In this document: in pieces, positions 1 through 64,000 of the stretch | How positions within the stretch are numbered: position 1 is the first letter of the stretch | How the letters are laid out: each line of letters begins with the position of its first letter | Assembly (NCBI GenBank): GCA_016214785.1 | Contig: JACRNV010000056.1 | Location: 6,843 to 70,842 of the forward strand | Reading direction: 5' to 3' | DNA from: Methanobacteriota archaeon | GTDB taxonomy: Archaea > Thermoplasmatota > Thermoplasmata > SG8-5 > JACRNV01 | DNA: 64,000 bases | Program-made: the position numbers and the translations under genes | Notes under the pieces: generated by a model | The model's database searches: none | What the model saw: only the letters and a program-made list of their open reading frames with translations | What the model was told of the DNA's origin: nothing

Positions 1-486
1 TTGCTACATGATGATACAAGATAGACACCTGCCCAATCCCCTGTCAACTCGTTATTTTCGATCCGACAGTTTTGGACGCTTTCCAACCATATTCCGGAAT
101 CAATTGGTGTGCTGTAAGTGCCTGTGACTGTGAACCCGCTGATATTCACCCAATTTGCAGTTACATAAATCACGTGAGGAGAACCGCTGGGGTTAATGGT
201 GGTATTTTGCCATCCTTGACCATATATGGATAATGACTTGTTGACAATTACCTCTTCGTTATATAGCCCAGCACTGACTTCGATGGTTTGACCGTCAGTT
301 GTGTTTGAAGCATCGATGGCTGCTTGGATTGTTGTAAAATATTCATTTGTCTGTAAGTTATGGACAGAATTAGCCGTTTGTAGGTTAGTTCCGAATCTAG
401 CAGTACCATCTTCAGTCGTGGAAATGATCCCCATGGTACTGCATGCAATTATAGAGCACATGCATATTACGAACGCACGTTTCATA
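1..486 (-). CDS. Secreted right-handed parallel beta-helix repeat protein, N-terminal part (start ATG at 486, runs off the window start); low-GC gene
   Basis: Reverse-strand translation from 486 gives MKRAFVICMCSIIACSTMG... (signal peptide), then beta-helix-like repeats (GxYNEEVIVNKSLSIYG, NISGFTVTG, ENNELTGDW). It is absent from the ORF track because it has no stop inside the window. GC is ~40% against ~63% in the flanks. Confidence 0.55.
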
Positions 487-597
487 TGTCCCTCAATATA
501 ATAGATAGAGAACAGGTCGTATATCTCTTTTTGGTTCCGCGCCCACGTCGAGCATACATTAATATCTCACCTCGCTCATGCGCCGCGCGGTGAGCCA

Positions 598-738
598 AAT
601 GGTCCAGGGTTATTGTGTGAAGTGCAAGGCCAAGACGGAGATCGCGGACGCGAAGAAGATAACGATGAAGAACGGCAAGCCGGCGACGCAGGGCAAGTGC
701 CCGAAGTGCGGCACGAAGGTCTTCAAGATAGGCGCCTA
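598..738 (+). CDS. Small CxxC...CxxC zinc-ribbon protein (46 aa; DUF5679-like)
   Basis: ATG at 598; [46 protein letters not shown]. Two Cys pairs, Lys-rich. Too short for the ORF track. Confidence 0.45.
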
Positions 739-764
739 AAACCATTCTTTTCGCGAGGGCGGGC

Positions 765-1904
765 ATGGAATTCGAACTGACGAAGGAGCACCTGATGCTC
801 GGGGACACCGTGCGCGAGTTCGCAGAGAAAGAGGTCGCTCCCCTGGCCCAGAAGATCGATGATTCCGGGGAGTTCCCATGGCAGACGCTGAAGAAGATGT
901 GGAGGCTCGGGCTCATGGGCATGACGCTGCCCAAGGAGTACGGCGGCCCGGGGAGCGACACCATCGCCTACGTCATCGCGCTCGAAGAGATCTCGAGGGC
1001 GTGCGCGTCCACGGGCGTCATCATGGCCGTGCACAACTCGGTCTGCGCCTACCCCATCTGGAAGTACGGCAGCGAGGACCAGAAGCGCCAGTACCTCAGG
1101 CGCATGGCTGAGGGCGGGGCGCTGGGCGCGTTCGCGCTGACGGAGCCGGGCGCGGGCTCGGACGCCGCGGGCGTGAGAACGACTGCCATAAAAGAAGGCG
1201 ACGAGTACGTCCTCAACGGCTCGAAAATATTCATCACGTCCGGCTCGGAGGCGCACATTCTACTGGTCGTGGCGTCGACCAATCCCGCTGCGGGCGGCAA
1301 GGGGCTGAGCGCCTTCGTCGTGGAAAAAGGGACGCCCGGCTTCGAGTACGGCTCCATCGAGGACAAGATGGGCGTGCGCGCGTCCGCGACCACAGAATTG
1401 GTCTTCGATGAATGCTACCTGCCTGGGACTAGCCTCCTTGGCAACGAGGGGGACGGGCTGAAGATAGCGCTCTCGACGCTGGACAGCGGGCGAACGGGCA
1501 TAGGCGCGCAGGCTCTCGGCATCGCCAGGGGCGCGTTCGAGGAGGCGGTGAAGTATGCGAAGGAGCGCGAGCAGTTCGGCAGGCCCATCGCGAGCCTGCA
1601 GGCAGTACAATGGAAGATCGCTGACATGGCAGTCAAGATCGAGGCGGCCAGGAACCTCGTCCACCGCGCGGCATGGCTAAAGGACAGGGGCCAGCCGTTC
1701 GGCAAAGAGGCGGCGATGGCGAAGCTGTACGCTTCAACCATCGCGAGGGAAGTCACGAACGACGCGGTGCAGATCCACGGCGGTTACGGATACACCAAGG
1801 ACTATCCCGTCGAGCGCTACTACCGGGACGCGAAGGTCACAGAGATTTACGAAGGCACGAGCGAGATCCAGCGCCTGGTAATCGCCAACAGCCTGCTGAG
1901 GTGA
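765..1904 (+). CDS. Acyl-CoA dehydrogenase (short/butyryl-chain type)
   Basis: 379 aa with classic acyl-CoA dehydrogenase motifs (TEPGAGSD, GxKx[18 protein letters not shown]) and a full-length alignable architecture. Confidence 0.93.
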
Positions 1905-1906
1905 TG

Positions 1907-2350
1907 GGCATCGACGCCGCTGGCTTCAGGCACGACCTCCGCGACAGCGAGAGATTTTTGCAGGACCTGAGAAAGGTATCCCCCGAGCTGCAGGCATTCG
2001 ACGCCGACGCGGTCATTGGTAAGCTCCATCTCATCTCCGCATGGGAAAGGGCGCAGCGCGCTTTCAAGGAAGGGCGGGCCTCGTGCTCGCGCATCGAGCT
2101 CGAGACGCTCTGCTACGCGGCTGGAGAAAGGCAAATCTCGGTGGCGATAGGGCTAGTAGGGGTGAATGATTCGACGAAGCGAATCGCCTTGCTTGGCCCT
2201 GCCGAGGCGATTAAGAGAGCGGAAAAGGAATTGAGCCTCCAGCGCGACGATTCGGCGCTGGAGCCGAGCGCGGAGAAGCTGAAGAGGCTCGGAATCGAGA
2301 GCGAGGACATGGTCTTCGAGCTGATGTCGATGCGAGAGGTGGACGGGTGA
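1907..2350 (+). CDS. Conserved hypothetical protein (~147 aa)
   Basis: ATG at 1907 directly follows the acyl-CoA dehydrogenase stop (GTG ATG). High GC3 coding signature. Its stop overlaps the downstream gene start at 2347. No family confidently recognised. Confidence 0.5.
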   Translation, partial: GIDAAGFRHDLRDSERFLQDLRKVSPELQAFDADAVIGKLHLISAWERAQRAFKEGRASCSRIELETLCYAAGERQISVAIGLVGVNDSTKRIALLGPAEAIKRAEKELSLQRDDSALEPSAEKLKRLGIESEDMVFELMSMREVDG

Positions 2351-2757
2351 GCGCAGAGATAAAACTCCGGACCAAGGGCGAAGGGGACGTGCGTGACATC
2401 ACCGCGGATGCGGCAAAGGCAGTCTCCGATTCCAAGGTAAAGGATGGAATCGCCACTATCTTCGTCGTAGGTTCCACCGCGGCCATCACGACGCTCGAGT
2501 TCGAGCCAGGCCTCGTGGCGGACATGCGCGGCGCCGCCGAGCGCCTCTTCCCGAAGGGCATCGAGTACGAGCACCACAGGCGCTGGGACGACGGCAACGG
2601 CCGCTCGCACGTGCGCGCGGCGTTCGTCGGGCCGAGCGTCACGATTCCAATAGTCAAAGGCAGGCTCGCCCTCGGCACGTGGCAGCAAATCATCCTCCTG
2701 GAATACGACGTCAGGCCCAGGGAGAGGACGGTAGTAGTCCAGGTCGTTGGCCGCTAG
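2347..2757 (+). CDS. YjbQ/UPF0047-family protein (secondary thiamine-phosphate synthase enzyme family)
   Basis: 136 aa; the characteristic ...GIATIFVVGSTAAITTLEFEPGL...HVRAAFVGPSVTIPI...GTWQQIILLEYD pattern. Confidence 0.85.
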   Translation: MSAEIKLRTKGEGDVRDITADAAKAVSDSKVKDGIATIFVVGSTAAITTLEFEPGLVADMRGAAERLFPKGIEYEHHRRWDDGNGRSHVRAAFVGPSVTIPIVKGRLALGTWQQIILLEYDVRPRERTVVVQVVGR

Positions 2758-2804
2758 CCAGCCCCGGACAATTGATATATCTGGCCGGCGCTATCCGCAG
2801 GCGC

Positions 2805-4151
2805 ATGGGACTATTCGAGCCCGGCGACGGCAAGCTCAGGGGGCAGATCCTCCGCTTCACGTGGCCGGTCATACTCACGAACCTGCTTCAGACTCTCACG
2901 GTCACGGTGAACCTCGTGATGGTCGGCAGGCTCGGGCCCGAGGAGGTCGCGGGAGTGGGGCTCGCGAGCCAGATAGTGTTCTTCGCCTACTCGGTCATGA
3001 TTGCCGTGAGCGCGGGGACCATCGCGCTCATAGCGCGGTACACCGGCGCGAAGCAGTTCGACAAGTCCGGCGGCGTGCTGCGCCAGTCGCTCATCCTCGC
3101 AGTGCTGCTGTCGATACCCATCATGCTCATGGGATGGTTCATGTCCGAGCAGATGATGTGGGTCTTCGGCGCGGAACCGGCCGTCCAATCCGTGGGCGCC
3201 GTCTACGTGAAATACATCTTCATGTTCGCCCCGTTCAGCTTCATGGAGTTCATATTCTCGGCCGCCCTGCGCGGGGCCGGGGACATGAAGACGCCGCTGT
3301 ACGTGGCGGTCCTCAACAACGTCGTGAACGTCGTCGTGGGGCAGCTCCTCATCTTCGGGCACTTCGGCTTCCCGGAGATGGGGGTCATGGGCGCGTCCCT
3401 GGCCAACGTCGCCGCGTTCACGGCGGGCACGTGCTCGTTCTTCGTGCTGCTGGCTCGGAAGAAGTTCCCCTTCAAGATGCCAAGGGGCAAGGGGCTCTTC
3501 GACCGCGAGGCCACGCGCAGGGTGCTCAGGATAGGATGGCCGTCCGCGCTCGAGCAGTTCGTCATACAGGCAGGTTTCCTTGTCTTCACGGCGATCATCG
3601 TCTACTTCGGGACGACCGCCCTCGCGGCGCACAACATAGGCCAGAGGGTGCAGAGCCTCGCTTTCATGCCCGGGATGGGGCTCTCCGTGGCCGCCACGGC
3701 TTTAGTGGGCTATAATCTCGGGACGGGGGAGCCGAAGAAGGCGGAGGAGTGCGGGTGGGAATCGACGAAGCTGGCGATATTGATGATGTGCGCCGTCGCC
3801 GCGTTCATGTTCGTCTTCGCCGAGCAGATGGCGTGGATATTCATAGACGACCAGCCCACTGTGCAACTTGCCAGCATATGGATAAGGCTGCAGGCCATAA
3901 GCATGCCAGCGGTCGGCATACACTTCACGCTCTCCGGCGCGCTCAGGGGTGCGGGGGACACGAGATGGCCGCTCGTCGCCTCGGCGATAGGCATCTACGC
4001 CGTGCGCCTGCCGCTCTCCGTATTCATCGGCATCTACCTCGGCATAGGCATCATGGGCGCGTGGCTGGCGTTCATCATCGAGTACTACGTGCGCTCCGTC
4101 GTCATCCTCTGGCGCTTCCGGCGGGGGAGCTGGAAGACGATAAAAGTCTGA
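2805..4151 (+). CDS. MATE-family multidrug/oligosaccharide efflux transporter
   Basis: Twelve predicted TM helices. MATE signatures (WPVILTNLLQ, two GAGD-containing halves). Start trimmed to ATG 2805 to avoid overlap with the YjbQ-family gene. Confidence 0.88.
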   Translation: MGLFEPGDGKLRGQILRFTWPVILTNLLQTLTVTVNLVMVGRLGPEEVAGVGLASQIVFFAYSVMIAVSAGTIALIARYTGAKQFDKSGGVLRQSLILAVLLSIPIMLMGWFMSEQMMWVFGAEPAVQSVGAVYVKYIFMFAPFSFMEFIFSAALRGAGDMKTPLYVAVLNNVVNVVVGQLLIFGHFGFPEMGVMGASLANVAAFTAGTCSFFVLLARKKFPFKMPRGKGLFDREATRRVLRIGWPSALEQFVIQAGFLVFTAIIVYFGTTALAAHNIGQRVQSLAFMPGMGLSVAATALVGYNLGTGEPKKAEECGWESTKLAILMMCAVAAFMFVFAEQMAWIFIDDQPTVQLASIWIRLQAISMPAVGIHFTLSGALRGAGDTRWPLVASAIGIYAVRLPLSVFIGIYLGIGIMGAWLAFIIEYYVRSVVILWRFRRGSWKTIKV

Positions 4152-4253
4152 TAACGTATTTTAGAGAAGACAAGGGACGCGAGCGCGCGTTCTGGGAAAG
4201 AAACTTTTATTTACCCCCCAATGCCTTCTGTTGCCTGTTTAAGGAGGGGCCCG

Positions 4254-7200
4254 ATGCGGTCCGTTTGGGGAACGCTCGCAGTTTGTCTGGCGGCACTAGT
4301 CGTGCTCTCGACGCTCTCGCTCCAGCCCGGCGCCAGGGCCGAGGACTCGGGCGCGACGGCCGTTGAGCCTGTCGTCCCCCCTCAGTTCGCCAACCTCGAG
4401 GTGCGCGACATCGCGTGGAGCGCGAACAACACGCTGTGCGTCGTCGTCGGAATCGATTGGTCGGCGACGGGGAACTGCGCGTTCTACAACGACACCAACA
4501 CAGCGAACGGCTGGCAGCCGCTCCCCTTCATCGTCGGGGCGAATGATAGATTGCTGGGCGTAGATTACGACCCAATCTCCAACTACTTCGTCATGGTAGG
4601 GGTGAATACAGGGACTTTCAACCAGCTCGTCTACCTCTGGTACCCGGGGAGCACCTGGTTCACCATCGCCACGCCCGGAGGCGCTTATGGCGCCTTCATG
4701 GACGTGGCCTGCATCCCCGCGACGAGGTTCATGGCCATCACCGACCAGGGGTTCGCCTTCTACTACCACTACCTCTCGCCGACGTGGTATTACAACGAGA
4801 CGAAAGGCGCCCTGCCTACCGGGGCTGTTTCGCTGAATAACGTCATGTACGACCCTAACGACGGCATCGTCCTCATGTCCGGCGGCTCAACACTGACCAA
4901 CGGGTGCGCGTACGGCGCTTGGACCCAGGACCTCTTCGCGGAGCGCTTCTACGCCTTCAACGTCGGCCCCAACTCATCGTTCCCGATGTTCAGGGGCGGC
5001 GACTGGTGCCAGCAGTACGACTACGGCGTCCTGGCAGGGAATAGGAACATCACGAAGATTACCGTCGATACCGACCCCTACAACTGGTTCGAGGACGATA
5101 TATACAGCGCCACATCTCCGTCGGCCAGGCGGGAGAGCACGATAGCATACTGCGGTGGGTCTGGCAAGATCGTCCTATTCGGAGGCTGGAACGGCACGTA
5201 CATGAGCGACACATGGGAATACAACGTCTTCAAGAAGACATGGACGAAGATGAACCCGGCGTCGTACCCAGAGGGCAGATACGGCCACGCCATGGCATAC
5301 GACAAGAACAGGATGGAGGTCATCCTATACGGCGGGCAGACCTCCGGCGGTCTGCAGCAGGACACGTGGACGTACAACATCACCAGCGGGATTTGGTTAA
5401 ACAGGGCTTCCAGCTCCCCCCTTGGCATCCTGAGAGACCATGCGATGACGTTCTGCGATTCGCTCGGGAGGGTCGTCTGCTACGGAGGCTACAACGCTGG
5501 GGCGAAGAATGACATGGCCAGCTGGGGAGGCGCGGCCTGGGCGACGATGAGCGTCGGCTCCCCAGGACCCCTGACCTACGAGCATGCCATGGCCTACGAC
5601 CCGTATTACAACCTCATCGTCATGTTCGGCGGCGTGGGCTTCGAGGGCTCGACCTACGTCTACAATTTCACAACCGGCTGGGCGGCAATATCACCACCGA
5701 CTATACCGCCATCGCGCAGCGGTCATACCGCCGCATACTCGTCCTATCTGGCCGGAGTCGCGATATACGGCGGCCAGTATTCGGGATATCTAGACGATGT
5801 CTGGTACTACAATTGCTCCGCGAATCGATGGTACAGCTACGTCCCGTGCAACTTGCCCGCCCAGCTGGCGACCCACGCGATGACCGCCGGATACAATGGT
5901 ATGCTCTACGTTTTCGGCGGATACAACTCTTCCGGGGCCGACCATTACCAGACCTACGTCCTGGGCAGGCAGCTGGACGTCAACGGTACCGTCCTCAGCG
6001 ATAATGCTACCAAGACCTGGTACGCCGTCTGCTGGTATCCATACACGGCAACGGCGGACACCGAGGCCCTGATAGTCGGCAACGACGGCAACATCAGCAG
6101 GCTCGACCCCAACGTCACGTACATACAGCCGATGGAGAACCCGTACGCCCAGCTAGGAAGGCACCTCTACGCCGTAGGCTGCAAGGCGCCCACGAGCCCG
6201 GGATACGCCTTCGCGCTCGGCTCGCCCGGCGGCGGAGTGAAGATAAACCAGGTCTCTGCGGGCAGCCAGGTCACGGTCGGGGCGGACGTCCCGCACGTCG
6301 TGTGGCTCAACCTGAACAACAGCGCGGGTTCACCGATTAACAACGGTAAAATAAACGTGGACAGCGGCTCGTACAGCAGCTATGTCGTAATGGACGCCGA
6401 GATTTACAGCAAATGGGGGACTGCCAACTTCACGCAGATAGACCTCTACGGCTGGCACGATGGCGGAAGTACCGGCGTAGACCAGCCGGTCACCATGGGA
6501 AACGGGTTCGATGCTCCAGGCGCCGAGAACCTCCGGCTCCACTACCGGTACACCGTCGCGGGTGGCATCCTGGCGCAGGTGTACCCGAACCATCCCGGCG
6601 ACCTCGAGTCCGTCCTCTGGAACGGGAACAGCTTCTACAATCCCTTCAATTTCACGAGTGCGTGGGTCAGGTTCTCGTTCTGGCCAATGAAGCAATTCAG
6701 GCACGCCCCCGGGCCGCCGGTATGGACCGAGCCCGCAGGCAGCAGGTACAGCTATGCCGTGAACGGCCAGGAGAACGCGAGCGCCCTCAACGACCCGTAT
6801 TCCTGGGACTTCAAGCTCAAGGTCACACTCGCGGACGGCATGAACTCCTCCGCATACGAGGAACTGGGCGTCTACAAGTACACGTACATCGGCGCAGGCA
6901 ACCTGCCCGGGGACCAATCGGGCAGCGGGCCGCCGGGCGGCACGGTCTACCTCGCCCCGACGGGGAACGTCTCATTCGTTTCCAACTGCAACTATTCCCT
7001 GAAAGTGTACATGGACGGCCTGCTCAGGGGCGTGAACGACGCGAACCGCACGATGCCCGCCTCGGCGCTGGGGGTGATGGGCGGCGACCTGCAGAACTGG
7101 TCCGTCCCCGGCACGCAGGCGCACTTCAACGGCACCGGCTCGGCGAACGCCCTATACCTCTTCGCCTGGAGCGGGGGATACCTGTCCCCGAGGGCGGCCG

Positions 7201-7322
7201 ACGTGCTCACCCATACGGGCCAAGGCGCCGTAGGGACGGTGGGATGGCGCTGCATCGTACCAATGGGTACGGCCGAGGACAGATACTCGACGACCGTGAC
7301 ATTCGTCCTGGAGCATGATTGA
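4254..7322 (+). CDS. Secreted Kelch-repeat (galactose-oxidase-like beta-propeller) glycoprotein, paralog 1
   Basis: GGAGG Shine-Dalgarno 7 nt before ATG 4254. Signal peptide MRSVWGTLAVCLAALVVLS. Kelch motifs (GGxxxxxxxDTWxYN..W, YGHAMAYD). Dozens of N-x-S/T sequons. Confidence 0.8.
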   Translation: MRSVWGTLAVCLAALVVLSTLSLQPGARAEDSGATAVEPVVPPQFANLEVRDIAWSANNTLCVVVGIDWSATGNCAFYNDTNTANGWQPLPFIVGANDRLLGVDYDPISNYFVMVGVNTGTFNQLVYLWYPGSTWFTIATPGGAYGAFMDVACIPATRFMAITDQGFAFYYHYLSPTWYYNETKGALPTGAVSLNNVMYDPNDGIVLMSGGSTLTNGCAYGAWTQDLFAERFYAFNVGPNSSFPMFRGGDWCQQYDYGVLAGNRNITKITVDTDPYNWFEDDIYSATSPSARRESTIAYCGGSGKIVLFGGWNGTYMSDTWEYNVFKKTWTKMNPASYPEGRYGHAMAYDKNRMEVILYGGQTSGGLQQDTWTYNITSGIWLNRASSSPLGILRDHAMTFCDSLGRVVCYGGYNAGAKNDMASWGGAAWATMSVGSPGPLTYEHAMAYDPYYNLIVMFGGVGFEGSTYVYNFTTGWAAISPPTIPPSRSGHTAAYSSYLAGVAIYGGQYSGYLDDVWYYNCSANRWYSYVPCNLPAQLATHAMTAGYNGMLYVFGGYNSSGADHYQTYVLGRQLDVNGTVLSDNATKTWYAVCWYPYTATADTEALIVGNDGNISRLDPNVTYIQPMENPYAQLGRHLYAVGCKAPTSPGYAFALGSPGGGVKINQVSAGSQVTVGADVPHVVWLNLNNSAGSPINNGKINVDSGSYSSYVVMDAEIYSKWGTANFTQIDLYGWHDGGSTGVDQPVTMGNGFDAPGAENLRLHYRYTVAGGILAQVYPNHPGDLESVLWNGNSFYNPFNFTSAWVRFSFWPMKQFRHAPGPPVWTEPAGSRYSYAVNGQENASALNDPYSWDFKLKVTLADGMNSSAYEELGVYKYTYIGAGNLPGDQSGSGPPGGTVYLAPTGNVSFVSNCNYSLKVYMDGLLRGVNDANRTMPASALGVMGGDLQNWSVPGTQAHFNGTGSANALYLFAWSGGYLSPRAADVLTHTGQGAVGTVGWRCIVPMGTAEDRYSTTVTFVLEHD
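7011..7150. repeat. ~140 nt near-identical tract shared by the two Kelch paralogs (copy A)
   Basis: …atggacggcctgctcaggggcgtgaacgacgcgaaccgcacgatgcc…cacttcaacggcaccggctcggcgaa… matches 10101..10240 almost base-for-base, while the rest of the two genes has diverged. Confidence 0.8.
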
Positions 7323-7377
7323 GGTGACAAGATGACATCCATATCATTTCTCAGCAAGGTTGGACGGGGGTGCAACG

Positions 7378-10300
7378 ATGGCGTCTAGGAAAATGTGCGT
7401 GCTGGTGGCCCTGATGCTGCTGGCGTCGTCGATGGCTCTGCTATGCACGAGGGCCGAGGACACCGGCACGAAGGGCGTGCAGCTCCTGTCCGGCCAGCCG
7501 TCCGACCTGGACACCTTCGACATCGCCTGGAACTCCAATTTCAGCTATGCCGTCGCCGTTGGCGAGAACATCCTGGGCGCCGACAACATCGCGTACTCAT
7601 ACAGCGCAAAAAGCGGCGCCTGGACCCCGCACGTTGATTGGGGGAGCACCGGAATATTATATGGCGTCGATTACGACCCGTACTCCGGATACTTCTACGC
7701 CGCTGGAGAGGACGGCATCTCAGGCATCATCGTCTACATAGACGCCTATGGGACCTACTGGAACACAATCAGCGCGCCGGCCGGAGTCAGCGTATTGAAA
7801 GACATACTCTTCATAGACAGCAACAGGTTCCTCGTCATCTCCGACACGAGGGCATTCATCTACGGTTTTTCCGGGTCCTGGGGCTACACCGAAGTGGCTG
7901 GCGCCCTTCCGCTGTCCGTTGGAAACCTACGCTCTGTCTTCGCCGACGATTCAGCGGGCGTCTTCTGGATCGTCGGCTCCGATGGGCTCGGGGGCGCAGA
8001 GTCCCTCGTGCTGTTCATGGGGGACATCAACAACGGCATATACGCCGCCTACGACTACACCCCGCAGGGGTACGCCCCGATGAACAGCGGCGACCACAGC
8101 CCGTCCGCGGACTATTCCCTCGTAGTCGGGGACGGGCAGGTGACGAAGCTCGCCGAGAGGCAGTACAGCTGGAACTTCACCCAGCTCCATCCGCGCGGGG
8201 GTCCGCCCGGCGTGAGGACGTCCCCGGCCATGGTCTACTGCCAGAACGACTTCAAGCTCGTGACCTTCGGCGGGTACGAAGGCGCGGGCATCTATCCTGA
8301 CGAGACGTGGGAATACAACCTTTTCACGAACAGATGGACCTCGTACTCGCCGACGCCCAGGCCCCCCGGCAGGCGCTACCATTCGATGGCGTACAACCCA
8401 GTATTGAACGAGATAATCCTATTTGGCGGCTTCGGCGCCAGCGGAGCCTTGCAAGACACGTGGAAGTACTTCCCGGCCAACCACACATGGTGGCAGGTCG
8501 CATCGACCACGCCCTTCGGCGCACGCTACGGGCACCAGCTCGTTTTCAACGATTGGACGCTCCGCATCGTAACCTACGGAGGCTACAACGGCAGCCCGAC
8601 GAATACGATGGCCGAATGGAACGGCGCAGCATGGGCCGTCCTATCACCGGGCGGGACGCCGCCGCCGGTCTATAATCATGCCATGGCCTACGACAAGGCG
8701 AGCCAGCACATCGTCCTCTTCGGCGGCGTCGGTAACCCAGGGCAGGACTCCGCGACATACGCCTACGACCCTTCGACAAACACTTGGGCTCAACTCTTTC
8801 CGGCAGTGTCCGCGCCCAAAAGGTCCTTCGGTTCGATGTCATGGAACTACGGCATACAGGGCGTATGCATGTACGGGGGCTTCGACACGGCTTGCCTGGA
8901 CCAGATATGGTACTACCGGTACCTGGACAACACATGGTACCTATGGCAGAACACGGGCGTGGCCCTGAGCCAGTCAAGCATAGCGGTCGACTACTATAAC
9001 GGCATCTACATCTTCGGGGGGGTGAACGATGGCGGCCAGTACACCAGGGACCTCTTCAAGTACGGCAGGATCCTCGACATGAGCGGCACCGGCCTCATCT
9101 TCAATAGGACTGGGTATATCTGGAGGGACGTCGACTGGTACACGGGCGGCACCGGGTCGCCTGACGCAATCATCGTCGGGAACAACGGCAACCTCAGCCA
9201 CCACTCGGTGGGGATGGAAGGCATCTCTTTCATCGAGAACACCATCACCGCGAACCAGTTCTTCGCCGTCGCCTGCAGGCCGCCGCAGAGCCCCGGCTAC
9301 GCCATCGCCATGGGCAACGCCGGATCCGGCGTCCGCATCAACCAGGTGTTCACCAGCTCGACGGTATCGGTCGATTCGGAGCTGCCGCACATCGCCTACA
9401 TGTATATCAACGACAGCGCCAACCAGCCGATGAACAACGCCAAAATCAACGTCGACGTTGGGACATACACCACCTGGTACAAGGTCGAGGCCGAGCTCTA
9501 CTACCTGCAGGGGCAGGCGAACTTCACGACCATCGACCTCTGGGGCTGGCGCGACAACGGCTCCCTGTACGGGGACGTACCGGCCATCCTGGGATCGGGC
9601 TTCGACAACGCCGGTTACGAGAATGTCCGGTTCCACTACACATACACTGTGCTTGGAAATGTATGGAGCCAGGTCTACCCCAACCACGCGGGGGAGATGG
9701 AATCGCAGATGTGGTTCGGCAACTGCTTCTACAACGTACTCAACTCGACGAGCACACGCATCACCTTCTGCTTCTACCCGCTGAAGCAGTTCAGGACCGC
9801 CAGCGGGCCGACCATCTGGTCCGAGCCTGCGGGCACCCGGTACGCCAGCGGCGTCCTTAACGGCCAGGAGAACGTCAGCGCCCTCAACGACCCCTTCACG
9901 TGGAACCTTAAAATGACGGCGAACACCAACGACGGGACGAACAACAGCGCGTACGACGAGTTCGGCGTCTACAAGTATACGTACATAGGGGCGGCGGACG
10001 TGCCCGCGACCATCTCTGGCAGCGGGCCACCGGGCGGCACGGTCTACCTGGCGCCGGAGCAGAACGTCACCTTCATCTCGAACTGCAACTACACGTTCAA
10101 AGTGTATATGGACGGCCTGCTGAGGGGCGTGAACGACGCGAACCGCACGATGCCTGCCTCGGCGCTGGGCGTCATGGGCGGCGACCTGCAGAACTGGTCC
10201 GTCCCCGGCACGCAGGCGCACTTCAACGGCACCGGCTCGGCGAATGCGCTCTATCTCTTCGGGGCGAACGCCACGTACAGGCTCCCCGAATTCACGGGGC

Positions 10301-10419
10301 CATCCACCTCCACGGGAATCGGGTCCGTCGGCACGGTGCGGTGGCGGTGCATCATCCCGATGGCCACGCCCGAGGACAGGTACACGACGACCGTCACCTT
10401 CTTGCTCGAGCACGATTGA
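7378..10419 (+). CDS. Secreted Kelch-repeat glycoprotein, paralog 2 (tandem to the 4254..7322 gene)
   Basis: Signal peptide MASRKMCVLVALMLLASSMALL. Same domain order as paralog 1 and a near-identical C-terminus (…YMDGLLRGVNDANRTMPASALGVMGGDLQNWSVPGTQAHFNGTGSANALYLF…LEHD). Alternative start ATG 7360. Confidence 0.8.
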   Translation: MASRKMCVLVALMLLASSMALLCTRAEDTGTKGVQLLSGQPSDLDTFDIAWNSNFSYAVAVGENILGADNIAYSYSAKSGAWTPHVDWGSTGILYGVDYDPYSGYFYAAGEDGISGIIVYIDAYGTYWNTISAPAGVSVLKDILFIDSNRFLVISDTRAFIYGFSGSWGYTEVAGALPLSVGNLRSVFADDSAGVFWIVGSDGLGGAESLVLFMGDINNGIYAAYDYTPQGYAPMNSGDHSPSADYSLVVGDGQVTKLAERQYSWNFTQLHPRGGPPGVRTSPAMVYCQNDFKLVTFGGYEGAGIYPDETWEYNLFTNRWTSYSPTPRPPGRRYHSMAYNPVLNEIILFGGFGASGALQDTWKYFPANHTWWQVASTTPFGARYGHQLVFNDWTLRIVTYGGYNGSPTNTMAEWNGAAWAVLSPGGTPPPVYNHAMAYDKASQHIVLFGGVGNPGQDSATYAYDPSTNTWAQLFPAVSAPKRSFGSMSWNYGIQGVCMYGGFDTACLDQIWYYRYLDNTWYLWQNTGVALSQSSIAVDYYNGIYIFGGVNDGGQYTRDLFKYGRILDMSGTGLIFNRTGYIWRDVDWYTGGTGSPDAIIVGNNGNLSHHSVGMEGISFIENTITANQFFAVACRPPQSPGYAIAMGNAGSGVRINQVFTSSTVSVDSELPHIAYMYINDSANQPMNNAKINVDVGTYTTWYKVEAELYYLQGQANFTTIDLWGWRDNGSLYGDVPAILGSGFDNAGYENVRFHYTYTVLGNVWSQVYPNHAGEMESQMWFGNCFYNVLNSTSTRITFCFYPLKQFRTASGPTIWSEPAGTRYASGVLNGQENVSALNDPFTWNLKMTANTNDGTNNSAYDEFGVYKYTYIGAADVPATISGSGPPGGTVYLAPEQNVTFISNCNYTFKVYMDGLLRGVNDANRTMPASALGVMGGDLQNWSVPGTQAHFNGTGSANALYLFGANATYRLPEFTGPSTSTGIGSVGTVRWRCIIPMATPEDRYTTTVTFLLEHD
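10101..10240. repeat. Near-identical tract, copy B (in paralog 2)
   Basis: See copy A; a few synonymous or near-synonymous differences only. Confidence 0.8.
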
Positions 10420-10463
10420 CGTACTTCAGAGCCGGCAAACCTCCACCGGGAAGGCCTCCGACG

Positions 10464-11102
10464 GCTGCCTTAGTGGCGTCCATCGCAGTCGCATTGTTTT
10501 TATCGTCCGGCTTCGGCTCCGCTGCGGAGCAGAGCATCGGCTACGGGGCGCGCGACGCCGGCGCCGCCCTGCAACCGGGCGAATACGAGGCCTGGATCTT
10601 CCCGACTGGCCCCGGGGATCTCGTGAGCGTGACGCTCCATTCGACCGCGCTGGCGGACTTCTACCTGACCAATTACAGCGGTTACTTAGCGTACAAGCTG
10701 GGGCAGTTCGGAACTGCCAACGATTTCTACTTTATCGGAGGCGAGTGCTCGAAGGTCAACGCCACAGGGATCTCCTACCTGTACAACCCTGCCGTGGACG
10801 ACATGCTGGTCGTCATCGCCGACAACCAGAACCGGACCGTCGAGGGGGCCGCCCCCGCCGGACCGGTGCAGATAACGGGCAAGATTGACGTGCGGCAGAG
10901 GTTCTGGAGCCTGAACAACATCCTGATCATCGGCGCCGTGGTTGCCGCGGCGGTCGTGCTGATGGCCTGGGCGGCATCGAGGTGGGCGCGCGCGCCCCCC
11001 GAGCACCGGCCGAAGATGGTCAGGATCGTTCGCCGGGCACGCGTTCAGAAGCCGCCCGAAAGAAAAGGGTTATCACGGAAGAAGGGGATGAGGGGGCGGT
11101 GA
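10464..11102 (+). CDS. Hypothetical type-I membrane-anchored protein (signal peptide plus C-terminal TM and basic tail)
   Basis: In-frame TTG/GTG start at 10464/10467 after the Kelch-2 stop. LVASIAVALFLSSGFGSAAE signal-like segment. C-terminal ILIIGAVVAAAVVLMAWAA TM followed by an R/K-rich tail. Confidence 0.4.
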   Translation, partial: AALVASIAVALFLSSGFGSAAEQSIGYGARDAGAALQPGEYEAWIFPTGPGDLVSVTLHSTALADFYLTNYSGYLAYKLGQFGTANDFYFIGGECSKVNATGISYLYNPAVDDMLVVIADNQNRTVEGAAPAGPVQITGKIDVRQRFWSLNNILIIGAVVAAAVVLMAWAASRWARAPPEHRPKMVRIVRRARVQKPPERKGLSRKKGMRGR

Positions 11103-11106
11103 GCAC

Positions 11107-11703
11107 GTGTACACAGACGAGGAAGGCGAGGCCGCCGTTAGGCTCGCGCGCGGCACGATCGACGCCGTGGTCGTAGGGAAGATGCCGGCGATGCCCCATC
11201 TCGGGGGGAGGTTCGACGCCAAGTCCGGGGCGTTCGTGACCATCGAAACATATCCGGCGCTGAAGCTCCGCGGCTGCATCGGCTACCCGGAGCCCATCTT
11301 CGCGCTCAAGGAGGCGCTCGCCCGCGCCGCGGCAGGGGCCACGGAGGACCCGCGCTTCCCGAGGCTCGCCGAGACGGAGCTGGACAAGGTCGTCGTCGAC
11401 GTCAGCCTTCTGACGCCTCCTGAGCTGATAAGGATCGACAAGCTGCGCAACCTGCCGAGGGAGGTGAAGGTCGGCAGGGACGGCCTCATCGCCGAGCGCC
11501 ACGGCCTCAGGGGGCTCCTGCTCCCGCAGGTCGCCACCGACTACAACCTTTCTCCCGAGGAGTTCCTCTCTGAGACATGCATGAAGGCCGGGCTGGACGC
11601 CGACGCCTGGCTCGTGGAGGGCACGCGCATGTTCAGGTTCGGCGCCGAGGTCTTTTGTGAGAAAGAGCCCCGCGGCAAGGTGGAAAGGAAGGTGCTTGGG
11701 TAG
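11107..11703 (+). CDS. AMMECR1-domain protein
   Basis: GTG start; 198 aa with conserved AMMECR1 core (…LRGCIGYPEP…GLLLPQVA…). Confidence 0.88.
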   Translation: MYTDEEGEAAVRLARGTIDAVVVGKMPAMPHLGGRFDAKSGAFVTIETYPALKLRGCIGYPEPIFALKEALARAAAGATEDPRFPRLAETELDKVVVDVSLLTPPELIRIDKLRNLPREVKVGRDGLIAERHGLRGLLLPQVATDYNLSPEEFLSETCMKAGLDADAWLVEGTRMFRFGAEVFCEKEPRGKVERKVLG

Positions 11704-12929
11704 TGGCCTACGACCTCGTCGTCTACGGCAGGATACCGCAGGGCTACACGACCGTGAAGGGATGCGTGGCCGTGAAGGACGGGAAAATAATCAAGCTCGG
11801 GCGCTCGCTGACCGGCGACAGGGTCATGGACATGGGGGGCATGCTCGTGCTCCCGGCGGCGGTGGATATGCACGTCCATATGCGCGAGCCCGGCTTCGCG
11901 CACAAGGAGGACTTCGGCTCTGGCACGATGTCGGCCGCCTTTGGCGGGGTGACTTGCGTGGCCGACATGCCGAACACGAATCCCCTGACAAAGAGCAAGG
12001 AAGGGCTCGAAGAAAAGCTCGATGCCATGAAGAAGGCCAACGTCGACTGCGCCGCCTACGGGCTGCTCTCCCCCGATTCGGATTTGCGCGCGCTGGCGAA
12101 GGGCACGCTCGGCCTGAAGCTCTACATGTACGAACACCCGCCCGAGACTTGGCCCGAGCTGCTTGCGATGGCCGGCGAGAGGTTCCTCTCCGTGCATGCC
12201 GAGCACCCCGCTTATCTCGATAACATCAAGGTCACCACGCTCGAAGAGCATCTGAGGGCACGGCCGCACGAAGCCGAGGTCGAGGCCGTGCGGGCGCTCG
12301 CCGAGTCCGGCAGGGGCGTGCACGTAGCTCACGTCAGCACCGTCGATTCGTGGCTCCTCCTCGCCAACACCAAGTGCACGTGCGAGGCCACGCCCCACCA
12401 CCTTTACCTGACATGCAGGTCGCGCCTGGGGCCGCTGGGCAAGATGAACCCGCCGCTCAGGACGAGGCACGACCGCGACTCCCTCTGGGACGCGCTGCGC
12501 GTGGGGGAGATTGACGTCGTCGCCAGCGACCATGCCCCCCACACCCTGGAAGAGAAGAGGGAGTTCTCGACCGCGCCATCGGGCGTGCCGGGCGTCGAGA
12601 CTATCTTCCCCCTCATGCTCAAGGCCGTGCGCGACGGGGAGCTGGAAATGCGCCGCTGCCTGGAGGCGTGCTGCGAGCGCCCGGCGCAGCTGCTCGGGCT
12701 GAAGAAGGGGAAGCTCGCAGAGGGCTACGACGCCGACATCATCGCCATAGACCTGAAGGCCTCGCGCAAGGTCAGGGGGGACGAGCTGCACTCGAAGTGC
12801 GGCTGGACGCCGTTCGAGGGGTTCGAGCTGCCCTTCCCGAAGCTCGTCATGCTGCGCGGGACGCCGATAATCGCCGACGGCGAGCTGGCGGAGGAGCGCA
12901 AGGGCAAGATTATCCTGCCTATCGCCTGA
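11703..12929 (+). CDS. pyrC: Dihydroorotase / cyclic amidohydrolase
   Basis: 408 aa. Metal-binding HxH (DMHVHMREPG) and the conserved …VASDHAPH… Asp/His motif of the amidohydrolase superfamily, with dihydroorotase-type length and layout. Confidence 0.88.
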   Translation: MAYDLVVYGRIPQGYTTVKGCVAVKDGKIIKLGRSLTGDRVMDMGGMLVLPAAVDMHVHMREPGFAHKEDFGSGTMSAAFGGVTCVADMPNTNPLTKSKEGLEEKLDAMKKANVDCAAYGLLSPDSDLRALAKGTLGLKLYMYEHPPETWPELLAMAGERFLSVHAEHPAYLDNIKVTTLEEHLRARPHEAEVEAVRALAESGRGVHVAHVSTVDSWLLLANTKCTCEATPHHLYLTCRSRLGPLGKMNPPLRTRHDRDSLWDALRVGEIDVVASDHAPHTLEEKREFSTAPSGVPGVETIFPLMLKAVRDGELEMRRCLEACCERPAQLLGLKKGKLAEGYDADIIAIDLKASRKVRGDELHSKCGWTPFEGFELPFPKLVMLRGTPIIADGELAEERKGKIILPIA

Positions 12930-13197
12930 TGTCGAACCCGGCGAACTCGCCCGTCGGCCTCTCCCATCTCCCCTCGTGGCGCTCGACCCTGGCGTTCGGC
13001 TGCGAGGTGGCGCACCATTCTATGAGGGCTTTGACCGATTCCTCCTCCCCTTCGAAGACCGCCTCGACAGAGCCGTCCGGCACGTTGCGCACCCAGCCCG
13101 TGACGCCCGTCTCCTCTGCTTTCTTACACGTGTTGTCCCTGAAGAACACGCCCTGCACCCTGCCGAAGAAGAGGACGTGGGCGCGCGCTTGGGCCAT
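12919..13197 (-). CDS. acyP: Acylphosphatase
   Basis: Start MAQARAHVLFFGRVQGVFFR; acylphosphatase signatures (VQGVFFR, GWVRNxxDGSVE). 92 aa. Confidence 0.85.
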   Translation of the reverse strand: MAQARAHVLFFGRVQGVFFRDNTCKKAEETGVTGWVRNVPDGSVEAVFEGEEESVKALIEWCATSQPNARVERHEGRWERPTGEFAGFDIRR

Positions 13198-13264
13198 GAA
13201 TGAAGGTAATGCGAGCGCGCCCAAAAACGTTGCGGGTGTGACGGAATGCCTTTTCGCAAATCCC

Positions 13265-14187
13265 TTACAGAACCCAATCCTTCTCCCGCGGCTGCGGCGC
13301 GCTCGCCTCTGCGGCGTACTGGCCGCAGTTGCTCCCTATCCGGTTCTCATCGAGCGCGCCGATGCTCAGTATCGTCTCGAACCCGAGGCGCTCGAAGCTT
13401 GCAACTAGTGCGGAGGCCGTCTCGGGCCTCTCCGCGTCGAAGCCCGGCTCCAAACCGCTCCACTGCGCCCTCCGCGTCGGGTTCAGGGGCGTTATCTTGA
13501 CGAGGAAATCGTCGGCGCCGAAGGCCTTGGCCACCGCTGCGGCATCGATGGGCACTCCCTTGATGGCCATGAAGTTCAGCGTCACCTTCTTGTCCCCCTC
13601 GGAGCGGAAGGACCGCCCCTGCGCGGCTATCTCCTCGAGGGAGAGCGCGCCCGCCGGCATGAGGGCGCGCCTCGCGCTCTCATCGGTGGAATGTATGGAG
13701 AACTGCAGCTGGAACCGACCGCGGAAATGCCTGTCCTTGACAATTTTCAAATCGTCGAGGAACCGCGCCGAGCCCGACGGCGCGATGGTCGAGACGCTCA
13801 CCGTGAGGTTGCCGTGTCCTTCACTGCCCAGGCCGTCGAGGAAGCCTACGACCGAGGGGTTGAGCGCCGGTTCCCCCATCCTCGCCAATTGGAGCTTCCA
13901 TTTCTTTGTTTCTGGCTTTCCGCCATCGAACCTCGCGCGCGCGAGGTGCTCGACCTGCGCGCGCATCTCTTCTTCGGTAAGTGGTCGCCTGTAACCCCCG
14001 CCGGCGTCGCACATCGCGCACTCCATCGGGCAGCCGGCCAGCGTCGAGATGATGTTCACCCACTTCTCCGCGCGCGGCCTCGGCGGCTGGAGCGATTCGA
14101 CGAACTCGATCCTGCTGCCGTCCTTTAGCTCGGCGACGTAGACCTTAGCCAAGTCGTCGCGCCCGTGCTCGGCGATGACCCTCATGC
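13265..14187 (-). CDS. RlmN/Cfr-family radical SAM enzyme (N-terminally short form)
   Basis: Start MRVIAEHG (ATG 14185-14187), with a 4-nt ATGA overlap to the upstream gene. CxxxCxxC as CPMECAMC, then MGEPALNP, …FSIHSTDES…, …ITPLNP… and the C-terminal …SNCGQYA… Cys typical of RlmN/Cfr. The long N-terminal extension in the raw ORF is GC-frame noise. Confidence 0.78.
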
Positions 14188-15030
14188 CCCGCCCCCGATC
14201 TCCCTGTCGAGGGCGAGCGCAGCCTCGACGCCATCGCCGACGGCCATCGCGACCTGCCCGAGCCTCCCGCGCCGGGCGTCGCCGGCGGTTTTGAATCGCC
14301 GTGTCTTTGGCCCGATGCCATCCATCTCCGGGAGAGCGGGTTCGCGCCCGACGGCTACTAAAAGCGCATCGAACGTCCCCTTGCCGCCATGCCATTCGAT
14401 GCCTATTTTCGAGCCCGCCTTACGCGCCCCTTTCATCTCTGACCCGATGAAAGCTATTCTCTCTTCGTTTTTCGCCTCATCGAGCAGAGCCTTGATGGCG
14501 CAAAGTGGCGAGCGGTGCAGAACCGTTGCCGCGATACCCTTGTCCGATAAATTGAGCGCGTAGTCCAGCGCAGCCTCGCCGCCGCCGAGGACGCAGATCT
14601 TCGAGCCTTTCCTGAGCTCCTTCATCTTGGAAATCTCGTAGAAGATGAGGCGTGCATTCTCCAGCCCTTTCTCCCCCCCGAAGCCCGCCCTCTTCGGCGA
14701 TGTTCCCGTGCAAACTATAACTCCATCGAACCGCTCCCGCGAATCGGTTGTATGGATTTCGAATGTCCCTTTGATCAATTTCACGCTCTCGACGTTCTCT
14801 CTGAGAATCTCAATGTCCCATCGCCGTGCCTGCCTCACCATCAGGCTTGCCAATTCATCGCCCTTGATTCCCTTCCCGAACCCGGGATAGTTCTCGACGA
14901 GCCGGGCGTTCCGCAGCGCGCCGCCTGGTTTACCGTCCTCATAAATCGTGACGGCGTGCCCGCATCGCGCCAGCTGTACAGCGGCCGCGAGCCCGGCCGG
15001 GCCCGCTCCCACGACGGCCACGCTAGCCAT
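14182..15030 (-). CDS. FAD/NAD(P)-dependent pyridine-nucleotide-disulfide oxidoreductase (thioredoxin-reductase-like)
   Basis: N-terminal VAVVGAGPAGLAAA dinucleotide fold; second GxGxxA (VLGGGEAALDYA); C-terminal GD motif (…TAGDARRG…). Confidence 0.85.
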   Translation of the reverse strand: MASVAVVGAGPAGLAAAVQLARCGHAVTIYEDGKPGGALRNARLVENYPGFGKGIKGDELASLMVRQARRWDIEILRENVESVKLIKGTFEIHTTDSRERFDGVIVCTGTSPKRAGFGGEKGLENARLIFYEISKMKELRKGSKICVLGGGEAALDYALNLSDKGIAATVLHRSPLCAIKALLDEAKNEERIAFIGSEMKGARKAGSKIGIEWHGGKGTFDALLVAVGREPALPEMDGIGPKTRRFKTAGDARRGRLGQVAMAVGDGVEAALALDREIGGGA

Positions 15031-15700
15031 CGGCGGCGCTCACCATCCCGACCGTTTCATCTGCTGTGACGATGAACGCGAAGCCGTGCGCCAGAGTCGC
15101 CAGCGCCGACACCTGCAGGCGCTCGTTGATCGTCGCGGTCCCGTCGGCTATTACATGGACTCGAAAGCCGCGCTGGAACGCCTCGCGCGCGGTGGTCTCG
15201 CAACAGAGGTCGGTCATCACGCCGCAGACGAAGACCGAGTCGGCGCCCAGCTCCTTCAGCCTCGCGCCTATATCGGTGGACTCGAACGCCCCGTAGAGGT
15301 GCTTGTCGAGTATGACTGTGTCCTTGGGCAATCGCACGCGCGGGTCGATGGCCGTCAACTCACTCGTCGGGTCGAGGCGTACGCCCCACCACTCGACCGT
15401 GGGGTCGACGTCGTCGCGCGACGACTTGTACCTCGTGGCGAATATCGGCCGTCTTGCCTTTGAAAACGCATCTATCACGCGCTGCACGCGCCCGAGGACA
15501 TGCCTGGAAGCGGGCAGGTAGGCGGGCGCGCCTTTCTCGAGAAAGTAGCGCTGCATGTCGACAACGATAAGCGAGGGCGCGTACGGCCTCGGCGGCGCGT
15601 TAATTCCCAAAAGGCCTGACATCGACTGGCGCCACCGCTCGACGCTCTTATCCAAATCGTGGCCGTAGTCCTCATGCTCGCCCGCGCCTTTCCACTCCAT
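15023..15700 (-). CDS. Isochorismatase-family cysteine hydrolase
   Basis: …LIVVDMQRYF…; catalytic Cys context VFVCGVMTDLCCETTAREA; 225 aa. Overlaps the downstream oxidoreductase by 8 nt (operon). Confidence 0.85.
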   Translation of the reverse strand: MEWKGAGEHEDYGHDLDKSVERWRQSMSGLLGINAPPRPYAPSLIVVDMQRYFLEKGAPAYLPASRHVLGRVQRVIDAFSKARRPIFATRYKSSRDDVDPTVEWWGVRLDPTSELTAIDPRVRLPKDTVILDKHLYGAFESTDIGARLKELGADSVFVCGVMTDLCCETTAREAFQRGFRVHVIADGTATINERLQVSALATLAHGFAFIVTADETVGMVSAADG

Positions 15701-15734
15701 GCCTCACCTGGGGCGCTTCCTGGTTTACCGAGCT

Positions 15735-15832
15735 GGGGGCGCAAACAGTGCTCCTACTCTGTATCTGTATGGCGGATAAGAATATTGCGCTCCTACATTG
15801 ACGGAGATGTTTGCGGGCGCAAACAGTGCTCC
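15735..15832. promoter_or_regulatory. Divergent promoter region with an 18-nt direct repeat (GGGCGCAAACAGTGCTCC at 15735-15752 and 15815-15832) and a TATA-like box (tataaatag ~15912)
   Basis: Two exact copies 80 nt apart between the minus-strand isochorismatase operon and the plus-strand gene at 15948. TATA-like box ~30 nt upstream of ATG 15948. Confidence 0.4.
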
Positions 15833-15947
15833 AACGCGGAACACCGGGGACGAAAATTTTTACCCCTTCTTCGGAAAATAAGGGAGTCTGATTGGCGGCC
15901 CTCACTAGCTATAAATAGTCTATTGCAGATACCCGGACGGTGGAGAT

Positions 15948-16511
15948 ATGCAATATCGCAACATAGTGGGGTTGGCAGTGGTATTTTGCGTCCTTGCGGC
16001 GGGAATGGTGTCTGCGAATTCGTACACAGTGCCGGCAACGGGCTACGATTCCACGGACACCCTCGGAGCATTGGACCTCTGGAACGACTATCACGTGAGC
16101 GCGGCCTCGGGAAAGAAGATATCGTACTCGTTCGCCGTGCAGGGGAGCGGGACGATCAAGGTGCTGTTCGTGAAAGGGTCGACGTTCACCCTCAACAGCC
16201 AGTATCTTGTCGTGTATAGCCGAGACACGCCGACCACATCCTACTCCGGCACTTTCTCCGTAGGCTCGGACGATGGTACGCAATTCACTATCGTTGTCAC
16301 CAGCGACCTTACGCAGAACGTGACCTACACCGCGAAGATTACAGTCGCCGACACCCCAGTGACGGACTATCTTCTCGGTGCGGGCATTCTGGTCGGCATA
16401 ATCGTTGTCGTCGTGATTATCGGCGCATTCCTCCGCGGCAGAAAGAAGAAAGCGAGCCAGGCGCCGTCCCATGCTCCCCAGCAGCATATCCCCCCTCCGC
16501 CTGCACGCTAG
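15948..16511 (+). CDS. Small secreted/membrane-anchored Thr/Ser-rich protein (signal peptide, C-terminal TM, Pro-rich tail)
   Basis: MQYRNIVGLAVVFCVLAAGMVSANS signal. …LLGAGILVGIIVVVVIIGAFLRGRKKK TM plus basic anchor. 187 aa. Confidence 0.6.
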   Translation: MQYRNIVGLAVVFCVLAAGMVSANSYTVPATGYDSTDTLGALDLWNDYHVSAASGKKISYSFAVQGSGTIKVLFVKGSTFTLNSQYLVVYSRDTPTTSYSGTFSVGSDDGTQFTIVVTSDLTQNVTYTAKITVADTPVTDYLLGAGILVGIIVVVVIIGAFLRGRKKKASQAPSHAPQQHIPPPPAR

Positions 16512-16602
16512 GGAAACTCGGATAGCCAGCCCATCGAAACATAAACGATAGAAGCAGGGCAGCATACCTGCCGTACGCAAGTTACAACGCCGTGATTCCC
16601 GT

Positions 16603-17718
16603 CTAGAATAGCCCGAAGTATTTCGCCGCTACTATCCCGCCAATGACGATGGCTACGACCGCTATTGTAGTCCCTATCTTCAGCCAGCTGTACGGCGCCT
16701 CTCCCTGGACTTTCCCGGTTTGGCCGTTGACCATGAACCTGAAGACCTTCGCACCGTACTGGTAGGACGCCACGTACGCCGGCAGCAGCAGGTGCTTCCA
16801 CTTGATGTCGCTGAAGTCCGTGCTCACGTTCAGGTCGCGCTGCGTGTCCCCGTCCAGCAGCCGCGAGCACTCGCCCCGCTCGCTCTGCTGCATCTCGCCC
16901 CTTGCACTCTGCCAGCAGTCCCTGGGGTCGATGCTGTAGGCCTCGGCCTTGTACCCCGAGAGGTAGTCGTGCTTGTAAGGGACGAGCCCGCCCTTGAGGT
17001 TGTACGGGTAGATGCTCTGCAGGATCTCTCTCGGCAGGCCCTTCGAGGCGTTTATCAGGGCGTCGTCGTAGAAGGCGCTGTGCGTGCCCGAGCGGTACTC
17101 CCAGCGTATCTTGCGCACCTGGCGCGACCGGCGCACCTGCCTCCCGTTCTCGTACGCGGTGTAGTGCTCCGTCTCATAGTAATAGTGCCCAGCATAGCCG
17201 CTCCAGCGCGAGAATGCATTGGCGTCGAAGGTGAAATGGGGCGCGTACAGGCCGTCGATCTGCGCCAGCGCCGCCCGCCTCTTGAGGTCGCTCGGGCGGA
17301 ACCACAGGCCGCGCAGCCAGCCCTGGAAGAGCTGGATGGCCTTGTCCTTTCCGACCACGAAAGGCACGAGGCTCTCGGGCATGACCATCCCCGGCACCGG
17401 CGGCGCCTCGACCACCACCGGGGAGTCGCAGAACGCGCACTTCGTCGCCATCTCCCCCTTCGCCAGGGACGTGACGGCCCCGCACCTGTCGCACTTGAAG
17501 TGGCGGCTCTCTGCCCCGAAGCCCTGCGCTGCCGTGTATGGCACCGGCTCGAGCTCGGCTATGTCATGCTCGACGATGGGCTTGGCAACGGGGGCGATGG
17601 CCTGCTCGGTGCCACAGTGGGGGCACTTCAGATTTGTGGTACCGGGCTCGTAGTTGAGCGTCGAGCCGCAGCTGCCGCATTTGAATGCCAGCTCCCTGAC
17701 CTCGCCCTGCTCAGGCAT
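16603..17718 (-). CDS. Double zinc-ribbon protein with C-terminal transmembrane anchor (last gene of a 4-gene operon)
   Basis: N-terminal FKCGSCGS…KCPHCGT and FKCDRCGA…KCAFCDS ribbons. C-terminal LKIGTTIAVVAIVIGGIVAA TM. Start is 3 nt after the upstream stop. Confidence 0.7.
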   Translation of the reverse strand: MPEQGEVRELAFKCGSCGSTLNYEPGTTNLKCPHCGTEQAIAPVAKPIVEHDIAELEPVPYTAAQGFGAESRHFKCDRCGAVTSLAKGEMATKCAFCDSPVVVEAPPVPGMVMPESLVPFVVGKDKAIQLFQGWLRGLWFRPSDLKRRAALAQIDGLYAPHFTFDANAFSRWSGYAGHYYYETEHYTAYENGRQVRRSRQVRKIRWEYRSGTHSAFYDDALINASKGLPREILQSIYPYNLKGGLVPYKHDYLSGYKAEAYSIDPRDCWQSARGEMQQSERGECSRLLDGDTQRDLNVSTDFSDIKWKHLLLPAYVASYQYGAKVFRFMVNGQTGKVQGEAPYSWLKIGTTIAVVAIVIGGIVAAKYFGLF

Positions 17719-17721
17719 GGC

Positions 17722-18750
17722 TCACTGCACCGCTGTGCCGCACTGGCCGCAGAATTTGACGCCTGGCTGCAGTGCCGTGCCGCACTTGGCGCACGCCGCC
17801 GCGGCCTGCTTCGTCCCGCAGGAGCCGCAGAAGGCCTGGCCCATAGGTATCGGCGCCTGGCATTTGACGCACGGCCTCGTCGCCGCTGCCGCGGCTACCT
17901 GCGGCTGCGCCTGCCCCGGCTGCTGCATCGCCTGGCTCATCTGCCATCCCATGCCTATGCCCGCGCCCACGCCCACGCCCGCGGCGGCCGCGCCGCCGGA
18001 CGGGTTGTTGGCCGCGTCGCGCATCGCCTCCCCGGTCTGGTACTGCATGTACGTCGTCCCGGTGATGTTCATCGATGCGCGCTTGTCCACTGCCTTCTGC
18101 ACTTCCTCGGGCATGGTTATGTAAATGCCCGAGAGCTTCTGGACCTCAATTCCAAATGGGGCGAAATGCGGCTTGGACTTCTCGAGGACTATCTGCTCGA
18201 TCTCGTTCAGGTTCGCCGGCAGGTCGACGATGCTCATGCCCCTGTCCTTGAGCTCGCCCAGCGCGTCGAAAATCTGCAGGACTATCTGCTCCTTGATGCG
18301 CTCCTCGACCTGCGGGCCGGAGATGAGGCCCTCGGTGCCCACGAACTGGCTGATGAAGTTCGCCGGCTCCTTTATCCTCCACCTGGCCTCGCCGAAGAGC
18401 CTCAGGTTCACGATGCCGAAGTCCTTGTCCCTGAAGACGTACGGCTGCTTGCTCCCGTACTTGAAGTCGAAGGGCCTCTTCTGGAGATAGTACACCTCGG
18501 CCTGCTGTTCCACCCCACTTAGAGCCTTGAGCAGCCACCCGTAGATGGGCGCGTTCTGCGAGGTGAGCGCGTACCTGTCCGGCCGGTCGATGTAAGACAG
18601 CGCCTTGCCGTCCCTGTAGAATACGGCGAATTCGTCCTCGCGCACGACGATGTTGTCGTTCCAGCGGATGTTGCGCGGGACCTTCCACATGATGTTCCCG
18701 CGCTTGAACCCCTCGTCCCAGATTATCGTCGTCGAACCGAGCAGCGACAT
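17722..18750 (-). CDS. SPFH/band-7 (stomatin/prohibitin-like) domain protein with C-terminal double zinc ribbon (COG4260-like)
   Basis: 342 aa. SPFH core (…RDKDFGIVNLRLFGEARWRI…). Gly/Ala/Gln-rich linker. C-terminal …CVKCQAPIPMGQAFCGSCGT…CAKCGTALQPGVKFCGQCGT. Confidence 0.75.
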   Translation of the reverse strand: MSLLGSTTIIWDEGFKRGNIMWKVPRNIRWNDNIVVREDEFAVFYRDGKALSYIDRPDRYALTSQNAPIYGWLLKALSGVEQQAEVYYLQKRPFDFKYGSKQPYVFRDKDFGIVNLRLFGEARWRIKEPANFISQFVGTEGLISGPQVEERIKEQIVLQIFDALGELKDRGMSIVDLPANLNEIEQIVLEKSKPHFAPFGIEVQKLSGIYITMPEEVQKAVDKRASMNITGTTYMQYQTGEAMRDAANNPSGGAAAAGVGVGAGIGMGWQMSQAMQQPGQAQPQVAAAAATRPCVKCQAPIPMGQAFCGSCGTKQAAAACAKCGTALQPGVKFCGQCGTAVQ

Positions 18751-19271
18751 CAGGGCGCCTCCGTGTTGGTGATGTACGCCATCCTGCGCTTGAAGGCCGT
18801 CCTCAGAGCCTGCAGCGACGTCGAGAGGTTCCTAGCGAGGGGCATGGCCTGGTCCGTCGCCCCCGCGAGCTGCTCGACCTGCCCGCCGAGCGCGCCTATG
18901 CCGTCCAGGAGCTGCAAATCGTAGTTGTAGAGGATGTTGAGCTCCGACTCCTCGACCCTTATCGCAGGCGAGAAACCAGAGTACCCCTGCTCGGCGTGCC
19001 TTATCATACCCTCGAGCTCCTGCGCCTCGAAGATGGCGCGCCCGAGCGGCTCAAGGGCCTTGACCTGGTAGTTGTCCGTGAGCGCCTGCCGCACCTCCTC
19101 CATGCGGCTGCGCGCGAGCTTGAGCCTGTCCGCGACCTGGATGCGCAGGATGCTGTCCGCCTGGCGCAGGTCCTCGCGCTTCCTGTAGCCCGAGAAGCCC
19201 GGTATCAGAAGCTGTATCCGCTTCAGCAGTCCCCTGTCCTCCTCGACCCTCTGCCTTATGTCGACCATCTT
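18750..19271 (-). CDS. Hypothetical soluble coiled-coil protein (operon gene 2)
   Basis: Start MVDIRQRVEED (ATG 19269-19271), 173 aa. Its stop overlaps the SPFH gene start (ATGA). No family recognised. Confidence 0.5.
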   Translation of the reverse strand, partial: KMVDIRQRVEEDRGLLKRIQLLIPGFSGYRKREDLRQADSILRIQVADRLKLARSRMEEVRQALTDNYQVKALEPLGRAIFEAQELEGMIRHAEQGYSGFSPAIRVEESELNILYNYDLQLLDGIGALGGQVEQLAGATDQAMPLARNLSTSLQALRTAFKRRMAYITNTEAP

Positions 19272-19618
19272 TTCACCCCTCTGAAACGCGTGAACAGCAG
19301 CCAAATTCCAATGATGATTATGACAATCGGGATTATGAGCCCCCAGGTGACGGGGATGTAGCCCATCGCGGCGACGAGCATGATGGTGCCGACGAAGACG
19401 AGCACCGTCCCCCAAAAGAACCTCCGCGCGATGAGGAGCCATATGCCCAGCAGGAGCAGCAGAAGCGGCAGTATCACCGTTATTGGCACGACCAGAATTC
19501 CCACCTCGTTCAGGAGCCAGAGCGCGCCGACTATCAGCAGCGCTATCCCCCAGAAGACGCCGCCCCTGTGGGTCAGCACGTCGCTCGGGCCTTTGTACCC
19601 CGTTTCGTCATCAGCCAT
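19256..19618 (-). CDS. Small 4-TM membrane protein (operon gene 1)
   Basis: Start MADDETGYKGPS (ATG 19616-19618). Four hydrophobic helices (GIALLIVGALWLL, LPLLLLLLGIWLLIA, VLVFVGTIMLVAAMG, IIPIVIIIIGIWLLF). Overlaps the downstream gene by 16 nt. Confidence 0.55.
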   Translation of the reverse strand: MADDETGYKGPSDVLTHRGGVFWGIALLIVGALWLLNEVGILVVPITVILPLLLLLLGIWLLIARRFFWGTVLVFVGTIMLVAAMGYIPVTWGLIIPIVIIIIGIWLLFTRFRGVKRWST

Positions 19619-19802
19619 TGAAGATGGTAGCGCCATTCCGAATAAAAATCTATCGATGGGATTCCCTGGGTATTCCCCATTCACCGCACATTTATTATAG
19701 TAGGAGCGCTGATAGGCAGTTTGGACAAAAGGAACAACGAGACGGCCTGGCATTTGGCCATGATCCTCTTCGTTAGTTGCATGTCAAAAGAGAGATGATA
19801 GG

Positions 19803-20933
19803 ATGCGTTTCGAGGAAGCGAGACTCTCTCCCGAGGTCCTGAGAGCTGTGGGGGAGCTGAAGTACGAACAGATGACGGAGATACAGGAGCTCGTGATACC
19901 CCGCGCCATGAAGGGCGAGGACGTCATCGGGCACTCCGCGACCGGGTCCGGCAAGACCGCGGCCTTCGCCATTCCCATTCTCGAGAAGATAGACCGCAAG
20001 GGCGGGTTGCAGGCGCTGGTCATATCCCCTACGAGGGAGCTGGCGCTGCAGATAACGGAGATGACCGAGCAGCTCGGCAAGTACACCGGCGTCCGCGTGG
20101 CCACGCTCTACGGTGGCGTGTCCCTGAACCCGCAGTTCGACGCCGTGCGCATATCGCAGATTGCCGTCGGCACGCCCGGGCGGCTCCTGGACCACCTCCA
20201 GCGCAGGACGCTCGACCTCCGGAACCTCAAGATACTCGTCATCGACGAGGGCGACCGCCTCCTGGACATGGGCTTTTTACCTGACGTTGGCCGCATACTC
20301 AGGCAGTGCCCGAAGCAGCGCCAGACGCTGCTCTTCAGCGCGACCGTCCCCGAGGAGGTCAAGCGAATCATCAACAGCTTCATGGTCAACCCCGTTTATC
20401 TTTCCTCGGTGAAGAAGACCGAAGAGCCGAAGATACAGCAGTTCTACATGGAAGTAGACAGGCGCAAGAAGATATACGCCATCGAGCACATCCTCATGAA
20501 GGAGAGGCCCCCATCCGCAATCATATTCTGCAACACCCAGCACATGGTCCACAGGCTCGCCCAGCAGCTCCAGAGGATGCGCTTCCCGGCGGCGGGCATC
20601 CACGGCGGCCTGACGCAGGCCGAGCGCACGCGCGTGATGGACAGGTTCAAGTCCGGGGACGTGCGGGTGCTCGTGGCCACCGACGTGGCCGCAAGAGGGC
20701 TGGACATCAGCGGCATCAGCCACATCATCAACTACGACATCCCCAATTCCGCCGACGATTACACGCACAGGATAGGCCGGACGGCCCGCGCGGGCAAGAC
20801 CGGCAAGGCCTACTCCCTCATAGACCAGGAGGACAGGCAGAACATGTCTGTCATCATGCAGGAGAGGGAGGAGCTTATAAGGGTGGACGCGGGAAGGGCT
20901 GCGCCGCCAAGGATACAGGGCGACTACACATAG
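19803..20933 (+). CDS. DEAD-box ATP-dependent RNA helicase (motif II reads DEGD)
   Basis: Q-motif (…F.E..L…EIQ), motif I (ATGSGKT), Ia (PTRELA), II (VIDEGDRLL), III (SAT), VI (HRIGRTARAG). Confidence 0.93.
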   Translation: MRFEEARLSPEVLRAVGELKYEQMTEIQELVIPRAMKGEDVIGHSATGSGKTAAFAIPILEKIDRKGGLQALVISPTRELALQITEMTEQLGKYTGVRVATLYGGVSLNPQFDAVRISQIAVGTPGRLLDHLQRRTLDLRNLKILVIDEGDRLLDMGFLPDVGRILRQCPKQRQTLLFSATVPEEVKRIINSFMVNPVYLSSVKKTEEPKIQQFYMEVDRRKKIYAIEHILMKERPPSAIIFCNTQHMVHRLAQQLQRMRFPAAGIHGGLTQAERTRVMDRFKSGDVRVLVATDVAARGLDISGISHIINYDIPNSADDYTHRIGRTARAGKTGKAYSLIDQEDRQNMSVIMQEREELIRVDAGRAAPPRIQGDYT

Positions 20934-20954
20934 GGGCATTCTCCCGCCGGTACT

Positions 20955-21180
20955 TGCTGGGAATCGAATTCCCCTATCACCCCGGACGAAAATTGTTCTT
21001 CAGGGCATGCTTCGTCGATAATTTTGACAATCGATGCCCTTATGTAAATCCTTTTGGGGGTCAAGGGGGATTTCCGAAGAAATCCCCTTGGTCGAAAGGA
21101 TTCTCACCGTCGCCGCATGCTATCGAGTGCTCACTACCATACCGCATGCGGCTGGGTTCGAATCCTTGGCTGGGAATCAA
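20955..21180. repeat. Palindrome- and repeat-dense intergenic block carrying a ~50-nt copy of the tRNA-Ala intron hairpin (21047-21095)
   Basis: Flanked by the direct repeats cttgctgggaatcga (20955) and cttggctgggaatcaa (21167). Contains the GGGAATCGAATTCCC palindrome, the hairpin gggggtcaagggggatttccgaagaaatccccttg (~85% identical to 61741-61790), two copies of the self-complementary CCGCATGCGG (21112-21121, 21142-21151), and a T-arm-like GGGTTCGAATCC (21154-21165). Confidence 0.55.
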
Positions 21181-21199
21181 CTGTTAAAATAAATGGGTG

Positions 21200-21272
21200 C
21201 GCCGTCGACAGGATTCGAACCTGTGACCTGCTGATTAACAGTCAGCCGCTCCACCGACTGAGCTACGACGGC
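21200..21272 (-). tRNA. tRNA-Asn (anticodon GTT)
   Basis: Reverse complement folds as GCCGTCG-TA-GCTC-AGTCGGTG-GAGC-G-GCTGA-CTGTTAA-TCAGC-AGGTC-ACAGG-TTCGAAT-CCTGT-CGACGGC-G, a 73-nt cloverleaf. CCA is not encoded. Confidence 0.85.
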
Positions 21273-21367
21273 AGTTCATGGCGAGTGATAAGGGGTTTGT
21301 CAGCCGCGCCCGAGGTGGTCGAGCCACCGAGGCGCGGGCCCTCGTCGATGGCACAGGGGGCCTAGCG

Positions 21368-21388
21368 CACCGACTGAGCTACGACGGC
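21368..21388 (-). repeat. Exact 21-nt duplicate of the tRNA-Asn 5' end (acceptor stem through D-loop)
   Basis: caccgactgagctacgacggc occurs at 21252-21272 (within the tRNA) and again at 21368-21388, 95 nt upstream of the gene in tRNA orientation. The sequences diverge immediately after D-loop position 21. Confidence 0.7.
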
Positions 21389-21482
21389 ACAGTGTCAAAT
21401 GGCCTATAATCCAAAGGGGGATTTAAGTTTATGCCAGTCTGCAACTGTATAAGGGGTAGTTATCGACCTTCAATTAGATCGC

Positions 21483-21737
21483 TTACCGTGTCCACTTCAG
21501 CTCTTTCACCGGTATGGCCAGCGCCGTGCTGACTTCCGCCACAGAGCCGAACTGCGACACGAACTCGGCCGCCAGCGACTCCGACCTGGCGTCGAATACC
21601 ACGACCGCGTCCGGCTTGCCGAACAGGCCCAGGAACTCCTTTATCTCCACCCCGTCGGGTATCTTCGAGTGCTTGAGCATGCGCACGGTCTCGTCAAACT
21701 TCCCCGGCATCGCCCTTATCGTCGAAACAAAGAGCAT
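21483..21737 (-). CDS. Small alpha+beta protein, GYD-domain / stand-alone Lrp-AsnC ligand-binding (RAM)-like
   Basis: 84 aa; MLFVSTIRAMPGKFDE…GKPDAVVVFDARSESLAAEFVSQFGSVAEVSTALAIPV pattern. Upstream aaatatatg TATA-like box. Confidence 0.5.
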   Translation of the reverse strand: MLFVSTIRAMPGKFDETVRMLKHSKIPDGVEIKEFLGLFGKPDAVVVFDARSESLAAEFVSQFGSVAEVSTALAIPVKELKWTR

Positions 21738-21795
21738 CTAGTCCACCTATGACAAATATATGCAGGGGGGAGTATATTAACCTATTGAAGGGGCG

Positions 21796-24700
21796 CTACT
21801 CCAAACGTGCCCTGCGCCTGCGGCTGAAGGCTATGCCAACCGAGACCATGATGAAAAGCATCGGCGCCGCCACGCCGGAGAACTCGGGGGCGTAGTAGAC
21901 GTAGGGGCCAGCCTCAGCAGCAGCGCCATTTCCTGGCGGCACTGTTTCGCTTGGAGCTTGGGCGATCCACCAGTAAGTGCCGCTCGCTGGAAGCGGAGTG
22001 GATGGTGTCCAAGTACCATCTACTGTAGAGTCAGTTCCCCAGTAAGTCCATGTAGCGCCATTATCGTTTGAACGATAGATATAGACTTGTCCAGGATATC
22101 CTGTCCATTGGTACGTGATGTCAGGATAAGCATTAGTAGAGCCACCCGAATTATTTGTGCCGGTGGCAAGCGCGGTGTCGTCCGCAAGCAAGTAGATACA
22201 CTTTGAGTAACCATATGTGTAGAACTTTTGCGCAGGGTTCGCGGAGCCATTCCAACACCATTTCTGTCTCAATGCATAATACCCACTACCCGGAAATGTT
22301 GTATCGTTGTATTGCCACGTAGCGTTCGCATTCTTGGTCATATCGCCTAGATATGTCCCTAAATTCGTTGGGTCAATCGGATTGGCGCTGTACCATACGC
22401 CATAGCCATAGTCCATCCATGATTGCTCGATGCCATGGTAGGGAGCAGAGACATTGCCCACTCCGATAAGGGCCCATGTCTTGTTGCACCCCCAATTGAT
22501 TGGGGTGTGTATCATCTCGAGGACAACGCTACCCATGAAATCAGAGGCTGCGTTCGACATTGCCTGTTCTGTCATTGCGCTGTAGTTGTAGCCATCGCTC
22601 GAGTTCGTGTAGAATACCTCGGTGCACTGCACTACGTAGTCGCCCGGGTTCCAGACAGCCCAGCGATTACCAATGTCTGCCGAAACCCTTGAACGGTACG
22701 GCGGTGTGCCTGCCACGTCGCTCCTGTTCCTCCATGTCTGCGGGAAGTTGTCATTTGGAGGGACGCCTGGGACTGATGAGTACCCCATGAAACAAACGGT
22801 TTCGGTGAAGGGATTGCCTGTTGACCATGCACCTTTTGTAACATCCCATGTGTATGTTATTCCGTTCGCAACGTCGTCGGCCGTGTTTGGCAATGCGTCT
22901 GGTCCAACCAGGACGTATCTTGTTCCGATGCCATTAGTACCGTTCATCGAATCGTATATCTGATTCGAAATCGTGTGTGCAGGAGCATTTACCACCGGCG
23001 GGTTGTCCTGCCTCGTCCCCGTCGCCCTCGCCACCGCCCCTATCGCCGCCGCATCGTCCCTTATCCCCGCCCAGTCCGTGGTCTCGATGTAGAGCTGGAT
23101 GCCCGCGCCGCTGCTGCCTATCTGCGCGAACGGCACGCCGGCCTCGAGCTGGTTGCCCCCCTTCTCGGCCTGGATGTCTGCGATGAAGCTCATCCCTGGG
23201 TATGAGAGGAGCTGGCGGGACGTGACCTTTCCTCCGTAGCCCTTTATCTGGATGCAGCAGTCGGCGTTTATCCCGCCGATGGGAGCGCCCTGGTTGGCCG
23301 CGCTGTCTATGTAGATGCGCGTGACGTCCTCGCCAGTTAACCTTGGAGAGTAAACCGTAGTCACATTGGTTGTCACATTGGTCGTGCCGTTCGTGGTCGC
23401 GTTCGTCGTAGCGTTGGACGGCGGCGCTGGCACCGACCTCACTCTCATGACCGGCGAGAAGCCGCCCTCGAGCGCCCTGCCCGCGGAGTTGAAGCGCACG
23501 TACGCATAGAGGCTCCCCGAGTCCGTCGTCCCCGCGCGCTCGACGACGTCGACGTTCGGGTCGGCGGCGTCGGCCGGGTCCGAGGCCTTGGTGACGCCGT
23601 TCCAATCGGCGAAGGCGCCGTCTATGGATATGCCTGCCGGTGCAGCGCGCACGTACGCCGCCAGGGGCTCGCCTTCGATCGAGCTTGGCCCGCTGGCGCT
23701 CACCGACGCGACGCCGGCCTTCACCAGCGTGCCGTCGTTGAGGTTCGCTATCTGCCCTATGACCGTGAGGTTGTTTCCCGTCCCCGCGCGCAGCGTCATG
23801 CCGGTGCCGAGGCCCGACACCGTCGTCGATGGGACCCCCGCGCTGCTCATCTGGATGCTGTTGACCGTCACATCCCTGCCGACGGCCATCAGGCTCAGCG
23901 TCGCGAGGTTGTCCGAGCTCAGGACGCCGTTCGTCCCCAGCGGGCTTTGCGTCACCACGAGGGCGCCGTTCGCGCCGTCGGCTATCGGCGCGCACATCTC
24001 GCCTGTGTTGTTGTCGCCCGCGCTGGCGAACCTCGCCCTGTAGCTGCCCGGCGTCAGGGTCGTCCCGAGGAAGGAGCCGAACTCCATTCTCGTACCGGAC
24101 GCCTTGGCCTTGCTCGACGATACGTGCGAGAGGGCGCTCCAGTTCAGCTGGTCTGCGCCCGTGAAGCGGCCGGCCTCGACGCTGAGCGTCCCGCCCCTCC
24201 AGCCCCAGACCTCGATGGCGTAGTTGGCCCCGATGCCGCCGATGGAGTATCCTGTGTTCGCGTTCGAATCGGAATCTATGAAGACCAGGAACCTGTCGGC
24301 CTGGAGCCGGTCGAAGATGTCCCCGCGCGTGCTGACGTAGCCGTAGACGGTATCTCCCTCCGAGGCTATGGAGAAGTCCCTGATGTCCAGCGCCGCGTCC
24401 TGCGCCGTCCTGATGTCCTGGTAGACGAGCTTCGTCGCCCAGTCGTCGAACCCGCCGTCCACGTCGACGAACTTCGGCGCGGCCGGAGGCGGGACCATGA
24501 GGACGTAAATCCCTGGCAGTATGACGATGAATGCGACTATCAACAGGACCCACAGGACCTTCGGCGGCAGCGTCCTTCGCCTCTGCTGGAGCCTCCTGCC
24601 GGACGGCGATATTGCATCGCCGTTCGTCAGGCCGTTGGTCAGGCCGTTCGTGAGGCCGTTGACCCACCCGTTGGTGCGCCCGGCGCCGTTGGTGACGCCG

Positions 24701-25272
24701 TTCGTCCTCCCATTGGTCTGGCCCCTGCCGTTCGTGAGCCCGCTGGCCATGCCGTTCGTCCGGCCGCCGCGGCCGTTCGTCAGGCCGTTGGTGCGCCCTA
24801 GCCCGTTCGTCCTGCCGCGGTCGCGCTTCCCCGTCTCCTTCTTCTGCTCCTCGATTGGCGCGCCGCTCGTGAGTCCCTCGCTTTTCTCGTCCCCCTCCAC
24901 CTCCTCTATCAGGCTGTAGAGGTCCTCGATTGCCATGGCCGCCTTCTCCTCGGAGGACATGGCTTCGAGCTTCTCCGGGGGCATGTCCCGGGCCGGCGCG
25001 CGGGGCCTCATGCCCTTCGATTCGCCTTCTATGTCCGGGTAAACGCTCTTGATCTCGTCTATTAATGAATCGACGTCGGCCTCCGTAGGCTCCGACGTGT
25101 CAATGAAGGTGGTGAGCTGGTCAAGCTGTGCTTCCGCCTCCTCGGCCTCGGACCTGGGCCTCGGCGGCACTTCCGGCGTGGCCCGCTCGGCCCCTAGCCC
25201 GGGCTCGGGCGCCTCCCCCTGCAATAGGGCTTCCTCTACCTCCTGCCGCTTTCTCCTGCTACGCTTGCTCAT
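21796..25272 (-). CDS. Giant (1,159 aa) membrane-anchored surface glycoprotein with N-terminal acidic/'TNG'-repeat region, internal TM, large sequon-rich ectodomain and PEF-CTERM-like C-terminal anchor
   Basis: Start MSKRSRRKRQ at ATG 25270-25272, downstream of an AT-rich promoter. (L/R)TNG repeats. TM VLWVLLIVAFIVILPGIYVLMV. >40 N-x-S/T sequons. C-terminus …YYAPEFSGVAAPMLFIMVSVGIAFSRRRRARLE is a PEF/PGF-CTERM-like tripartite signal. The 577-aa ORF in another frame is GC noise. Confidence 0.75.
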   Translation of the reverse strand: MSKRSRRKRQEVEEALLQGEAPEPGLGAERATPEVPPRPRSEAEEAEAQLDQLTTFIDTSEPTEADVDSLIDEIKSVYPDIEGESKGMRPRAPARDMPPEKLEAMSSEEKAAMAIEDLYSLIEEVEGDEKSEGLTSGAPIEEQKKETGKRDRGRTNGLGRTNGLTNGRGGRTNGMASGLTNGRGQTNGRTNGVTNGAGRTNGWVNGLTNGLTNGLTNGDAISPSGRRLQQRRRTLPPKVLWVLLIVAFIVILPGIYVLMVPPPAAPKFVDVDGGFDDWATKLVYQDIRTAQDAALDIRDFSIASEGDTVYGYVSTRGDIFDRLQADRFLVFIDSDSNANTGYSIGGIGANYAIEVWGWRGGTLSVEAGRFTGADQLNWSALSHVSSSKAKASGTRMEFGSFLGTTLTPGSYRARFASAGDNNTGEMCAPIADGANGALVVTQSPLGTNGVLSSDNLATLSLMAVGRDVTVNSIQMSSAGVPSTTVSGLGTGMTLRAGTGNNLTVIGQIANLNDGTLVKAGVASVSASGPSSIEGEPLAAYVRAAPAGISIDGAFADWNGVTKASDPADAADPNVDVVERAGTTDSGSLYAYVRFNSAGRALEGGFSPVMRVRSVPAPPSNATTNATTNGTTNVTTNVTTVYSPRLTGEDVTRIYIDSAANQGAPIGGINADCCIQIKGYGGKVTSRQLLSYPGMSFIADIQAEKGGNQLEAGVPFAQIGSSGAGIQLYIETTDWAGIRDDAAAIGAVARATGTRQDNPPVVNAPAHTISNQIYDSMNGTNGIGTRYVLVGPDALPNTADDVANGITYTWDVTKGAWSTGNPFTETVCFMGYSSVPGVPPNDNFPQTWRNRSDVAGTPPYRSRVSADIGNRWAVWNPGDYVVQCTEVFYTNSSDGYNYSAMTEQAMSNAASDFMGSVVLEMIHTPINWGCNKTWALIGVGNVSAPYHGIEQSWMDYGYGVWYSANPIDPTNLGTYLGDMTKNANATWQYNDTTFPGSGYYALRQKWCWNGSANPAQKFYTYGYSKCIYLLADDTALATGTNNSGGSTNAYPDITYQWTGYPGQVYIYRSNDNGATWTYWGTDSTVDGTWTPSTPLPASGTYWWIAQAPSETVPPGNGAAAEAGPYVYYAPEFSGVAAPMLFIMVSVGIAFSRRRRARLE
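24594..24849. repeat. Tandem 12/15-nt repeats (ccgttcgt/ccgttggt + cagg/gagg…) encoding the (G/R/L)TNG peptide repeats
   Basis: …ccgttcgtcaggccgttggtcaggccgttcgtgaggccgttgacccacccgttggtgcgccc… gives ~18 units, read on the minus strand as NG(L/R)TNG. Confidence 0.7.
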
Positions 25273-25299
25273 TTTGCAAAGTCCTCTCTGATAGAAAGA

Positions 25300-25345
25300 G
25301 TAGTAGAACGCTCCCTTTATAATATTATTTCTGTACCATATATAT
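25300..25345 (-). promoter_or_regulatory. AT-rich promoter (TATA/BRE-like) for the giant surface protein gene
   Basis: ttataatattatttctgtaccatatatatattatc lies 30-70 nt upstream of ATG 25272 on the minus strand, in an otherwise 63% GC context. Confidence 0.4.
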
Positions 25346-25346
25346 A

Positions 25347-25748
25347 TTATCTGACTATGAGCACCGGCCTGTCGGAGTGCCTGGCCACGCGCTCGGCCAC
25401 GCTGCCGATGGTGAAGCGCCCTATCTTGCTCGTGCCCGTGGAGCCTATGACGACGTAGCTGCACTTCATCTCCGACGCGAACTTCAGGATTTCTTCCACT
25501 ACGTTCCCTTCCCTGAGCACGCCCATGGCCGTCACGCCGCGCTGCTTCATGAGGTTGATGGCGTCGTTCACGACCTCCTGGGCCTTGGCCTTCGTCACGT
25601 CCGGCGGCAGGCCGGCTATCTCCCCGGGCAGGGCCGCCGGTATCACGTAGAGGACCATGATGTCCTCGTTCTCCGCGCAGACGGCGATGGCGCGCTGCAG
25701 AGCCTTTTTAGCGTCCTCGGAGCCGTCGTAAGCGACTAGAACTGTCAT
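25347..25748 (-). CDS. Universal stress protein (UspA family)
   Basis: Start MTVLVAYDGSEDAKKAL. C-terminal ATP-binding motif …VVIGSTGTSKIGRFTIGSVAERV. 133 aa. Confidence 0.85.
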   Translation of the reverse strand: MTVLVAYDGSEDAKKALQRAIAVCAENEDIMVLYVIPAALPGEIAGLPPDVTKAKAQEVVNDAINLMKQRGVTAMGVLREGNVVEEILKFASEMKCSYVVIGSTGTSKIGRFTIGSVAERVARHSDRPVLIVR

Positions 25749-26284
25749 TGCCCCTCTCCCTTCCTCTCTTCCTTCTCCCTCCTCTCCATGCGTTCCAGGC
25801 TCCTCTGCATCTTTCGCGCGAGGTAGACGAAATAGATGACGAACGGCACGAAGATGAAGACGGAGAACATCACGTCCAGGTGCGTGAGCTGGAGCAATGG
25901 CGTCTCCTTCACCAGAATCATCTTCGGCGCGGTCGCGTTCGTCCCTCCGTCCGCGTCCGAGCAAGCGAAGGAGTAGGTGTTCATCCCGCCCTTCAGGCGC
26001 GTGGAGTAGAAGTAGGCCTTGCCGTCCGAGAAGTTGGAGTCCGCGGCGTCGAACTCCTGCATGTCGTGGGAGTTGCCGTTTATCATGACCCTGACGCTCT
26101 GCGCCGACGCGTTCCCCTGGTAGGTGACCATGAAGACGTAGACGGCGCTGTCGTCCGAGGAGGTCGATGAGACGCCGCCGTTCAGCAGGCGCGGGTCGTC
26201 GGCGCGCGCGGCCGGCGGCATCAAGAGTGCGACCGCGACCAATGCCAGGGTGAATAGCGCCAACATCCTTGCGAGTTTCATCAA
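25745..26284 (-). CDS. Secreted/membrane protein (signal peptide, C-terminal TM, charged tail), co-transcribed with the UspA-family gene
   Basis: MMKLARMLALFTLALVAVALLMPPAARA signal; …VMFSVFIFVPFVIYFVYLARK TM. Its stop overlaps the UspA-family start (ATGA). Confidence 0.6.
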   Translation of the reverse strand: MMKLARMLALFTLALVAVALLMPPAARADDPRLLNGGVSSTSSDDSAVYVFMVTYQGNASAQSVRVMINGNSHDMQEFDAADSNFSDGKAYFYSTRLKGGMNTYSFACSDADGGTNATAPKMILVKETPLLQLTHLDVMFSVFIFVPFVIYFVYLARKMQRSLERMERREKEERKGEGQ

Positions 26285-26394
26285 CGAGCCAATGCCGGGA
26301 GGGAATAAAAGGGTTTGGGGCGGGGTGGATTCATTGGCTGTCTAATCTGGCACTTCCGCAGGTTTATATACCCGAATTAGACTATCCAAATACG

Positions 26395-26691
26395 ATGAAG
26401 GCAAGGGGATTCCAAGCAATTAAATCCACGATAGCGAGGCGCAAGCCGATGCTGGCCAAGAGGTATAAGGTGCGGCGGATCGGCGTTTTCGGCTCATGGG
26501 CGAACAGTAGGGCGAGGCAAAACAGCGACGTCGACGTTCTCGTCGAGCTGTCGGAGCCCATCGGCCTGGAACTGATGGCACTGAAGGAGTACCTCGAAAA
26601 GGCGTTGGGGCGCGAGGTCGACCTTGTCACCGTGAAGGCGCTCAAGCCCGCAATGCGCAAGGGGATTCTGGCGGAGGTCGTTTACGTTTGA
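26395..26691 (+). CDS. Minimal nucleotidyltransferase (MNT) antitoxin of an MNT/HepT pair
   Basis: GS-X9-DxD: …IGVFGSWANSRARQNSDVDVLVEL. TATA-like tttatata ~30 nt upstream. Its stop overlaps the HepT-like start. Confidence 0.85.
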   Translation: MKARGFQAIKSTIARRKPMLAKRYKVRRIGVFGSWANSRARQNSDVDVLVELSEPIGLELMALKEYLEKALGREVDLVTVKALKPAMRKGILAEVVYV

Positions 26692-27035
26692 TAAGGCGCA
26701 CGTCCCAGTACCTGGCGGATATGCTCGACGCCATCGACAAATGCGCATCCTATACTGACGGGCTCGCGTTCGCGCGCTTTTGCAAGGAAGACATGGCTGT
26801 GGACGCGGTGCTCAGGAACCTGGAAATCCTGGGCGAGGCGGCGCGGAACGTGCCCGCTTCCGCCAGGAGGAGGCATCCCGGCGTTCCGTGGTCCCTTCTC
26901 GTAGGCCTGAGGGACGTCGTAATCCACCAATACCACGGCGTCGACCTGGAGAATATCTGGAAGATAGTCAGGGAGGACCTCCCCGCCATACGAAGGCCGC
27001 TGCGTAAGGCTCTCGAAGAGGCCAAGGGGAATTAG
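26688..27035 (+). CDS. HepT-like (DUF86) RNase toxin
   Basis: R-x4-HxY motif (RDVVIHQY); 115 aa; TTG/ATG start overlapping the MNT-type stop. Confidence 0.85.
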   Translation: MIRRTSQYLADMLDAIDKCASYTDGLAFARFCKEDMAVDAVLRNLEILGEAARNVPASARRRHPGVPWSLLVGLRDVVIHQYHGVDLENIWKIVREDLPAIRRPLRKALEEAKGN

Positions 27036-27160
27036 GGGGCTGCATCATTTGGGCAAGGACGACACGGTCACGATCATCGACTACGGCATGGGCAACATCG
27101 GCTCCGGGAACATATAGTTAAAGAAATGCGGTTCCATCGAGAACATGGTCGAGCGCATGG

Positions 27161-27252
27161 GCGGCGCGCCGGGGGCTTCCGCAAGGCCATAGCGGGCGGC
27201 GGGCGCGTCCTTCGTCTTCCACGGGCCGCGCAGGGCGGTGCTGATAACCTAT
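27161..27252. repeat. ~90-nt structured intergenic repeat, copy 1
   Basis: ggcgcgccgggggcttccgcaaggccatagcgggcggcgggcgcgtccttcgtcttccacggg…ctgataacctat. An outer imperfect inverted repeat GCGCGCCCG…CGGGCGCG encloses an inner CCGC…GCGG stem. Confidence 0.7.
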
Positions 27253-27456
27253 CCTGCTAAGACAGAGCTGGAGGGCGCAATTCACGAATTGCGCTAGCGG
27301 AACATGCGGTTCCGCCGGGCGCTGGAGAAGTGAATGTTGCGTTGCATCTCCCAAAATTCATTATATCGTATCGTAAAGCATTCTAGTGGGGCATTGACAT
27401 ACCCCTTTTGTCATGCAAAACGCTTAAGTAGTCCAAAAACATACCTATAACGGACT

Positions 27457-28698
27457 ATGAAAGATATTTATGGTTCGTTGTTCGCCGAATGGAAGGGGAG
27501 GCGCAGGGAGGGCCTGCTGCCCAGGGACAACCCGCTGTCCAAGTACGTGGGGTTCAAACCGAGGAAGATAATCGCCGCCACTGGGCTCAGGCGCGTGGGA
27601 AAGACGTGCATGCTCTACCAGCTCGCCGGGCCGGAGCGGGAGAAGATACTTTACATCAACTTCGACGACGAGCGGGTCCCGGCCCGGACCGAGTTCCTCA
27701 CGGGCTTGGTGCCAGCCATCAAGGACATGCTGGACGTGAGGCCGGGGACGCTCTACCTCGATGAGGTCCACCGCCTGCCGGACTGGAGCCGCTGGCTCAG
27801 GCGAGCATACGACGAGGGCGAGTTCGATATCTTCGTGACGGGCTCGGGGGCGCAGCTGTCCAGCGAGGAGATACCCTACGAGCTGAGGGGCCGGTGCCTG
27901 GAAGTGCGAGTCCGCCCGCTGGCTTACGCCGAGTTCCTCGGTTTCAAGGGCGTCGGCGCGACGACCGCGCTCCTTGAGGAGTACCTGCTGTATGGCGGGA
28001 TGCCCGAGGTCGTCCTGGCCAGCGGGGACGTGAAGCTCGACTTGCTGCGGCAGTACTACGCCACGGTGATAAGGCGGGACATCATCGAGCGGTTCAGGAT
28101 CAGGAACCCCGAGGCGCTGAAGGCCATGCTGAAGCTGCTGGCGAACTCGACGCAGTTCTCGTTCACCAAGCTCTACAACACTATACGTAGCATGCAGATG
28201 AGGGTCGGCAAGGCGGCGGTCATCAGGTACATGTCCCATATCGAGTCATCGTACCTGCTGCGCTCCGTCCCGATCCTGTCGCCGAAGGTCAAGGACCAGA
28301 TGCGCCACCCGAGGAAGGTCTACTTCGAGGACACGGGGTTTGTTTCCGCGCTGTCTACACGCTTTTCCAAGAACTACGGAAGGCTTTGCGAGAACGCGGT
28401 GGCGAACCGGCTCTCGGCGCGGGGCTATACGCTCCACTACTGGAAGTCCACGGATGGGCGCGAGGTCGACTTCGCCGTACGAACCGACGGCGGCGTGGAG
28501 GCCCTGGTCCAGGCGTGCTGGGAGCCCTGGGAGGACTCGACCCTGAAACGGGAGATGTCGGCGCTCGTCACCGCGTCATCGGAGCTGTCTTGCGATGAGC
28601 TGATGGTGGTCACCCGGGACCGCGCCGGGGTCGAGGAGCACCGGGGGAAGAGGATAAGGCTCTTGCGTCTCGGCGACTGGCTGCTCGGCGAGGCCTGA
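27457..28698 (+). CDS. AAA+ ATPase of the COG1373 / DUF4143 family
   Basis: Walker A (TGLRRVGKT), Walker B (LYLDEVH), C-terminal DUF4143-like region. AT-rich promoter upstream. Confidence 0.85.
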   Translation: MKDIYGSLFAEWKGRRREGLLPRDNPLSKYVGFKPRKIIAATGLRRVGKTCMLYQLAGPEREKILYINFDDERVPARTEFLTGLVPAIKDMLDVRPGTLYLDEVHRLPDWSRWLRRAYDEGEFDIFVTGSGAQLSSEEIPYELRGRCLEVRVRPLAYAEFLGFKGVGATTALLEEYLLYGGMPEVVLASGDVKLDLLRQYYATVIRRDIIERFRIRNPEALKAMLKLLANSTQFSFTKLYNTIRSMQMRVGKAAVIRYMSHIESSYLLRSVPILSPKVKDQMRHPRKVYFEDTGFVSALSTRFSKNYGRLCENAVANRLSARGYTLHYWKSTDGREVDFAVRTDGGVEALVQACWEPWEDSTLKREMSALVTASSELSCDELMVVTRDRAGVEEHRGKRIRLLRLGDWLLGEA

Positions 28699-28718
28699 GG
28701 CGGTCGTGACTGCGATCG

Positions 28719-28800
28719 CGGGGCGCGCCCGGGGGGGCTTCCGCAAGGCCATAGCGGGCGGCGGGCGCGTCCTTCCCGTTCAACGGGGCGGCGCCGATGA
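28719..28800. repeat. ~90-nt structured intergenic repeat, copy 2
   Basis: ggggcgcgcccgggggggcttccgcaaggccatagcgggcggcgggcgcgtccttcccgttcaacggggcggcgcc…; 5' 55 nt are ~95% identical to copies 1 and 3. Confidence 0.7.
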
Positions 28801-28812
28801 CGTATCTTGTGA

Positions 28813-29037
28813 ATGACCGGGGCGCAACCGTTTTATGCCCATGGATGGATAGGCCATGCGATGGCAGGAGACGACCTGTTCGGCAAGACCGTGACGAAGC
28901 GCTACCTCTCCGCATACGAAGACGTGGTGCGGGAGATAGAGAGATCGACAGGGAAGAGACCGGAGCCCTGCAAGGACCTGGAAGAGAGTGTGCTGGTCTC
29001 TTTGTTCAGGGGCCTGCGGGCCAAGAGAGAGAGATGA
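28813..29037 (+). CDS. Small hypothetical protein (start uncertain; possibly internal ATG 28861)
   Basis: 74-aa ORF ending in TGA that overlaps the next ATG (ATGA at 29034-29037). Weak support. Confidence 0.3.
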   Translation: MTGAQPFYAHGWIGHAMAGDDLFGKTVTKRYLSAYEDVVREIERSTGKRPEPCKDLEESVLVSLFRGLRAKRER

Positions 29038-29408
29038 ACGGTTTCGACTTCATCGCGGAGATGCTATCTTCCCTGATAGTCGACCAAGCGCTCCCAAACG
29101 CCAACCACAGGACTGCGCTGTACTTCATCGGCACGATGCTGAAGCAGCGCGGCCTTGATATCGATGCCGTGCGCCACGCCCATGCGATCCGCGAATATTT
29201 CAGGGACTCGAAGCACACGCTGGAAAAGGCAAGGAAGGACTACAAGTCCCAGCATCTCGAATTGACCAGAAGATTCTTGGCTGAAGTTCTAGGCAGCGCT
29301 CAATCTGGAAGGCTCGGGAGGATCTTGGCGTACTCCCTCATGAACTCCTTCGCGGCCTCCTCGAAGGACATCTCTTTCTTGACAGGCCCTGCCATGGAAG
29401 ATGAATAG
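29034..29408 (+). CDS. Hypothetical protein (124 aa)
   Basis: ATG 29034 overlaps the upstream stop. Codon third-position GC bias is consistent with coding. No recognisable family. Confidence 0.4.
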   Translation: MNGFDFIAEMLSSLIVDQALPNANHRTALYFIGTMLKQRGLDIDAVRHAHAIREYFRDSKHTLEKARKDYKSQHLELTRRFLAEVLGSAQSGRLGRILAYSLMNSFAASSKDISFLTGPAMEDE

Positions 29409-29440
29409 GCTATGGCGAGTATAAATAGTTGGCGCCGCTG

Positions 29441-29527
29441 GGGAGCGCGCCCGGGGGGCTCCCGCAAGGCCACAGCGGGCGGCGGGCGCGTCCTTCGTCT
29501 TCCACGGGGCGGCACTGATAACTTATA
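29441..29527. repeat. ~90-nt structured intergenic repeat, copy 3 (preceded by tataaatag TATA-like box)
   Basis: ggggagcgcgcccggggggctcccgcaaggccacagcgggcggcgggcgcgtccttcgtcttccacggggcggcactgataacttat. Confidence 0.7.
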
Positions 29528-29595
29528 CGCCGAAAGGAGAGCTGAAGAGGGCGCTCGGCAGGTAGCTCCTGAAATGGGTCAATCCGAGGGCGCGT

Positions 29596-31383
29596 TCACC
29601 TCAGCATCCTCACCATGTCCTTGTACTTGGTTACTTCCGCGCCCTTGTCCAGCTTTTTAACGACCCTGGCGCCCTTCCACGAGAAGATCCCGTCCTCGGA
29701 CAGGACGACCTCCTCGAACCTGACCTCTATGACGTCCCCCTTCTCGGCGACGATGTCCGTGTATGCCGTCGCGCCGATCTTCTCCCCGTTTGCATCCTCG
29801 CACGTGTAGAGGCGCGCCCTCTCGCCGTTCGGGCGCTCTATCTCCTTCACCTTGGTTACGCGCACGCGCACCCTGTTCCTGCGCCGGAAGACGGCGAGGA
29901 CGATGACGAAGAGGACGACGATGCCGGCCACGAAGGGGAGGATTGTCATCGGGTCGAATGTCAATGTAATGGGGCCCGCGCCCCCTCCCTGCGCGGACGG
30001 CGGCGGGGCGGGGTTCACAATGGCCTGCAGCGAGGCGTAGTTGTTGTCCTCGTTCGGCTCAGCCAGCGCATTCGAGCTGTCCGCAACCACCGAGAGGGTG
30101 TATCCCCCCTGGTCGGGCCTCCATACGAAGTCGACGTTCGTGTGGTTCCCTGCGCCAAGGGACGGTATGGAATTGTTCCTGTATGCCTCTCCGTTGATGC
30201 TCAGCGAGACGAAGAAGCCGCCTGCCGGGCCGCGCCCGACGTTATGGACCGTTGCCCTGACGGTTATCGTGACGTTGGCGGTCAGGTTGGCCGGGTTCGG
30301 GGCGAGGACGTAAATCTCGCTCGGCCTGACCTCCAGGTCGGGGGCCATGTTCGAGAAGACTGTGAAGGACTTCGCCGCCGATGCGTTTGAGTACTGGCCG
30401 TTGGTCGATGTGGCCCAGTACGTGACTATGTCCCCCTGCCCGTAGCTTGCGTTGTCGAGGAAGTGCGAGAAGCGGCCGTTGGCCTGGTCGTACGCCATCG
30501 CGAACGACTGCGCCGCCCCGCCCGAGACGCTGTAGTGTATGTCGCACTGCGCGCCCGCCGCCGTCTGGACTGTGGCGTAGAGCATCGCGTCGTCGTCGGC
30601 GTATACTACCGTTGGCTCGTGCCAGACGTCCACGATGTCCGCGGGCGTCGGGAGGCGGAACGATGAATGTTTCAGGTCCACGGGGGCGCCCGCCGCGTCC
30701 GTGAGGTTGAAGGCGACTGTGTAAGTCGTTCCCAGCTGGAGGGTGCCCGACCACGGGACCGCGAGCGGGAGGGACTGGCCCGCGGCCAGGGAGGTGGCGT
30801 TCGCCGCCCGCGTCTCTATCCAGGCGCCGCCCTGCGTGAGGTTGAAGGTCAGGTTGCCGTCGAAGGTGGCGTTCGCGAAGTTGGAGACTGTGGCTCTGGC
30901 GCCCGAGCCGTCGGCCGAGTACTGGCTGAGGTAGACGAGCGCGGGGACGCTGACGGCCGCGCCCAGGGCGGCGCTCACGGCGCCGGGCGCGCTCGCGCCG
31001 CCGCCCCCGCCCCCGGACGGGGGCTGGCCGGAGGCCGATATCTGGCCCGTGTACGAGCCCGGCGCCTTCGCGGGGAACGAGACGTTGAACTCCATCGTGC
31101 GCCTTTCTCCAGGCTGGAGCCTGAAGCTGGTGGCTCCCTTCCACGAGAGCCACTGGGCGATGTCGCCCGAGGCCACGACGCTGATGTCCAGGAAGCTCTG
31201 GGACGTGTTCGACAGGCCGACGACCACGCTGCCGTCGAAGACCTGCGCCGCCCACGGCTGGGCCTGGAACTTGGTGTCGCCGGCGAGGGAGACCGAATAG
31301 GAGGCGCCGGCCCCCGGCACGAGAAGTACGACGCTGGAGGCGACCAGGAGAAGGGCGAGTGCGAGCGCGGAGGCCTTCGTCAT
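29596..31383 (-). CDS. Surface glycoprotein with CARDB-like domain, single C-terminal TM and ~90-aa cytoplasmic tail domain
   Basis: Signal peptide MTKASALALALLLVASSVVLLVPGAGA. Gly-rich linker. CARDB-like …VTITVRATVHNVGRGPAGGFFVSLSINGEA…. TM ILPFVAGIVVLFVIVLAVF, then RRRNRVRVRV and a folded-looking tail. Confidence 0.7.
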   Translation of the reverse strand: MTKASALALALLLVASSVVLLVPGAGASYSVSLAGDTKFQAQPWAAQVFDGSVVVGLSNTSQSFLDISVVASGDIAQWLSWKGATSFRLQPGERRTMEFNVSFPAKAPGSYTGQISASGQPPSGGGGGGASAPGAVSAALGAAVSVPALVYLSQYSADGSGARATVSNFANATFDGNLTFNLTQGGAWIETRAANATSLAAGQSLPLAVPWSGTLQLGTTYTVAFNLTDAAGAPVDLKHSSFRLPTPADIVDVWHEPTVVYADDDAMLYATVQTAAGAQCDIHYSVSGGAAQSFAMAYDQANGRFSHFLDNASYGQGDIVTYWATSTNGQYSNASAAKSFTVFSNMAPDLEVRPSEIYVLAPNPANLTANVTITVRATVHNVGRGPAGGFFVSLSINGEAYRNNSIPSLGAGNHTNVDFVWRPDQGGYTLSVVADSSNALAEPNEDNNYASLQAIVNPAPPPSAQGGGAGPITLTFDPMTILPFVAGIVVLFVIVLAVFRRRNRVRVRVTKVKEIERPNGERARLYTCEDANGEKIGATAYTDIVAEKGDVIEVRFEEVVLSEDGIFSWKGARVVKKLDKGAEVTKYKDMVRMLR

Positions 31384-31444
31384 ATAATCAACTGCAAGAG
31401 GGATGTGAATAAAATGGTTTTGGAAAAGGTTTTGAATTGCGCGT

Positions 31445-32413
31445 CTAGACGTTCTTGGCTTGTATCCAGATGGTCACGCCGGTATAAACGACGTTCTTAG
31501 CGAGGCCCGCGGGTAGAACAAGGTTCATGTAGTGTGTTTGATTTAGCATATATCCGGTAGTGCTTGAATACCAAGTCGCGTTATTTCCAGGGCTCGCACT
31601 GGCATTTAACAACTGTGTAGCTGTGCTTTGACCGGCATTTTTTACCCAAATAGTTGGATCAACTGTTGGCACTCCCCACGCTTCGCCAGAACCGCCTAAG
31701 AAAAAGCCAGTATAACTTGCATTGAGTTGATAAGCATCGTTTGAGGTAACAACCGTATAGAATGTAGATGACACATTAGATTCTGGCGCGCCGGTCCATG
31801 CAAAGTTTGTTGTCCCTGTAGAAATCGTTGCGTACGTAATTTCTACAAAGGATGCCATGCCTAAATAGCTTATTGACGTGGTTCCGATTCCACCAGATAA
31901 ATCCTCTGAGGTCCCATTTATTATCCAAATTAGCACACCATTTGAATCGATTGCAGTCTTATTTAAAATAATATTAAATGACAAGACCTTCGTTGTGGTG
32001 CTAACATCAACTTCTGTAACACCATTTAAATAAACACCTGATGTCGGTGCGAACTGGCTTGGAATATCATTTACAGAATCATATCCAAATTTATACGAAC
32101 CACTTGGGTTGTTGGTCGCATAGCCAGATGCAGGGAATCTCAATGTAAAATTAGATTGAAAAACATCATCCGTCCCATCAGCATCATTAACACTGATATT
32201 GACGTAGAAATTTGTATTCGGAATAATAGTACTGATCAGAGTCCAACCACTATTCAACACTGTAATGTTCGCCGTCGGTGTCGCGTTTTGAACTGTCACC
32301 GATGCTGTCCCCTCGGCTCGTACCGACCCCATCGCTGCAAAGGCAAGTAACCCCACAAGGAGTATTACCCCTATTTTTCCTTTCATATAGAACCTCAGCT
32401 TATTAGAAAGCAA
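31445..32413 (-). CDS. Secreted Thr/Ser/Asn-rich protein (signal peptide), first gene of the low-GC island
   Basis: MKGKIGVILLVGLLAFAAMGSVRA signal; many N-x-S/T sequons; GC ~42%. Confidence 0.6.
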   Translation of the reverse strand: MLSNKLRFYMKGKIGVILLVGLLAFAAMGSVRAEGTASVTVQNATPTANITVLNSGWTLISTIIPNTNFYVNISVNDADGTDDVFQSNFTLRFPASGYATNNPSGSYKFGYDSVNDIPSQFAPTSGVYLNGVTEVDVSTTTKVLSFNIILNKTAIDSNGVLIWIINGTSEDLSGGIGTTSISYLGMASFVEITYATISTGTTNFAWTGAPESNVSSTFYTVVTSNDAYQLNASYTGFFLGGSGEAWGVPTVDPTIWVKNAGQSTATQLLNASASPGNNATWYSSTTGYMLNQTHYMNLVLPAGLAKNVVYTGVTIWIQAKNV

Positions 32414-32449
32414 TATCTTCTATAATAATTTATGTGATTTGAGATATTG

Positions 32450-33064
32450 TCAACTATTCGGGACTTTTTGGGCAACATATCTGATCAGGTTCAACAGTTT
32501 TCTTCTCCCTAACCGTATGTCAATCTCGGCCTTTTCCGCAGGGGTCCTCCCGTCCAATCTCATATGGGGGTTCACGAAGTTATGAATGATGGGTCGGAGG
32601 TCGAGAAATGCCTCTGCTCCTTCATCGCTGCCAAAACCCCGCATAGTTTTTGTCCGGTCATTGATGTCACCATTGTAACGCTCGATAGGATTGTTGTTGT
32701 GTTCCAGGCCGTATTTTTTGCATGCGATAGGCACACCGAATTGCAACTTCGCAACTCGAAAGAACAGTTTGTTGAATGCAGCCTTATATAGCCCGAATTT
32801 ATCACTTACGAACGTGACGCGTTTTCTTTTCTTTACTGGCTTACATTTTTCTTTGCGATAGATTTCGAGTATTTGATCGTAGCATGTTCTCTTTATCTGC
32901 ATCAGGAATTCCACGCAGTTCTCGAAGGTACGTGCTTGGACGTACAGATGCGCCAAAATGTACTTTGTTTTGGAATCTATCGCATTCAGGTCATATCTGC
33001 CTTCTTTCCCCACCTTCACGTATTTTTCGCCATAGTGGATTTGTCCCTTGATGATGGGGTTCAC
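32450..33064 (-). CDS. IS6-family transposase, DDE catalytic fragment (OrfB), +1 frame relative to OrfA
   Basis: GTG start 14 nt after the OrfA stop; alignable to IS26 transposase residues ~70-230, including the C-terminal …RGFGSDEGAEAFLDLRPIIHNF…. The frame break sits at the T6A4 homopolymer (33081-33090). Confidence 0.7.
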   Translation of the reverse strand: MNPIIKGQIHYGEKYVKVGKEGRYDLNAIDSKTKYILAHLYVQARTFENCVEFLMQIKRTCYDQILEIYRKEKCKPVKKRKRVTFVSDKFGLYKAAFNKLFFRVAKLQFGVPIACKKYGLEHNNNPIERYNGDINDRTKTMRGFGSDEGAEAFLDLRPIIHNFVNPHMRLDGRTPAEKAEIDIRLGRRKLLNLIRYVAQKVPNS

Positions 33065-33077
33065 ATTGGCCGAGAGC

Positions 33078-33377
33078 CTATTTTAAAAAATCGGAGTACT
33101 TCCGAACCCATTTTGCAATCGCCCACCGAGAAACCCGAACTCCATCGTGTTGCCACAGGTGATTCTTCACCTTTGATAAAGAGAGGCCATCGTTGTGCAT
33201 GTGTATGGCCCGCACAATGATGGCTGGCTTATTTCTCATGCGCTCAAACCCGTCAGATTTGATAAAGCGTCTCTGGCACCTTTTGCACATGCATCTTTGT
33301 TTCGAGCCAGACGTGTTCTTTCTCCTTCCTCGCTTTATCACCTCTTTCGATCCGCAGTATGGGCATGCCAAACGCAT
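33078..33377 (-). CDS. IS6-family transposase, N-terminal zinc-finger/HTH fragment (OrfA)
   Basis: CPYCGS…C…CKRC zinc finger plus HTH resembling the IS26 transposase N-terminus. Ends in TTTTTTAAAATAG. Confidence 0.7.
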   Translation of the reverse strand: MRLACPYCGSKEVIKRGRRKNTSGSKQRCMCKRCQRRFIKSDGFERMRNKPAIIVRAIHMHNDGLSLSKVKNHLWQHDGVRVSRWAIAKWVRKYSDFLK

Positions 33378-33484
33378 TTTATCGCCACGGGTGCATTATC
33401 GCAAGAGGTATTTATAAGTCCCGTTAAGTGGACAATATTCACATACACCAAAATATTTATCTTAATATGCTGTCTGGTTTTTAG

Positions 33485-35002
33485 ATGCCTGGCATAAAAC
33501 GAAAGCTTGTTCGTAATACAATCGCAAATGCAATAATGAAATTTTGGGGTTATATTATTGGATTTTTGATGTTCCCTTTCATAGTCGGATATGTGGGTGT
33601 AGAGGATTACGGATTATACCTTCTAGTGGGTGCTTTCGTAGGCTATTTTGGGTTGCTTGACTTTGGCGTCAGCGGAGCACTAGTGAAATATGTCGCAGAA
33701 TATAACGCGAAAAATGAAAAAGAAACCATTAATAAAGTAATCAATTCAACTTTTGTTTTTTATACAATAATTGGTGTAGTAATTTGTGCCTTCGTATTAT
33801 TACTTGGAACTTATTATGTAGATTTTTTTAAGATCGAGAGTGGAGACCTCTGGAAAGCAAGACTGATTGCTTATCTAATGGCAATAGGAGCATTGACTAG
33901 TTGGCCAATGAGAAGCTTTAGTACTTCTTTAGATGGCTTGCAACGATATGATCTGAGCGCCATTATCAATTTTATAACGGTAAACATTAACGCCATTGTT
34001 ACTGTAACGCTACTTCTACGTGGTTTCGGAATCGTAGAAATTATTTTTTCAGGGATTGTAATTGGGGCTCTCAGCCAAATAATAATAGTTCTAATAATGA
34101 AAAAGCTATTACCTTACGTTGAGTTGAAAAAGTCGTATATTGAATTTAGTACCCTAAAAAAGGTTTTTACATTTAGTAGTGTTTTATTTATCTCACAGCT
34201 CATCGGAATTCTAATGTTTGGGTTTGATCGTCTTTTATTAGGCATATTCGTATCTGTAGCTGCGATTACTTATTACGCTGTAGCTAGGAAGTTATTTGAT
34301 ATCGTCGCTACTGTAACGTATATTCCTCAGAGCGCGTTACTTCCTGCGGCTACAGAGCTTGAAGCTTTGAATAAAAAAGAGTCGTCAACAAAATTGTTGA
34401 TTAAAACCAGTAAATATTATAGTGCTGTCTGTCTTTCTACGACTGTATTGATTTTTTTTCTAGCCGAGCCAATTATTCTTTTTTGGATGGGAAGTGAATT
34501 TATTGGCATGGCCATTATGACTCAGGTCTTTATATCCTATGGTTTTTTTACCTCGTTTGGAGGTGTTGCAAATAGCTTTCTGTTAGTTAAAGAAAAGTAC
34601 AAGGTGATTCTTTTAATCCTTTTAATTATTTCCATCGCAAACCTTATTCTAAGCATTATCTTAGTTCAATACATAGGAATTATGGGTGTTGTCCTTGGAA
34701 CAACAATTCCAAATATCGTTACAGCACCTATTTTGATACCATATATGCTTAAGCAGCTTGATATAGATATTAAAAGATACCTAAAGAGTATTGTCCCGCA
34801 AACGTACATCCCTGCATTAATCATGTCTGTTTCCATTTATCTCATAATGAATTTTATTACTATTTCATCGATAGTGATTTTAGGTTCAGTTGCGATAATT
34901 AGCTTACTAATCTATTACCTAATATTTTACTTTATAGGACTTGACAAAGAAGAAAAAAATGATTTATTTCGGTTAATAACCTTTAAAAAGAATGTTGTTT
35001 AA
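33485..35002 (+). CDS. Wzx-like polysaccharide/oligosaccharide flippase (MOP superfamily, Polysacc_synt)
   Basis: 505 aa, ~14 TM helices, typical N-terminal …NTIANAIMKFWGYIIGFLMFPFIVGYVG…YGLY… motif region. GC ~33%. Confidence 0.85.
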   Translation: MPGIKRKLVRNTIANAIMKFWGYIIGFLMFPFIVGYVGVEDYGLYLLVGAFVGYFGLLDFGVSGALVKYVAEYNAKNEKETINKVINSTFVFYTIIGVVICAFVLLLGTYYVDFFKIESGDLWKARLIAYLMAIGALTSWPMRSFSTSLDGLQRYDLSAIINFITVNINAIVTVTLLLRGFGIVEIIFSGIVIGALSQIIIVLIMKKLLPYVELKKSYIEFSTLKKVFTFSSVLFISQLIGILMFGFDRLLLGIFVSVAAITYYAVARKLFDIVATVTYIPQSALLPAATELEALNKKESSTKLLIKTSKYYSAVCLSTTVLIFFLAEPIILFWMGSEFIGMAIMTQVFISYGFFTSFGGVANSFLLVKEKYKVILLILLIISIANLILSIILVQYIGIMGVVLGTTIPNIVTAPILIPYMLKQLDIDIKRYLKSIVPQTYIPALIMSVSIYLIMNFITISSIVILGSVAIISLLIYYLIFYFIGLDKEEKNDLFRLITFKKNVV

Positions 35003-35014
35003 TATTTTTTTAGG

Positions 35015-36226
35015 TTAAGAGTATTTTCGTATTAACTCATTATATTTTACGGTGAAATCCTCCATATTTTTATACCAATTACCTATTTCAAGTGCGCGTT
35101 CACGACATCTCATTCCAAACAACAGTCTTTCATCTTTTTTATTAAGAAGGAATGTAATTTTTTCTGCAAGATCATTAGGATCAGAAGGCCGAAAGGTATA
35201 ACCATTATACTTATTTTCGACTGCAAGTAATAAGGCACCTGGTCTATTCGCGGCCACTATGGAAACACCGCAACTCATTGCCTCAAGCAATGATACGCCG
35301 ATCCCTCCACCGCCTACTTGAATCGGCATAGGATCCACATAGATATCTGAGCTAGCGAAATATTTTGGTATATCTTGATGCGCAAGGTGTCCAATAAAAA
35401 TAACTCGATTTTTCATACCTAGCGATTCGCTCAATCTGATTAAATTATCCTTTTCAGGGCCATCTCCTATAATTAATAATGTAATATAATCATGTTTTGA
35501 AATTATTTTAGCAAAAGCCTTGAGTAATGTCTCAGTGTCATAGGCCTTCTTTAATGCATTCGCTGAAGTTATTATTATTCGATTAGGATTTTTACAAATC
35601 TCCATTCGTAATTCTTCGGAACATTGGGAAGGGTTAAAAAAATCCGTTTCAACACCCCAAATCTGTATGAATATTTTACTTGTTGGACAACCAAGTTCGA
35701 TAAGTCGGTCGCGTCCGGGGATGTCTCCAGTATGTACTAAATCTGCTTTTTTAAACATCTCAATATATTCTTTGTGTTGTTTTGAACCGATAATAGTTGA
35801 GGCTATATCCCCGCCCCATGCACTCAATATTAGTGGATGACGATTCACTTTACATGCCCAATATCCGAATTTACGTAAATAATGACCATGTACAATATCT
35901 GGTTTTATCCTATGTACTAAATATGTAATTTTAACAAATGTGAATAATATATCAAGAGCCGTTATAATTTTCCGAAATAACTTTTTTCTACATTTTTCCC
36001 AATAAAAATTTAATGTGTGTATATCGTGAAGAATGATATTATTGGGATACACGTATGCACCTGGAAAAACACTTTTAGTAATAACTGGGGATTTGAAACC
36101 TGTTGTAAAAAAAAATAGATGAATTATATGTCCCTTACTAGCAAAATAGTCGCACCACCGTTGAGTGTGAATACTATAGATATCACTAAAGATGCATAAT
36201 GTGAGCCGCACGGGCTTTTTATCCAT
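35015..36226 (-). CDS. GT4-family glycosyltransferase
   Basis: C-terminal E..S.G..EAMSCGVSIVA…NGYTF motif set. Start trimmed to MDKKPVRLTLC. Confidence 0.8.
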   Translation of the reverse strand: MDKKPVRLTLCIFSDIYSIHTQRWCDYFASKGHIIHLFFFTTGFKSPVITKSVFPGAYVYPNNIILHDIHTLNFYWEKCRKKLFRKIITALDILFTFVKITYLVHRIKPDIVHGHYLRKFGYWACKVNRHPLILSAWGGDIASTIIGSKQHKEYIEMFKKADLVHTGDIPGRDRLIELGCPTSKIFIQIWGVETDFFNPSQCSEELRMEICKNPNRIIITSANALKKAYDTETLLKAFAKIISKHDYITLLIIGDGPEKDNLIRLSESLGMKNRVIFIGHLAHQDIPKYFASSDIYVDPMPIQVGGGGIGVSLLEAMSCGVSIVAANRPGALLLAVENKYNGYTFRPSDPNDLAEKITFLLNKKDERLLFGMRCRERALEIGNWYKNMEDFTVKYNELIRKYS

Positions 36227-36354
36227 CTCTGATTTTGAATCGTTGTTTTTTATGATCATATAGCAACTAGAAAACGTTATAAAGTGGGGATTAATAGACT
36301 TTGCCATAGGTTTAATATATGGACATCCTCTCATTTCAATCATCGGACAAGAAA

Positions 36355-37398
36355 ATGACTGGTGGTCATAGACCATACAATATAGATAAAGCGCTGGAAT
36401 CGCTTGGCGATAAAGTTACGAGGGTTGTGAATTGGCGCGATTGGGGAATAGACCGTAAGTTGGTGAAGAGACTTACACCAACTCAAATTAATAATAGGTT
36501 AAAACTAAAAAAGTTTCTTGATTTACAAATAAAAAATAAAATCATCCTTTTCCATGGAATCCAAAATGAAAAACTATTGGGCAAGTTTTCCAACTACAGA
36601 TTTCCAATAGTTCTTGATTATAGAGATGACCCCATTCTTCAAGCAGAAATGAATGGCATTCCGATTAATGTAGATAAGGCTAAAAAATTAATTGAATACA
36701 ATTTCAAATCATCTGACATAATCCTCTTTCCTTCAAAGACTCTTATGGATTATTACAGCGAATATAAAGAAAAAGCAATCGTCGTTATGAACGCTTCTGA
36801 CCCTAGTCATTTTAAGTATTCGAAAAATCCACTGAATGATAAAGCAATTTGTCTCTATCCACCAATGCCATGCTTTTTTTATCCGGACGTGCTGGATGCT
36901 AGTACCCTAGTTAGAAACCATATAAAGAATTTCGAAATATCTATCATGAACCTCCAAGCAAAGTATCGAAAATTTTATGGTGATTTTGATAAGACAATAC
37001 ACGTAAAGTATGAGCATCCTTGGATATCGTCCTTCAACTCGATGCCATATAGCGAAATAGGTAAGTTCATTAGTCAATTCACCATTGGTATTATCGCATA
37101 TAAGAAATTCACCTACGCGAACCTGGGTACACCTTTAAAACTCTTTGATTTAATGGCATGTGGACGACCAATCGTCGCCATGCGATGCAAAGAAATTGAA
37201 AAAATCGTTAGCGATGCAAACTGCGGGTTACTTTGTGATTTTACTAAAGAAGATTTAGCAGAAAAAATGATAAATTTACTAGAAAATTCTGATCTGATAA
37301 TAAAAATGGGAGAAAACGGAAGGAGAGCCGTCGAAAAGAAGCATAGCTGGATTCATCGCGCAAAAGTAATTCAAGATGAGATATTGAAATTAACTTGA
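36355..37398 (+). CDS. Glycosyltransferase (GT1/GT4-like C-terminal domain)
   Basis: …KLFDLMACGRPIVA…CGLLCD… C-terminal domain; low GC. Start uncertain (36319/36355). Confidence 0.6.
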   Translation: MTGGHRPYNIDKALESLGDKVTRVVNWRDWGIDRKLVKRLTPTQINNRLKLKKFLDLQIKNKIILFHGIQNEKLLGKFSNYRFPIVLDYRDDPILQAEMNGIPINVDKAKKLIEYNFKSSDIILFPSKTLMDYYSEYKEKAIVVMNASDPSHFKYSKNPLNDKAICLYPPMPCFFYPDVLDASTLVRNHIKNFEISIMNLQAKYRKFYGDFDKTIHVKYEHPWISSFNSMPYSEIGKFISQFTIGIIAYKKFTYANLGTPLKLFDLMACGRPIVAMRCKEIEKIVSDANCGLLCDFTKEDLAEKMINLLENSDLIIKMGENGRRAVEKKHSWIHRAKVIQDEILKLT

Positions 37399-38466
37399 TA
37401 AAATCAATTCATTATATATATCAGAAACTTTTTTCAATACCACTGTACTGTTATACTCGGCATCTATCACTGCACGGGCAGTCTTACTCATTTCAATAAG
37501 CTGATCCTTTGAGACATGTATCTCATCTAGTACTTTTAAGAGATCTTGAATATCGTCTTGTATCAAGAAACCAGTTTTTCTGTCTATCACGGGGTATCTA
37601 TCACCTTTTTCAATCATCATCACAGGACGGCCACATGACATTGCCTCAAGTGTGGCTCGAGATATACCTTCAATCGAAACAGGATTAAAGAGTATATCAA
37701 ACGATTTATACATCTCTGGCATTTTATTATTTGGAACATTTTGTATAAATTTGACTTGATTGATCTTATTATGAGCCCTAAATTTATTTATTGCAATTTG
37801 ATTCCCTGCACCCACAACCGTTAATTCAACATATTGTGGAAGGTTTTCAATAAATTGAGATAGAAGAGGCAATCCCCTAGATAATTCAAGCCTGCCAACA
37901 AACCCAATTTTTAATCTATCGTTCGTTATAAGCTGGGAAAATGAAAAAAGGTCAGTATCCACAGCATTGGGAACAAACCAAACTTTGTTACCCGCATTTT
38001 GATTTAATTTAAGAATGTAATTGTAGATGTTTTTATCAACACAAATAATGTTATCGAACTGGGAGATTACATTGTTTTCATACCATTTGATTATCATATC
38101 AATTTTAGGCATATTATGTAGAGTGCTTAATCCATGTACGGTAGCAATCTTTGGTTTTTTAATGTTAGTAAAATTTATTAATTTAGTAAAAAATGGCCTT
38201 TTTAACCACCTATCAAATCGTAATAAATTTTGTTCTAGAAGGTGGAAATGAACGTGGAGAAGGTCGTAATCGATATTCTCTAATTTACTTATTTTCCTTT
38301 TGTATCTGATTAAATCGCCAATTAACCTAAATGGAAAACTTACTTTACTAATTGTATGATTTTGATAGGGTATAGATGAGCGATCGTTTGGACCAATCCG
38401 ATAAATTGTATTATGCGGCGATATTATTGTATGTTGTTTAGGTGTATTAGGAAGCGCGTTTGTCAC
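37390..38466 (-). CDS. GT4-family glycosyltransferase
   Basis: …ISRATLEAMSCGRPVMM…; N-terminal GT-B Rossmann half. Confidence 0.85.
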   Translation of the reverse strand: MTNALPNTPKQHTIISPHNTIYRIGPNDRSSIPYQNHTISKVSFPFRLIGDLIRYKRKISKLENIDYDLLHVHFHLLEQNLLRFDRWLKRPFFTKLINFTNIKKPKIATVHGLSTLHNMPKIDMIIKWYENNVISQFDNIICVDKNIYNYILKLNQNAGNKVWFVPNAVDTDLFSFSQLITNDRLKIGFVGRLELSRGLPLLSQFIENLPQYVELTVVGAGNQIAINKFRAHNKINQVKFIQNVPNNKMPEMYKSFDILFNPVSIEGISRATLEAMSCGRPVMMIEKGDRYPVIDRKTGFLIQDDIQDLLKVLDEIHVSKDQLIEMSKTARAVIDAEYNSTVVLKKVSDIYNELILSS

Positions 38467-38578
38467 CAGAGAAAAATTATATTGACCGGAGAGACCGGCT
38501 ATTATATTCTCAATGTGCGTTTCAACGCCACCGATTAGTGGTTTAAATTTATCATAGTATAAACAAACCCGTTTAATT

Positions 38579-39687
38579 TTACTCCCCCCCTTCGTTCATA
38601 GTTATTTCATTAATTAAATTTAAGTACTTATCCGCAACACGTTTCCAAGTATAGTTATTTTCAATCGTAAGGATGCCATTTCGAGAAATAGAATCGAATA
38701 GCTGTTTATTTTCTTTAATCTTTCGAATTGCATTTACTATTTGTTCGACCTCCAAATCCACGATTATTCCATTATAACCATCGGTAATAACATCTTTCAT
38801 GCCTCCAATACTACTCACAATAACAGGTTTCCCAATCGACATTGCTTCGAGAGCTCCAAGACCTAATGATTCACCGATTGTAATCTGAGCATAGATATCA
38901 CAAGAGTGTAAAGCGACCCATGAATTGGGTATTGTGCCTGTAAAAACCACATAATCTGTCAATCCTACTTTTTTTACATAGGATCTTAACTCCTCAAGAT
39001 GTGGCCCATCTCGAGTTAAAACCAATCTAATCCCGGGATATATTGCTTTTAATTTAGATATCGCTGTGATGAGTAATTTAGCGCCTTCGGCTTTGTTCTT
39101 TAGAAATGTCAACCCTAATCCCAATACAATGGGATTTGCATTTGATAAGTTAAATTCTTTTTTAAATTGAATTATTTCCTGTTCAGTTACTTCTTCCTTA
39201 TCTGCGCCAGAAACTATTACGGCGGTCTTTACCTTAAATTTAATTTTCCCTACATTTTTAATATTATTAAGATGATACTGAGATACGAAACAAATCACAT
39301 CGCATCGATTTAATAAAAAGTTGTATGCCATTCGTTTATACCATGGAATTGAGGAGGTAAATGACGTGTGAAATAGGTATAAAATGGGGACATGATTAAA
39401 ATATTTAAATAAAATCGCCGGCAACAGGGTAAACCACCCTCCTTGAACGTGCATTACATTTGGTTGTTCTTTGCGTAAGATATTATAGGCTTTAAATGCA
39501 AAAGCAATTTTATTGTTATTCAAACCATAATTTTGTTCGTCCTTACCAATTCTGTAAATCACTTTAACATCATTCTGTTGGTGTCTTGAAAAATAATGTG
39601 CAATTTTTATAACAGTCTTATCAACTCCGCCGCCGCAGCCTTTCCAGTAATTTGTAAGAAAGACTACTTTAGTTTTTTTCATGGTCA
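38579..39687 (-). CDS. GT4-family glycosyltransferase
   Basis: Start MTMKKTKVVFL (ATG 39685-39687); …GLGALEAMSIGKPVIVSSIGGMKDVITDGYNG…. Confidence 0.85.
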
Positions 39688-40001
39688 TTGAAAACCCAAT
39701 GTCTATTATATATATATCTTTTTTGTATTTGTTTAGCTGGCAGCCATACGTCGCAGACAACCCTACATCCCCGCTGGGTCTTTCAAACCTTTCCGATGAA
39801 GGATGCACAAACGCATCTGCTCTCGAAACCCCCTGTTCTAGGTCGGTCAGACGTGAGCTAAACAAATACTCTTTTTTATGGTTTGGGGGAAAAAGATGAC
39901 ATGTAATAATTCATGTAAAACCTTAAATGCTATTTCAATATAAGGATTTACGATGCACAACATTCAACAGCCATCAAATAGACAGGTGATGATAGTATTT
40001 C

Positions 40002-40811
40002 ATGGAGGAAAAAATGAGCCTTAAAAAAATTTTTGGATTATTACCCGAAAGAAGTATAAAGCATAAAATTAGATGTATTTACTACAATAATTTTAAGGAT
40101 ATCGATTTTCAACTATCGTATAAAAAGGGACATTATACTGTTACATTCAAAGATGGAATTGTAATTAAATTTTATAATAATCCCTGTGGAATTCTTACAG
40201 AAATTGTTAAAGAATATTTTCTTAAATATAAGTTGAAAAAAGGAGATATTGTGATTGATGCGGGGGCGTGGTTCGGCCCATTTGCCATATACGCGGCTTC
40301 ACAGATAGGCCCCACTGGCAAAGTTATTGTTTTTGAGCCGGATCCTTTAAATTACATCGATTTGAAAAATAACATTTTGTTAAATAATCTAAATAACATT
40401 GTAGCTATCAACAAAGGGCTTTGGAATACTAAATCGACCCTTCGATTTTTTTCAATAGGAAAATATTCTGGAGGATCACATATATTATTCGACGATTCTT
40501 TAAAAGAAAATAAAGGATACGTCGAAATTTCAGTTGTAAGTCTTGATGAAGAGTTGAAATTACAGGGAATTAGTCAAGTAGATTTTATAAAAATGGACAT
40601 TGAAGGGGCTGAAATAGAAGCTATTGAAGGGAGTAAAAATATACTGCAAAATAGAAATACTAATCTAGCAATCGCTACTTATCATATTCGAAATGGAGAG
40701 ATGACATGTAAAAAAGTAGAGCATTTGTTAAAATCATATGGATATTATGTGGAATCATTGAACCCGCACCATCTGACAACATATGCGACGCCCATTGATA
40801 GTCGAAATTAA
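40002..40811 (+). CDS. FkbM-family SAM-dependent methyltransferase
   Basis: VIDAGAWFGPFAIYAA (SAM-binding Gly-rich motif), FEPDPLNY, …FIKMDIEGAEIEAI…. Confidence 0.85.
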   Translation: MEEKMSLKKIFGLLPERSIKHKIRCIYYNNFKDIDFQLSYKKGHYTVTFKDGIVIKFYNNPCGILTEIVKEYFLKYKLKKGDIVIDAGAWFGPFAIYAASQIGPTGKVIVFEPDPLNYIDLKNNILLNNLNNIVAINKGLWNTKSTLRFFSIGKYSGGSHILFDDSLKENKGYVEISVVSLDEELKLQGISQVDFIKMDIEGAEIEAIEGSKNILQNRNTNLAIATYHIRNGEMTCKKVEHLLKSYGYYVESLNPHHLTTYATPIDSRN

Positions 40812-40834
40812 TTAGAGAATAAAAATGTAATATT

Positions 40835-42586
40835 TTATATGGCCCATATTGAACAATAACTTCTAATGTATATCAGTGATGCGGAATTACCAGATATAGT
40901 CTTACGTAGATGCCACTGTGGAGGGGGTAATTCAACACCTGAAAATCCGTTATTTTTTAAGGTTACAACTAGCTCGTAATGATTATTAATAATGAGAAGA
41001 GGATATTGAACTGTAAAATCAATTTGACCTATGCCCCTACCCTGTACTGCGCCCATGTACGTTGTAGCCATGGGGCCGTGAATGCTGTTGGTTGTCGATT
41101 CCCAGTAAATGCCTTCAATATTATCAGGCATTTCCCTATCGATATTATATTGTATTGAATAAAATGATAGGGCAATAGAGGCCACAACTAAAATGATTAC
41201 TATCTTTTTTATTTGATGCTTTTCTCGAAGTAAATTTATTGTTCCCCAGCCCACTAATATAGAAATAAATGGAGCTAGGTAAATATACGTTCTCTGTAGT
41301 TTTACGTCAACATAATATTCGCCTACTATTAGAAAGATCAGAAACATTGAAAGGCTCAATACTGCAGATAGCATTAGATAATTCCTGCGTACTTTCGAAA
41401 TCACAAGATATACGGATGGAACAATTATTACTAAAGGTAGAAGATTGATATGCCAAGCATACATTATCTGCTTTAATAAAGTAATAAAGGAAGTTTCTTT
41501 TGCTTCAGAACTAATGACTTCCCAGAGAGTCACGAAGCCTGACGGAGAAGTCGGTATGTCAACTCCAATTGTAAAAATTGTGACTAATAATAGAACGCCT
41601 AGTATCATCGGAATTCCTAACATTAGCAGGACCCACTGATGACTTTTTATTTTTTTACTCGGTAATGGTCCCAATTCTTTACTCTGAAAAATTGGTTTCT
41701 TCCGAACAAGATATAATATTGTAAGAAGCATAAAAATCGCTATTATCAGCCCGAGTATTTGTTCTTTAGTCATTTCTATACCAAATATCATTACGTCGAA
41801 ACGCTTTGAAATTATTCCCCCAAGGCGCATTATTGTTTCGACAGGTGCATTGTACCAGAAAAAGAATGACATAAGACCTCCAATTAGAGTGGAGAAAATT
41901 AGTGGTGTTTGGAAAGTATGAAAAAAATTTTGCTTGTTTTTAACAAAGGGTAACATAATAACAGAAATAATTACTACAATAGTAAGCCATATAACAGCAG
42001 TCGGTCTATGTGTTATAAAAATAGAAAAAACGAAAATTGTGCAAAAGATAAACTTAATTAGATCATCATTTACCACAGCCAATGTAAGGAAAATTAATAG
42101 TATAAGTATATTCCCATATGAGGAAGGTAATATATTCATCGGCCCATGCATATTTGTTCCAGAAATAAAAAGTGATCCACAAAAGCTGGCAATAAAACCG
42201 ATATAGCTATTATTTGTAATTTTTTTTGCCAGTAAATAAATTAAAATGCAAAAAAATACCCAGAATATAATTGATAAATATGATACATCCATAAAATTGA
42301 TTCCAGTTAATTCCCTTGCATTATTTAGGATTAATGTGAAGCCCGGTGGATAAAACTCATATGTTCCATTCAGCCGAAAGATATTGCTCCATGATGTGTC
42401 AAAATTCAATCTCTGCTCAAAATCAATTTGACGCATTTGAATGACCTGGCTCCAAAAATCTGGATTCGTTATGCCATTATAAGAATGATTTATATAATAC
42501 ACAGAATATTCTAGGGTACATACGAAAAATATTATTGTAAGTAGAAATAATAATTCGATTTTTCGCTTCATTTCGGCCTCCCACAT
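40835..42586 (-). CDS. Polytopic integral membrane protein (≥12 TM) with ~100-aa C-terminal soluble domain; possible polysaccharide polymerase or GT-C-like enzyme
   Basis: 583 aa, very hydrophobic, in the glycosylation island between glycosyltransferase genes. No family confidently recognised. Confidence 0.55.
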   Translation of the reverse strand: MWEAEMKRKIELLFLLTIIFFVCTLEYSVYYINHSYNGITNPDFWSQVIQMRQIDFEQRLNFDTSWSNIFRLNGTYEFYPPGFTLILNNARELTGINFMDVSYLSIIFWVFFCILIYLLAKKITNNSYIGFIASFCGSLFISGTNMHGPMNILPSSYGNILILLIFLTLAVVNDDLIKFIFCTIFVFSIFITHRPTAVIWLTIVVIISVIMLPFVKNKQNFFHTFQTPLIFSTLIGGLMSFFFWYNAPVETIMRLGGIISKRFDVMIFGIEMTKEQILGLIIAIFMLLTILYLVRKKPIFQSKELGPLPSKKIKSHQWVLLMLGIPMILGVLLLVTIFTIGVDIPTSPSGFVTLWEVISSEAKETSFITLLKQIMYAWHINLLPLVIIVPSVYLVISKVRRNYLMLSAVLSLSMFLIFLIVGEYYVDVKLQRTYIYLAPFISILVGWGTINLLREKHQIKKIVIILVVASIALSFYSIQYNIDREMPDNIEGIYWESTTNSIHGPMATTYMGAVQGRGIGQIDFTVQYPLLIINNHYELVVTLKNNGFSGVELPPPQWHLRKTISGNSASLIYIRSYCSIWAI

Positions 42587-43839
42587 ATTTTTTTCTTTGA
42601 TTCAATAGTAGAGTAATATAGTGCGAAAATTTTTTCAGCAATATTTTCCCACGAATATTGATGAGCATCTCTAGCTATTCGATCCCTATCCCATTCTCTT
42701 TCGATTGCTCTAATAACAATCTCGGATATATCTTCAGGCTTTTCTACAACAATTCCAGATTCTTTCGTCAATATTTCCTTAACTCCTCCGACATTGGTCG
42801 TGATTACTGGCAAACCGCATGATAGTGCCTCAAACATTACAGTAGGATTACCCTCCGCAGTGCTGGTTAAAATGAATAAATCCGCGGAATTATACCAATA
42901 GTTCAATTCTTCAATCGTTTTTTCTGTACTAACAATTGATACACATTTTGATAGCTGATAATCACCAACTAATTTTTTCAAGAATTTCTCTTCTGGACCT
43001 GTGCCAATAATAGTCAAAATGGAATTCGGATATTTCTCGTAGATTTTTCTATAGCTCTTAATTAAAGAATCATAAGCCTTTCTTTTTGTTAGAGACCCGA
43101 TTGATAAAAGTAAAAATTTATCCGTCGGAATATTTAGATATTTACGTGCTAATGTTTTATTCATAATATAGAAATGCTTTGATGGAAAACCATTGGGAAT
43201 AATATTAATTTTACTAGAAACTAAATCAGTTTCATATAGATTTTTATCTACTGAAGTAACTCGAATAATATTGGTAAATTTTTGGAGTAAATTCTGTATT
43301 TTGCTATCTTTCATTAAATCTGCGAATATGTTTTGATTTTCATGATTTGTCAGAACGATTGGAATATCGAAAAATTTTGTAAGTTCATATGCGACTATTC
43401 CCGAAGAAATGACGAAATGAGCATGAATTATATCTGGTCGATTATTTCTAAAAAGATTTTTTACTATCCATTTCGCAATTCGTTTAGAAGCCATTTGTTT
43501 AGAATAAAAAGAATGAAAATAAATAGGTTTAGGAAAATAAATTTCGATATTCTGATATACATAATTCTGTGCAATTATATCTCGTTGATGAGCGGGTGTG
43601 AGAAAACGCTTAAATATTGGTATATTTGGAACATATGGAGTCATAGCGATCACAGTGACTTTATTGAATTTTACACTTAATGCATCGACCTGTCCCTTGA
43701 CGAAGGCTCCACTAATAGGATCTCCAACATGGGGATACCTATTGCAAATGATTAATAACCAATTTAAATGAGTGGGGCTTTTTATGTTGTTCATCATTAG
43801 ACCTCTTGAATCAACATTATTCGAATATGATATAGCCAT
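42568..43839 (-). CDS. GT4-family glycosyltransferase
   Basis: …STAEGNPTVMFEALSCGLPVITTNVGGVKEIL…. Confidence 0.85.
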   Translation of the reverse strand: MAISYSNNVDSRGLMMNNIKSPTHLNWLLIICNRYPHVGDPISGAFVKGQVDALSVKFNKVTVIAMTPYVPNIPIFKRFLTPAHQRDIIAQNYVYQNIEIYFPKPIYFHSFYSKQMASKRIAKWIVKNLFRNNRPDIIHAHFVISSGIVAYELTKFFDIPIVLTNHENQNIFADLMKDSKIQNLLQKFTNIIRVTSVDKNLYETDLVSSKINIIPNGFPSKHFYIMNKTLARKYLNIPTDKFLLLSIGSLTKRKAYDSLIKSYRKIYEKYPNSILTIIGTGPEEKFLKKLVGDYQLSKCVSIVSTEKTIEELNYWYNSADLFILTSTAEGNPTVMFEALSCGLPVITTNVGGVKEILTKESGIVVEKPEDISEIVIRAIEREWDRDRIARDAHQYSWENIAEKIFALYYSTIESKKKICGRPK

Positions 43840-43852
43840 GTTTTTTTCGCAA

Positions 43853-44911
43853 TCATACAGACACCGATGATTTTTTTATATTTGAATTTTCTATAAGCTG
43901 TACCACGTATTCCGTTACATCTATTTTATCATTTAACATTTTTGCTTGCTTTTGTTTCCATACGCTCTTTAGATTGTGAACATTAAGCAATGAAGAAATC
44001 TCCTCGATTATCTTTTGAATATTTTTATCATTTCTGAGATGATAGTAGAGGAGACCATATTTTACTTGTTCAGAAATTGTCCCGGGCTTTAAATTATTAA
44101 CATATATAGCAGGAGTTCCTAATATCGCTGCCTCGGATGCCATTGTTGCTCCTTCACCAATGTATATCGTTGCGTAATAAAGTAAATCATGCATTTTTTC
44201 GGGAGGTATCTTCATCATATAATGCTTGTATTTACATTCAATTGGGGCTTCCGATGTAATAATTATCTTAACTTTTTTTTCAATTTCGGATATTAAGTTG
44301 TTGAAAGTAACCTCTTTCTCTTTATTATTACCGATATCGTGTGCTGCGTCCCATGATACAAATCTAATTATTACAAACTTCTCTCCTGGAGTGATGCCCG
44401 CTTCCTTTAATGTATCTGGGTTCGGTTTAAAATATTTAGGATGAAGGTAAGCTAATTCTTTGAAACCATTATATCTTACTTGCTTCTTTCCCAGGTTCTT
44501 CGTGTAGCAAACAGGCGTACATATCACTGTAATGAACGTATCCATCAGGAAATGCTCGAACTTCGAGTGCTCCGTATCATCGAAAACTATGGATGGCTTG
44601 CCGATTATCTTTCCTACATGCGCGACGTACACGTTCCCTACGCCACCCACGAGTACGTCTGGTTTGAACTTCTTTGCTATTCTTAATATCTTCCAATCCT
44701 TCTTTATCAATTCGACGGCCTTTTGGATTAGCGTGGATGGCGACTTTCCGATTACTTCGTATTCGAAACCGTAAGCTTTTAACAATTGTATTGCTACGTC
44801 CTTATCAGAGGTCGTTATCTTGCATACATGCCCACGCTTTTGTAACTCCCAGATAGTGTTCTTGAAGAAGTGCACCTGCGCCGGATGCCCGATGTTGAAA
44901 AGTATCCTCAT
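43853..44911 (-). CDS. DUF354-family protein (predicted glycosyltransferase/epimerase-like)
   Basis: Start MRILFNIGHPAQVHFFKNTIWELQKRGH, the hallmark N-terminus of DUF354. Overlaps the deacetylase-like stop (ATGA). Confidence 0.7.
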   Translation of the reverse strand: MRILFNIGHPAQVHFFKNTIWELQKRGHVCKITTSDKDVAIQLLKAYGFEYEVIGKSPSTLIQKAVELIKKDWKILRIAKKFKPDVLVGGVGNVYVAHVGKIIGKPSIVFDDTEHSKFEHFLMDTFITVICTPVCYTKNLGKKQVRYNGFKELAYLHPKYFKPNPDTLKEAGITPGEKFVIIRFVSWDAAHDIGNNKEKEVTFNNLISEIEKKVKIIITSEAPIECKYKHYMMKIPPEKMHDLLYYATIYIGEGATMASEAAILGTPAIYVNNLKPGTISEQVKYGLLYYHLRNDKNIQKIIEEISSLLNVHNLKSVWKQKQAKMLNDKIDVTEYVVQLIENSNIKKSSVSV

Positions 44912-45690
44912 TGCCTCGACCTCAAAAACATCTTCCCCACGTTCCTCACGTTCTGCCCCACCAACTCTGAGAGCCACTCCACCTTTCCTCTAGCCCATCT
45001 CTGGGGATGGGTATTGACCATCACGCGCTTGTACCGCTGTGAGTTCATCACCTCGACAAGGTGCTCCGTGCCCTTTATCCTTTCGCCGAGGGGCCGGCCC
45101 AGCCTGTCCCTCACGCTGGCCTCGCCGCTGCTCCACTTCCTTCCGGTGTCCGTTATGTACGCCACGTCCTCGAACTTCCCGGAGATGTGCGGGTCGCCGA
45201 GGAGGCCGTGCTTGTTCAGGTCCACCCCTCTCAGGAGGTCGGCGTTGTCCACCCTCGAGAGCGGGGAGCCGTGCATGGCCACGGTCCGGACGGGCGCGAG
45301 CTCCCTCAGGATGGCGAGCTTGGACCCGAAGTCCTCCAGCGCCTTGTCCTTGTCCCCTATCTCTGAGAGGTTCTCGTAGTGGTACCCGACCTCGTGGCCG
45401 AAGAGCTTGCACTCGAGCACCTCCTTCTCCGGGAAGCCCGGTACTCCAGGGAAATCGGGCGTGGCCTCGGGCATCCAGCGGAAGTAGTACGTGGCCCGCA
45501 CGCCCCGCGCCTTCTCCATCCTGGCCATCCGGGACGCGCGGGACGGAAAGCGATCAACATCGTGCCGGAGGACGCAGAACGGCTCGGAAGCTTTGCCGGA
45601 GAGGAAATCCTCGACTGTGGCGACGCCGTACCCCGCGAGGGCGTCAAGCAGCCTGGAGTAGGCGTCGAGGGTGAAGTCCATCGGCCTCAA
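44908..45690 (-). CDS. Polysaccharide deacetylase-like (CE4-related) protein; first high-GC gene after the island
   Basis: …VLRHDVDRFPS…RATYYFRW…HEVGYHYE… (Asp/His metal-site pattern of CE4-like deacetylases). GC ~64%. Confidence 0.65.
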   Translation of the reverse strand: MRPMDFTLDAYSRLLDALAGYGVATVEDFLSGKASEPFCVLRHDVDRFPSRASRMARMEKARGVRATYYFRWMPEATPDFPGVPGFPEKEVLECKLFGHEVGYHYENLSEIGDKDKALEDFGSKLAILRELAPVRTVAMHGSPLSRVDNADLLRGVDLNKHGLLGDPHISGKFEDVAYITDTGRKWSSGEASVRDRLGRPLGERIKGTEHLVEVMNSQRYKRVMVNTHPQRWARGKVEWLSELVGQNVRNVGKMFLRSRQ

Positions 45691-45759
45691 TACATCCCAA
45701 CTGGTAGAATTAGGTTTCGACCGAGCAGTTTATATACCGATAAGGAGTTGATACAACCG

Positions 45760-46047
45760 ATGAAGCGCGAGTCTATATTCAAGGAGGTCGCTGCGTTCCT
45801 CGCAGAACGGGGCGCGAAGCGCATCGGCGTCTTTGGCTCATACGCCAGGGGCGAGCAGCGTAGCGGCAGCGACCTCGACCTCGTCGTCGAGTTCCGCGAC
45901 CCGAAGAGCCTCCTCGACCTCGTGGGCATGGAACAGGACCTCTCAGAGGCATTGGGAATCAAGGTCGATCTCCTGACCGAGAAGTCCATCAGCCCGCATC
46001 TGATAGAGAGGGTGCGCGAGGAAACGGTGGAGATATACGCATCATGA
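45760..46047 (+). CDS. MNT nucleotidyltransferase antitoxin (second MNT/HepT pair)
   Basis: …IGVFGSYARGEQRSGSDLDLVVEF… GS-X9-DxD; 95 aa. Confidence 0.85.
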   Translation: MKRESIFKEVAAFLAERGAKRIGVFGSYARGEQRSGSDLDLVVEFRDPKSLLDLVGMEQDLSEALGIKVDLLTEKSISPHLIERVREETVEIYAS

Positions 46048-46367
46048 AGGACGACTCAGTATACCTGTTGCACATCGCCGACGCTATCCGGAGGATAGAG
46101 GAATTCACATCTGGCCTTGACGGGAAGGGATTCATGGCGAGCAGGCTCGTCCAATCTGCCGTGATAAGGGAGTTCGAGGTCATAGGCGAAGCGTCCAAGC
46201 AAGTCTCGGAGAAATTCAAGAAAAGCGCCCCTGGAATACCATGGAAGCGCATATCGGGGATGAGGGACAAGCTGATACACGGCTATTTCGGAGTGGACCT
46301 CGACGCGGTGTGGGAGACCATCTCAAAGGACCTGCCCGAACTGAAGAGAAGGCTCGGAGAGTTGTAG
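46044..46367 (+). CDS. HepT-like (DUF86) RNase toxin
   Basis: R-x4-HxY (RDKLIHGY); start overlaps the MNT-type stop (ATGA). Confidence 0.85.
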   Translation: MKDDSVYLLHIADAIRRIEEFTSGLDGKGFMASRLVQSAVIREFEVIGEASKQVSEKFKKSAPGIPWKRISGMRDKLIHGYFGVDLDAVWETISKDLPELKRRLGEL

Positions 46368-46390
46368 GCAGTAAGTAAGGGGCACACGCG

Positions 46391-46503
46391 CCGGAGGACT
46401 CAGAACGGCTCGGAGGCCTTGCCGGAGAGGAAATCCTCCACGGCGGCGACGCTGTACCCCGCGAGGGCGTCCTGGAGCAGGCGCCGAGGGTGAAGCCCAT
46501 CGT
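46391..46503 (-). pseudogene. Degenerate fragment (N-terminal ~38 codons including ATG) of a polysaccharide deacetylase paralog
   Basis: ~88% identical to 45565-45689 (5' end of the deacetylase-like gene at 44908..45690), then homology stops. Confidence 0.6.
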
Positions 46504-46528
46504 CAAATGTACATCAGTACCTGTAGAT

Positions 46529-47794
46529 TTACTTTTCCGCCTCCAGCAGCCACTTCCAGAGCGGCACGGACCGTACGCCCGCCTCCCCCGCTTCCTCGTC
46601 CCGCGTTATCACCAGGCCATCGCCTATCCCGAGATCGCCCATGCAGCGCGACAGGCCGCGGAACTCCCTCTTGCGGGCGTCCGGGTCCGCGAGGTCGAAG
46701 CACACCTGCACCGCCAGCGTCTTCCTGCCGCGGCCCAGGACGAAGTCCACCTCGTAGCCGGCCCTGTCCTTCCAGTAATGGAAGGTCGCGCCGCGCCGAG
46801 CGAGCTCGGCTGCGACAACTGTCTCGTAAAGATGCCCCTCCCCGACATTGCCGATCACGCTCGCCAGGCCCGCGTCATAGCAGTAGACCTTGCGGGGGTA
46901 CTGGAGCCGGTCCCTGATGCGGGTCGAAAATATCGTGACGTCGAACAGCAGGAACGCGTCCCTGAGGTGGCCGAAGTACCGAATCAGCGTCGGGACCGAG
47001 ATCGGCGCCCCGATGCTCTTGAAATATCTGGACATCTTGCCGAAGGATAGGAGGTTCCCGGAGTTCGAGACGAGGTAGTCCGAGAGCTCCGAGAGCGTGG
47101 CCGCCCCCCGCACTTTCGCCAGGACGTCCCGGGCGACCGAGTCCGCGTAGAGATGGGCCAGCATCTCCTCCTTCAGTTCGGACAGCACGACCTCCGGGTA
47201 GCCGCCGTGCCTGAGGTATTGCTCCAGCGCGCCCTTCACGAGCGCCCTGGCCCGCTCGGTCTTTGGGGACTTTTCGATTCCCACGAACCCGAGGTACTCG
47301 CGGAACGACAGCGGCAGGACGACCGTCGTCAGATGCCGCCCGGCCAGCAGCTTGGCGACGTCGGGCCTCATGAGCCGGGCGGTGGACCCGGACACGGTGG
47401 TCTTGACCCGCCCCTTGAACTCGTCCTGGATGCTCCGAACATAGCGTTCCCAATCCGGAACTCTCTGCACCTCATCCAGGAACAGGTAAACCCTGCCGTG
47501 CCTCTCCAGCAGGCGTTCTGCATGGATGACCTCGACGAGGTCGTTGAACATTGAGCCTTGGACCGGCGCGAGCTTCCTGTTCTCGAAGTTCAGATAGATG
47601 GTCGCTTCCTTCGGGACATGTTCCAGCAACTGGCTTATCGCATGAAACATCAGGTAAGTCTTCCCCGCTCTCCTCGGGCCCACGATGTCATTAATCAGGT
47701 CGCTATCAAGCTGCGTCTCGACCTCCCGCGCCCTGACTTCGGGAAGCTGGCTTTCCCAGTATTCCCTGACCGCGCTGTCGATCTTTGAATTCAT
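46529..47794 (-). CDS. AAA+ ATPase of the COG1373 / DUF4143 family (paralog 2)
   Basis: Walker A (GPRRAGKT), Walker B (LFLDEVQ). Collinear with 27457..28698. Confidence 0.85.
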   Translation of the reverse strand: MNSKIDSAVREYWESQLPEVRAREVETQLDSDLINDIVGPRRAGKTYLMFHAISQLLEHVPKEATIYLNFENRKLAPVQGSMFNDLVEVIHAERLLERHGRVYLFLDEVQRVPDWERYVRSIQDEFKGRVKTTVSGSTARLMRPDVAKLLAGRHLTTVVLPLSFREYLGFVGIEKSPKTERARALVKGALEQYLRHGGYPEVVLSELKEEMLAHLYADSVARDVLAKVRGAATLSELSDYLVSNSGNLLSFGKMSRYFKSIGAPISVPTLIRYFGHLRDAFLLFDVTIFSTRIRDRLQYPRKVYCYDAGLASVIGNVGEGHLYETVVAAELARRGATFHYWKDRAGYEVDFVLGRGRKTLAVQVCFDLADPDARKREFRGLSRCMGDLGIGDGLVITRDEEAGEAGVRSVPLWKWLLEAEK

Positions 47795-47894
47795 ATTACA
47801 GGGATATCGTTAAACGTATTTAATGATTTGCGTGCATATCGTTATATTTACATTACGATGTGATGCTATCGATTGCTGGCAAATGCGCCCCATG

Positions 47895-47932
47895 TCGGGC
47901 GTGGCCTCGGGCATCCAGCGGAAGTAGTACGT
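47895..47932 (-). pseudogene. 38-nt exact internal fragment of the deacetylase-like gene
   Basis: tcgggcgtggcctcgggcatccagcggaagtagtacgt is identical to 45455-45492. Confidence 0.55.
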
Positions 47933-48047
47933 AACCTTTATCCTCGTGTTGCGATCGAGCCGGGCCTTGGCCGATTCGTTGGATATCCTCCACCCCGAAA
48001 CATTTATTTAGGTTGGCCCCGTTCCAAAGGCACCGACTCGCTCGGCG

Positions 48048-49625
48048 GTGCAACAGATGCCGGATTTTCTCAAGGAGATGACGGACGACGCGCTCAAGGC
48101 CATGGCCGCGAGGGCCGGGGCGAGGCCCGAGGACGTTCCCTCCCGCGAAGCCGCGCTCGCGGTCATAGCGGAGTCGGTCAAAAAGAGGCTCGAATCGCTC
48201 AGCGCGGCCGAACTGAGGGAGAAGCTCGCGGAGTGCGACGTCCAGGCCCCGAAGGGCAAGAAGAGGAAGGACCTGATAGACGCTCTCGTCTCGGACGAGG
48301 CGGGCTTCTGCATGGCCGTGGGCGAGTACTTCCCCGCAGACGATCTCGTGGGCATCGAGGCCGACCTCAAGGACATTGGCAAGGACATCCAGAGGACCGT
48401 CGTGGATGTCAGGGCGGCGGGCCTGCTGTTCGATGAGGAGCTCGCCGCGATAAGGAGCGCCCTGGCCCAGCGCGCGGGCCAGCCGGCGAGCCTCAGGGCC
48501 GCCGACGAGGCAGCGAACATGGCCATGACGCAGCTCAACCAGGGGGACATGGACGGCGGGATGGCGTCGCTGTCGCAGGCCATGGCGCTCGCGGACCGCT
48601 CCGTCGCCGACTTCCAGGGCGCGATGCTCGCCCGGGCGCTGCTGGCGGCCATGGACACCGTGGCCTTCTGCAAGATGGCGGAATCGAACTCGGGGGAGAC
48701 CGAGAAGGAGCTCCACGACGCGCTGCGCGCCCACAGGGGCGGGCTCCCGGCGGCGAGGGACAGGGCCGTTGCGCTTTTAGATAAATGCGTTAAGATTTAC
48801 AGGGAGGAGCTCGTGGCCCTCCAATCGGTTTTGCAGACGAAGCAGATATTTGTCCAGAACATGAAGGCCCAGGGGGTCGACGTGTTCAACGCCGAGCGGT
48901 TCCTGAGGCGCGCCTCGGACGCCCTTGGCCAGAAGTCGTGCAGGGACGCCACGGAATACCTGGCGAGGGCCGAGCGCTCGGCCGTGGAGAGCAGGCAGGG
49001 GTGGCTCGAGCAGGTGCGCGGCCGGCTCCCGCAGGTCGAGGCCACGGTGCAGGAGGCGAAGGGCCTCGGCGCCGACGTCGGCGAGGCCGAGCGCCTGATA
49101 GAGCAGGCCAAGGTCGCGCTGGAGAGCAGCGACTATTCGCTCTGCGCCGAGCTCGTCAAGCGCGGCGAGCAGAGGGCCATCGAGGCCCAGCGCATGCAGG
49201 TCCAGAAGGCCGAGGAGCTGCGCAGGAGGCAGCTGCAGGCCGCGCAGGAGAGCCTCGTCACCTCGACCCAGTCGGTGACGGAGGCGAGGGCCTTCAACAT
49301 AGAGGGCTGGCAGGCATTGGACATGAAGGTAAGGGAGGCGCAGGAGGCGCTGATGCGCAGCGACGCCTTCGGCGCCACCACGGCCGCGAAGGAGGCCGGC
49401 GACCTCGCCCGCCAGATGCAGCAGGCCATAGAAGAGGGCAGGAAGGGCGCGGACGCATTGCAAGTCCAGTACACGGGCCCGTGCCCGAGGTGCAACCAGA
49501 TGGCCGTGAAGGCGCTGCAGACGGGCTTCGGCCGGTGCGCGTCGTGCGGGTTCGTCTACCCGTTCCAGTTCCAGCAGCAGCCGCAGAGGCAGGAGAAGCG
49601 CGGCTTCGGCATATTCAAGAGGTGA
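48048..49625 (+). CDS. Coiled-coil protein with C-terminal zinc ribbon (525 aa)
   Basis: Long Ala/Glu/Arg/Gln-rich heptad regions; C-terminal …CPRCNQMAV…CASCGF…; TATA-like acatttattta upstream. Confidence 0.7.
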   Translation: MQQMPDFLKEMTDDALKAMAARAGARPEDVPSREAALAVIAESVKKRLESLSAAELREKLAECDVQAPKGKKRKDLIDALVSDEAGFCMAVGEYFPADDLVGIEADLKDIGKDIQRTVVDVRAAGLLFDEELAAIRSALAQRAGQPASLRAADEAANMAMTQLNQGDMDGGMASLSQAMALADRSVADFQGAMLARALLAAMDTVAFCKMAESNSGETEKELHDALRAHRGGLPAARDRAVALLDKCVKIYREELVALQSVLQTKQIFVQNMKAQGVDVFNAERFLRRASDALGQKSCRDATEYLARAERSAVESRQGWLEQVRGRLPQVEATVQEAKGLGADVGEAERLIEQAKVALESSDYSLCAELVKRGEQRAIEAQRMQVQKAEELRRRQLQAAQESLVTSTQSVTEARAFNIEGWQALDMKVREAQEALMRSDAFGATTAAKEAGDLARQMQQAIEEGRKGADALQVQYTGPCPRCNQMAVKALQTGFGRCASCGFVYPFQFQQQPQRQEKRGFGIFKR

Positions 49626-49628
49626 GGG

Positions 49629-50549
49629 ATGAGACAGCGTCCTGTCAGGGACATCGATATCAAGGGCGGCATGACCGTCGCGGCCCTCGTCGGCCAGTTC
49701 GCGGAGGCGGGAGGCTTCACGGCGACGAAGTTCGCCGACGCAGTGGACATCACGAAGAAAATGCTCAAGGACAAGGATTGCGTTAAATTCCTCTCGTTCC
49801 CCGCGTGCATCAACGCCACGGGAACGCGCGGCGTCATAGCCAAGATGCTCAGGGAGCGCATGGCCGACGTCGTAATAACGACCTGCGGCACGGTAGACCA
49901 CGACCTCGCGCGCTCCTGGAAGGACTACTACCACGGCTCGTTCGAGATGGACGACGCCGGCCTCAGGGACAGGGGCGTCAACAGGCTCGGGAACGTCCTC
50001 GTGCCGAACGACAGCTACGGCACTATAATCGAGCAGAAGGTCCAGCCCTTCCTGCAGCAGATGTGGGACTCTGGCAAGAAGCGCATCGGGACGAAGGAGC
50101 TGCTCTGGAAGGTCGGCGAGATGTGCAAGGAGGACTCCATCCTCTACTGGGCGCAGAGGAACAAGATTCCCGTCTACGTGCCCGGCATAACCGACGGCTC
50201 GTTCGGCGCGCAGCTGTGGCTCTTCTCGCAGGAGCACAGGGAGCTGTGCATCGACCTCATGCAGGACGAGCGCGAGCTTGCGGACATAGTATTCCCGGCG
50301 CGGAAGACGGGCGCGCTCATCATCGGCGGCGGCATCTCCAAGCACCACACCATCTGGTGGAACCAGTTCAAGGAGGGGCTGGACTACGCCGTATACATAT
50401 CGACCGCCGCCGAGCACGACGGCTCTCTTTCAGGCGCCAGGACAAGGGAGGCGGTCTCGTGGGGGAAGATAGGCCGGAGGGCCAGGCACGTCACCGTGGA
50501 CGGCGACGCCACGATACTCCTTCCGCTGCTCGTGGCAGCCCTGAAGTGA
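49629..50549 (+). CDS. dys: Deoxyhypusine synthase
   Basis: …GGGISKHHTIWWNQF…DYAVYISTAAEHDGSLSGARTREAVSWGKI… (NAD/spermidine-site motifs of deoxyhypusine synthase). Confidence 0.92.
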   Translation: MRQRPVRDIDIKGGMTVAALVGQFAEAGGFTATKFADAVDITKKMLKDKDCVKFLSFPACINATGTRGVIAKMLRERMADVVITTCGTVDHDLARSWKDYYHGSFEMDDAGLRDRGVNRLGNVLVPNDSYGTIIEQKVQPFLQQMWDSGKKRIGTKELLWKVGEMCKEDSILYWAQRNKIPVYVPGITDGSFGAQLWLFSQEHRELCIDLMQDERELADIVFPARKTGALIIGGGISKHHTIWWNQFKEGLDYAVYISTAAEHDGSLSGARTREAVSWGKIGRRARHVTVDGDATILLPLLVAALK

Positions 50550-50609
50550 GCAATTTCACAATCTTCCGCCGCAACGTATTTAACCCCTCCCGCCAATCAA
50601 TCCGGCAAG

Positions 50610-51137
50610 GTGGGCATAGTGGGCGATCGTTCTTGCACCTGCGCCAGATGCGGCAAGGAAGTCGAGGGGGAAGGCCTGTGCGGCGAGTGCGCCGCACAGC
50701 CTGAGGCCAGCCCGCAGAAGAAGATATCCGACCTCATCGAGTGCGCGAAGAAGGAGATTGAGCGCGGGAAGAGGAAGGGCGTGGCCCTTGGGAACGCCGA
50801 GGAGCTTCTTGAGGGCGTGATGCTGATGCTCGAGGCCGAGAACGCCGACGACGCCCTCAGGCTCCTGAACGAGTGCCTGGAGTTCGCCTCGGAGCGCATC
50901 ATGCAGCACGAGATGCTCGTGGCGGGCATCAAGCGCGCGGAGATGAGGATAAAGGAGGCGGAGGAGCGCGGGCTGGACACGACGGAGGCCGCCACGCTCC
51001 TTAAGATGGCGCAGGGCGCGCTCGACAGCGCCGAGTACAGGGAGGGCATAGACTACGCGCGGAAGGGCGCGGAGGCGGCCCAGAAGGGGAGGAAGAAGGA
51101 CGTTCGGGTAGAGGTCGCGGCCTGGCAGAGGGAGTGA
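50610..51137 (+). CDS. Small zinc-ribbon + coiled-coil protein (175 aa, GTG start)
   Basis: N-terminal CTCARCGKEVEGEGLCGEC ribbon, then a charged helical region. Confidence 0.55.
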   Translation: MGIVGDRSCTCARCGKEVEGEGLCGECAAQPEASPQKKISDLIECAKKEIERGKRKGVALGNAEELLEGVMLMLEAENADDALRLLNECLEFASERIMQHEMLVAGIKRAEMRIKEAEERGLDTTEAATLLKMAQGALDSAEYREGIDYARKGAEAAQKGRKKDVRVEVAAWQRE

Positions 51138-51200
51138 GCGCCCGGGGCCAGCGTCGATACGGCATGATTAGATTTTTATGCTATGGCGTTTATGTAGCGG

Positions 51201-54200
51201 ATGGTGCCATTGTTGGAATGCCTCTCATGCGGCAAGGCCACTCCCCCGCGCGTTTTGCTGTGCCCCGATTGCTGCGACTCCAGGGCCGCCAGCGACGCCC
51301 TCTGGTTCGCCGACCCCGACCTCCCGGGCGCCGGGGGGATTTCAAGGGCGTCGGGATGCAACACGCTCGTCCTCAGGGACGGCGCCGCCGCGCCGGAGAT
51401 TCTCGTAGCCGATAGCTCGGGGCGCTTCGAGGCGCCGAGGGACCTGAACTCAAGAGATCTCGAATCGGGGAAGTGGCAGAGCACGGCCCGGGCGGCCGTG
51501 TCCCTGGCCGCGATACCGGCAGTCATCCCGGACAAGGGCGCGGTCCATGTGGAGGCCGGCGACCACGCATGGCTGGAGCGCAGCCTGGGCTCGGCCATCA
51601 GGGATGGCCCGGGCGACGCCGAGAGGATAGACCCGCTCCTCGCGTGCAGGCTGGCCGCGCTCACGTGGCATTCCAGGGTCTCGCAGACCATAGTCCCCGC
51701 CCTGGGCGATGACTGGGTGGCGAGGTTCGACTCGGCCGCCGCGCGGCGCACGCTCGCGTGGCTCGACCTCGCGCTGAAGGCCAAGCCGTCGTGCCGCGAG
51801 GCCCTCAGGAGCAAGGGCGCTGTCCTGGGGATGCTCGGCAGGGAGGCCGCGGCCGCGGCGGTGTTCGAGCTGCTGTCGAAGGTCGAGGAGGACAGCGCCG
51901 ACGTCTGGCAGAAGCGCGGCAGGGCGCTGGCCAGCACCGGCGGCCAGGTCGACGCCCTGAGGTGCTTCGAGCGCGCCCTGGCGATGAGCAGGGACGACCC
52001 ATCGCTGTGGGGCGACAAGGGCGACTCGCTGGCCGCGCTCGGCAGGCACCGCGAGGCCGTGCGCTGCTACGACCGCGCGCTGGAGCTCTCGCCCGGCGAC
52101 CGCGCGCTCTCCGAAAAGAAGGCCGACGCCCTCACCCGCCTGGGGGACATAGAGCAGGCCGTCTCAATCTACGACAGCGTCAAGAGGCCATCGGTGCCGA
52201 GGAAGGCGCCGGATGCCCAGCCACAGAGGCCGGCCTGGCCCGCAGCGCCTAAGGAAGGCCCGCCGCGGGAGAAGATGGGCCGCGCCGAAATGCCCGCTCC
52301 GGCTCCAGAGCCCGCGAGGCCCGCAACGGAGGCGCGCCCCGGGCCATCATTCCCCGTCCCACAAGAAGTGCCGAAGCCCGCCGCGCCATTGATGGCCGAG
52401 GCGCCCGCGCCAGCTCCCATCGAGCAGCCAAAGCCGGCTGCGCCGGAGAGGAGGGCTCCGCCGCCATCGTTCTTCAGCCAGATGAAGGAAGCGGCTGGCA
52501 AGATAGAGCCCGAGAGAGAAGAGAGGGACGTCACCCCCGTTCCAATTTACCAGGCGCCGTTCATGGACCAACCGGCCCCGCCGCCGAGGAAGGAGCCGGC
52601 CGCGATACCGGAGGAAGAGGCGCTCCCCGGGTCGGACATGGCAGAGCCCCCGAGAAAGGACTCGCCCCTCGCGAAGGAGCAAGCCCTGGAGCGCAGGCTC
52701 GAGGCCGAGAAGGCCCTCCCGCCGGACAGGGAGAAAGCCCTGCCACCGATGAAGGAGGATCTCGACCGCCTCGACCGGGAGATAGACGAGCTCCTGCCCG
52801 AGGAGGCCGAGCCCAGGGAGAAGCCGCTGCCCGGGAAGCCGCTGGACGAGACCTTCCCCGAGGAGGCCGAGCCCGCGGCATCGAAGATAGAGAGGGAGCT
52901 GGACGGCTTCCTGCCGCAAGGGCCCGGCAAGCGAGCGGCCAAACGACCAACAAGGGACGCCGAGGCCGAGAGGATAGAGGACGACATCGACAACGTCATG
53001 CTCCCCTCGCAGGAGGTGGAGGATCTCTTCGACAAGGCCGAGGGCCTGCTCGACGAAGGCGAGTACGAGGCCGCGCTCTTCGCCTACGAGGCCGTGCTGC
53101 ACAAGGAGCCGAGGAACAACGACGCAATCGCGGGCAGGGCCGACTCCTTGGCCGGCATGGGCCGGACCGGCGAGGCCTTGAAGCTTCTCAACGAGGCGCT
53201 GTCCGGCGGCCCGGACAACATCGTACTCCTGGAAGCGAGGGGCGATGTCGAGATGCGCGCGGGCAATTACCGGGAAGCGCTCGATGACTACAACGCCTGC
53301 ATATCCACTGACCGCACGGACGAGATAATATGGGTGAAGAGGGGCGAGGCGGCGCTGAGGCTCAAGTCCTTCGACGACGCCCTCGCGTCGTTCAATCGGG
53401 CCGTGGAACTCGACCCCCAGGACCACATAGCGTGGATAGGCGTCGGCGACGCGCTCGTCGCGCTCGGCAAGGCGGACGAGGGGTACAAGTGCTACGACAA
53501 GGCCGTGGAGCTCGACGCGAACAGCGCCATCGCCTGGTACAAGAAGGGGCTCGTCCTCGACGATAAGGGGAGGTGGGGCGGCGCGCTCCAGTTCTACGAC
53601 AAGGCCATCGCCATCGACCCGCAGCTCGCCCCCGCGAGGCTCAAGGTCGCCAACATCTACATCTCCAACAACAGGTACGACCTCGCCATCAAGGCCTGCG
53701 ACGCGGCCCTGGCCGCCGACCCGCTGAGCGCGGAGTTCATGGTGCTGAAGGCCCGGGCGCTGAAGCTCATGGGCCGCTGGGGCGCGGCGATACAGGCGCT
53801 GGACGACATGGAGAGCGCCATCAAAGGCAACCCGCAGGCCCAGGTCCTTCGCGGCGAGCTGCTGATGGAGAAGGGGGAGCCCGATGCGGCGATGGAGTGC
53901 TTCGACCGCGCCCTGGCCAAGGACCAGGACAACGTGGACGCGCTCGTGCACAAGGGGCGGCTCCTCTACCAGAACGGCGGCTTCAACGAGTCCATCAAGC
54001 ATTTCAAGCGGGCGTCGCAGGCCGACCCCACTTCGGTCGAGGCGTGGCGCGGCCTCGCCGACTCGTTTAAAGACGTCAATGACGAGCAGAAGGCCCTCGA
54101 CGCCTACGACAAGGCGCTGGGGCTCGCGCCCACCGACGCCAAGCTGTGGCTGGCCAAGGGCATAGCATTGCAGGAGTTCGAGAAGTTCAGGGAAGCGATG

Positions 54201-54302
54201 AAGGCGTACGACAAGGCCCTGGGCCTCGACCCGAGGCTCGAGGAGGCGCGGCGCTGGAGGGAGCGGTGCGCCAAGCGCATAGATGAAGGGGGCGGGGCCT
54301 GA
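51201..54302 (+). CDS. 1,033-aa protein: N-terminal zinc ribbon, Pro/Glu-rich disordered linker, C-terminal array of ≥12 TPR repeats
   Basis: CLSCGK…CPDCC ribbon; ~300-aa PxxP/E-rich linker; TPR consensus (W-LG-Y, A-F-A-P) repeated from ~aa 590 to the end. Its stop overlaps the next ATG (TGATG at 54300-54304). Confidence 0.8.
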   Translation: MVPLLECLSCGKATPPRVLLCPDCCDSRAASDALWFADPDLPGAGGISRASGCNTLVLRDGAAAPEILVADSSGRFEAPRDLNSRDLESGKWQSTARAAVSLAAIPAVIPDKGAVHVEAGDHAWLERSLGSAIRDGPGDAERIDPLLACRLAALTWHSRVSQTIVPALGDDWVARFDSAAARRTLAWLDLALKAKPSCREALRSKGAVLGMLGREAAAAAVFELLSKVEEDSADVWQKRGRALASTGGQVDALRCFERALAMSRDDPSLWGDKGDSLAALGRHREAVRCYDRALELSPGDRALSEKKADALTRLGDIEQAVSIYDSVKRPSVPRKAPDAQPQRPAWPAAPKEGPPREKMGRAEMPAPAPEPARPATEARPGPSFPVPQEVPKPAAPLMAEAPAPAPIEQPKPAAPERRAPPPSFFSQMKEAAGKIEPEREERDVTPVPIYQAPFMDQPAPPPRKEPAAIPEEEALPGSDMAEPPRKDSPLAKEQALERRLEAEKALPPDREKALPPMKEDLDRLDREIDELLPEEAEPREKPLPGKPLDETFPEEAEPAASKIERELDGFLPQGPGKRAAKRPTRDAEAERIEDDIDNVMLPSQEVEDLFDKAEGLLDEGEYEAALFAYEAVLHKEPRNNDAIAGRADSLAGMGRTGEALKLLNEALSGGPDNIVLLEARGDVEMRAGNYREALDDYNACISTDRTDEIIWVKRGEAALRLKSFDDALASFNRAVELDPQDHIAWIGVGDALVALGKADEGYKCYDKAVELDANSAIAWYKKGLVLDDKGRWGGALQFYDKAIAIDPQLAPARLKVANIYISNNRYDLAIKACDAALAADPLSAEFMVLKARALKLMGRWGAAIQALDDMESAIKGNPQAQVLRGELLMEKGEPDAAMECFDRALAKDQDNVDALVHKGRLLYQNGGFNESIKHFKRASQADPTSVEAWRGLADSFKDVNDEQKALDAYDKALGLAPTDAKLWLAKGIALQEFEKFREAMKAYDKALGLDPRLEEARRWRERCAKRIDEGGGA

Positions 54303-57300
54303 TGTCCAGCGCCGAGCGGCTCCTTGGCAGCCTGCGCGACCTGTCCGACCCGGAGTTCCGGGAGGTCCTCACGAAGCTGCTGAAGGGAATGGGGCTGAGC
54401 GCCAGGAACGTCCGCACCGTCGGCCCGGGGCTGGAGATAGAGGCCGTCCTGGACAGCAACTACGATGCGTACTTCGTCCTCGCGAGCCGCGCGCAGTCGC
54501 AGGCCAGGCCCGAGGAGCTGCAGAAGGGCGTCGAGCGCATGCGCTCCATGGGCATCAGGAAGGGCATTTTCTTTTTACCGGGCGGGGCGACGAAGGAAGC
54601 CCAGGAGTACGCCTCGCAGTTCGACGTCTCGGTCGCCGGCATGGACGACATGTCGGCCCTGCTGGACAAGTTCGATCTCTCCGGGGACGTCGAGCGCAAG
54701 GCGTCGAAGCGCTTCCTGGAGCGCGAGGGGGACAGGTACCTCCCGAGCATCGACAAGCTCGAGACCTCGATGAAGTGGGGGAACGACTTCTACGCCTCCG
54801 GCAACTACCGGAAAGCCATAGACTACTTCGAGCAGGCTGCGGCGCTGAAGCCCAGCTACGACCTGGCCTGGCTGATGCTCGGCAACTGCCACCACGCGCT
54901 CGGAGATTACGACAAGGCAGCCGAGGCTTTCGAGGGCGCGCTCGAGCGCAACCCCGAGAGCGAGGAGGCGTGGTTCGACCTCGGAAACACCCTGTACTTC
55001 CTGGGCAGGCACGACGACGAGCTCGCCTGCTACGACAAGGCCATCGCGCTCAACAAGTCCTACGACAGGCCGTGGAACAACAAGGGCGCGACGCTGCTCG
55101 AGCTGGGGAAGTTCGAGGAGGCCGTCCTGTGCTTCGACAAGGGCCTGAAGGTTGACCCGAAGAACGAGAAGGCGCTGAACAACCGCGGCGTGGCGCTGAA
55201 GAAGCTCGGCAGGATGCGCGACGCGATCGAATCGTTCGACCGGGCGCTCGCCATCGCCCCCGACTATCCGGACGCCATGCTGAACAAGGGCCTGGCCCTG
55301 CAGGAGATGGGCGAATACCTCGCGGCGGTCAAAGCGTACGACGAGGTCCTGGCTAGGGCGAAGTCCGCCGAGCTCTACTGCCAGAAGGCGACGGCGCTCA
55401 TGGCCGCCGAGAGGCATCTGGCGGCCATCGAGTCCGTCGATGCCGCGCTCATCCTCAGGCCCGGCTGGGACGTCGCATTGGATTTGAAGAAGAAGGCCAA
55501 GAGGGCGCTCGACAGGCAGTCGAAGCTCCGGAAGGGCGGGGAGCCCGAAGAACCCCCGAAGCCGACTGAAATTGTCAAGCCGGTGCCAATCACAATGCCG
55601 AAGCCCGTGGAAGCCCCCGAGCCTGAGGTCGCCGCGCCCAAGGTCGAAGAGCCGAAGCTTCCACCGCCGCTCGTCCCTCGAACCGAGATAGGCGGGCCGG
55701 CGGTCGTCGGGTCTCCGCAACCTGTGGAAGCGGTAGAGCCCGCCGGAGCGCCCGTTGCGAAGGCCGAGGGCTCCCCGATTGCGCCGAAGCCAGAGGCGCC
55801 ATGCGCGTCCTGCGGCAAGATGGCCCCGGCCGGCTCGAAGTTCTGCCCCCACTGCGGCGAGCCCATGGCCAGGGAGGGGTTCGTGTGCTCGGACTGCGGC
55901 GCGGAGGTGCTGGAGAGCTACAGGCACTGCCCGTCGTGCGGGGCGGCGCTCGATGAGGGCGAGGAAGAGGGGCTGACCGGGGGCGAGAGGGCCTTCGAGA
56001 AGGTCGAGGATGCGATAGCAAAGGAGCGGTTCGAAAGGACCGTCGACCACCTCTTCGCCGAGGGGGAGCTGAGAAGGCGCCTCGGGGACACCGAGGGCGC
56101 GCTCGACATGCTGCAGAAGGCCTCGGTGCAGATGGTCATACCGTTCGTGCAATCCGATGACCCGAAGGTCTACACCCACGTGGGGATGTGCAACATGGCC
56201 CTGGGCAGGCACGAGGACGCGCTCGAGGCATTCGAGCAGGCCCTGAACCGTGAGCCGGACAACATGCTGGCCATGCACGGCAGGATAGAGGCATTGACGT
56301 TGATGGAGCGGCACGCGTCGGCCAGCGACGCGCTCGACGAGCTGCTCGAATCGGGCGAGAGCGCGAGGCTCTGGCTCATGAAGGCCGACCTGATGGCGCG
56401 ATGGGGCAGGCACGCCCAGGAGGTCGAGGCGCTCGATCGCGCGGCCGAGCTCTCGGGAGAGATAGAGGACCTCTGGGACGTGGAGGGCATCGCCCTCGCG
56501 CTGGACGGCAAGGACGAGGACGCCCTCCTGTGCTTCGACCGCTCCGTGCAGGTCAACCCGGACTACTGGGAGGGGTGGAACAACAGGGGCGTGCTCCTAG
56601 TCGAGGCCGGGGACGTGCCGCTGGCGACGAAGTACGTAGACCGCGCCATCGACGTCGAGCCCGCGGCCTTCGAGGCCTGGGCGAACAGAGCGCACATCAT
56701 CGCTTCCGAGGGCCGCTTGGACGAGGCCGTGGAGTGCATGGAGGAGGCGCTGCTCCTGCGGAAGGCGTCGTGGGCGTGGGCGCAGAAGGGCATTTACCTT
56801 TTGAAGGGCGACCTGGTGGAAAAGGCCCTGGATGCGGCCGAGAGCGGCCTGAAGCTCGATGACAGGGACGCGGGCTGCTGGAACGTCTGCGGCCTCGCAT
56901 TGCTGAGGAAGGGGAGGCTCGCGGACGCCCTGGAGGCGTTCGAGAAGGCCGCGGCCATCGCGCCCGGATTCGAGGACGCGAAGCGCAACCTCGCGCTCGT
57001 CCGGGACAGGATTGAGGGGGACGGGCTGAAGTGCCCCAAATGCGGCGAGAGCGCGTCGCCGGGGGACAAGAGGTGCAGGAAGTGCGGCGGGCGGCTTGCG
57101 CGCGACGCCAGGGAGAACGCCCTGGCGAAGGAGATGGAGAGGGCCATCGCCGAGGACGTCGAGCCCGAGCAGAAGAAGGCGCAGAAGCCCAAGCGCAAGG
57201 AGAAGAGGGCGCCGTCGCGCGAGGAGTTCGTGTCCCTGCTGATGACCGTGCCCGGGATAGGCTACGCCAAGGCCAACGACCTGTGGGAGGCGGGCTTCAG

Positions 57301-57400
57301 GAGCGGGGACGACGTCGCGCGCGCGGACATGGCCATGCTGACGAGGGTGAGGGGCATCACGCCGCACCTGGCCAGGAAGATGAAGAAGGGGCTGGGGTAG
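54302..57400 (+). CDS. 1,032-aa multidomain protein: N-terminal Mrr-cat-like restriction-endonuclease-fold domain, TPR block, double zinc ribbon, second TPR block, zinc ribbon, C-terminal helix-hairpin-helix
   Basis: N-terminus …LTKLLKGMGL…VGPGLEIEAV…YFVLASRAQ…KGIFFLPGGATKEAQEYA…VAGMDDMSALL follows the Mrr_cat layout (the catalytic Lys position reads Arg). CASCGK…CPHCGE / CSDCGA…CPSCGA ribbons. CPKCGE…CRKCGG. …LLMTVPGIGYAKANDLWEAGF…LTRVRGITPHLARKM helix-hairpin-helix. Confidence 0.8.
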   Translation: MSSAERLLGSLRDLSDPEFREVLTKLLKGMGLSARNVRTVGPGLEIEAVLDSNYDAYFVLASRAQSQARPEELQKGVERMRSMGIRKGIFFLPGGATKEAQEYASQFDVSVAGMDDMSALLDKFDLSGDVERKASKRFLEREGDRYLPSIDKLETSMKWGNDFYASGNYRKAIDYFEQAAALKPSYDLAWLMLGNCHHALGDYDKAAEAFEGALERNPESEEAWFDLGNTLYFLGRHDDELACYDKAIALNKSYDRPWNNKGATLLELGKFEEAVLCFDKGLKVDPKNEKALNNRGVALKKLGRMRDAIESFDRALAIAPDYPDAMLNKGLALQEMGEYLAAVKAYDEVLARAKSAELYCQKATALMAAERHLAAIESVDAALILRPGWDVALDLKKKAKRALDRQSKLRKGGEPEEPPKPTEIVKPVPITMPKPVEAPEPEVAAPKVEEPKLPPPLVPRTEIGGPAVVGSPQPVEAVEPAGAPVAKAEGSPIAPKPEAPCASCGKMAPAGSKFCPHCGEPMAREGFVCSDCGAEVLESYRHCPSCGAALDEGEEEGLTGGERAFEKVEDAIAKERFERTVDHLFAEGELRRRLGDTEGALDMLQKASVQMVIPFVQSDDPKVYTHVGMCNMALGRHEDALEAFEQALNREPDNMLAMHGRIEALTLMERHASASDALDELLESGESARLWLMKADLMARWGRHAQEVEALDRAAELSGEIEDLWDVEGIALALDGKDEDALLCFDRSVQVNPDYWEGWNNRGVLLVEAGDVPLATKYVDRAIDVEPAAFEAWANRAHIIASEGRLDEAVECMEEALLLRKASWAWAQKGIYLLKGDLVEKALDAAESGLKLDDRDAGCWNVCGLALLRKGRLADALEAFEKAAAIAPGFEDAKRNLALVRDRIEGDGLKCPKCGESASPGDKRCRKCGGRLARDARENALAKEMERAIAEDVEPEQKKAQKPKRKEKRAPSREEFVSLLMTVPGIGYAKANDLWEAGFRSGDDVARADMAMLTRVRGITPHLARKMKKGLG

Positions 57401-57442
57401 CCATTACCGCACCCTTAAATCCTGCCGGTTGATTGTGGTCCG

Positions 57443-59146
57443 ATGCTCGAGCTTGGAGAGAGGCACTGGCTGGCCAAGGCCGCCACATGGGATTTTGGCG
57501 AGGCGAAAATAGAGCTGCCGAACGTCGCTTATTTTACGTCGCCCGGCGTCAAGCCGCCGGAGTATGCGGTGCTGACCTGCGGGCCCGGCGGCGCTCTGTC
57601 GCACTCCGGCTCGACGCTCTCTCCGGACGGACTGTACGAAGGCATGCTGCCGCCCTTCTCCCCCATGCCGCTCCTGCGCGAGGACGGCGCGGCGATAGAT
57701 GCGAAGGGGAGCGTTTGCCTCTTGCAAGGCAAGGGCTGGCCCGACGGCCCGCTGCCCGACGCGGAGCTTTATGTCCTAGTGAATGCCGCCGAGCTCTGGA
57801 AGCGCCCGCGCGAGCTTGCGCGGAGGCTCGCGCGCTTCAGCGACCTCGCGCCCTGCGAATCGGCGCTGTACGCTCCGGGCTGCGCGACGCCGGCGAACCT
57901 CGCGCTCCTTCTGTACTGCGGCGTGGGGCTCGTCGACGACACGCTCGCGCACGTCGCCGCCGCCTCGGGCATCTCGATGGGGCACGAGGGGAGCCTCCCG
58001 TCCGAGGAGAGCATGGACGACCTGCTCGCGCACAACCGGCGCGAGCTGCATTCGGAGTTGAAAAAGGCATTGCGCTACATGAAGATGGGCCGCCTGCGCG
58101 AGTACGCCGAGTACAAGGCCGGCGCCGGCCCGCTGTCGTGCGCGCTCCTGAGGCACGTGGACCTGCGCCACTACGGGAGCGTGGAGGCGCACGTCCCGCT
58201 CGAAGGGCCTAAGTTCAGGGCGAACACCAGGGCGTCGCTCACGAGGCCCGACGTCGTGCGCTGGCACGAGCGCATCATGGAGCGCTACAGGCCGCCCGAG
58301 GCGGCGAAAATACTACTCCTAATCCCGTGCTCGGCGAGGAAGCCCTACTCGCTCTCGCGCACCCACGCGCTCTTCCGCTCGGCAATCCAGAGGAGCGGCG
58401 CTGGTGGCGTCGTGCACGAGGTCATCGTAACGTCGCCGCTCGGGGCCGTGCCCAGGGAGCTGGAGTCGTTCTACCCCGCGCGCCACTACGACATCCCCGT
58501 AACCGGGGACTGGGACAGGGAGGAGCGGCACCGCGCTCTTGCTCTCGTCGAACACATCGTCAAAGTCGGCAGCTATTCTAAAATCGTCATGCACCTCGAC
58601 GTCGAGGCAGAGTTTTTCAGAGCGCTCGATGCCGACGCCTCGACGGGAGGAGAGGATGCCACGAGCGCGAAGTCCCTCGACGCGCTGGCAGCCGCCCTGA
58701 AGGAGGCTGCAAAAGGCCTTGAAAGGATTTCATCAAGGCAGAGAGAGGTCGCGGACCTTGCCGGCCTCGCGCGCTTCCAGTTCGGCGAGGCCGGCGATTC
58801 GCTCATGCGTGACTGCACAACGAGGATGGGCAGGGGGCATGTCCAGATTCTGAAGGGCGGCGAGCAGGTCGCGTCCTACCGCGAGGAGAGGGGGATGCTC
58901 TCCCTCGCGCCCGCCGGCGGGAAGATATTGGCGGAGTCGGGCGGGTACTGCGTTAAGATAGACGACTTCGAGCCAAAGGGGACTGTGTTCGTCGGCGGCG
59001 TCCTGGACGCGGACAAAGACATCAGGGCCGGCGACGACGTGGCCATCATGCATGGTACAGAAGTAAGGGCCGTCGGCGTCGCGCGGATGAGCGGGCCGGA
59101 GATGCTGCGCTGCAAGAGGGGCGAGGCCGTCAAGACGCGCAGGTAG
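57443..59146 (+). CDS. Archaeosine-synthase (ArcS)-like tRNA-modification protein with DUF5591-like middle region and C-terminal PUA domain
   Basis: …ILLLIPCSARKPYS…VIVTSPLGAVPREL… and PUA-like …GGYCVKIDDFEPKGTVFVGGVLDADKDIRAGDDVAIMH…. No obvious tRNA-guanine-transglycosylase zinc site was seen. Confidence 0.6.
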   Translation: MLELGERHWLAKAATWDFGEAKIELPNVAYFTSPGVKPPEYAVLTCGPGGALSHSGSTLSPDGLYEGMLPPFSPMPLLREDGAAIDAKGSVCLLQGKGWPDGPLPDAELYVLVNAAELWKRPRELARRLARFSDLAPCESALYAPGCATPANLALLLYCGVGLVDDTLAHVAAASGISMGHEGSLPSEESMDDLLAHNRRELHSELKKALRYMKMGRLREYAEYKAGAGPLSCALLRHVDLRHYGSVEAHVPLEGPKFRANTRASLTRPDVVRWHERIMERYRPPEAAKILLLIPCSARKPYSLSRTHALFRSAIQRSGAGGVVHEVIVTSPLGAVPRELESFYPARHYDIPVTGDWDREERHRALALVEHIVKVGSYSKIVMHLDVEAEFFRALDADASTGGEDATSAKSLDALAAALKEAAKGLERISSRQREVADLAGLARFQFGEAGDSLMRDCTTRMGRGHVQILKGGEQVASYREERGMLSLAPAGGKILAESGGYCVKIDDFEPKGTVFVGGVLDADKDIRAGDDVAIMHGTEVRAVGVARMSGPEMLRCKRGEAVKTRR

Positions 59147-59181
59147 ATGACGAAGGCGCTGAGAATACGCCGAAAGGATTT

Positions 59182-59227
59182 GAGCTACGCCTTACTTCAG
59201 TTCCTTCTCGAATAACTCCTTCGCGAA
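59182..59227 (-). repeat. Partial tandem duplicate of the last ~12 codons of the Rpo11 gene (…FAKELFEKELK*) located 40 nt downstream of the real stop
   Basis: gagctacgccttacttcagttccttctcgaataactccttcgcgaa matches gagctacttcaactccttctcaaaaagctcgcgcgcc (gene 3' end, 59263-59299). Confidence 0.5.
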
Positions 59228-59265
59228 CGACTTGAATGTTATTCCGTCGGAGTTCGCTTGGTGAG

Positions 59266-59541
59266 CTACTTCAACTCCTTCTCAAAAAGCTCGCGCGCCT
59301 CTTTGAACTGGTTGGACAGCGCCTTCAGGGAGCGCTTGAGCGCCGCCTGGGGCTTGCCGCTCTTGACCTCGATGTATATCCACGGCTTGTCCAGGTCCGG
59401 GTGGCCCAGGGAATACTTGGCCTCGGTCACGACATCGTCGAGCAGTAGCTGCGCGATGAGCGGCCTGAACAGTGTCTCGTCCAGGTCGGTGATTTGGACC
59501 CTGATGGAGTCCTTTTCCTTCTCCAGGAGCGTGAACTTCAA
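59266..59541 (-). CDS. rpoL: DNA-directed RNA polymerase subunit L (Rpo11)
   Basis: 91 aa; …LLEKEKDSIRVQITDLDETLFRPLIAQLL…YSLGHPDLDKPWIYIEV…PQAALKRSL… matches the Rpo11/RpoL dimerisation-domain pattern. Confidence 0.72.
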   Translation of the reverse strand: MKFTLLEKEKDSIRVQITDLDETLFRPLIAQLLLDDVVTEAKYSLGHPDLDKPWIYIEVKSGKPQAALKRSLKALSNQFKEARELFEKELK

Positions 59542-59593
59542 GGTATCGTCCTCGCCGGGTGGAAAGCGTCTCTGTTCATATATCTTGTCCCCT

Positions 59594-61312
59594 CTATGCC
59601 TGGGCCCCCCCGCCCATGGCGCTCTTGAAAGTCTCGATGTCTGCCTTGGCGTCCTTGAGCTTGGGCACCACTTCGGAGAACGCCCCCTTCCTCAGGTCTC
59701 CCTTTGCCTCCTTGAGCAGCTTGGACGCGCGTGCTACGTTCGCGCCTGAGAGCCTGAGCTCCTCGGCGGTGTTCTCGAGCGCCGAGAGCTCCTTGAGCAG
59801 CCTGACCTTCAGCGCGTCTGTCAGGGCCTTCTGGCCTTGCAGGATGTAGGTGACGGCCTTCTTGACCTCCTTCCTCGTGCCGTGCGCCACTGCCTCGGAG
59901 ATGAGCCTCTTGCCTTCCGTGACGTCGAGCTCGAGCTCCTTCGCAAGCCCGAGCATGGGCTTCAGCTCCGAAGCGACCGATGACAGGATTCTGTAAAGCT
60001 CTTTCTCGGAGATGTTGTCGAGGTCCTCTATCCTCACGGCCCCGGACGCCGCCTCCTCCTGCGGCTCGCCCTGCGCCGGCGTTTCCGCGGGCTCGGGCGC
60101 GGCCTCGGCCGGCTGCGCCCGTTCGGGCGTTGGCTGGGAGACCTCTTCCGAAATCGCGGTCTGAGCTGGCGCTTCCTCGGGCTGAGCGGGCGCTATACCC
60201 GGCTGCGCCGTTTCGGCGGGCGCGCCCTCGGCGGGGATCGTGAAATCCTTTCCGCAAACGGTGCACGATTTGCCGTCGGCCGTGAGGGGGCCGTTGCATA
60301 CCGTGCAGGCCCTCTCCTCGCCCAGCAGCTCCCTCTCGAAGGCCTTGACCTCCTCGGCCGACGCGCTCGGCACTATGTCCGGCGCCTCGCCGGTGCCGGT
60401 CTTCGGGAGCAGGTCCGTGACTCCCGCGGCGGATATGACGTGCTTGTAGCATTCGCCCGCGCTCTTGCTGTCCCCCATCCGCGTGAAGAGCCCGGCCATG
60501 GCGATCCATGCCGCGTCGTACTTGGGGTCGATCTCGGTGGCCATCTCGTAGGACTTGATTGCCTCGTCATTGCGTCCCATCTTCGCCAGCATGGAGCCGC
60601 GGGCGTACCAGAGGTCGGTGTTCTTGGTGTCCAGCTCAATCATGCGCTCGTAATGGGCCAGCGCCTTCTCCTCGCTCCCCTCCACTTTCGCGTTCTGGAA
60701 CTCCTTGCCGCACTCGAAGCACGAAGTCTCGAAGATGCTGAGGATCGTGCCGCAAATCGGGCAGGCCTGCTCGGCCTCTATGTCGTCGGCGCTGAGCCGC
60801 GTCTTGCGCAGCCCGTCGATGTCGGAAATCTGGAGCGCGCGCTTGATCGACGCCGCCGACCTCTTGCCGATGCCAGGAACGTTCATGAGCTGCTTCACGG
60901 ACGCGGCCTTGAGCTTGCCCAGGTCGGTGAACCCCGCCTCGTAAAGGGCTTTGGCCTTCAGGTTCCCCACGCCGGGCAGCTTGACGAGCTCCTTTATCTC
61001 CTCTGCCACGAGCTCGTCTATCTTCTGCATCGCGGCCTCCTCGTGGTCGGTCTCGTCGGCCCCTTCCTCCGGAGGGGTGGCCCGGGGCTCGGCCCGCTCG
61101 ATGGCCTCTGCCTGCTCCCCATCCTCCTGGAATTCGGCCCCGCAGCCCGGACACACCTTCGCGTTTGCCTCGACGAGCTTGCCGCACATCGGGCAGCCGA
61201 AGGTCTGGTCCTCGTCGCTTAGGACGGTCTTGCAGATGGGACAGAGCATCGCATCGCTGGGAATGTTGCTGCCGCAAACGGGACAACGCATGCTATTTCC
61301 TAAATACGGCAT
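59594..61312 (-). CDS. ~570-aa protein with multiple zinc ribbons, tandem helix-hairpin-helix motifs, TPR repeats, an Ala/Pro/Glu-rich linker and a C-terminal coiled coil
   Basis: Start MPYLGNSMRCPVCGS (alternative MRCP at 61291). CPVCGS…CPICKT, CPMCGK…CPGCGA, CPICGT…CFECGK, CTVCNG…CTVCGK. …LVKLPGVGNLKAKALYEAGF…LMNVPGIGKRSAASIKRAL helix-hairpin-helix. TPR (…WYARGSMLAKMGRNDEAIKSYEMATEIDPKYDAAW…). ORFs in other frames here are GC noise. Confidence 0.75.
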   Translation of the reverse strand: MPYLGNSMRCPVCGSNIPSDAMLCPICKTVLSDEDQTFGCPMCGKLVEANAKVCPGCGAEFQEDGEQAEAIERAEPRATPPEEGADETDHEEAAMQKIDELVAEEIKELVKLPGVGNLKAKALYEAGFTDLGKLKAASVKQLMNVPGIGKRSAASIKRALQISDIDGLRKTRLSADDIEAEQACPICGTILSIFETSCFECGKEFQNAKVEGSEEKALAHYERMIELDTKNTDLWYARGSMLAKMGRNDEAIKSYEMATEIDPKYDAAWIAMAGLFTRMGDSKSAGECYKHVISAAGVTDLLPKTGTGEAPDIVPSASAEEVKAFERELLGEERACTVCNGPLTADGKSCTVCGKDFTIPAEGAPAETAQPGIAPAQPEEAPAQTAISEEVSQPTPERAQPAEAAPEPAETPAQGEPQEEAASGAVRIEDLDNISEKELYRILSSVASELKPMLGLAKELELDVTEGKRLISEAVAHGTRKEVKKAVTYILQGQKALTDALKVRLLKELSALENTAEELRLSGANVARASKLLKEAKGDLRKGAFSEVVPKLKDAKADIETFKSAMGGGAQA

Positions 61313-61443
61313 ATAAGGTAACCAGCATATATTTTTTCTGTCTGGCCTGCGCCATGCAACAATTTGACAGGGTAACGACGGGGGACTGTGAAAATTGGTG
61401 GTGCGAAACCAATTATCTATGCTATCCACAGGGTATGATCTTC

Positions 61444-61494
61444 TATCGCGACGAGAAGACACCGGCAGAGTGATTCCTCGTCGCGGGCACGGAC
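61444..61494. repeat. Conserved-stem hairpin unit 1 (ATCGCGACGAGA-17 nt-TTCCTCGTCGCGGGCACGGACT)
   Basis: 9-bp GC-rich stem CGCGACGAG/CTCGTCGCG with 22-nt loop. The second unit has identical stem and tail but an unrelated loop. Confidence 0.65.
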
Positions 61495-61532
61495 TTGGTG
61501 CGCAAGTCCTACCTTTGCATCTATTTCACTTA

Positions 61533-61583
61533 TATCGCGACGAGAGGATGCTTATAAAATGTTTCCTCGTCGCGGGCACGGAC
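61533..61583. repeat. Conserved-stem hairpin unit 2
   Basis: atcgcgacgagaggatgcttataaaatgtttcctcgtcgcgggcacggact; stems and 3' tail identical to unit 1, loop divergent. Confidence 0.65.
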
Positions 61584-61652
61584 TAATCCTGTGCACTCTT
61601 TCAGATTAGTCCTACCATTTTACTTTGACCTAATTGCACAGAGAAAGTAAAA

Positions 61653-61815
61653 TGGACCCATCGGGATTTGAACCCGAGGCCTCCTGCTGTTTTGGCTCCC
61701 CAACCCCAGTCCGGCGGAATTGGCGAGTGCCAAATCCTTTCCGTGGGGGTCAAGGGGGATTCCCGAGGGAATCCCCTTGCAAAGCAGGCGATCTTCCGGG
61801 CTGATCTATGGGCCC
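61653..61815 (-). tRNA. tRNA-Ala (anticodon TGC) with an 89-nt intron at the canonical 37/38 position (intron ≈ 61689..61777)
   Basis: Exons fold as GGGCCCA-TA-GATC-AGCCCGGAA-GATC-G-CCTGC-TTTGCA^A-GCAGG-AGGCC-TCGGG-TTCAAAT-CCCGA-TGGGTCC-A. The G3:U70 pair is the tRNA-Ala identity element. The intron contains the hairpin GGGGATTCCCTCGGGAATCCCC. A T-rich stretch (TTTTACTTTCT) follows the 3' end. Confidence 0.8.
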
Positions 61816-61886
61816 AGCTTGCGTGGCTATTGAGCGGCGGGATATAATTGTTTCCCTGCAGCGCAGGGCCGAGGATAATCTTTTCT

Positions 61887-64000
61887 ATGTGTGATGTTTT
61901 CGCGCTAAACGGGGGCATCTTGGAGGCTTTCGAATTCAGGGAGCCGCGGTTCGTTGGCAGGACCGCCGAGCTCGATACCCTGACCAGGCATCTAGGCGAA
62001 GCGCTCAGCGGCCGTGGAAGGACGCTCATCGTGACCGGGGAGCCGGGAATGGGCAAGTCCAGGCTCGTCAGGGAGTTCCTTAGGAAACACGGGGAGGAGG
62101 GCGGCTGCCTCGTCATCAACGGGGCGGCTCTTGCCGATTCTGCGCATCCGTTTCAGCTGTTCTCAAGCGCGCTCCGTGAAACGACAGCCGCCCCGCTTTT
62201 CCAAGAGACCGAGTTTGTCTCTTTTTCCACAGTCCTCGCCCTCGATGGCCAAGGGCGTGTCCTGGCATGCGTGACTTCAAAGACAGGCTCCGATTTCGAA
62301 GCTGGAAGGCTTGCGAAGATGATCTCGGGCGTCCAGGACTTCGTCTGCGACTCGTTCTTTAAGCAAACCCCTGAAAAAAAGGGCGGGCTAGACCGGCTCG
62401 AGTACGGCGATGCCAAGGTGCTGATGGAGCGCGGCGACGGCTTTGTCATCTGCGCCCTGTTCAAAGGGGGTGAGAATCCGGAGATGCGAGAGCATCTCAG
62501 GAGGACCGTTCGGGAGATGGAGGCGCTCGGAGGGGGGGAAGGCGGCAGAACAGTATATTCGCTTCAATCGGCATTGACCCATCTCGTCGACCTCAGAATG
62601 AAGGTTCGCCGGGACCTGGAGCGCGTGAACCTCGATGCCGAGAGGAACAGAATCTCAGGGGAAATATTGAAAGCCCTCTCTAGGATCGCCGATGATAAGC
62701 CCCTCATCCTGGCGCTCGAGGACGTCCATTGGGCCGACGAGTCCTCGGCATTCGTCTTCAACTACCTCTGCAGGAACGCCCGCCGCGAGAAGATGTTAGT
62801 GGTGGCGACATCGCGGCCCAGGGAGAATTCCCCCATCCAGGGAGTCGTCCGCGGCCTGCTCGATGACGGAATGCTCACCGAGATAGAGGTCAGGGAGCTT
62901 GGAGTCGGCCTCGCCGCCGACATCGTGAATGACATCTTCCAGGAAAACTCGATACCCCGGTCGTTCATTGAAGAACTGTCGAAACGCTGCGAGGGCAACC
63001 CACTATTCCTGATCGAGACCCTGAGGCAGATGGCCGCGGACGGGGCGATCGCCTCGGGGGGGGAGGGCCACCATCTTGCAAAGGAGGGGTTCGCGATACC
63101 TGGCACCGCCGGGGAGATGGTCAAACGGAGGCTCGAATCGCTCGATCCCGATGCCATGGCCGTCGCCGAGTACGCTTCCTGCATCGGGAGGGTGTTTGAG
63201 GTCAATGCAGCGCTTTCGATACAGAGCATCCGTGATGGCCCATTGGCTCTCAAGCGGCTGCGCGATTCCGGCCTTCTCGTCAAAAGAGGGGGAAAGATGG
63301 AATTCGCCCACGAGCTCTTCCGAGAGGCGATATACGGCGGAATCGGGGAGAGATGGAGGCTCGCGTACCACAGAGCCCTGGGCGAGTACTACGAAAGAGC
63401 GCACGCGGACGACCTTGACGCCGTGCTCTACGATCTGGCCAGTCATTTCTCGAGGAGCGCCTGCCACGAGAAGGCATACGATTACTGCACCAGGGCGGCG
63501 GAGAAGGCGGAGGGCGCTTACGCCCCTGAGCAGGCGATTGCGTTTTTCGAGGCGTCGCTCCGGTCCTTGGGCACGCTCCGAGAGAAGCCCAAGGGGGCGG
63601 ACCCGGGGCGCATCCGCCTCAGGATTGGGCAGGACCTTCAGCTCATCGGCCAGCTGGACAAGGCCGAAGCCTCGTACAGGGCGGTCATCGAGGCATCCTC
63701 TGCGGATGGGGACAAGGGGCTCCTCGCGGACGCCTACTCGGGGCTCGGGAACGTCCTGTGCCACAAGCCAGAATACGAGACGGCGCTCGACTTCTCGCAG
63801 AAGGCGATTGCCATTTATAAAAAGCGCGATGATAACATCGGTGTTTTCAAGGCCATGGGGAGCATCGGCTACGTGCACTACTACCGCGGCGAATACGACA
63901 AGGCGATGGAATGCTTCGATGCCCAGCTCGCCCTGGCCGAGAAGGACGGGGACAAGCTCCGCGTCGGCAGAGCCCTGAGCGACATGGGGGGCATCTACTG
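61887..64000 (+). CDS. STAND-type P-loop NTPase with a Roadblock/LC7-like domain inserted between Walker A and Walker B, followed by C-terminal TPR repeats (Avs-like architecture); 3'-truncated by the window end
   Basis: ATG 61887. …FVGRTAELDTL…TLIVTGEPGMGKSRLV (Walker A). ~150-aa insertion …VLALDGQGRVLACVTSKTG…DAKVLMERGDGFVICALF… (Roadblock-like). LILALEDVHWADESS (Walker B). Then helical/TPR region. No stop before 64000, so it is absent from the ORF track. Alternative-frame ORFs 63003..63878 and 63076..63978 are noise. Confidence 0.75.
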   Translation, partial: MCDVFALNGGILEAFEFREPRFVGRTAELDTLTRHLGEALSGRGRTLIVTGEPGMGKSRLVREFLRKHGEEGGCLVINGAALADSAHPFQLFSSALRETTAAPLFQETEFVSFSTVLALDGQGRVLACVTSKTGSDFEAGRLAKMISGVQDFVCDSFFKQTPEKKGGLDRLEYGDAKVLMERGDGFVICALFKGGENPEMREHLRRTVREMEALGGGEGGRTVYSLQSALTHLVDLRMKVRRDLERVNLDAERNRISGEILKALSRIADDKPLILALEDVHWADESSAFVFNYLCRNARREKMLVVATSRPRENSPIQGVVRGLLDDGMLTEIEVRELGVGLAADIVNDIFQENSIPRSFIEELSKRCEGNPLFLIETLRQMAADGAIASGGEGHHLAKEGFAIPGTAGEMVKRRLESLDPDAMAVAEYASCIGRVFEVNAALSIQSIRDGPLALKRLRDSGLLVKRGGKMEFAHELFREAIYGGIGERWRLAYHRALGEYYERAHADDLDAVLYDLASHFSRSACHEKAYDYCTRAAEKAEGAYAPEQAIAFFEASLRSLGTLREKPKGADPGRIRLRIGQDLQLIGQLDKAEASYRAVIEASSADGDKGLLADAYSGLGNVLCHKPEYETALDFSQKAIAIYKKRDDNIGVFKAMGSIGYVHYYRGEYDKAMECFDAQLALAEKDGDKLRVGRALSDMGGIY

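Follow-up and report, generated by a model that had tools for sequence, protein, structure and literature searches.

Antiviral STAND proteins use TPR arrays as sensors, and in those of the Avs4 type an Mrr-like effector and an NTPase are combined with a TPR sensor. In modification-dependent restriction endonucleases of the Mrr and MspJI-AspBHI type (Mrr_cat, PF04471), the Mrr_cat domain is placed C-terminally, behind a winged-helix or SRA reader. FAN1/KIAA1018 consists of a zinc finger, a SAP domain, TPRs and a VRR_nuc nuclease domain of the PD-(D/E)xK fold (PMC1189080; PMC4201288). Distant multi-zinc-ribbon relatives of CdpC, the double zinc-ribbon membrane anchor of FtsZ1 in Haloferax volcanii, have been reported from all Thermoplasmatota classes (bioRxiv 10.64898/2026.07.16.738847). 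Here we describe a 13-kb region within a window of 64,000 nucleotides (the whole stretch of DNA that was analysed), which contains five genes, G1 to G5, with related parts in other arrangements. Two of them, G3 and G4, look like an undescribed pair: as the initial annotation had suspected, the combination was not found described in the searchable literature.

Layout of the cluster and its modules

The five genes and their neighbours are arranged as follows:

48048-49625, + strand: G1, 525 aa (open reading frame and translation)
49629-50549, + strand: deoxyhypusine synthase (DHS), 3 nt 3' of G1 (Pfam DS, NCBIfam)
50610-51137, + strand: G2, 175 aa (open reading frame)
51201-54302, + strand: G3, 1033 aa (open reading frame and translation; TPR families, Pfam)
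54302-57400, + strand: G4, 1032 aa (open reading frame and translation; Pfam)
57443-59146, + strand: ArcS-like gene (DUF5591, TGT_C2, PUA), a neighbour outside the G3-G4 module
59266-59541, - strand: Rpo11 (RNA polymerase subunit L), 3' of G5 (Pfam RNA_pol_L_2, 50.2 bits)
59594-61291, - strand: G5, 565 aa, counted from the MRCPVCG start

NCBI places the start of G1 at the ATG at 48057, resulting in 522 aa. Since GC3 is 0.83-0.92 across G1-G5 (composition analysis), these are native coding frames, and A/T-rich TATA-like elements were seen, by eye only, 5' of G1, G2, G3 and ArcS. The flanking genes that had been named, DHS, ArcS-like and Rpo11, are confirmed by Pfam and NCBIfam matches: DHS scores 362 bits with Pfam DS and 446.8 bits against an NCBIfam cut-off of 350, and the ArcS-like protein, with 409.9 bits, lies slightly below the equivalog cut-off of 440. 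The shared parts are likewise present as annotated, with CxxC...CxxC zinc-ribbon motifs in all five proteins (motif scan; Pfam backs those of G4 and G5 only), TPR arrays in G3, G4 and G5, and tandem helix-hairpin-helix (HhH) motifs in two. The TPRs are tandem 34-residue helix-turn-helix repeats, which score 200-230 bits with TPR_1/TPR_2 in G3 and G4 and 46 bits with TPR_1 in G5. HHH_5 matches residues 978-1031 of G4 (36.4 bits) and residues 100-154 of G5 (47.9 bits), both above the cut-off of 27, and the two consecutive HhH motifs of each protein fit an (HhH)2 domain, predicted to bind double-stranded DNA non-specifically.

A single system made up of all five genes is not supported, since only G3 and G4 stay together (12/12 related loci), while G1 is tied separately to DHS. 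A lack of conserved linkage, which had been named among the findings that would speak against the cluster, applies in most loci to G1, G2 and G5 with respect to G3-G4, but not to the pair itself. Most likely, the 13-kb region consists of juxtaposed separate modules. G1, DHS, G2 and ArcS are missing from the 8-10 kb around G3-G4 in most lineages; the adjacency of ArcS and G4 is retained only in L015, a relative with 83-85% identity, and ArcS as a synteny anchor found nothing in species-representative genomes.

G1 is a helical-repeat protein with a C-terminal zinc ribbon and two possible N-terminal HeH/SAP-like motifs, and, like G2, it has no Pfam family. Its predicted structure is all-helical with a C-terminal three-strand ribbon (pLDDT 73.6); a comparison with PDB folds gave no match with E<0.3, the C-terminal ribbon alone resembling ribosomal zinc-ribbon proteins at E>0.3. 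Homologues with 24-31% identity adjoin DHS in three distant Thermoplasmata lineages (L007, L008 and L009), in two of which (L007 and L009) G1-DHS is close to Orc1/Cdc6 and FtsZ. G1 and DHS are a second, independently conserved pair that is not linked to G3-G4, and their linkage close to Orc1/Cdc6 draws attention to them as another conserved, uncharacterised unit. G2 joins an N-terminal zinc ribbon to the G1-type helical repeat, which occurs twice; G2 matches G1 (BLASTP, E 1e-4), the G1-like genes found in L007 and L009 (tblastn) and a 141-aa protein encoded upstream of the G1-like gene in L009 (BLASTP, E 4e-6). G5 carries, in this order, a double zinc ribbon, (HhH)2, a zinc ribbon, two to three TPRs, a further zinc ribbon, a Pro/Glu-rich linker and helical repeats of the G1/G2 type, with the following positions for its central domains:

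60422-60673, - strand: G5 TPRs, two to three (Pfam TPR_1)
60830-60994, - strand: G5 (HhH)2 (Pfam HHH_5)

A single close relative of G5 was found in the metagenome scan, in L015, with an identity of 83% for the best segment and of 78.5% when the whole tblastn alignment is counted. We regard G2 and G5 as lineage-specific relatives that draw on the same helical-repeat, zinc-ribbon and HhH modules, the evidence for conservation of G5 being limited to the genus level. The same parts also occur in unrelated proteins, such as a Band_7 protein with a DZR in the window and a giant KaiC-like protein with HhH and zinc ribbon in L002, indicating a lineage-wide toolkit. In L009, G3-like, G4-like, G2-like, G1-like and DHS genes lie inside 12 kb, so that a looser ancestral neighbourhood joining the modules is possible.

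The G3-G4 pair

The real unit of the region is the G3-G4 pair, which has the following features:

51201-51845, + strand: G3 N-domain, aa 1-215 (ribbon and ~190 aa)
51219-51272, + strand: G3 CxxC...CxxC ribbon, aa 7-24
52191-53000, + strand: G3 Pro/Glu/Ala/Lys-rich linker, aa about 331-600
54300-54304, + strand: overlap TGATG of the G3 stop and the G4 start (sequence read)
54335-54631, + strand: G4 Mrr_cat-type PD-(D/E)xK fold domain, aa 12-110
54485-54490, + strand: G4 S62-R63, degenerate active site
54734-54763, + strand: G4 signature linker R-[FY]-L-P-S-[IV]-D-x-L-E, aa 145-154, joining the Mrr domain to the first TPR
55802-55942, + strand: G4 double zinc ribbon, aa 501-547 (Pfam DZR, Zn_Ribbon_1, CxxC motifs)
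57032-57394, + strand: G4 C-terminal module of zinc ribbon (aa 911-928), Lys-rich linker and (HhH)2 (aa 978-1031; Pfam Zn_ribbon_3, HHH_5)

Both products exceed 1,000 aa and the genes are translationally coupled through the TGATG overlap, as had been read from the sequence, with a G-rich Shine-Dalgarno-like run 5' of the overlap within the C-terminal codons of G3. A G3-like gene is located directly 5' of a G4-like gene in all 12 related loci, at identities from ~60% down to ~25%, and the stop/start junction measures -4, -1, 0 or +2 nt in 11 of them, so the pair is conserved in Thermoplasmatota archaea. HhH motifs are carried by G4 in the window and in most loci, but in L009 and L019 they are found on the G3-like protein; in L019, G4 is furthermore divided into two overlapping genes. 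Migration of HhH between the partners and the splitting of G4 are the pattern expected for subunits of one complex. From coupling and domain migration, both of them indirect evidence, we infer that G3 and G4 form a complex, whose DNA binding and cellular role are likewise putative.

The neighbours of the pair are housekeeping genes that vary between lineages, including IleRS (L005, L006), gyrB, rhomboid, ELP3 (L014, L017), fibrillarin (L009, L019), a D-Tyr-tRNA deacylase overlapping the G4 stop (L013), LysRS and GluRS together with a small Arf/Ras/Roc-type GTPase 33 nt downstream (L012), a divergent FtsZ/tubulin-like gene directly upstream (L011), and a PRC-barrel gene and Cdc48 directly downstream (L014, L017, L018). 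GC3 values of 0.89-0.92 agree with those of native genes.

G4 is built from the Mrr-fold domain, the signature linker, TPR array 1, a Pro-rich linker, the double zinc ribbon, TPR array 2, a zinc ribbon, a basic linker and (HhH)2, and this full-length architecture is common to P0020, P0022, P0025, P0029, P0030 and P0037. The C-terminal module of zinc ribbon, linker and (HhH)2 recurs in the first five, whereas P0037 ends in SAP and HhH, and P0135, another orthologue, in a SAP-like motif only. In one subclade (L014, L017; P0040, P0046) HhH or SAP is not recognisable on either partner, so that DNA binding is perhaps not universal. Among 24 members the only invariant columns are L147, P148 and S149, and the signature linker persists even in the Mrr-less homologue of L009. 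With the G4 N-terminus, a word-indexed protein search found one homologue and a profile eight, and an index-free search was used for more; the PDB sequence search with the N-terminal profile matched designed TPR proteins only, because the query extended into the first TPR.

The N-terminal domain of G4 was correctly assigned to the Mrr fold, since residues 12-110 match Pfam Mrr_cat with 35.5 bits (E 1.2e-8; cut-off 21), and the domain has the alpha/beta core of the PD-(D/E)xK fold as found in the Mrr subfamily. Pfam detects no Mrr_N winged helix or SRA reader domain in G4, where Mrr_cat begins at residue 12. Aligned with the canonical Mrr references P0007 and P0008 (GIDG...IQAKRW), the active-site positions of G4 read E47...L60-A-S62-R63, compared with the canonical D...QxK-R. 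The claim that the catalytic Lys reads Arg is therefore off by one: Ser62 occupies the Lys position, and Arg63 aligns with the Arg that in canonical Mrr (QAKRW) is conserved directly after the Lys. The active site has eroded further than the initial annotation had assumed. A complete D...(Q/E)xK triad is found in 0/29 family members; the Q/E column is retained in two and the Lys in seven, while one acidic active-site residue is kept in 21 and Arg63 is near-invariant. Judged from these alignments, the Mrr module is catalytically degenerate and probably only binds, which agrees with the degenerate nuclease module proposed before, although the retained acidic residue and Arg63 leave an unconventional activity conceivable. 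One homologue has already been annotated by NCBI as a restriction endonuclease.

In G3, a zinc ribbon and a novel helical N-domain are followed by TPR array 1, a Pro-rich disordered linker and TPR array 2. The ~190 aa of the N-domain beyond the ribbon have no Pfam match at E<=10; by alignments (A3, A8, A10) the N-domain is the conserved core of the G3 family, and hhalign relates the long G3 forms to the 267-aa short forms of L014 and L017 with a probability of 98% (E 2.2e-13). The linker is probably disordered, its richest 80-aa window consisting of P/E/A/K/Q to 75% and of Pro to 30%, and homologues carry acidic or other linkers in place of the Pro-rich one.

Possible roles of the pair

We consider it somewhat probable that G3-G4 is a non-catalytic DNA-binding TPR scaffold, amid juxtaposed separate modules. 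One transcript with coupled translation would yield the two ~1000-aa proteins, which would assemble as a heteromeric cytoplasmic TPR scaffold. The C-terminal (HhH)2 and the dead Mrr-fold domain of G4 may contact double-stranded DNA without sequence specificity, while in both subunits TPR arrays and zinc ribbons may hold protein partners. Chromosome organisation, or the tethering of DNA to another cellular machine, is a candidate role. Being generic, TPR, zinc-ribbon and HhH modules do not point to any particular cellular process.

More specifically, the scaffold could be an adaptor, formed by G3-G4 and perhaps G1, that would link the chromosome to the FtsZ-based division apparatus of Thermoplasmatota, its zinc ribbons or TPRs attaching to FtsZ or to partners of FtsZ. 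The FtsZ/tubulin-like gene of L011, the PRC-barrel and Cdc48 genes of L014, L017 and L018, the GTPase 33 nt downstream in L012 and the proximity of G1-DHS to Orc1/Cdc6 and FtsZ in L007 and L009 are consistent with it, as is the function of PRC-barrel proteins in archaeal division. Furthermore, some Thermoplasmata have FtsZ without SepF and PRC-barrel proteins (PMC11188069), and a zinc ribbon of Haloferax CdpC binds FtsZ1 (bioRxiv 10.64898/2026.07.16.738847). However, every such association is confined to one subclade, the neighbours at most loci are unrelated, and in the window no FtsZ, SepF or PRC-barrel gene is near the pair, which places the adaptor on the unlikely side. We regard as unlikely that G3-G4, possibly with the origin-proximal G1 family, constitute a Thermoplasmatota-specific chromosome-tethering or division scaffold, in which the dead Mrr fold and (HhH)2 would grip DNA, TPRs and zinc ribbons would engage FtsZ-like, PRC-barrel and small-GTPase partners, and the pair would stand in for SepF/PRC components absent from some Thermoplasmata. 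ArcS in the window, IleRS, ELP3, D-Tyr-tRNA deacylase, LysRS/GluRS and fibrillarin as near neighbours elsewhere, and the tie of G1 to deoxyhypusine synthase could instead point to a scaffold that organises such neighbouring enzymes of translation or tRNA modification and whose HhH and zinc ribbons would contact RNA. Yet ~12 of ~60 listed neighbours are translation-related, which is similar to the estimated background share in a compact archaeal genome, so that no enrichment can be claimed; since, in addition, no single enzyme recurs across lineages and HhH2, SAP and the Mrr fold serve chiefly to bind DNA, this role is quite improbable.

A defence system similar to Avs or Type IV restriction, with G4 uniting a TPR sensor and an effector nuclease of the Mrr type and G3 as partner or regulator, is very improbable, even though only ~3 kb separate the cluster from a low-GC island that has DUF4143 ATPases on its flanks. 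The active-site triad is incomplete in every family member, no Walker A motif ([AG]xxxxGK[ST]) or NTPase domain was detected in G1-G5 (Pfam, NCBIfam, motif scan), the genes have native composition, and the synteny of the pair survives deep divergence, unlike that of typical defence genes. As the initial annotation had remarked, there is no obvious defence island: mostly housekeeping neighbours surround the pair in all related loci examined, and PADLOC yields weak generic TPR and PrimPol-TPR matches only. Hardly any chance is left for a fortuitous cluster of functionally unrelated TPR/zinc-ribbon proteins in which even G3 and G4 are unlinked. These genomes contain many fusions of TPR, zinc ribbon and HhH, and G1, G2 and G5 lack conserved linkage to the pair in most loci, but for G3-G4 the synteny largely refutes such a reading, given adjacency in 12/12 loci with a conserved stop/start overlap. 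The family-specific signature linker of G4, the G3-specific N-domain and the migration of domains between the partners also speak against chance, as does the local enrichment of zinc-ribbon genes (5/8 in the cluster, 2/34 in the rest of the window; Fisher p = 0.0012, post hoc).

If the non-catalytic DNA-binding scaffold is the true reading, a restriction-endonuclease fold has lost its catalytic residues and been recruited permanently into a conserved two-subunit scaffold. The pair would then be a concrete candidate for a machine, specific to this lineage, that organises or tethers DNA in a large, mostly uncultivated archaeal phylum in which hardly anything has been learnt about chromosomes and division. 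Such a reading also guards against labelling such giant proteins as restriction endonucleases or defence genes.

Comparison with described systems

Compared with the Mrr and MspJI-AspBHI enzymes, G4 carries the domain at the N-terminus of a ~1000-aa TPR protein, the triad is present in none of the 29 members, and a defence context is missing. McrBC/CoCoNuT Type IV systems were rejected, since the McrB GTPase and McrC nuclease families are absent from the genes at 44-64 kb and from the related loci, and so was Avs membership, as the STAND/AAA+ NTPase with Walker A is missing and no defence-protein model or island was found. Unlike Avs4, G3-G4 has a degenerate active site and no STAND NTPase or Walker A, and its context is housekeeping and vertically conserved. 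At the level of the fold, with 11-15% identity, G4 is similar to inactivated PD-(D/E)xK domains, such as the N-terminal (jaw) domain of Rpb5 and the N-domains of COG1395 and COG4127, but eukaryotic Rpb5 is an RNA polymerase subunit without TPR, HhH or zinc ribbon. With CdpC the pair shares zinc ribbons spaced by a long disordered linker, whereas CdpC has 346 aa and no TPR, Mrr or HhH, and the comparison, made by published description, is a lead only. As in FAN1, a zinc finger, a small DNA-binding module, TPRs and a PD-(D/E)xK fold are found on one polypeptide, G4 (PMC1189080; PMC4201288). In G4, however, the domains run in the opposite order, the nuclease fold standing at the N-terminus; its subfamily is Mrr_cat, with no match to the C-terminal, catalytically intact VRR_nuc domain of FAN1-like nucleases, and it has lost the active site. 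Most members have HhH where FAN1 has SAP, and an obligate partner gene lies upstream; the homology shown between FAN1 and G4 stays within the shared superfamilies.

Gene content of the 48.0-61.3 kb region

The window is archaeal, with Thermoplasmatota MAGs as its closest relatives. The five look-alike genes, G1 to G5, are arranged with their neighbours as follows:

48048-49625, + strand: G1; zinc-ribbon motif, no Pfam family
49629-50549, + strand: deoxyhypusine synthase (DHS)
50610-51137, + strand: G2; zinc-ribbon motif, no Pfam family
51201-54302, + strand: G3; zinc-ribbon motif, strong TPR matches
54302-57400, + strand: G4; zinc-ribbon motif, Mrr_cat, strong TPR matches, HHH_5
57443-59146, + strand: ArcS-like gene
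59266-59541, - strand: Rpo11
59594-61291, - strand: G5; zinc-ribbon motif, strong TPR matches, HHH_5

The genes of this region have a GC3 of 0.83-0.92, indicating true frames and native genes. The zinc-ribbon, TPR and helix-hairpin-helix (HhH) parts described in the initial annotation were borne out by motif scan and Pfam, in that CxxC…CxxC zinc-ribbon motifs are present in all five genes, TPR matches are strong in G3, G4 and G5, and HHH_5 domains exceed the threshold in G4 and G5. The Pfam search matched no family in G1 or G2. Zinc-ribbon genes make up five of the eight genes here, versus two of 34 in the remainder of the window (p = 0.0012 in a post hoc Fisher test).

Related loci were collected from a species-representative genome scan, an index-free profile search (1.84 billion representatives) and the contigs encoding matches. 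They do not bear out the idea that the five genes form a single system, since most of them keep only the G3-G4 pair: G1, DHS, G2 and ArcS are missing within 8-10 kb of it in L002, L004-L006, L011, L012, L014 and L017, where its neighbours include IleRS, gyrB, rhomboid and ELP3. G1 is a separate matter from the pair; its homologues (24-31% identity) adjoin DHS in three distant lineages, in the vicinity of Orc1/Cdc6, S15, a DHH protein and FtsZ. G2 is a short protein related to the helical repeat of G1. G5 joins a zinc-ribbon/HhH module, also present at the C-terminal end of G4, to TPRs and a G1/G2-type helical repeat; one close relative of G5 was found, which is 78-83% identical and shares the gene order G4-ArcS-Rpo11-G5. 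The zinc-ribbon, HhH and repeat parts are a lineage-wide toolkit, since they also turn up in unrelated proteins encoded by these genomes (Band_7 with DZR in the window, KaiC-like with HhH and zinc ribbon in L002, and a transmembrane protein with repeat and DZR in L009). In L009, genes for G3-like, G4-like, G2-like and G1-like proteins and DHS lie inside 12 kb, and on this gene order a loose ancestral neighbourhood of the G3-G4, G2, G1 and DHS modules is conceivable.

Elsewhere in the window, a low-GC island of a dozen genes (31400-45000; GC 0.31-0.41 versus 0.60-0.68 elsewhere, GC3 about 0.25-0.4) is probably a surface-glycosylation or polysaccharide cluster gained by horizontal transfer; two paralogous AAA_14/DUF4143 ATPase genes (27457-28698, +; 46529-47794, -) lie at some distance on either side of it. 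A HepT-like RNase (26688-27035) follows a small overlapping ORF, the two (26269-27035, +) probably being an MNT/HepT toxin-antitoxin. At 16603-18750 (-) a 371-aa multi-zinc-ribbon protein (16603-17718) adjoins a protein in which SPFH/Band_7 is joined to a double zinc ribbon; by description the 371-aa protein is of the kind lately proposed to be distantly related to CdpC in Thermoplasmatota (bioRxiv 10.64898/2026.07.16.738847). The window also encodes two ~1000-aa Kelch-repeat proteins in tandem (4221-10419, +), a 1222-aa protein without a family in the Pfam search (21796-25464, -), and a tRNA gene with a long intron (61653-61815, -; Rfam match 48 bits, not called by ARAGORN).

Conservation of the coupled G3-G4 pair

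G3 and G4 form a conserved, translationally coupled gene pair. The coupling noted initially is read directly in the sequence as a TGATG overlap, and a G3-like gene stands directly upstream of a G4-like gene in all 12 loci with upstream sequence, with a stop/start spacing of -4, -1, 0 or +2 nt in 11 of them. The G4 family is small but real, because about 40 representatives (index-free profile search, 50% clustering) share the Mrr domain and the linker between it and the first TPR, at the N-terminus of proteins of 440-1468 aa. The linker R[FY]LPS[IV]DxLE serves as the family signature, and its L, P and S are the sole invariant columns of a 24-sequence alignment. In G3, the N-domain forms the conserved core: a zinc ribbon followed by about 190 residues for which the Pfam search gave no match. 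One subclade has this domain alone (267 aa), and it aligns with the long forms at an hhalign probability of 98% (E 2.2e-13).

In most lineages it is G4 that carries the HhH domain, but in L009 and L019 its G3-like partner does; the L009 G4 homologue retains the linker without the Mrr domain, and L019 has G4 divided between two overlapping genes. Such movement of modules between two always-adjacent genes is as expected for subunits of one complex. Orthologues end in (HhH)2 or SAP-like modules, and sequence composition indicates long disordered linkers. In four short members of the G4 family (P0027, P0031, P0032 and P0033; 440-574 aa) a conserved C-terminal Cys cluster, C-x-G-[ED]-[FY]-x(3-5)-D-x-G-C-x-x-C-x(5)-C, replaces the second TPR array and HhH; P0038 has seven Ig-like repeats mid-protein instead.

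Further neighbours of the pair are PRC-barrel, Cdc48, FtsZ-like, small GTPase, D-Tyr-tRNA deacylase and fibrillarin genes and a KaiC-like giant protein, and no third partner recurs across lineages in the related loci examined. Directly adjoining the pair, each in a different subclade, are a divergent 311-aa FtsZ/tubulin-like gene (L011, 3787-4722), an Arf/Ras/Roc-type small GTPase (L012, 11537-12391), and PRC-barrel genes with Cdc48 (L014, 10283-10525; L017, 13164-13409). Just upstream of it in the closest MAG relative (L002, 2610-7010) is a 1466-aa protein with a KaiC/RadA-like ATPase, (HhH)2, zinc ribbons, a GxINGxxN repeat, a transmembrane segment and a large extracellular region.

The Mrr-fold domain of G4

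G4 begins with an Mrr fold whose active site is eroded. The fold, named initially as a point open to refutation, was upheld: residues 12-110 match Pfam Mrr_cat (35.5 bits, cut-off 21), and a confident structure model built on the 24-sequence family alignment (pLDDT 91.3) superposes on Mrr-type nucleases, with MspJI as best Foldseek match (E 4e-5), followed by EcoT38I, AF1548 and AspBHI. The model can likewise be superposed with the N-domain of eukaryotic Rpb5, which shares this fold but is not catalytic. Inactive PD-(D/E)xK copies are documented in other proteins (PMC1189080).

When the family was aligned with P0007 and P0008, two canonical Mrr proteins (GIDG…IQAKRW) that its profile had retrieved, the active site of the window G4 read E47…L60-A-S62-R63. 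The catalytic Lys position, initially given as Arg, is thus actually Ser, the Arg being the conserved residue directly after the Lys. Among 29 family members the first acid is retained in 21, the Lys in seven and the Q/E column in two, and none has the full triad. The family has thus not kept the catalytic site, which argues for a non-catalytic role of the domain. P0001, the homologue nearest to the N-terminal part of G4, is labelled "restriction endonuclease, partial" at NCBI, which is probably misleading given the loss of the triad.

Possible roles and known systems

On the most likely reading, G3 and G4, built entirely from known domain types, would assemble into a heteromeric TPR scaffold that would grip DNA non-specifically via its HhH2 tail and dead nuclease domain, while TPR arrays and zinc ribbons would hold protein partners; as a proposal for the cellular process, chromosome organisation or tethering is our best guess. 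Scattered neighbours of the FtsZ-like, PRC-barrel, Cdc48 and GTPase kinds suggest a link to division or segregation, as do recent work in which FtsZ1 of Haloferax is bound by a zinc ribbon (bioRxiv 10.64898/2026.07.16.738847) and the lack of SepF and PRC proteins in some Thermoplasmata (PMC11188069); however, every such neighbour is restricted to one subclade. A scaffold for translation enzymes is not supported, since translation genes account for ~20% of the pair's neighbours, roughly the background share as we estimate it.

Several features speak against a defence system: the triad is lost, there is no NTPase (no Walker A motif in any of G1-G5 by motif scan), the gene context is housekeeping and the synteny of the pair is deep. 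The initial remark that the genes lie in no obvious defence island stands: PADLOC found nothing specific, and L002, L004-L006, L011, L012, L014 and L017 are not defence islands. The combination had also not been recognised as a described system, and literature searches gave no published description of the G3-G4 pair; what is new is a conserved, undescribed pair with an inactivated restriction-endonuclease domain.

Compared with Mrr enzymes, the G4 domain has the fold but differs in catalytic residues and architecture. The architecture of G4 is reminiscent of FAN1 (zinc finger, SAP, TPR, PD-(D/E)xK), although it lacks the active nuclease that defines FAN1, and of Avs4, which combines an Mrr-like effector with TPRs, but without the NTPase of Avs4.

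Follow-up and report, generated by a model that had tools for sequence, protein, structure and literature searches.

Intergenic small RNA genes with tandem paralogues are known from bacteria, with the OmrA/OmrB and Qrr sRNAs as examples, and intergenic sRNAs in general are also found in archaea. Like such genes, the locus that we describe here has a short intergenic stem-loop unit with a U-rich end, a tandem duplication, an upstream promoter-like element, and a conserved scaffold that carries a variable segment. In contrast, its modules are unrelated to those genes by sequence and by Rfam, their loops are unusually large, and they always converge on a tRNA gene. Judged from its sequence, the element matches no described family, and it is best classed as an intergenic hairpin RNA candidate. 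What sets it apart is that perfect stems close large variable loops, that the module always converges with a tRNA gene, that it is linked to one gene family, and that tandem duplication has recurred. We tentatively interpret its two copies in the window (the whole 64-kb stretch of DNA analysed) as tandem modules of a plus-strand locus that would encode small structured non-coding RNA of a new family, a reading to which we give a little less than an even chance. The modules form a small, previously undescribed family that occurs end to end with a tRNA gene in several uncultured, sparsely sampled Thermoplasmatota archaea.

The locus comprises the following features. The scores of the two modules refer to covariance model R1, which is built from the two window copies.

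59594–61291, minus strand: gene for a 565-aa protein with double-zinc-ribbon, helix-hairpin-helix, and TPR domains (Pfam DZR, HHH_5, and TPR), referred to as the zinc-ribbon/HhH/TPR gene
61393–61414, plus strand: third hairpin, similar to hairpin 2, with arms AATTGGT/ACCAATT and loop GGTGCGAA (inverted-repeat search)
61404–61418, plus strand: candidate archaeal promoter, BRE-like CGAAAC, then C, then TATA-like AATTATCT
61440–61528, plus strand: module 1 (81.9 bits), in the order flank CTTCTAT, hairpin 1 (61447–61485), GGCAC (61486–61490), hairpin 2 (61491–61509), TACC, spacer TTTGCATCTATTTCA
61447–61455/61477–61485, plus strand: inverted-repeat arms of hairpin 1, copy 1
61491–61509, plus strand: hairpin 2, copy 1, GGACTTG/CAAGTCC, 7 bp, loop GTGCG
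61529–61614, plus strand: module 2 (83.4 bits), in the order flank CTTATAT, hairpin 1 (61536–61574), GGCAC (61575–61579), hairpin 2 (61580–61612), TA
61536–61544/61566–61574, plus strand: inverted-repeat arms of hairpin 1, copy 2
61580–61612, plus strand: hairpin 2, copy 2, GGACTAATC/GATTAGTCC, 9 bp, 15-nt loop
61615–61655, both strands: AT-rich perfect 12-bp palindrome CCATTTTACTTT/AAAGTAAAATGG with a 17-nt loop
61653–61815, minus strand: tRNA-Ala(UGC) gene (RF00005, 48 bits; ARAGORN with introns allowed)

The two modules share a 56-nt direct repeat, with copies at 61440–61495 and 61529–61584 of the plus strand that are 80% identical and spaced 89 nt. Both copies contain the motif ATCGCGACGAGA-N17-TTCCTCGTCGCGGGCACGGACT (61445–61495 and 61534–61584, plus strand), and in both the arms CGCGACGAG/CTCGTCGCG of hairpin 1 form a perfect 9-bp stem with a 21-nt loop. 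The hairpin pattern occurs twice in the 64-kb window, compared with 0.00 occurrences expected from shuffles, and the stem-tail 19-mer occurs twice, compared with 0.04 expected. The hairpin pair is real and non-random. The original prediction of two hairpins with identical 9-bp stems 89 nt apart is borne out by the repeat and inverted-repeat searches, and its placement of them between tRNA-Ala and the start of the gene at 59594–61291 is correct, although the positions that it gave for the pair are one base off.

Between the two copies, 10 of the 21 loop positions of hairpin 1 are substituted, compared with 0 of the 18 stem positions and 1 of the 17 flank positions. The loops had been described as unrelated, but 11 of their 21 positions still match, indicating that they are diverged copies. 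The stems of hairpin 1 had been taken to show a covariation-like pattern, but within the window they are merely identical, and the pattern between the two copies is conservation, not covariation. The tail that follows hairpin 1 is identical in both copies, as had been noted, but its GGACT is not free and corresponds to the 5' arm of hairpin 2. Therefore, the real unit consists of hairpin 1, GGCAC, hairpin 2, TACC, and a T-rich stretch. The base of hairpin 2, GGACT/AGTCC, is the same in both copies; the upper stems differ (TG/CA versus AATC/GATT) with the pairing kept, and hairpin 2 is followed in both copies by the conserved TACC and then by the T-rich stretch. The unpaired linkers GGCAC, TACC, and CTTNTAT are as conserved as the stems, and the hairpin 1 loops are half diverged. 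In accordance with the proposal that the repeat is not a plain neutral duplicate, substitutions spare the stems, linkers, and flanks (10/21 in the loop versus 1/35 in stem plus flank, Fisher p = 8.5e-5), hairpin 2 stays paired through differing sequences in the two copies, and five related contigs carry positionally equivalent modules whose stems show two-sided compensatory changes. Altogether, the 361-nt spacer contains four perfect hairpins with stems of 8 bp or more (12–36-nt loops), compared with 0.06 expected.

The zinc-ribbon/HhH/TPR gene is the conserved neighbour of the hairpins and the tRNA in all related contigs. Orthologues of its product are rare, with 8 found in 5.8 billion proteins and 2 more with a second query, and the nearest named relatives are Thermoplasmatota/Thermoplasmata MAGs. 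The loci compared, each including the upstream spacer, are L011, L012, L014, L015, L016, and L114, all found via this protein; L013 is the same strain as the window. Exact-sequence searches return no record of the proteins encoded in the window, and the contigs of two closer relatives, L009 and L010 (83% protein identity), end inside the gene. All six related loci have an unusually long spacer (400–1400 nt) with a tRNA-Arg(GCG) gene, and all six carry 2–5 perfect hairpins (8–14 bp, 12–36-nt loops) per 400–680 nt, compared with 0.1–0.3 expected. The hairpins are 3–6 nt apart in five loci (L011, L012, L014, L015, and L114). The exception is L016, which is equally hairpin-rich, yet no module could be aligned there. 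The window and these five loci each contain two perfect hairpins 3–6 nt apart, the first with a loop of 17–32 nt.

The two-hairpin unit is tandemly duplicated in the window and in L011, L012, and L114, with periods of 89, 92, 75, and 151 nt, respectively. As in the window, the differences between the two L114 units are confined to the loops and the outer flanks. A loop of exactly 21 nt is present in both window copies of hairpin 1 and in two L011 hairpins. The module points at the 3' end of the tRNA in 6/6 loci where its orientation could be set. A hairpin at 21112–21152 beside tRNA-Asn suggests that other tRNA genes of the source genome might carry such modules. In the window, L011, L012, and L114, the tRNA, the hairpins, and the zinc-ribbon/HhH/TPR gene lie in line on a single strand, and the tRNA gene stands between the hairpins and the zinc-ribbon/HhH/TPR gene in L014 and L015. 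The anatomy of the family can be summarized as a short 5' flank, a perfect 9–12-bp stem with a 17–32-nt loop, a 3–6-nt linker, a second perfect stem of 7–14 bp, and, in most loci, a T-rich stretch at the 3' end, with the module always facing the tRNA 3' end and adjoining the zinc-ribbon/HhH/TPR gene.

Model R1 was searched in ~215 kb. In keeping with the Infernal-type search that had been suggested, the model of the two copies yields no additional copy within the 64 kb (next score 10.9 bits, versus 82–83 bits) and finds matches in the syntenic spacers of L011 (9641–9695, minus strand, 21.7 bits) and L012 (3815–3866, minus strand, 14.3 bits), where the background in the ~215 kb is at most 12.9 bits. 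In both matches, the 5' flank is CUU.UA.C and the loop ends in UGUUUCC, as in the window, and the L011 match also has the 21-nt loop length of the window copies. The stem of hairpin 1 is CUCGGCAAG/CUUGCCGAG at L011 and UGGCUCAAG/CUUGAGCCA at L012. Across the three lineages, 6 of the 9 pairs of hairpin 1 are changed on both sides and 100% of the cells are paired, in an alignment that is fitted to the model.

A second, independent model, R2, derives from L014, L015, and L114 (two L114 units). The alignment of this sister clade is 80% identical, keeps the loop ends and flanks, and shows hairpin X, 3 nt, hairpin Y, and then T5–T8, with compensated changes in 8 of the 23 pairs. The best window match of R2 is full length (61527–61633, plus strand, 15.1 bits) and aligns X with hairpin 1, Y with hairpin 2, and the U-tract with CAUUUUACUUU. 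An assignment by eye of window hairpin 1 to hairpin Y of L014 is rejected, since X is the counterpart that R2 gives to hairpin 1. In the six other loci searched with R2, its best matches are at L011 (9695–9737 and 9602–9692, both minus strand). Scores of 15–16 bits are modest against the 13.0 bits that unrelated AT-rich archaeal DNA attains; the position and strand agree with those of R1. Plain pairwise alignments between the clades are mostly not significant, with only copy 2 versus L011 (minus strand) reaching z = 3.2, and MAFFT misaligned hairpins with differing stems; therefore, the model-based alignments were used. Between the genomes of the few lineages compared, the pairing is kept by compensatory changes.

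Template switching yields perfect inverted repeats and can mimic compensatory change (PMC8794818). The hairpins could accordingly be non-functional palindromes, produced by tandem duplication and then by template switching or intrastrand repair in a recombination-prone region beside a tRNA, to which relics of integrated elements may add. All stems are perfectly Watson–Crick paired with sharp ends and no internal G-U, as this process predicts (PMC8794818); such stems are also expected from a DNA-level palindrome or from a function on both strands. Duplications related to tRNAs are present nearby (the 5' end of tRNA-Asn is copied, an intron-like motif is repeated at two loci, and L011 carries the 3' end of tRNA-Arg in four copies), and the tandem periods differ from genome to genome, which suggests independent recent events. 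However, the X-Y module shows 80% identity among L014, L015, and L114 with its loop ends and flanks conserved, and the position and orientation of the module relative to the tRNA are kept although the neighbouring protein is only 32–50% identical among the contigs that share them. In addition, GGCAC, TACC, and CTTNTAT are conserved like the stems, which palindrome-making mutation does not explain. On balance, we consider an origin without function unlikely, though with an appreciable chance of being correct.

If the modules are instead functional RNA, as we favour, the strand on which they act has to be assigned. Both strands of the spacer fold much better than shuffles, the minus strand at −71.7 kcal/mol (z −5.7) and the plus strand at −66.4 kcal/mol (z −4.5). 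Stem ends carry G-U and A-C in balanced numbers (7 versus 8), thus giving no strand signal. It is conceivable that the hairpins act in the tRNA-sense (minus-strand) RNA, as a 3' trailer of tRNA-Ala or as a leader towards the zinc-ribbon/HhH/TPR gene reached by read-through. On that strand, the better fold consists of four clean local hairpins, hairpin 2 gains U-G and A-U pairs (GGUA...UGCC), hairpin 1 extends to 10–11 bp, and a T4 run follows the hairpin at 61393–61414; the collinear order of tRNA, hairpins, and gene in the window, L011, L012, and L114 also fits such an RNA. Against this, T4 directly past tRNA-Ala and T8 past the L114 tRNA should stop most tRNA transcripts (PMC8716108). There is no promoter-like element between the tRNA and the first hairpin, and a separate TATA-like element precedes the ATG of the downstream gene by ~22 nt. 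Both R1 and R2 prefer the opposite orientation; for R1 at L011, the score is 21.7 bits in the tRNA-facing orientation versus 11.3 bits in the other. Likewise in the tRNA-facing orientation, T5–T8 directly follows the second hairpin in L014, L015, and both L114 units, and a change from G-U to A-U at the base of hairpin X fits the tRNA-facing strand only. A role in tRNA-sense RNA is accordingly improbable. Counting against the plus strand in turn are its weaker fold, the lack of a clear T-run past the second hairpin of L011 and L012, and the T-runs of the window, which are T3–T4 only.

We infer that the plus strand, which faces the tRNA, is transcribed, and with it the ends and the function of the RNA. 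By the promoter-to-start spacing that is general among archaeal promoters, the BRE/TATA-like element at 61404–61418 would place the transcription start at ~61438–61445, the first bases of the repeat. This element resembles the promoter-like GGGAAAC-AATTATAT (61842–61856, minus strand) located 26 nt upstream of tRNA-Ala. Similarly, L114 has on its tRNA-facing strand a strong TATA, TTATATAAAAAT, ~60 nt upstream of its first hairpin and ~25 nt upstream of the conserved leader of that hairpin. No separate promoter precedes module 2 at the correct spacing. The loop of the hairpin at 61393–61414 resembles the GTGCG loop of hairpin 2, copy 1, and the two have the context TGGTGCG..ATCTAT in common in the alignment. 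This hairpin may be the relic of a further module upstream.

The putative transcript would span both modules (~185 nt) and would end in the U-tracts of the AT-rich palindrome (61615–61626). The right arm of this palindrome overlaps the last 3 nt of tRNA-Ala, a gene with an intron of 89–91 nt in its anticodon loop that converges on the hairpin modules. The palindrome reads CCATTTTACTTT on both strands (T4 then T3) and would supply the same U-tract to tRNA-Ala on the opposite strand. Archaeal terminators are U-tracts of 4–7 U, and a hairpin is not needed (PMC8716108). Tracts of at least 4 U are present past module 2 on the plus strand (T4 at 61618–61621) and past tRNA-Ala on the minus strand (T4 at 61652–61649). 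The palindrome could therefore end both converging transcripts and is a candidate shared U-tract terminator for the tRNA and the hairpin RNA. In L014, L015, and L114, the 3' end of the tRNA likewise borders on a palindrome with a T-run and an A-run, equivalent to that at 61615–61655.

The hairpins had originally been proposed to be either a functional RNA hairpin or a palindromic protein-binding site. The structured RNA fits better, as each locus has 3–5 differing palindromes back to back in which the pairing is conserved and not the sequence; the binding site fits less well. In this second case, the hairpins would be DNA-level elements, namely binding or cruciform sites for a regulator of the divergent zinc-ribbon/HhH/TPR gene or of the tRNA, possibly the HhH protein itself. 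The 9-bp half-sites are 21 bp apart (about three helical turns from centre to centre), the loop is exactly 21 nt in both window copies and in the two L011 hairpins, the palindromes are perfect, and the linkage to a gene with domains of a DNA-binding type (HHH_5 and zinc ribbons) is conserved. Stems that are the same within a genome and different between genomes are likewise expected with a co-evolving partner that reads their sequence. However, 3–5 different palindromes per locus would need as many proteins, hairpin 2 keeps its pairing and not its sequence between copies, and the loops of homologous hairpins range from 5 to 34 nt. The sites are also 130–300 bp upstream of the TATA of the gene, which is far for archaeal regulators, and in L014 and L015 the tRNA gene separates them from the zinc-ribbon/HhH/TPR gene. 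We regard a DNA-level role as quite improbable. It is very doubtful that the locus is only a terminator or insulator array that blocks converging or read-through transcripts between the highly expressed tRNA and the promoter region beside it, with no role for an RNA product: this would account for the AT-rich U-tract palindrome on both strands at the tRNA 3' end (window, L014, L015, and L114) and for the T-runs directly past the second hairpin (L014, L015, and L114), but what archaeal termination requires is a U-tract and not a hairpin (PMC8716108), no U-tracts follow the GC-rich, 21-nt-looped hairpins and a scan finds no terminator-like site there, and the conserved linkers, the conserved loop ends, and the tandem duplication are left unexplained.

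Returning to the structured RNA, its best-supported design would place constraint on the stems and the unpaired linkers, with the large loops either unconstrained or diversifying. Stability, and possibly the binding of a sequence-specific partner protein, would then come from a scaffold of the invariant stems, the GGCAC linker, and the TACC flank, and the large, fast-diverging loops would be the exposed variable part. That the stems are the same within a genome and different between genomes points either to a recent event of duplication or gene conversion, or to co-evolution with a partner that recognizes their sequence. Pairing of the loops with target RNAs is an unlikely function; the hairpin 1 loops have no complementarity of at least 11 nt to targets within the window. 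Very unlikely is the more elaborate scheme of a new class of archaeal RNA, in which the conserved double-hairpin scaffold would be read sequence-specifically by a co-evolving partner, perhaps the zinc-ribbon/HhH/TPR protein, with loops of ~21 nt as interchangeable guide or recognition segments and with tandem duplication adding specificities. In this scheme, the constant convergence on a tRNA gene might stem from a part that the modules play in the expression or processing of the tRNA. A single 12-nt match to the loop of the AT-rich palindrome, at 43566 (minus strand), is about what chance would give.

With Rfam 15 at gathering thresholds, only two tRNAs pass in the window, a permissive scan of 61250–61900 gives matches at chance level only, and no Rfam family is matched at the related loci. 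A check for box motifs had been suggested; the C box (RUGAUGA) is absent from both strands of 61380–61660 even with one mismatch allowed, as are C/D boxes, and a lone CUGA is located inside a loop. The likeness to archaeal H/ACA guide sRNAs consists of the 9-bp lower stem and of an AUA (ANA type) directly past hairpin 1, which is present only on the minus strand, whereas the models favour the other strand. An H/ACA sRNA is rejected, as the 21-nt loop is too small for a pseudouridylation pocket, an upper stem, and a K-turn or K-loop. An inner helix within the hairpin 1 loop would have at most 3–4 bp in copy 1 and is absent from copy 2, and the H/ACA families in Rfam give no match of note.

Several repeat-based elements resemble the locus in part. 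As in a CRISPR array, blocks that are identical within a genome take turns with variable segments whose length is fixed at 21 nt, and the repeat differs between genomes. CRISPR arrays, however, have at least three near-identical direct repeats of 23–50 nt between unique spacers of similar length; here there are two 89-nt units with three conserved blocks and two variable segments each. The variable part is enclosed by the conserved blocks, which are hairpin arms and not repeats on either side of a spacer, and no cas context came to notice. A CRISPR array is thus rejected. Repetitive extragenic palindromes (REPs), MITE-like palindromic elements, and the hairpins at IS200/IS605 ends are likewise extragenic perfect palindromes in direct orientation. 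REP, MITE, and PATE-type repeats are scattered in many copies through a genome; the hairpins described here have no further copy within the 64 kb of the window, and their position is kept across genomes rather than mobile. Scanning viral contigs for the hairpin pattern gives 72 single chance matches, none with the tail, and blastn against phages and plasmids gives no match. In a genome collection from which the source genome is absent, the 20-mer CCTCGTCGCGGGCACGGACT gives single chance matches in unrelated GC-rich bacteria, none with the hairpin. In a metagenome scan with the 3' exon of tRNA-Ala, 23/23 classifiable matches are the rRNA-operon tRNA-Ala of unrelated archaea.

A scan for bacterial-type intrinsic terminators finds none at the hairpins, and its only match (61675–61654, minus strand) consists of the tRNA T-arm and a T-run. 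Hairpin 1, with its 21-nt loop followed by GGCAC, does not have the form of an intrinsic terminator. The likeness to bidirectional terminators between convergent genes is limited to 61615–61655, with the same U-tract on both strands; in contrast, the two hairpins of the window are GC-rich and large-looped, with no U-tract directly after them. A replication origin is also rejected, as the neighbouring ATPase is of the STAND/AAA_16-TPR type and not Orc1/Cdc6, the repeats are direct, and there is no GC-skew turn in the window.

If transcribed, the modules would define a new structured RNA family in never-cultured Thermoplasmatota lineages, whose non-coding RNAs are essentially unmapped. The locus would also give a candidate RNA–protein pair with a gene product of a nucleic-acid-binding type, and a sequence that may serve convergent archaeal genes as a common terminator. 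If template switching made the palindromes, the locus would instead show cleanly, in nature, how that process can imitate RNA covariation. A 78-kb contig of a "Euryarchaeota archaeon" MAG, with an identical contig in run SRR12113407, encodes MBI5001503.1, to which the neighbouring STAND ATPase, a 704-aa fragment in the window, has 100% identity over the aligned 98%.

In the window, hairpin-like and duplicated elements lie beside tRNA-Asn, and the flank of this tRNA gene shares a sequence motif with the tRNA-Ala(UGC) intron. Features of the window include the following.

21112-21152, hairpin next to tRNA-Asn, its perfect 9-bp stem (GCCGCATGC...GCATGCGGC) closing a loop of 23 nt
21252-21273 and 21368-21389, exact 22-nt duplicate of the tRNA-Asn 5' end, 116 nt upstream of the tRNA-Asn gene
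54302-57400 (+), 1032-aa protein with zinc ribbons, many TPRs, and a C-terminal HhH
61842-61849, palindromic TATA-like element (ATATAATT) between the divergent tRNA-Ala and STAND ATPase genes

The stem of the hairpin next to tRNA-Asn is a near-match to the hairpins GCCGCATCC and GCCGCATCT of the related Thermoplasmatota contig L011, and a similar GGATTC lies before it. The hairpin may be a further member of the same class, located at a second tRNA. The duplicate of the tRNA-Asn 5' end is followed by an insertion and then by a second partial match (GCGGCTGAC); it resembles a fragment of a pseudo-tRNA or the scar of an integration event.

A motif of ~45 nt, AAGGGGATTYCYTCGGRAATCCCCCTTGACCCCCA..AAAGGATTT in the minus-strand sense, occurs at two sites of the window (21040-21090 and 61700-61770), one immediately downstream of tRNA-Asn and the other within the tRNA-Ala intron. 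The two copies are 92% identical over 36 nt. The sequence around the copy by tRNA-Asn can be arranged into an anticodon-arm-like fold, AATCC-TTTCGA-[insert]-GGATT. This copy may represent either an extra intron-bearing tRNA missed by ARAGORN and Rfam or a mobile element resembling an intron.

In four related metagenomic contigs, the T-loop of tRNA-Arg(GCG) holds an intron; its length is ~130-170 nt in L014 and L015, and ~46 nt in the other two, L016 and L114. These genes are missed or poorly scored by standard tRNA finders. Repeats are present in L011 and L015.

L014 ~1683-1900 (-), L015 ~2340-2520 (-), L016 ~960-1075 (+), and L114 ~901-1018 (+), intron-bearing tRNA-Arg(GCG)
L011 9479-9574 and 9783-9878, 96-nt repeat pair, 90% identical, either side of the hairpin units
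L015 2649-2798, three tandem 50-nt repeats upstream of the zinc-ribbon/HhH/TPR gene

Both ends of each 96-nt repeat are copies of the tRNA-Arg 3' end (TCCCGKCTCGGGCG), giving four copies in L011, the tRNA's own 3' end included; each repeat also holds a long tRNA-like hairpin (GCCCGARCGGGA...TCCCGKCTCGGGC). The tandem repeats of L015 are bracketed by inverted CCCTAGACCCTAGACCC-type repeats at 2611-2632 and 2827-2881. In the related contig L012, the tRNA 3' end recurs as an inverted copy 17 nt after the tRNA.

At the hairpin locus of the window, CTGTGCA in the loop of the second hairpin of copy 2 (61590-61596) is complementary to TGCACAG in the loop of the AT-rich palindrome (61634-61640). A loop-loop contact between the two is possible, although a match of 7 nt could be chance. 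On the other side of tRNA-Ala, the STAND ATPase gene has its ATG at 61887, and the spacing of the TATA-like element would allow it to serve both genes.

The protein encoded at 54302-57400 is larger than the product of the 59594-61291 gene (-), shares its domain set, and is encoded 2 kb away; it is probably a paralogue. The region 32000-45000 is a low-GC island (31-41%, compared with 57-68% in the rest of the genome) and is probably horizontally acquired DNA.

Follow-up and report, generated by a model that had tools for sequence, protein, structure and literature searches.

A structured hairpin module shared by an archaeal tRNA-Ala(UGC) intron and the strain-variable flank of a tRNA-Asn gene

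We analyzed a 64-kb stretch of DNA from an uncultivated archaeon (64,000 nt, hereafter the window) and found that the 5′ part of the intron in its tRNA-Ala(UGC) gene and the spacer beside its tRNA-Asn(GUU) gene carry the same hairpin module, designated W1 in the intron and W2 in the spacer. The two copies have the same orientation and share 42 of 45 aligned bases, with one 3-nt indel (93% identity without the gap and 87.5% with it); both are on the tRNA strand, at the only two tRNA genes of the window. Our leading reading, held tentatively and with somewhat less than even confidence, sees in the module a structured repeat that DNA-level copying carried from one tRNA locus to another and that today makes up the 5′ domain of the tRNA-Ala intron. 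An earlier inspection of the window, referred to below as the sequence-only reading, had noted a second copy of ~50 nt at ~85% identity, 40 kb from the first, which agrees with these figures. Overall, that observation was confirmed, and the interpretation offered with it was partly supported.

RESULTS

The tRNA-Ala(UGC) gene carries a conserved intron

The features of both loci are given in Table 1. The tRNA-Ala(UGC) gene matched the Rfam family RF00005 with 48 bits (threshold, 29 bits) over exactly the interval listed there, with a 91-nt insertion within the anticodon loop. ARAGORN missed the gene at default settings and, with intron search, reported tRNA-Ala(tgc) with an 89-nt intron. The acceptor stem reads GGGCCCA/UGGGUCC and includes G3:U70. 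Both the cloverleaf with G3:U70 and the 89-nt intron at 37/38 that the sequence-only reading had described hold. A T-run lies downstream of the gene. An intron-bearing tRNA on its own is ordinary for Archaea.

TABLE 1 Positions of the features discussed, counted from the first nucleotide of the window
Feature	Position	Strand	Remarks
tRNA-Ala(UGC) gene with intron	61653..61815	−	163 nt; mature tRNA 74 nt, CCA not encoded
5′ exon	61778..61815	−	tRNA positions 1–37; D-loop with one extra base
3′ exon	61653..61688	−	Read from the sequence and Rfam
Candidate promoter, TATA-like ATTATAT	61842..61848	−	26 nt upstream of the tRNA-Ala 5′ end; kept in L106; putative
Intron, 89 nt	61689..61777	−	Site 37/38 or, given 1 nt of ambiguity in the boundary, 38/39
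Central 4-bp helix, 5′ strand UUUG	61780..61783	−	tRNA positions 32–35; kept in L106
5′ bulge C-A/A, 3 nt	61779–61777	−	Directly 3′ of UUUG; predicted cleavage between the two A residues
Central 4-bp helix, 3′ strand CAAA	61691..61694	−	Near the intron 3′ end; kept in L106
3′ bulge A-C/A, 3 nt	61690–61688	−	Directly 3′ of CAAA; predicted cleavage between C and the last A
Hairpin module W1, 48 nt, CAAGGGGAUUCCCUCGGGAAUCCCCCUUGACCCCCACGGAAAGGAUUU	61732..61779	−	Begins 2 nt before the 5′ splice site, at tRNA C36 and A37
Second intron domain	61698..61755	−	Predicted; closing helix CCUUGACCCC/GGGGUUGGGG, inner hairpin GGAUUUGGC/GCCAAUUCC
DEAD-box helicase gene	19803–20933		Identical (100%) to a protein of a metagenome-assembled genome labelled “Euryarchaeota archaeon”; next proteins 59% (Hydrothermarchaeota) and 38–50% (Thermoplasmatota) identical
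Block A, 158 nt, hairpin-rich, noncoding	20934..21091	.	Hairpins 20930–20977 and 21003–21041, and module W2; strain-variable
Hairpin module W2, 45 nt	21046..21090	− (tRNA-Asn strand)	Loop UUCG; tRNA-Asn lies 109 nt upstream
Block B, 347 bp	21092..21438	.	tRNA-Asn with leader and trailer; inverted in L105
Sense T-arm/acceptor-like fragment GGUGAGAAUCCUUUCGAC	21091..21108	−	15/18 to tRNA-Asn; adjoins W2
Inverted T-arm copy of tRNA-Asn, 12 nt	21155..21166	.	Perfect; the T-arm-like GGGTTCGAATCC of the sequence-only reading
tRNA-Asn(GUU)	21199..21272	−	ARAGORN and Rfam (75 bits); convergent with the helicase gene
tRNA-Asn 5′-end copy, 22 nt	21368..21389	−	Exact; in the tRNA-Asn leader; kept exact in L104 and L105

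Relatives were represented by the related-strain contigs L094 to L099 and L103 to L106, whose DNA is 84 to 92% identical to the window and which were reached via 90% protein clusters. The tRNA-Ala locus is covered by L106, from a related population (ENA ERZ27247960; coding DNA ~84% identical), with L105 coming from the same sample; L097 and L098 begin inside the gene neighboring tRNA-Ala and do not contain the tRNA. L106 encodes a tRNA-Ala(UGC) with an orthologous 87-nt intron at the same site. Between the window and L106, the introns are identical at 77 of 89 positions and the exons at 67 of 74, with the bases of the splice motif unchanged, while the downstream flanks are unalignable. Both orthologs have GU at the G3:U70 pair (pair 3:160). 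Three pairs, 7:66 in the acceptor stem and two in the T stem, carry substitutions on each side with no loss of pairing; with its stem changes thus compensated, the tRNA-Ala is, judging by the sequence, evolving as a functional tRNA. Since the intron is about as conserved as the exons, the flank is unalignable and the stems are compensated, the tRNA is under selection and the intron constrained over most of its length. Three metagenomic tRNA-Ala(UGC) genes (L100 to L102) that have the same 23-nt stretch of D-arm and anticodon arm lack an intron, and in L100 the 38-nt 5′ half is identical to that of the window. The intron is therefore not universal, as intron-less tRNA-Ala genes with this stretch occur in other organisms. 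The source organisms of L100 to L102 differ in G+C.

Enumeration of all 3-4-3 motifs (two 3-nt bulges around a 4-bp helix) left a single one, UUUG/CAAA with bulges CAA and ACA, that excises 89 nt and restores the tRNA. Its outer helix is the 5-bp anticodon stem (minimum, 2 bp), whereas its inner helix is reduced to 1 bp, short of the at least 2 bp of the strict definition: only G40-C121 can pair, in the window as in L106. The place expected for the inner helix, straight after the 5′ bulge, is occupied by the module hairpin, a stable local stem-loop. Forcing the cloverleaf and the splice motif gave −75.3 compared with −80.5 for the unconstrained fold, a cost of ~5 kcal/mol. In this constrained pre-tRNA fold, the intron forms two domains, namely, the hairpin right after the 5′ bulge and the second domain, which was delineated from the constrained fold and RNAalifold on the two orthologs; its closing helix shows no covariation between the two orthologs compared.

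The bulge-helix-bulge motif, on which the sequence-only reading had staked the intron, is thus present in its outer helix, both 3-nt bulges and 4-bp central helix, but not in its inner helix beyond 1 bp. Because of this 1-bp inner helix, the motif is of the relaxed hBH type under published definitions. The alpha4 and alpha2 endonucleases, typical of Euryarchaeota, reportedly require the strict hBHBh′ form, and the relaxed form has been described mainly in organisms with (alpha-beta)2 or epsilon2 enzymes. We take the tRNA-Ala intron to be of the protein-spliced archaeal type, and we infer splicing itself; the EndA gene lies outside the window.

The intron hairpin has a homologue beside tRNA-Asn

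The near-palindromic hairpin that had been noted in the intron, GGGGAUUCCCUCGGGAAUCCCC, is present. The module is laid out as a 12-bp stem with one bulged C (61779..61751 in W1), followed by GACCCCC and AAAGGAUUU. A 35-nt degenerate pattern of the module had two exact matches in the window, compared with 0 expected (100 shuffles); W1 and W2 matched each other in blastn with an E-value of 3e-8, and a covariance model of the module run unfiltered across the whole window returned the W1 and W2 loci only. Outside the 48-nt core, similarity between intron and spacer was not significant on either side in a shuffle test, and nothing in the spacer corresponds to the 3′ half of the intron. A wider shared architecture, with CCCCUUGACCCC paired to a downstream G4-N-G4, is possible, but L094 gives it no support, and we set it aside.

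A chance likeness of two G+C-rich palindromes, against which the sequence-only reading had itself cautioned, is excluded. GGGG...CCCC hairpins are common, and a pattern enforcing the frame alone matched widely: a scan of a genome collection outside which the source genome lies (GGGGGTCAAGGGGN{12,16}CCCCTTG) returned 91 loci, all bacterial and unrelated, in which nothing beyond the enforced pattern matched, and a viral scan returned one contig, likewise unrelated. However, the 42 of 45 identities extend over a nonpalindromic 19-nt tail, a match that shuffles and the E-value set well apart from chance, and the spacer copy is kept in L094 and the intron copy in L106. The copy near 21 kb is thus a true homologue. 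A stricter hairpin pattern had 0 matches in metagenomes, and blastn of the spacer against phages and plasmids gave chance T-arm matches only. Reading the module as an integron attC-like site was also rejected on inspection of the sequence, since the R″/R′ consensus fits at just 5 of 7 frame positions and cassettes are absent.

Next, we compared four instances of the module in a structure-guided alignment, i.e., those from the introns of the window and L106 and from the spacers of the window and L094 (in L094, the unit that is cut by the contig end). Three stem pairs were changed on both sides (AU/UA, CG/UA and CG/GC) and none was broken; all six variable columns fell in these three pairs, with no cell unpaired. 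This looks like the pattern of a maintained hairpin in what is a small sample (n = 4). The single-stranded tail, GACCCCC...AAAGGAUUU, was invariant among the instances compared, and the loop is UUCG on the tRNA-sense strand in two of the four. W2 has one derived-looking state in common with each intron ortholog in turn, so that the duplication is about as old as the strain split and not recent; in the same vein, W1 and W2 have diverged about as far as the orthologous introns, so recent mobility is unsupported.

The CAAGGGG end of the module adjoins tRNA-derived sequence at both loci, namely, the anticodon loop in tRNA-Ala and the T-arm/acceptor-like fragment at tRNA-Asn. In 59 kb of related loci, no copies were found outside the two orthologous places. 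With two copies in 64 kb and none elsewhere in those 59 kb, only four or five instances underlie the term repeat family. The contigs of three independent assemblies stop within the module (L094, L099 at 61758 and L103 at 61732), a soft hint of further copies or of strain heterogeneity.

The tRNA-Asn spacer is rearranged among strains

Comparison with three related contigs split the tRNA-Asn intergenic region into the two blocks of Table 1. In L094, block A is ~90% identical to that of the window and holds two tandem module units, one that keeps the frame around an unrelated inner stem and a loop of 15 nt, and the other with G:C in place of C:G beside the UUCG loop. In L105, whose contig covers the whole interval, block A is missing and block B is reversed relative to the flanking helicase and GYD genes, as judged from blastn coordinates and strands. 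The breakpoint, 21091/21092, is the outer edge of W2. The T-arm/acceptor-like fragment across the breakpoint extends further in L105, where it matches the tRNA-Asn 3′ end at 22/27 positions (15/18 in the window). As candidate direct repeats left by an element integrated at the tRNA gene, this 3′-end-like fragment and the exact copy of the tRNA-Asn 5′ end, 116 nt upstream of the gene, each enclose just ~90 to 115 nt, and the two are conserved among strains.

The spacer is unusually structured, with folding z-scores over 20934–21198 of −4.8 on the (−) strand and −3.0 on the (+) strand. In the alignment with L094, the first hairpin of block A, which overlaps the helicase stop codon, has one compensated pair (TAG to TAA, with C to T in the partner arm), and all four substitutions in the second hairpin are in loops. 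The suggestion of a structured noncoding RNA in the sequence-only reading gained support from these hairpins, which evolve by compensatory or loop-only changes. Its palindromes and T-arm-like motif beside tRNA-Asn were also found (GGGTTCGAATCC and several palindromes). Inverted T-arm copies additionally occur downstream of tRNA-Ala and tRNA-Arg in L106 and of tRNA-Ala in the window; their presence at several tRNA loci makes them a lineage-wide feature of tRNA trailers and not part of a tRNA. Between tRNA-Asn and W2 lies TTTATTTT, probably a terminator, and no clear promoter was seen upstream of W2.

The 226-nt block bounded by 14-nt direct repeats that had been proposed for this spacer did not survive comparison. 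The exact match spans 10 nt only (GCTGGGAATC; 20956 and 21169); if one gap is allowed, it becomes 13/14, and by our estimate ~0.15 such repeats are expected in the region by chance. They are not conserved, reading GCTGATAATC in L094 and GTAGCAAATC in L105; as they differ in these strains and do not bound the actual variable block (20934–21091), we rejected them as a target duplication.

Apart from tRNA-Asn, an Rfam search of both strands of the spacer at E ≤ 10 returned neither a second tRNA nor any other family, and readings as C/D, H/ACA, SRP or RNase P RNA had no Rfam support in the window (in the spacer, at E ≤ 10). ARAGORN at an 80% threshold proposed implausible models only, and alignments of tRNA-Asn and tRNA-Ala to the spacer were marginal (P of ~0.04 each before correction for six tests). 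In a Hydrothermarchaeota relative whose helicase is 59% identical (L092), tRNA-Pro follows the helicase gene and the module is absent; this relative is too distant to inform the comparison. The window also encodes an archaeosine synthase-type gene, which confirms its archaeal origin.

Signs for and against mobility of the module

The copy number of the module varies among strains in the manner of hairpin repeats and miniature inverted-repeat transposable elements (MITEs): one spacer unit in the window, two in L094 and none in L105. Neither terminal inverted repeats nor conserved target duplications were found around block A or the intron. Among the ORFs scanned, a set that covers small and decayed ORFs incompletely, no integrase, transposase or reverse transcriptase adjoins either locus; the sole transposase-like ORF, at 32450–33064, is 11 kb distant. 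We also considered a low-GC island as an element integrated at tRNA-Asn and discarded it as unrelated, since this glycan-synthesis cluster is 11 kb distant. The module does not have the hallmarks of a transposed intron of the Thermoproteales type, which would be intron sequence of high similarity (>70%) within a second, unrelated tRNA gene and a splice motif at the new site, since W2 lies outside any tRNA and no 3-4-3 motif frames it. The sequence-only reading had offered a mobile intron-derived element as one explanation; mobility gains support from a block that is present, duplicated or absent among strains, and an origin in the intron is only one possible direction of transfer.

DISCUSSION

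Our tentative reading of the module as a repeat copied between tRNA loci draws on its presence/absence and copy-number polymorphism, the breakpoint at its edge, the tRNA-derived sequence that it abuts and the location of both copies at the sole two tRNA genes. The copying would predate the divergence of the sampled strains and would have involved insertion into, or recombination at, tRNA-derived sequence. The tRNA-Ala copy would be harmless because splicing endonuclease and ligase remove it; it may then have been co-opted as the intron 5′ domain adjoining the 5′ cleavage site. We infer the DNA-level route, its direction and a role of the hairpin in cleavage-site recognition. Against this reading stand the lack of a nearby recombinase or transposase, of terminal repeats and of target duplications, as well as the very few copies, their old divergence, the restriction of the similarity to half of the intron and a 1-bp inner helix short of the strict splice motif. 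Stem conservation in W2 is just as compatible with an RNA function that has nothing to do with mobility.

Such a function is the main rival to copying between tRNA loci. The module would then be primarily a functional RNA, either a hairpin for protein binding or processing or the core of a small RNA that the intron releases and that has a free-standing paralogue, transcribed from the tRNA-Asn trailer; two copies would persist because both are used. Such a pair would resemble the guide RNA that lies within the tRNA-Trp intron in some Euryarchaeota and has a gene of its own in others. This is possible, although we lean away from it. Compensatory stem changes in intron and spacer copies, the UUCG loops, the invariant tail, an intron conserved about as well as the exons beside an unalignable downstream flank, the structured tRNA strand of the spacer and the position of both copies within or beside tRNA transcription units all speak for it. 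However, neither C (RUGAUGA) and D (CUGA) boxes nor a pseudouridylation pocket with an ACA box were seen on reading, and no Rfam family matched at E ≤ 10; W2 is separated from tRNA-Asn by the likely terminator and has no clear promoter of its own; and the copy number differs in L094, while L105, from which the spacer copy is absent altogether, shows that copy to be dispensable.

The intron could instead be the source, a piece of it having been copied to the tRNA-Asn flank by DNA recombination or from reverse-transcribed excised RNA, with W2 as a relic. The start of the common segment, no more than 2 nt from the 5′ splice site, would fit, as would the finding of the intron copy (L106) in a sample whose tRNA-Asn spacer (L105) lacks the module, which makes the intron copy at least as old or widespread as the spacer copy. 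We nevertheless regard this course of events as unlikely, given that only the first 46 of the 89 intron nucleotides are common to the spacer, that the two different tandem units of L094 are left unexplained, that no reverse transcriptase was seen in the window and that W2 does not resemble a recent derivative of either intron ortholog. Highly improbable is a spacer that represents the remains of a second tRNA gene with an intron, or one half of a split tRNA. T-arm-like and acceptor-like fragments do flank the module, and a (+)-strand segment of tRNA length (21102–21176) combines, as read from the sequence, acceptor-like pairing with a T-arm-like motif; but the marginal alignments to tRNA-Asn and tRNA-Ala do not withstand correction for six tests, locus-specific inverted copies of the adjacent tRNA's own T-arm account better for the T-arm-like pieces, and Rfam, ARAGORN and the alignments together led us to reject a second, split-half or permuted tRNA, including the degenerate intron-bearing one of the sequence-only reading.

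Copying between tRNA loci could also be cast more specifically, in a form that we hold to be decidedly unlikely. The module would form one end of a small mobile element with tRNA-derived sequence as its target; upon insertion into an anticodon loop, it would supply the helix by the 5′ cleavage site, so that host splicing would remove the insertion and it would be born as an intron, and in the tRNA-Asn spacer the copies would represent this element at a nonspliced site. If true, a way in which archaeal tRNA genes gain introns would have been observed directly outside Thermoproteales.

Small hairpin repeats and miniature mobile elements are known from bacterial REP/BIME sequences, hairpin-ended derivatives of IS200/IS605 and archaeal MITEs. 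The module resembles them as a short imperfect palindrome with an extrahelical base, single or in tandem and intergenic, and in its strain-variable copy number and compensatory stem evolution. In contrast, no matching transposase was found, and terminal inverted repeats and a conserved target duplication are absent; its copy number is very low in the DNA covered, and one copy resides inside a tRNA intron.

In comparison with the canonical 37/38 introns of Archaea, which are EndA substrates, the tRNA-Ala intron has the same position, 3-nt bulges, a 4-bp helix formed from anticodon-loop bases and the intron 3′ end, and the anticodon stem as outer helix, and its removal restores a normal cloverleaf with G3:U70. 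It differs in its length (89 nt, two domains) and in the local hairpin that replaces the inner helix. Moreover, the hBH-type motif is found here in a Euryarchaeota-labelled metagenome-assembled genome. A cleavage site beside a local hairpin rather than the usual inner helix bears on the substrate range of the endonuclease in this lineage. The tRNA-Trp intron of Haloferax and other Euryarchaeota, which contains a box C/D guide RNA (PMC4090602), is likewise long, conserved and canonical in position, and the tRNA-Ala intron may similarly carry a functional RNA; here, however, there are no C/D or C′/D′ boxes, no evident k-turn and no Rfam family match.

How archaeal tRNA genes gain introns is unsettled; transposition from one tRNA gene to another has been proposed, as has capture from tRNA-integrating elements. 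In Thermoproteales, according to the summary in PMC4090602 of work from 2010, introns have transposed, and near-identical introns in other tRNA genes were read as late spread at the DNA level. As there, a single genome carries near-identical intron sequence in at least two tRNA-associated places; in contrast, the copies in Thermoproteales are introns of other tRNA genes, whereas the second copy here lies in a strain-variable spacer and comprises half of the intron only, in an unrelated lineage. The tRNA-Thr(GGU) gene of Caldiarchaeum subterraneum acquired an intron and scattered tRNA fragments via an integrating element (Sugahara et al. 2012, PMC3293823). Both cases combine genome differences at a tRNA locus, an upstream repeat of a tRNA 5′ fragment and intron sequence tied to inserted DNA, but the present locus has neither a recombinase gene nor a 1.8-kb insertion, its variable block being 158 nt of hairpins, and its tRNA-Asn 5′ fragment is just 116 nt upstream and conserved in all three strains. 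Here, the homologue of a structurally selected intron domain is a unit within a strain-variable block beside a different tRNA gene, with rearrangement breakpoints at the unit edge, which provides a compact, testable case of intron gain in a different, poorly sampled lineage. A shared, constrained module at a rearranging tRNA locus is a modest variant of these known scenarios of intron gain and leaves the general view of tRNA introns unchanged.

Inverted repeats and duplications flanking the tRNA genes

At four tRNA loci of this lineage, we found that the 3′ part of the tRNA itself (the T-arm or the acceptor end) forms a perfect 12–14-nt inverted repeat with the trailer, whose arm lies 17–43 nt downstream, while the chance expectation is, by our own estimate, ~0.002 per locus. 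Roughly 50 nt beyond the inverted repeat, a T-arm-like copy in the sense orientation follows both tRNA-Asn in the window and tRNA-Ala in L106, a contig of a related strain (GGTGAGAATCC, GGTGAAAATCC), and in both trailers this copy carries TGA in place of TTC. The combination of an inverted repeat with a later sense T-arm-like copy makes alternative pairings possible.

Coordinates of repeated elements and of contig ends at the hairpin module
Feature	Sequence	Position	Associated gene
Trailer inverted repeat	Window	21155-21166 / 21210-21221	tRNA-Asn
Trailer inverted repeat	Window	61615-61626 / 61644-61655	tRNA-Ala
Trailer inverted repeat	L106	128-141 / 166-179	
Trailer inverted repeat	L106	460-471 / 513-524	
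Contig end	L094	end (2355)	
Contig end	L099	start = window 61758	
Contig end	L103	start = window 61732	
77-nt G+C-rich repeat	Window	27167-27243	AAA_14/DUF4143 ATPase
77-nt G+C-rich repeat	Window	28729-28805	AAA_14/DUF4143 ATPase
77-nt G+C-rich repeat	Window	29450-29526	AAA_14/DUF4143 ATPase

The leader of tRNA-Asn (21273-21440, minus strand) is 92% conserved and contains an exact 22-nt duplicate of the tRNA 5′ end (21368-21389, minus strand), located 116 nt upstream and still exact in two related strains. A hairpin in the same leader displays a compensatory change (GGTGG/CCACC versus GGCGAC/GTCGCC). The duplicate may be a scar of integration that gene conversion maintains; alternatively, the leader may be functional.

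Rearrangements between related strains

Comparison with L105, the contig of another related strain, revealed that a 347-bp segment bearing tRNA-Asn (window 21092-21438; L105 1597-1941) is reversed in orientation, and that the adjacent 158-nt hairpin-rich block was lost or gained along with this inversion. An 11-nt half-module, AAATCCCCCTT, is positioned at 21414-21424, i.e., 14 nt inside the far inversion breakpoint (p ~0.01, uncorrected). Three contigs from two assemblers end within the hairpin module shared by the tRNA-Ala intron and the tRNA-Asn spacer, or exactly at its edge, which suggests that, in the samples concerned, the module either occurs in additional copies or is heterogeneous among strains.

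Other repeats and a low-G+C island

A G+C-rich repeat of 77 nt occurs three times (copies 74–86% identical) around an AAA_14/DUF4143 ATPase gene, and another such gene is found at 46529-47794. A 12-nt periodic repeat (GCCGTTSGTSAG...; 24619-24817) falls within the minus-strand ORF 21796-25464 (~1,160–1,220 aa), which has no Pfam match and probably encodes a repetitive surface protein. A 13-kb island (32000-45400) has a G+C content of 0.31–0.41, versus 0.60–0.68 elsewhere; it contains genes for glycosyltransferases, a polysaccharide exporter and an FkbM methyltransferase, with an IS240-like DDE transposase ORF (32450-33064) at its edge. The island probably represents a surface-glycan cluster gained by horizontal transfer.

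The tRNA-Ala 5′ flank, and an integrase gene beside a tRNA-Ala(UGC) elsewhere

The 5′ flank of tRNA-Ala also differs between strains (window 61816-61890 versus L106 1-320), with homology stopping ~42 nt upstream of the tRNA. Upstream lies a divergent AAA_16-TPR gene (from 61887) in the window, the closest non-self homologues of its product being only 38–41% identical, and a divergent tRNA-Arg(GCG) in L106. In the interval 8364-9534 of L101, a metagenomic contig unrelated to the window, a tyrosine integrase gene (PF00589, E = 2.4e-9) lies 17 nt downstream of a tRNA-Ala(UGC) that has no intron and has a 23-nt D-arm/anticodon-arm stretch in common with that of the window. Since the integrase gene adjoins the tRNA, this gene arrangement indicates that the tRNA-Ala(UGC) type serves as an integration site elsewhere.
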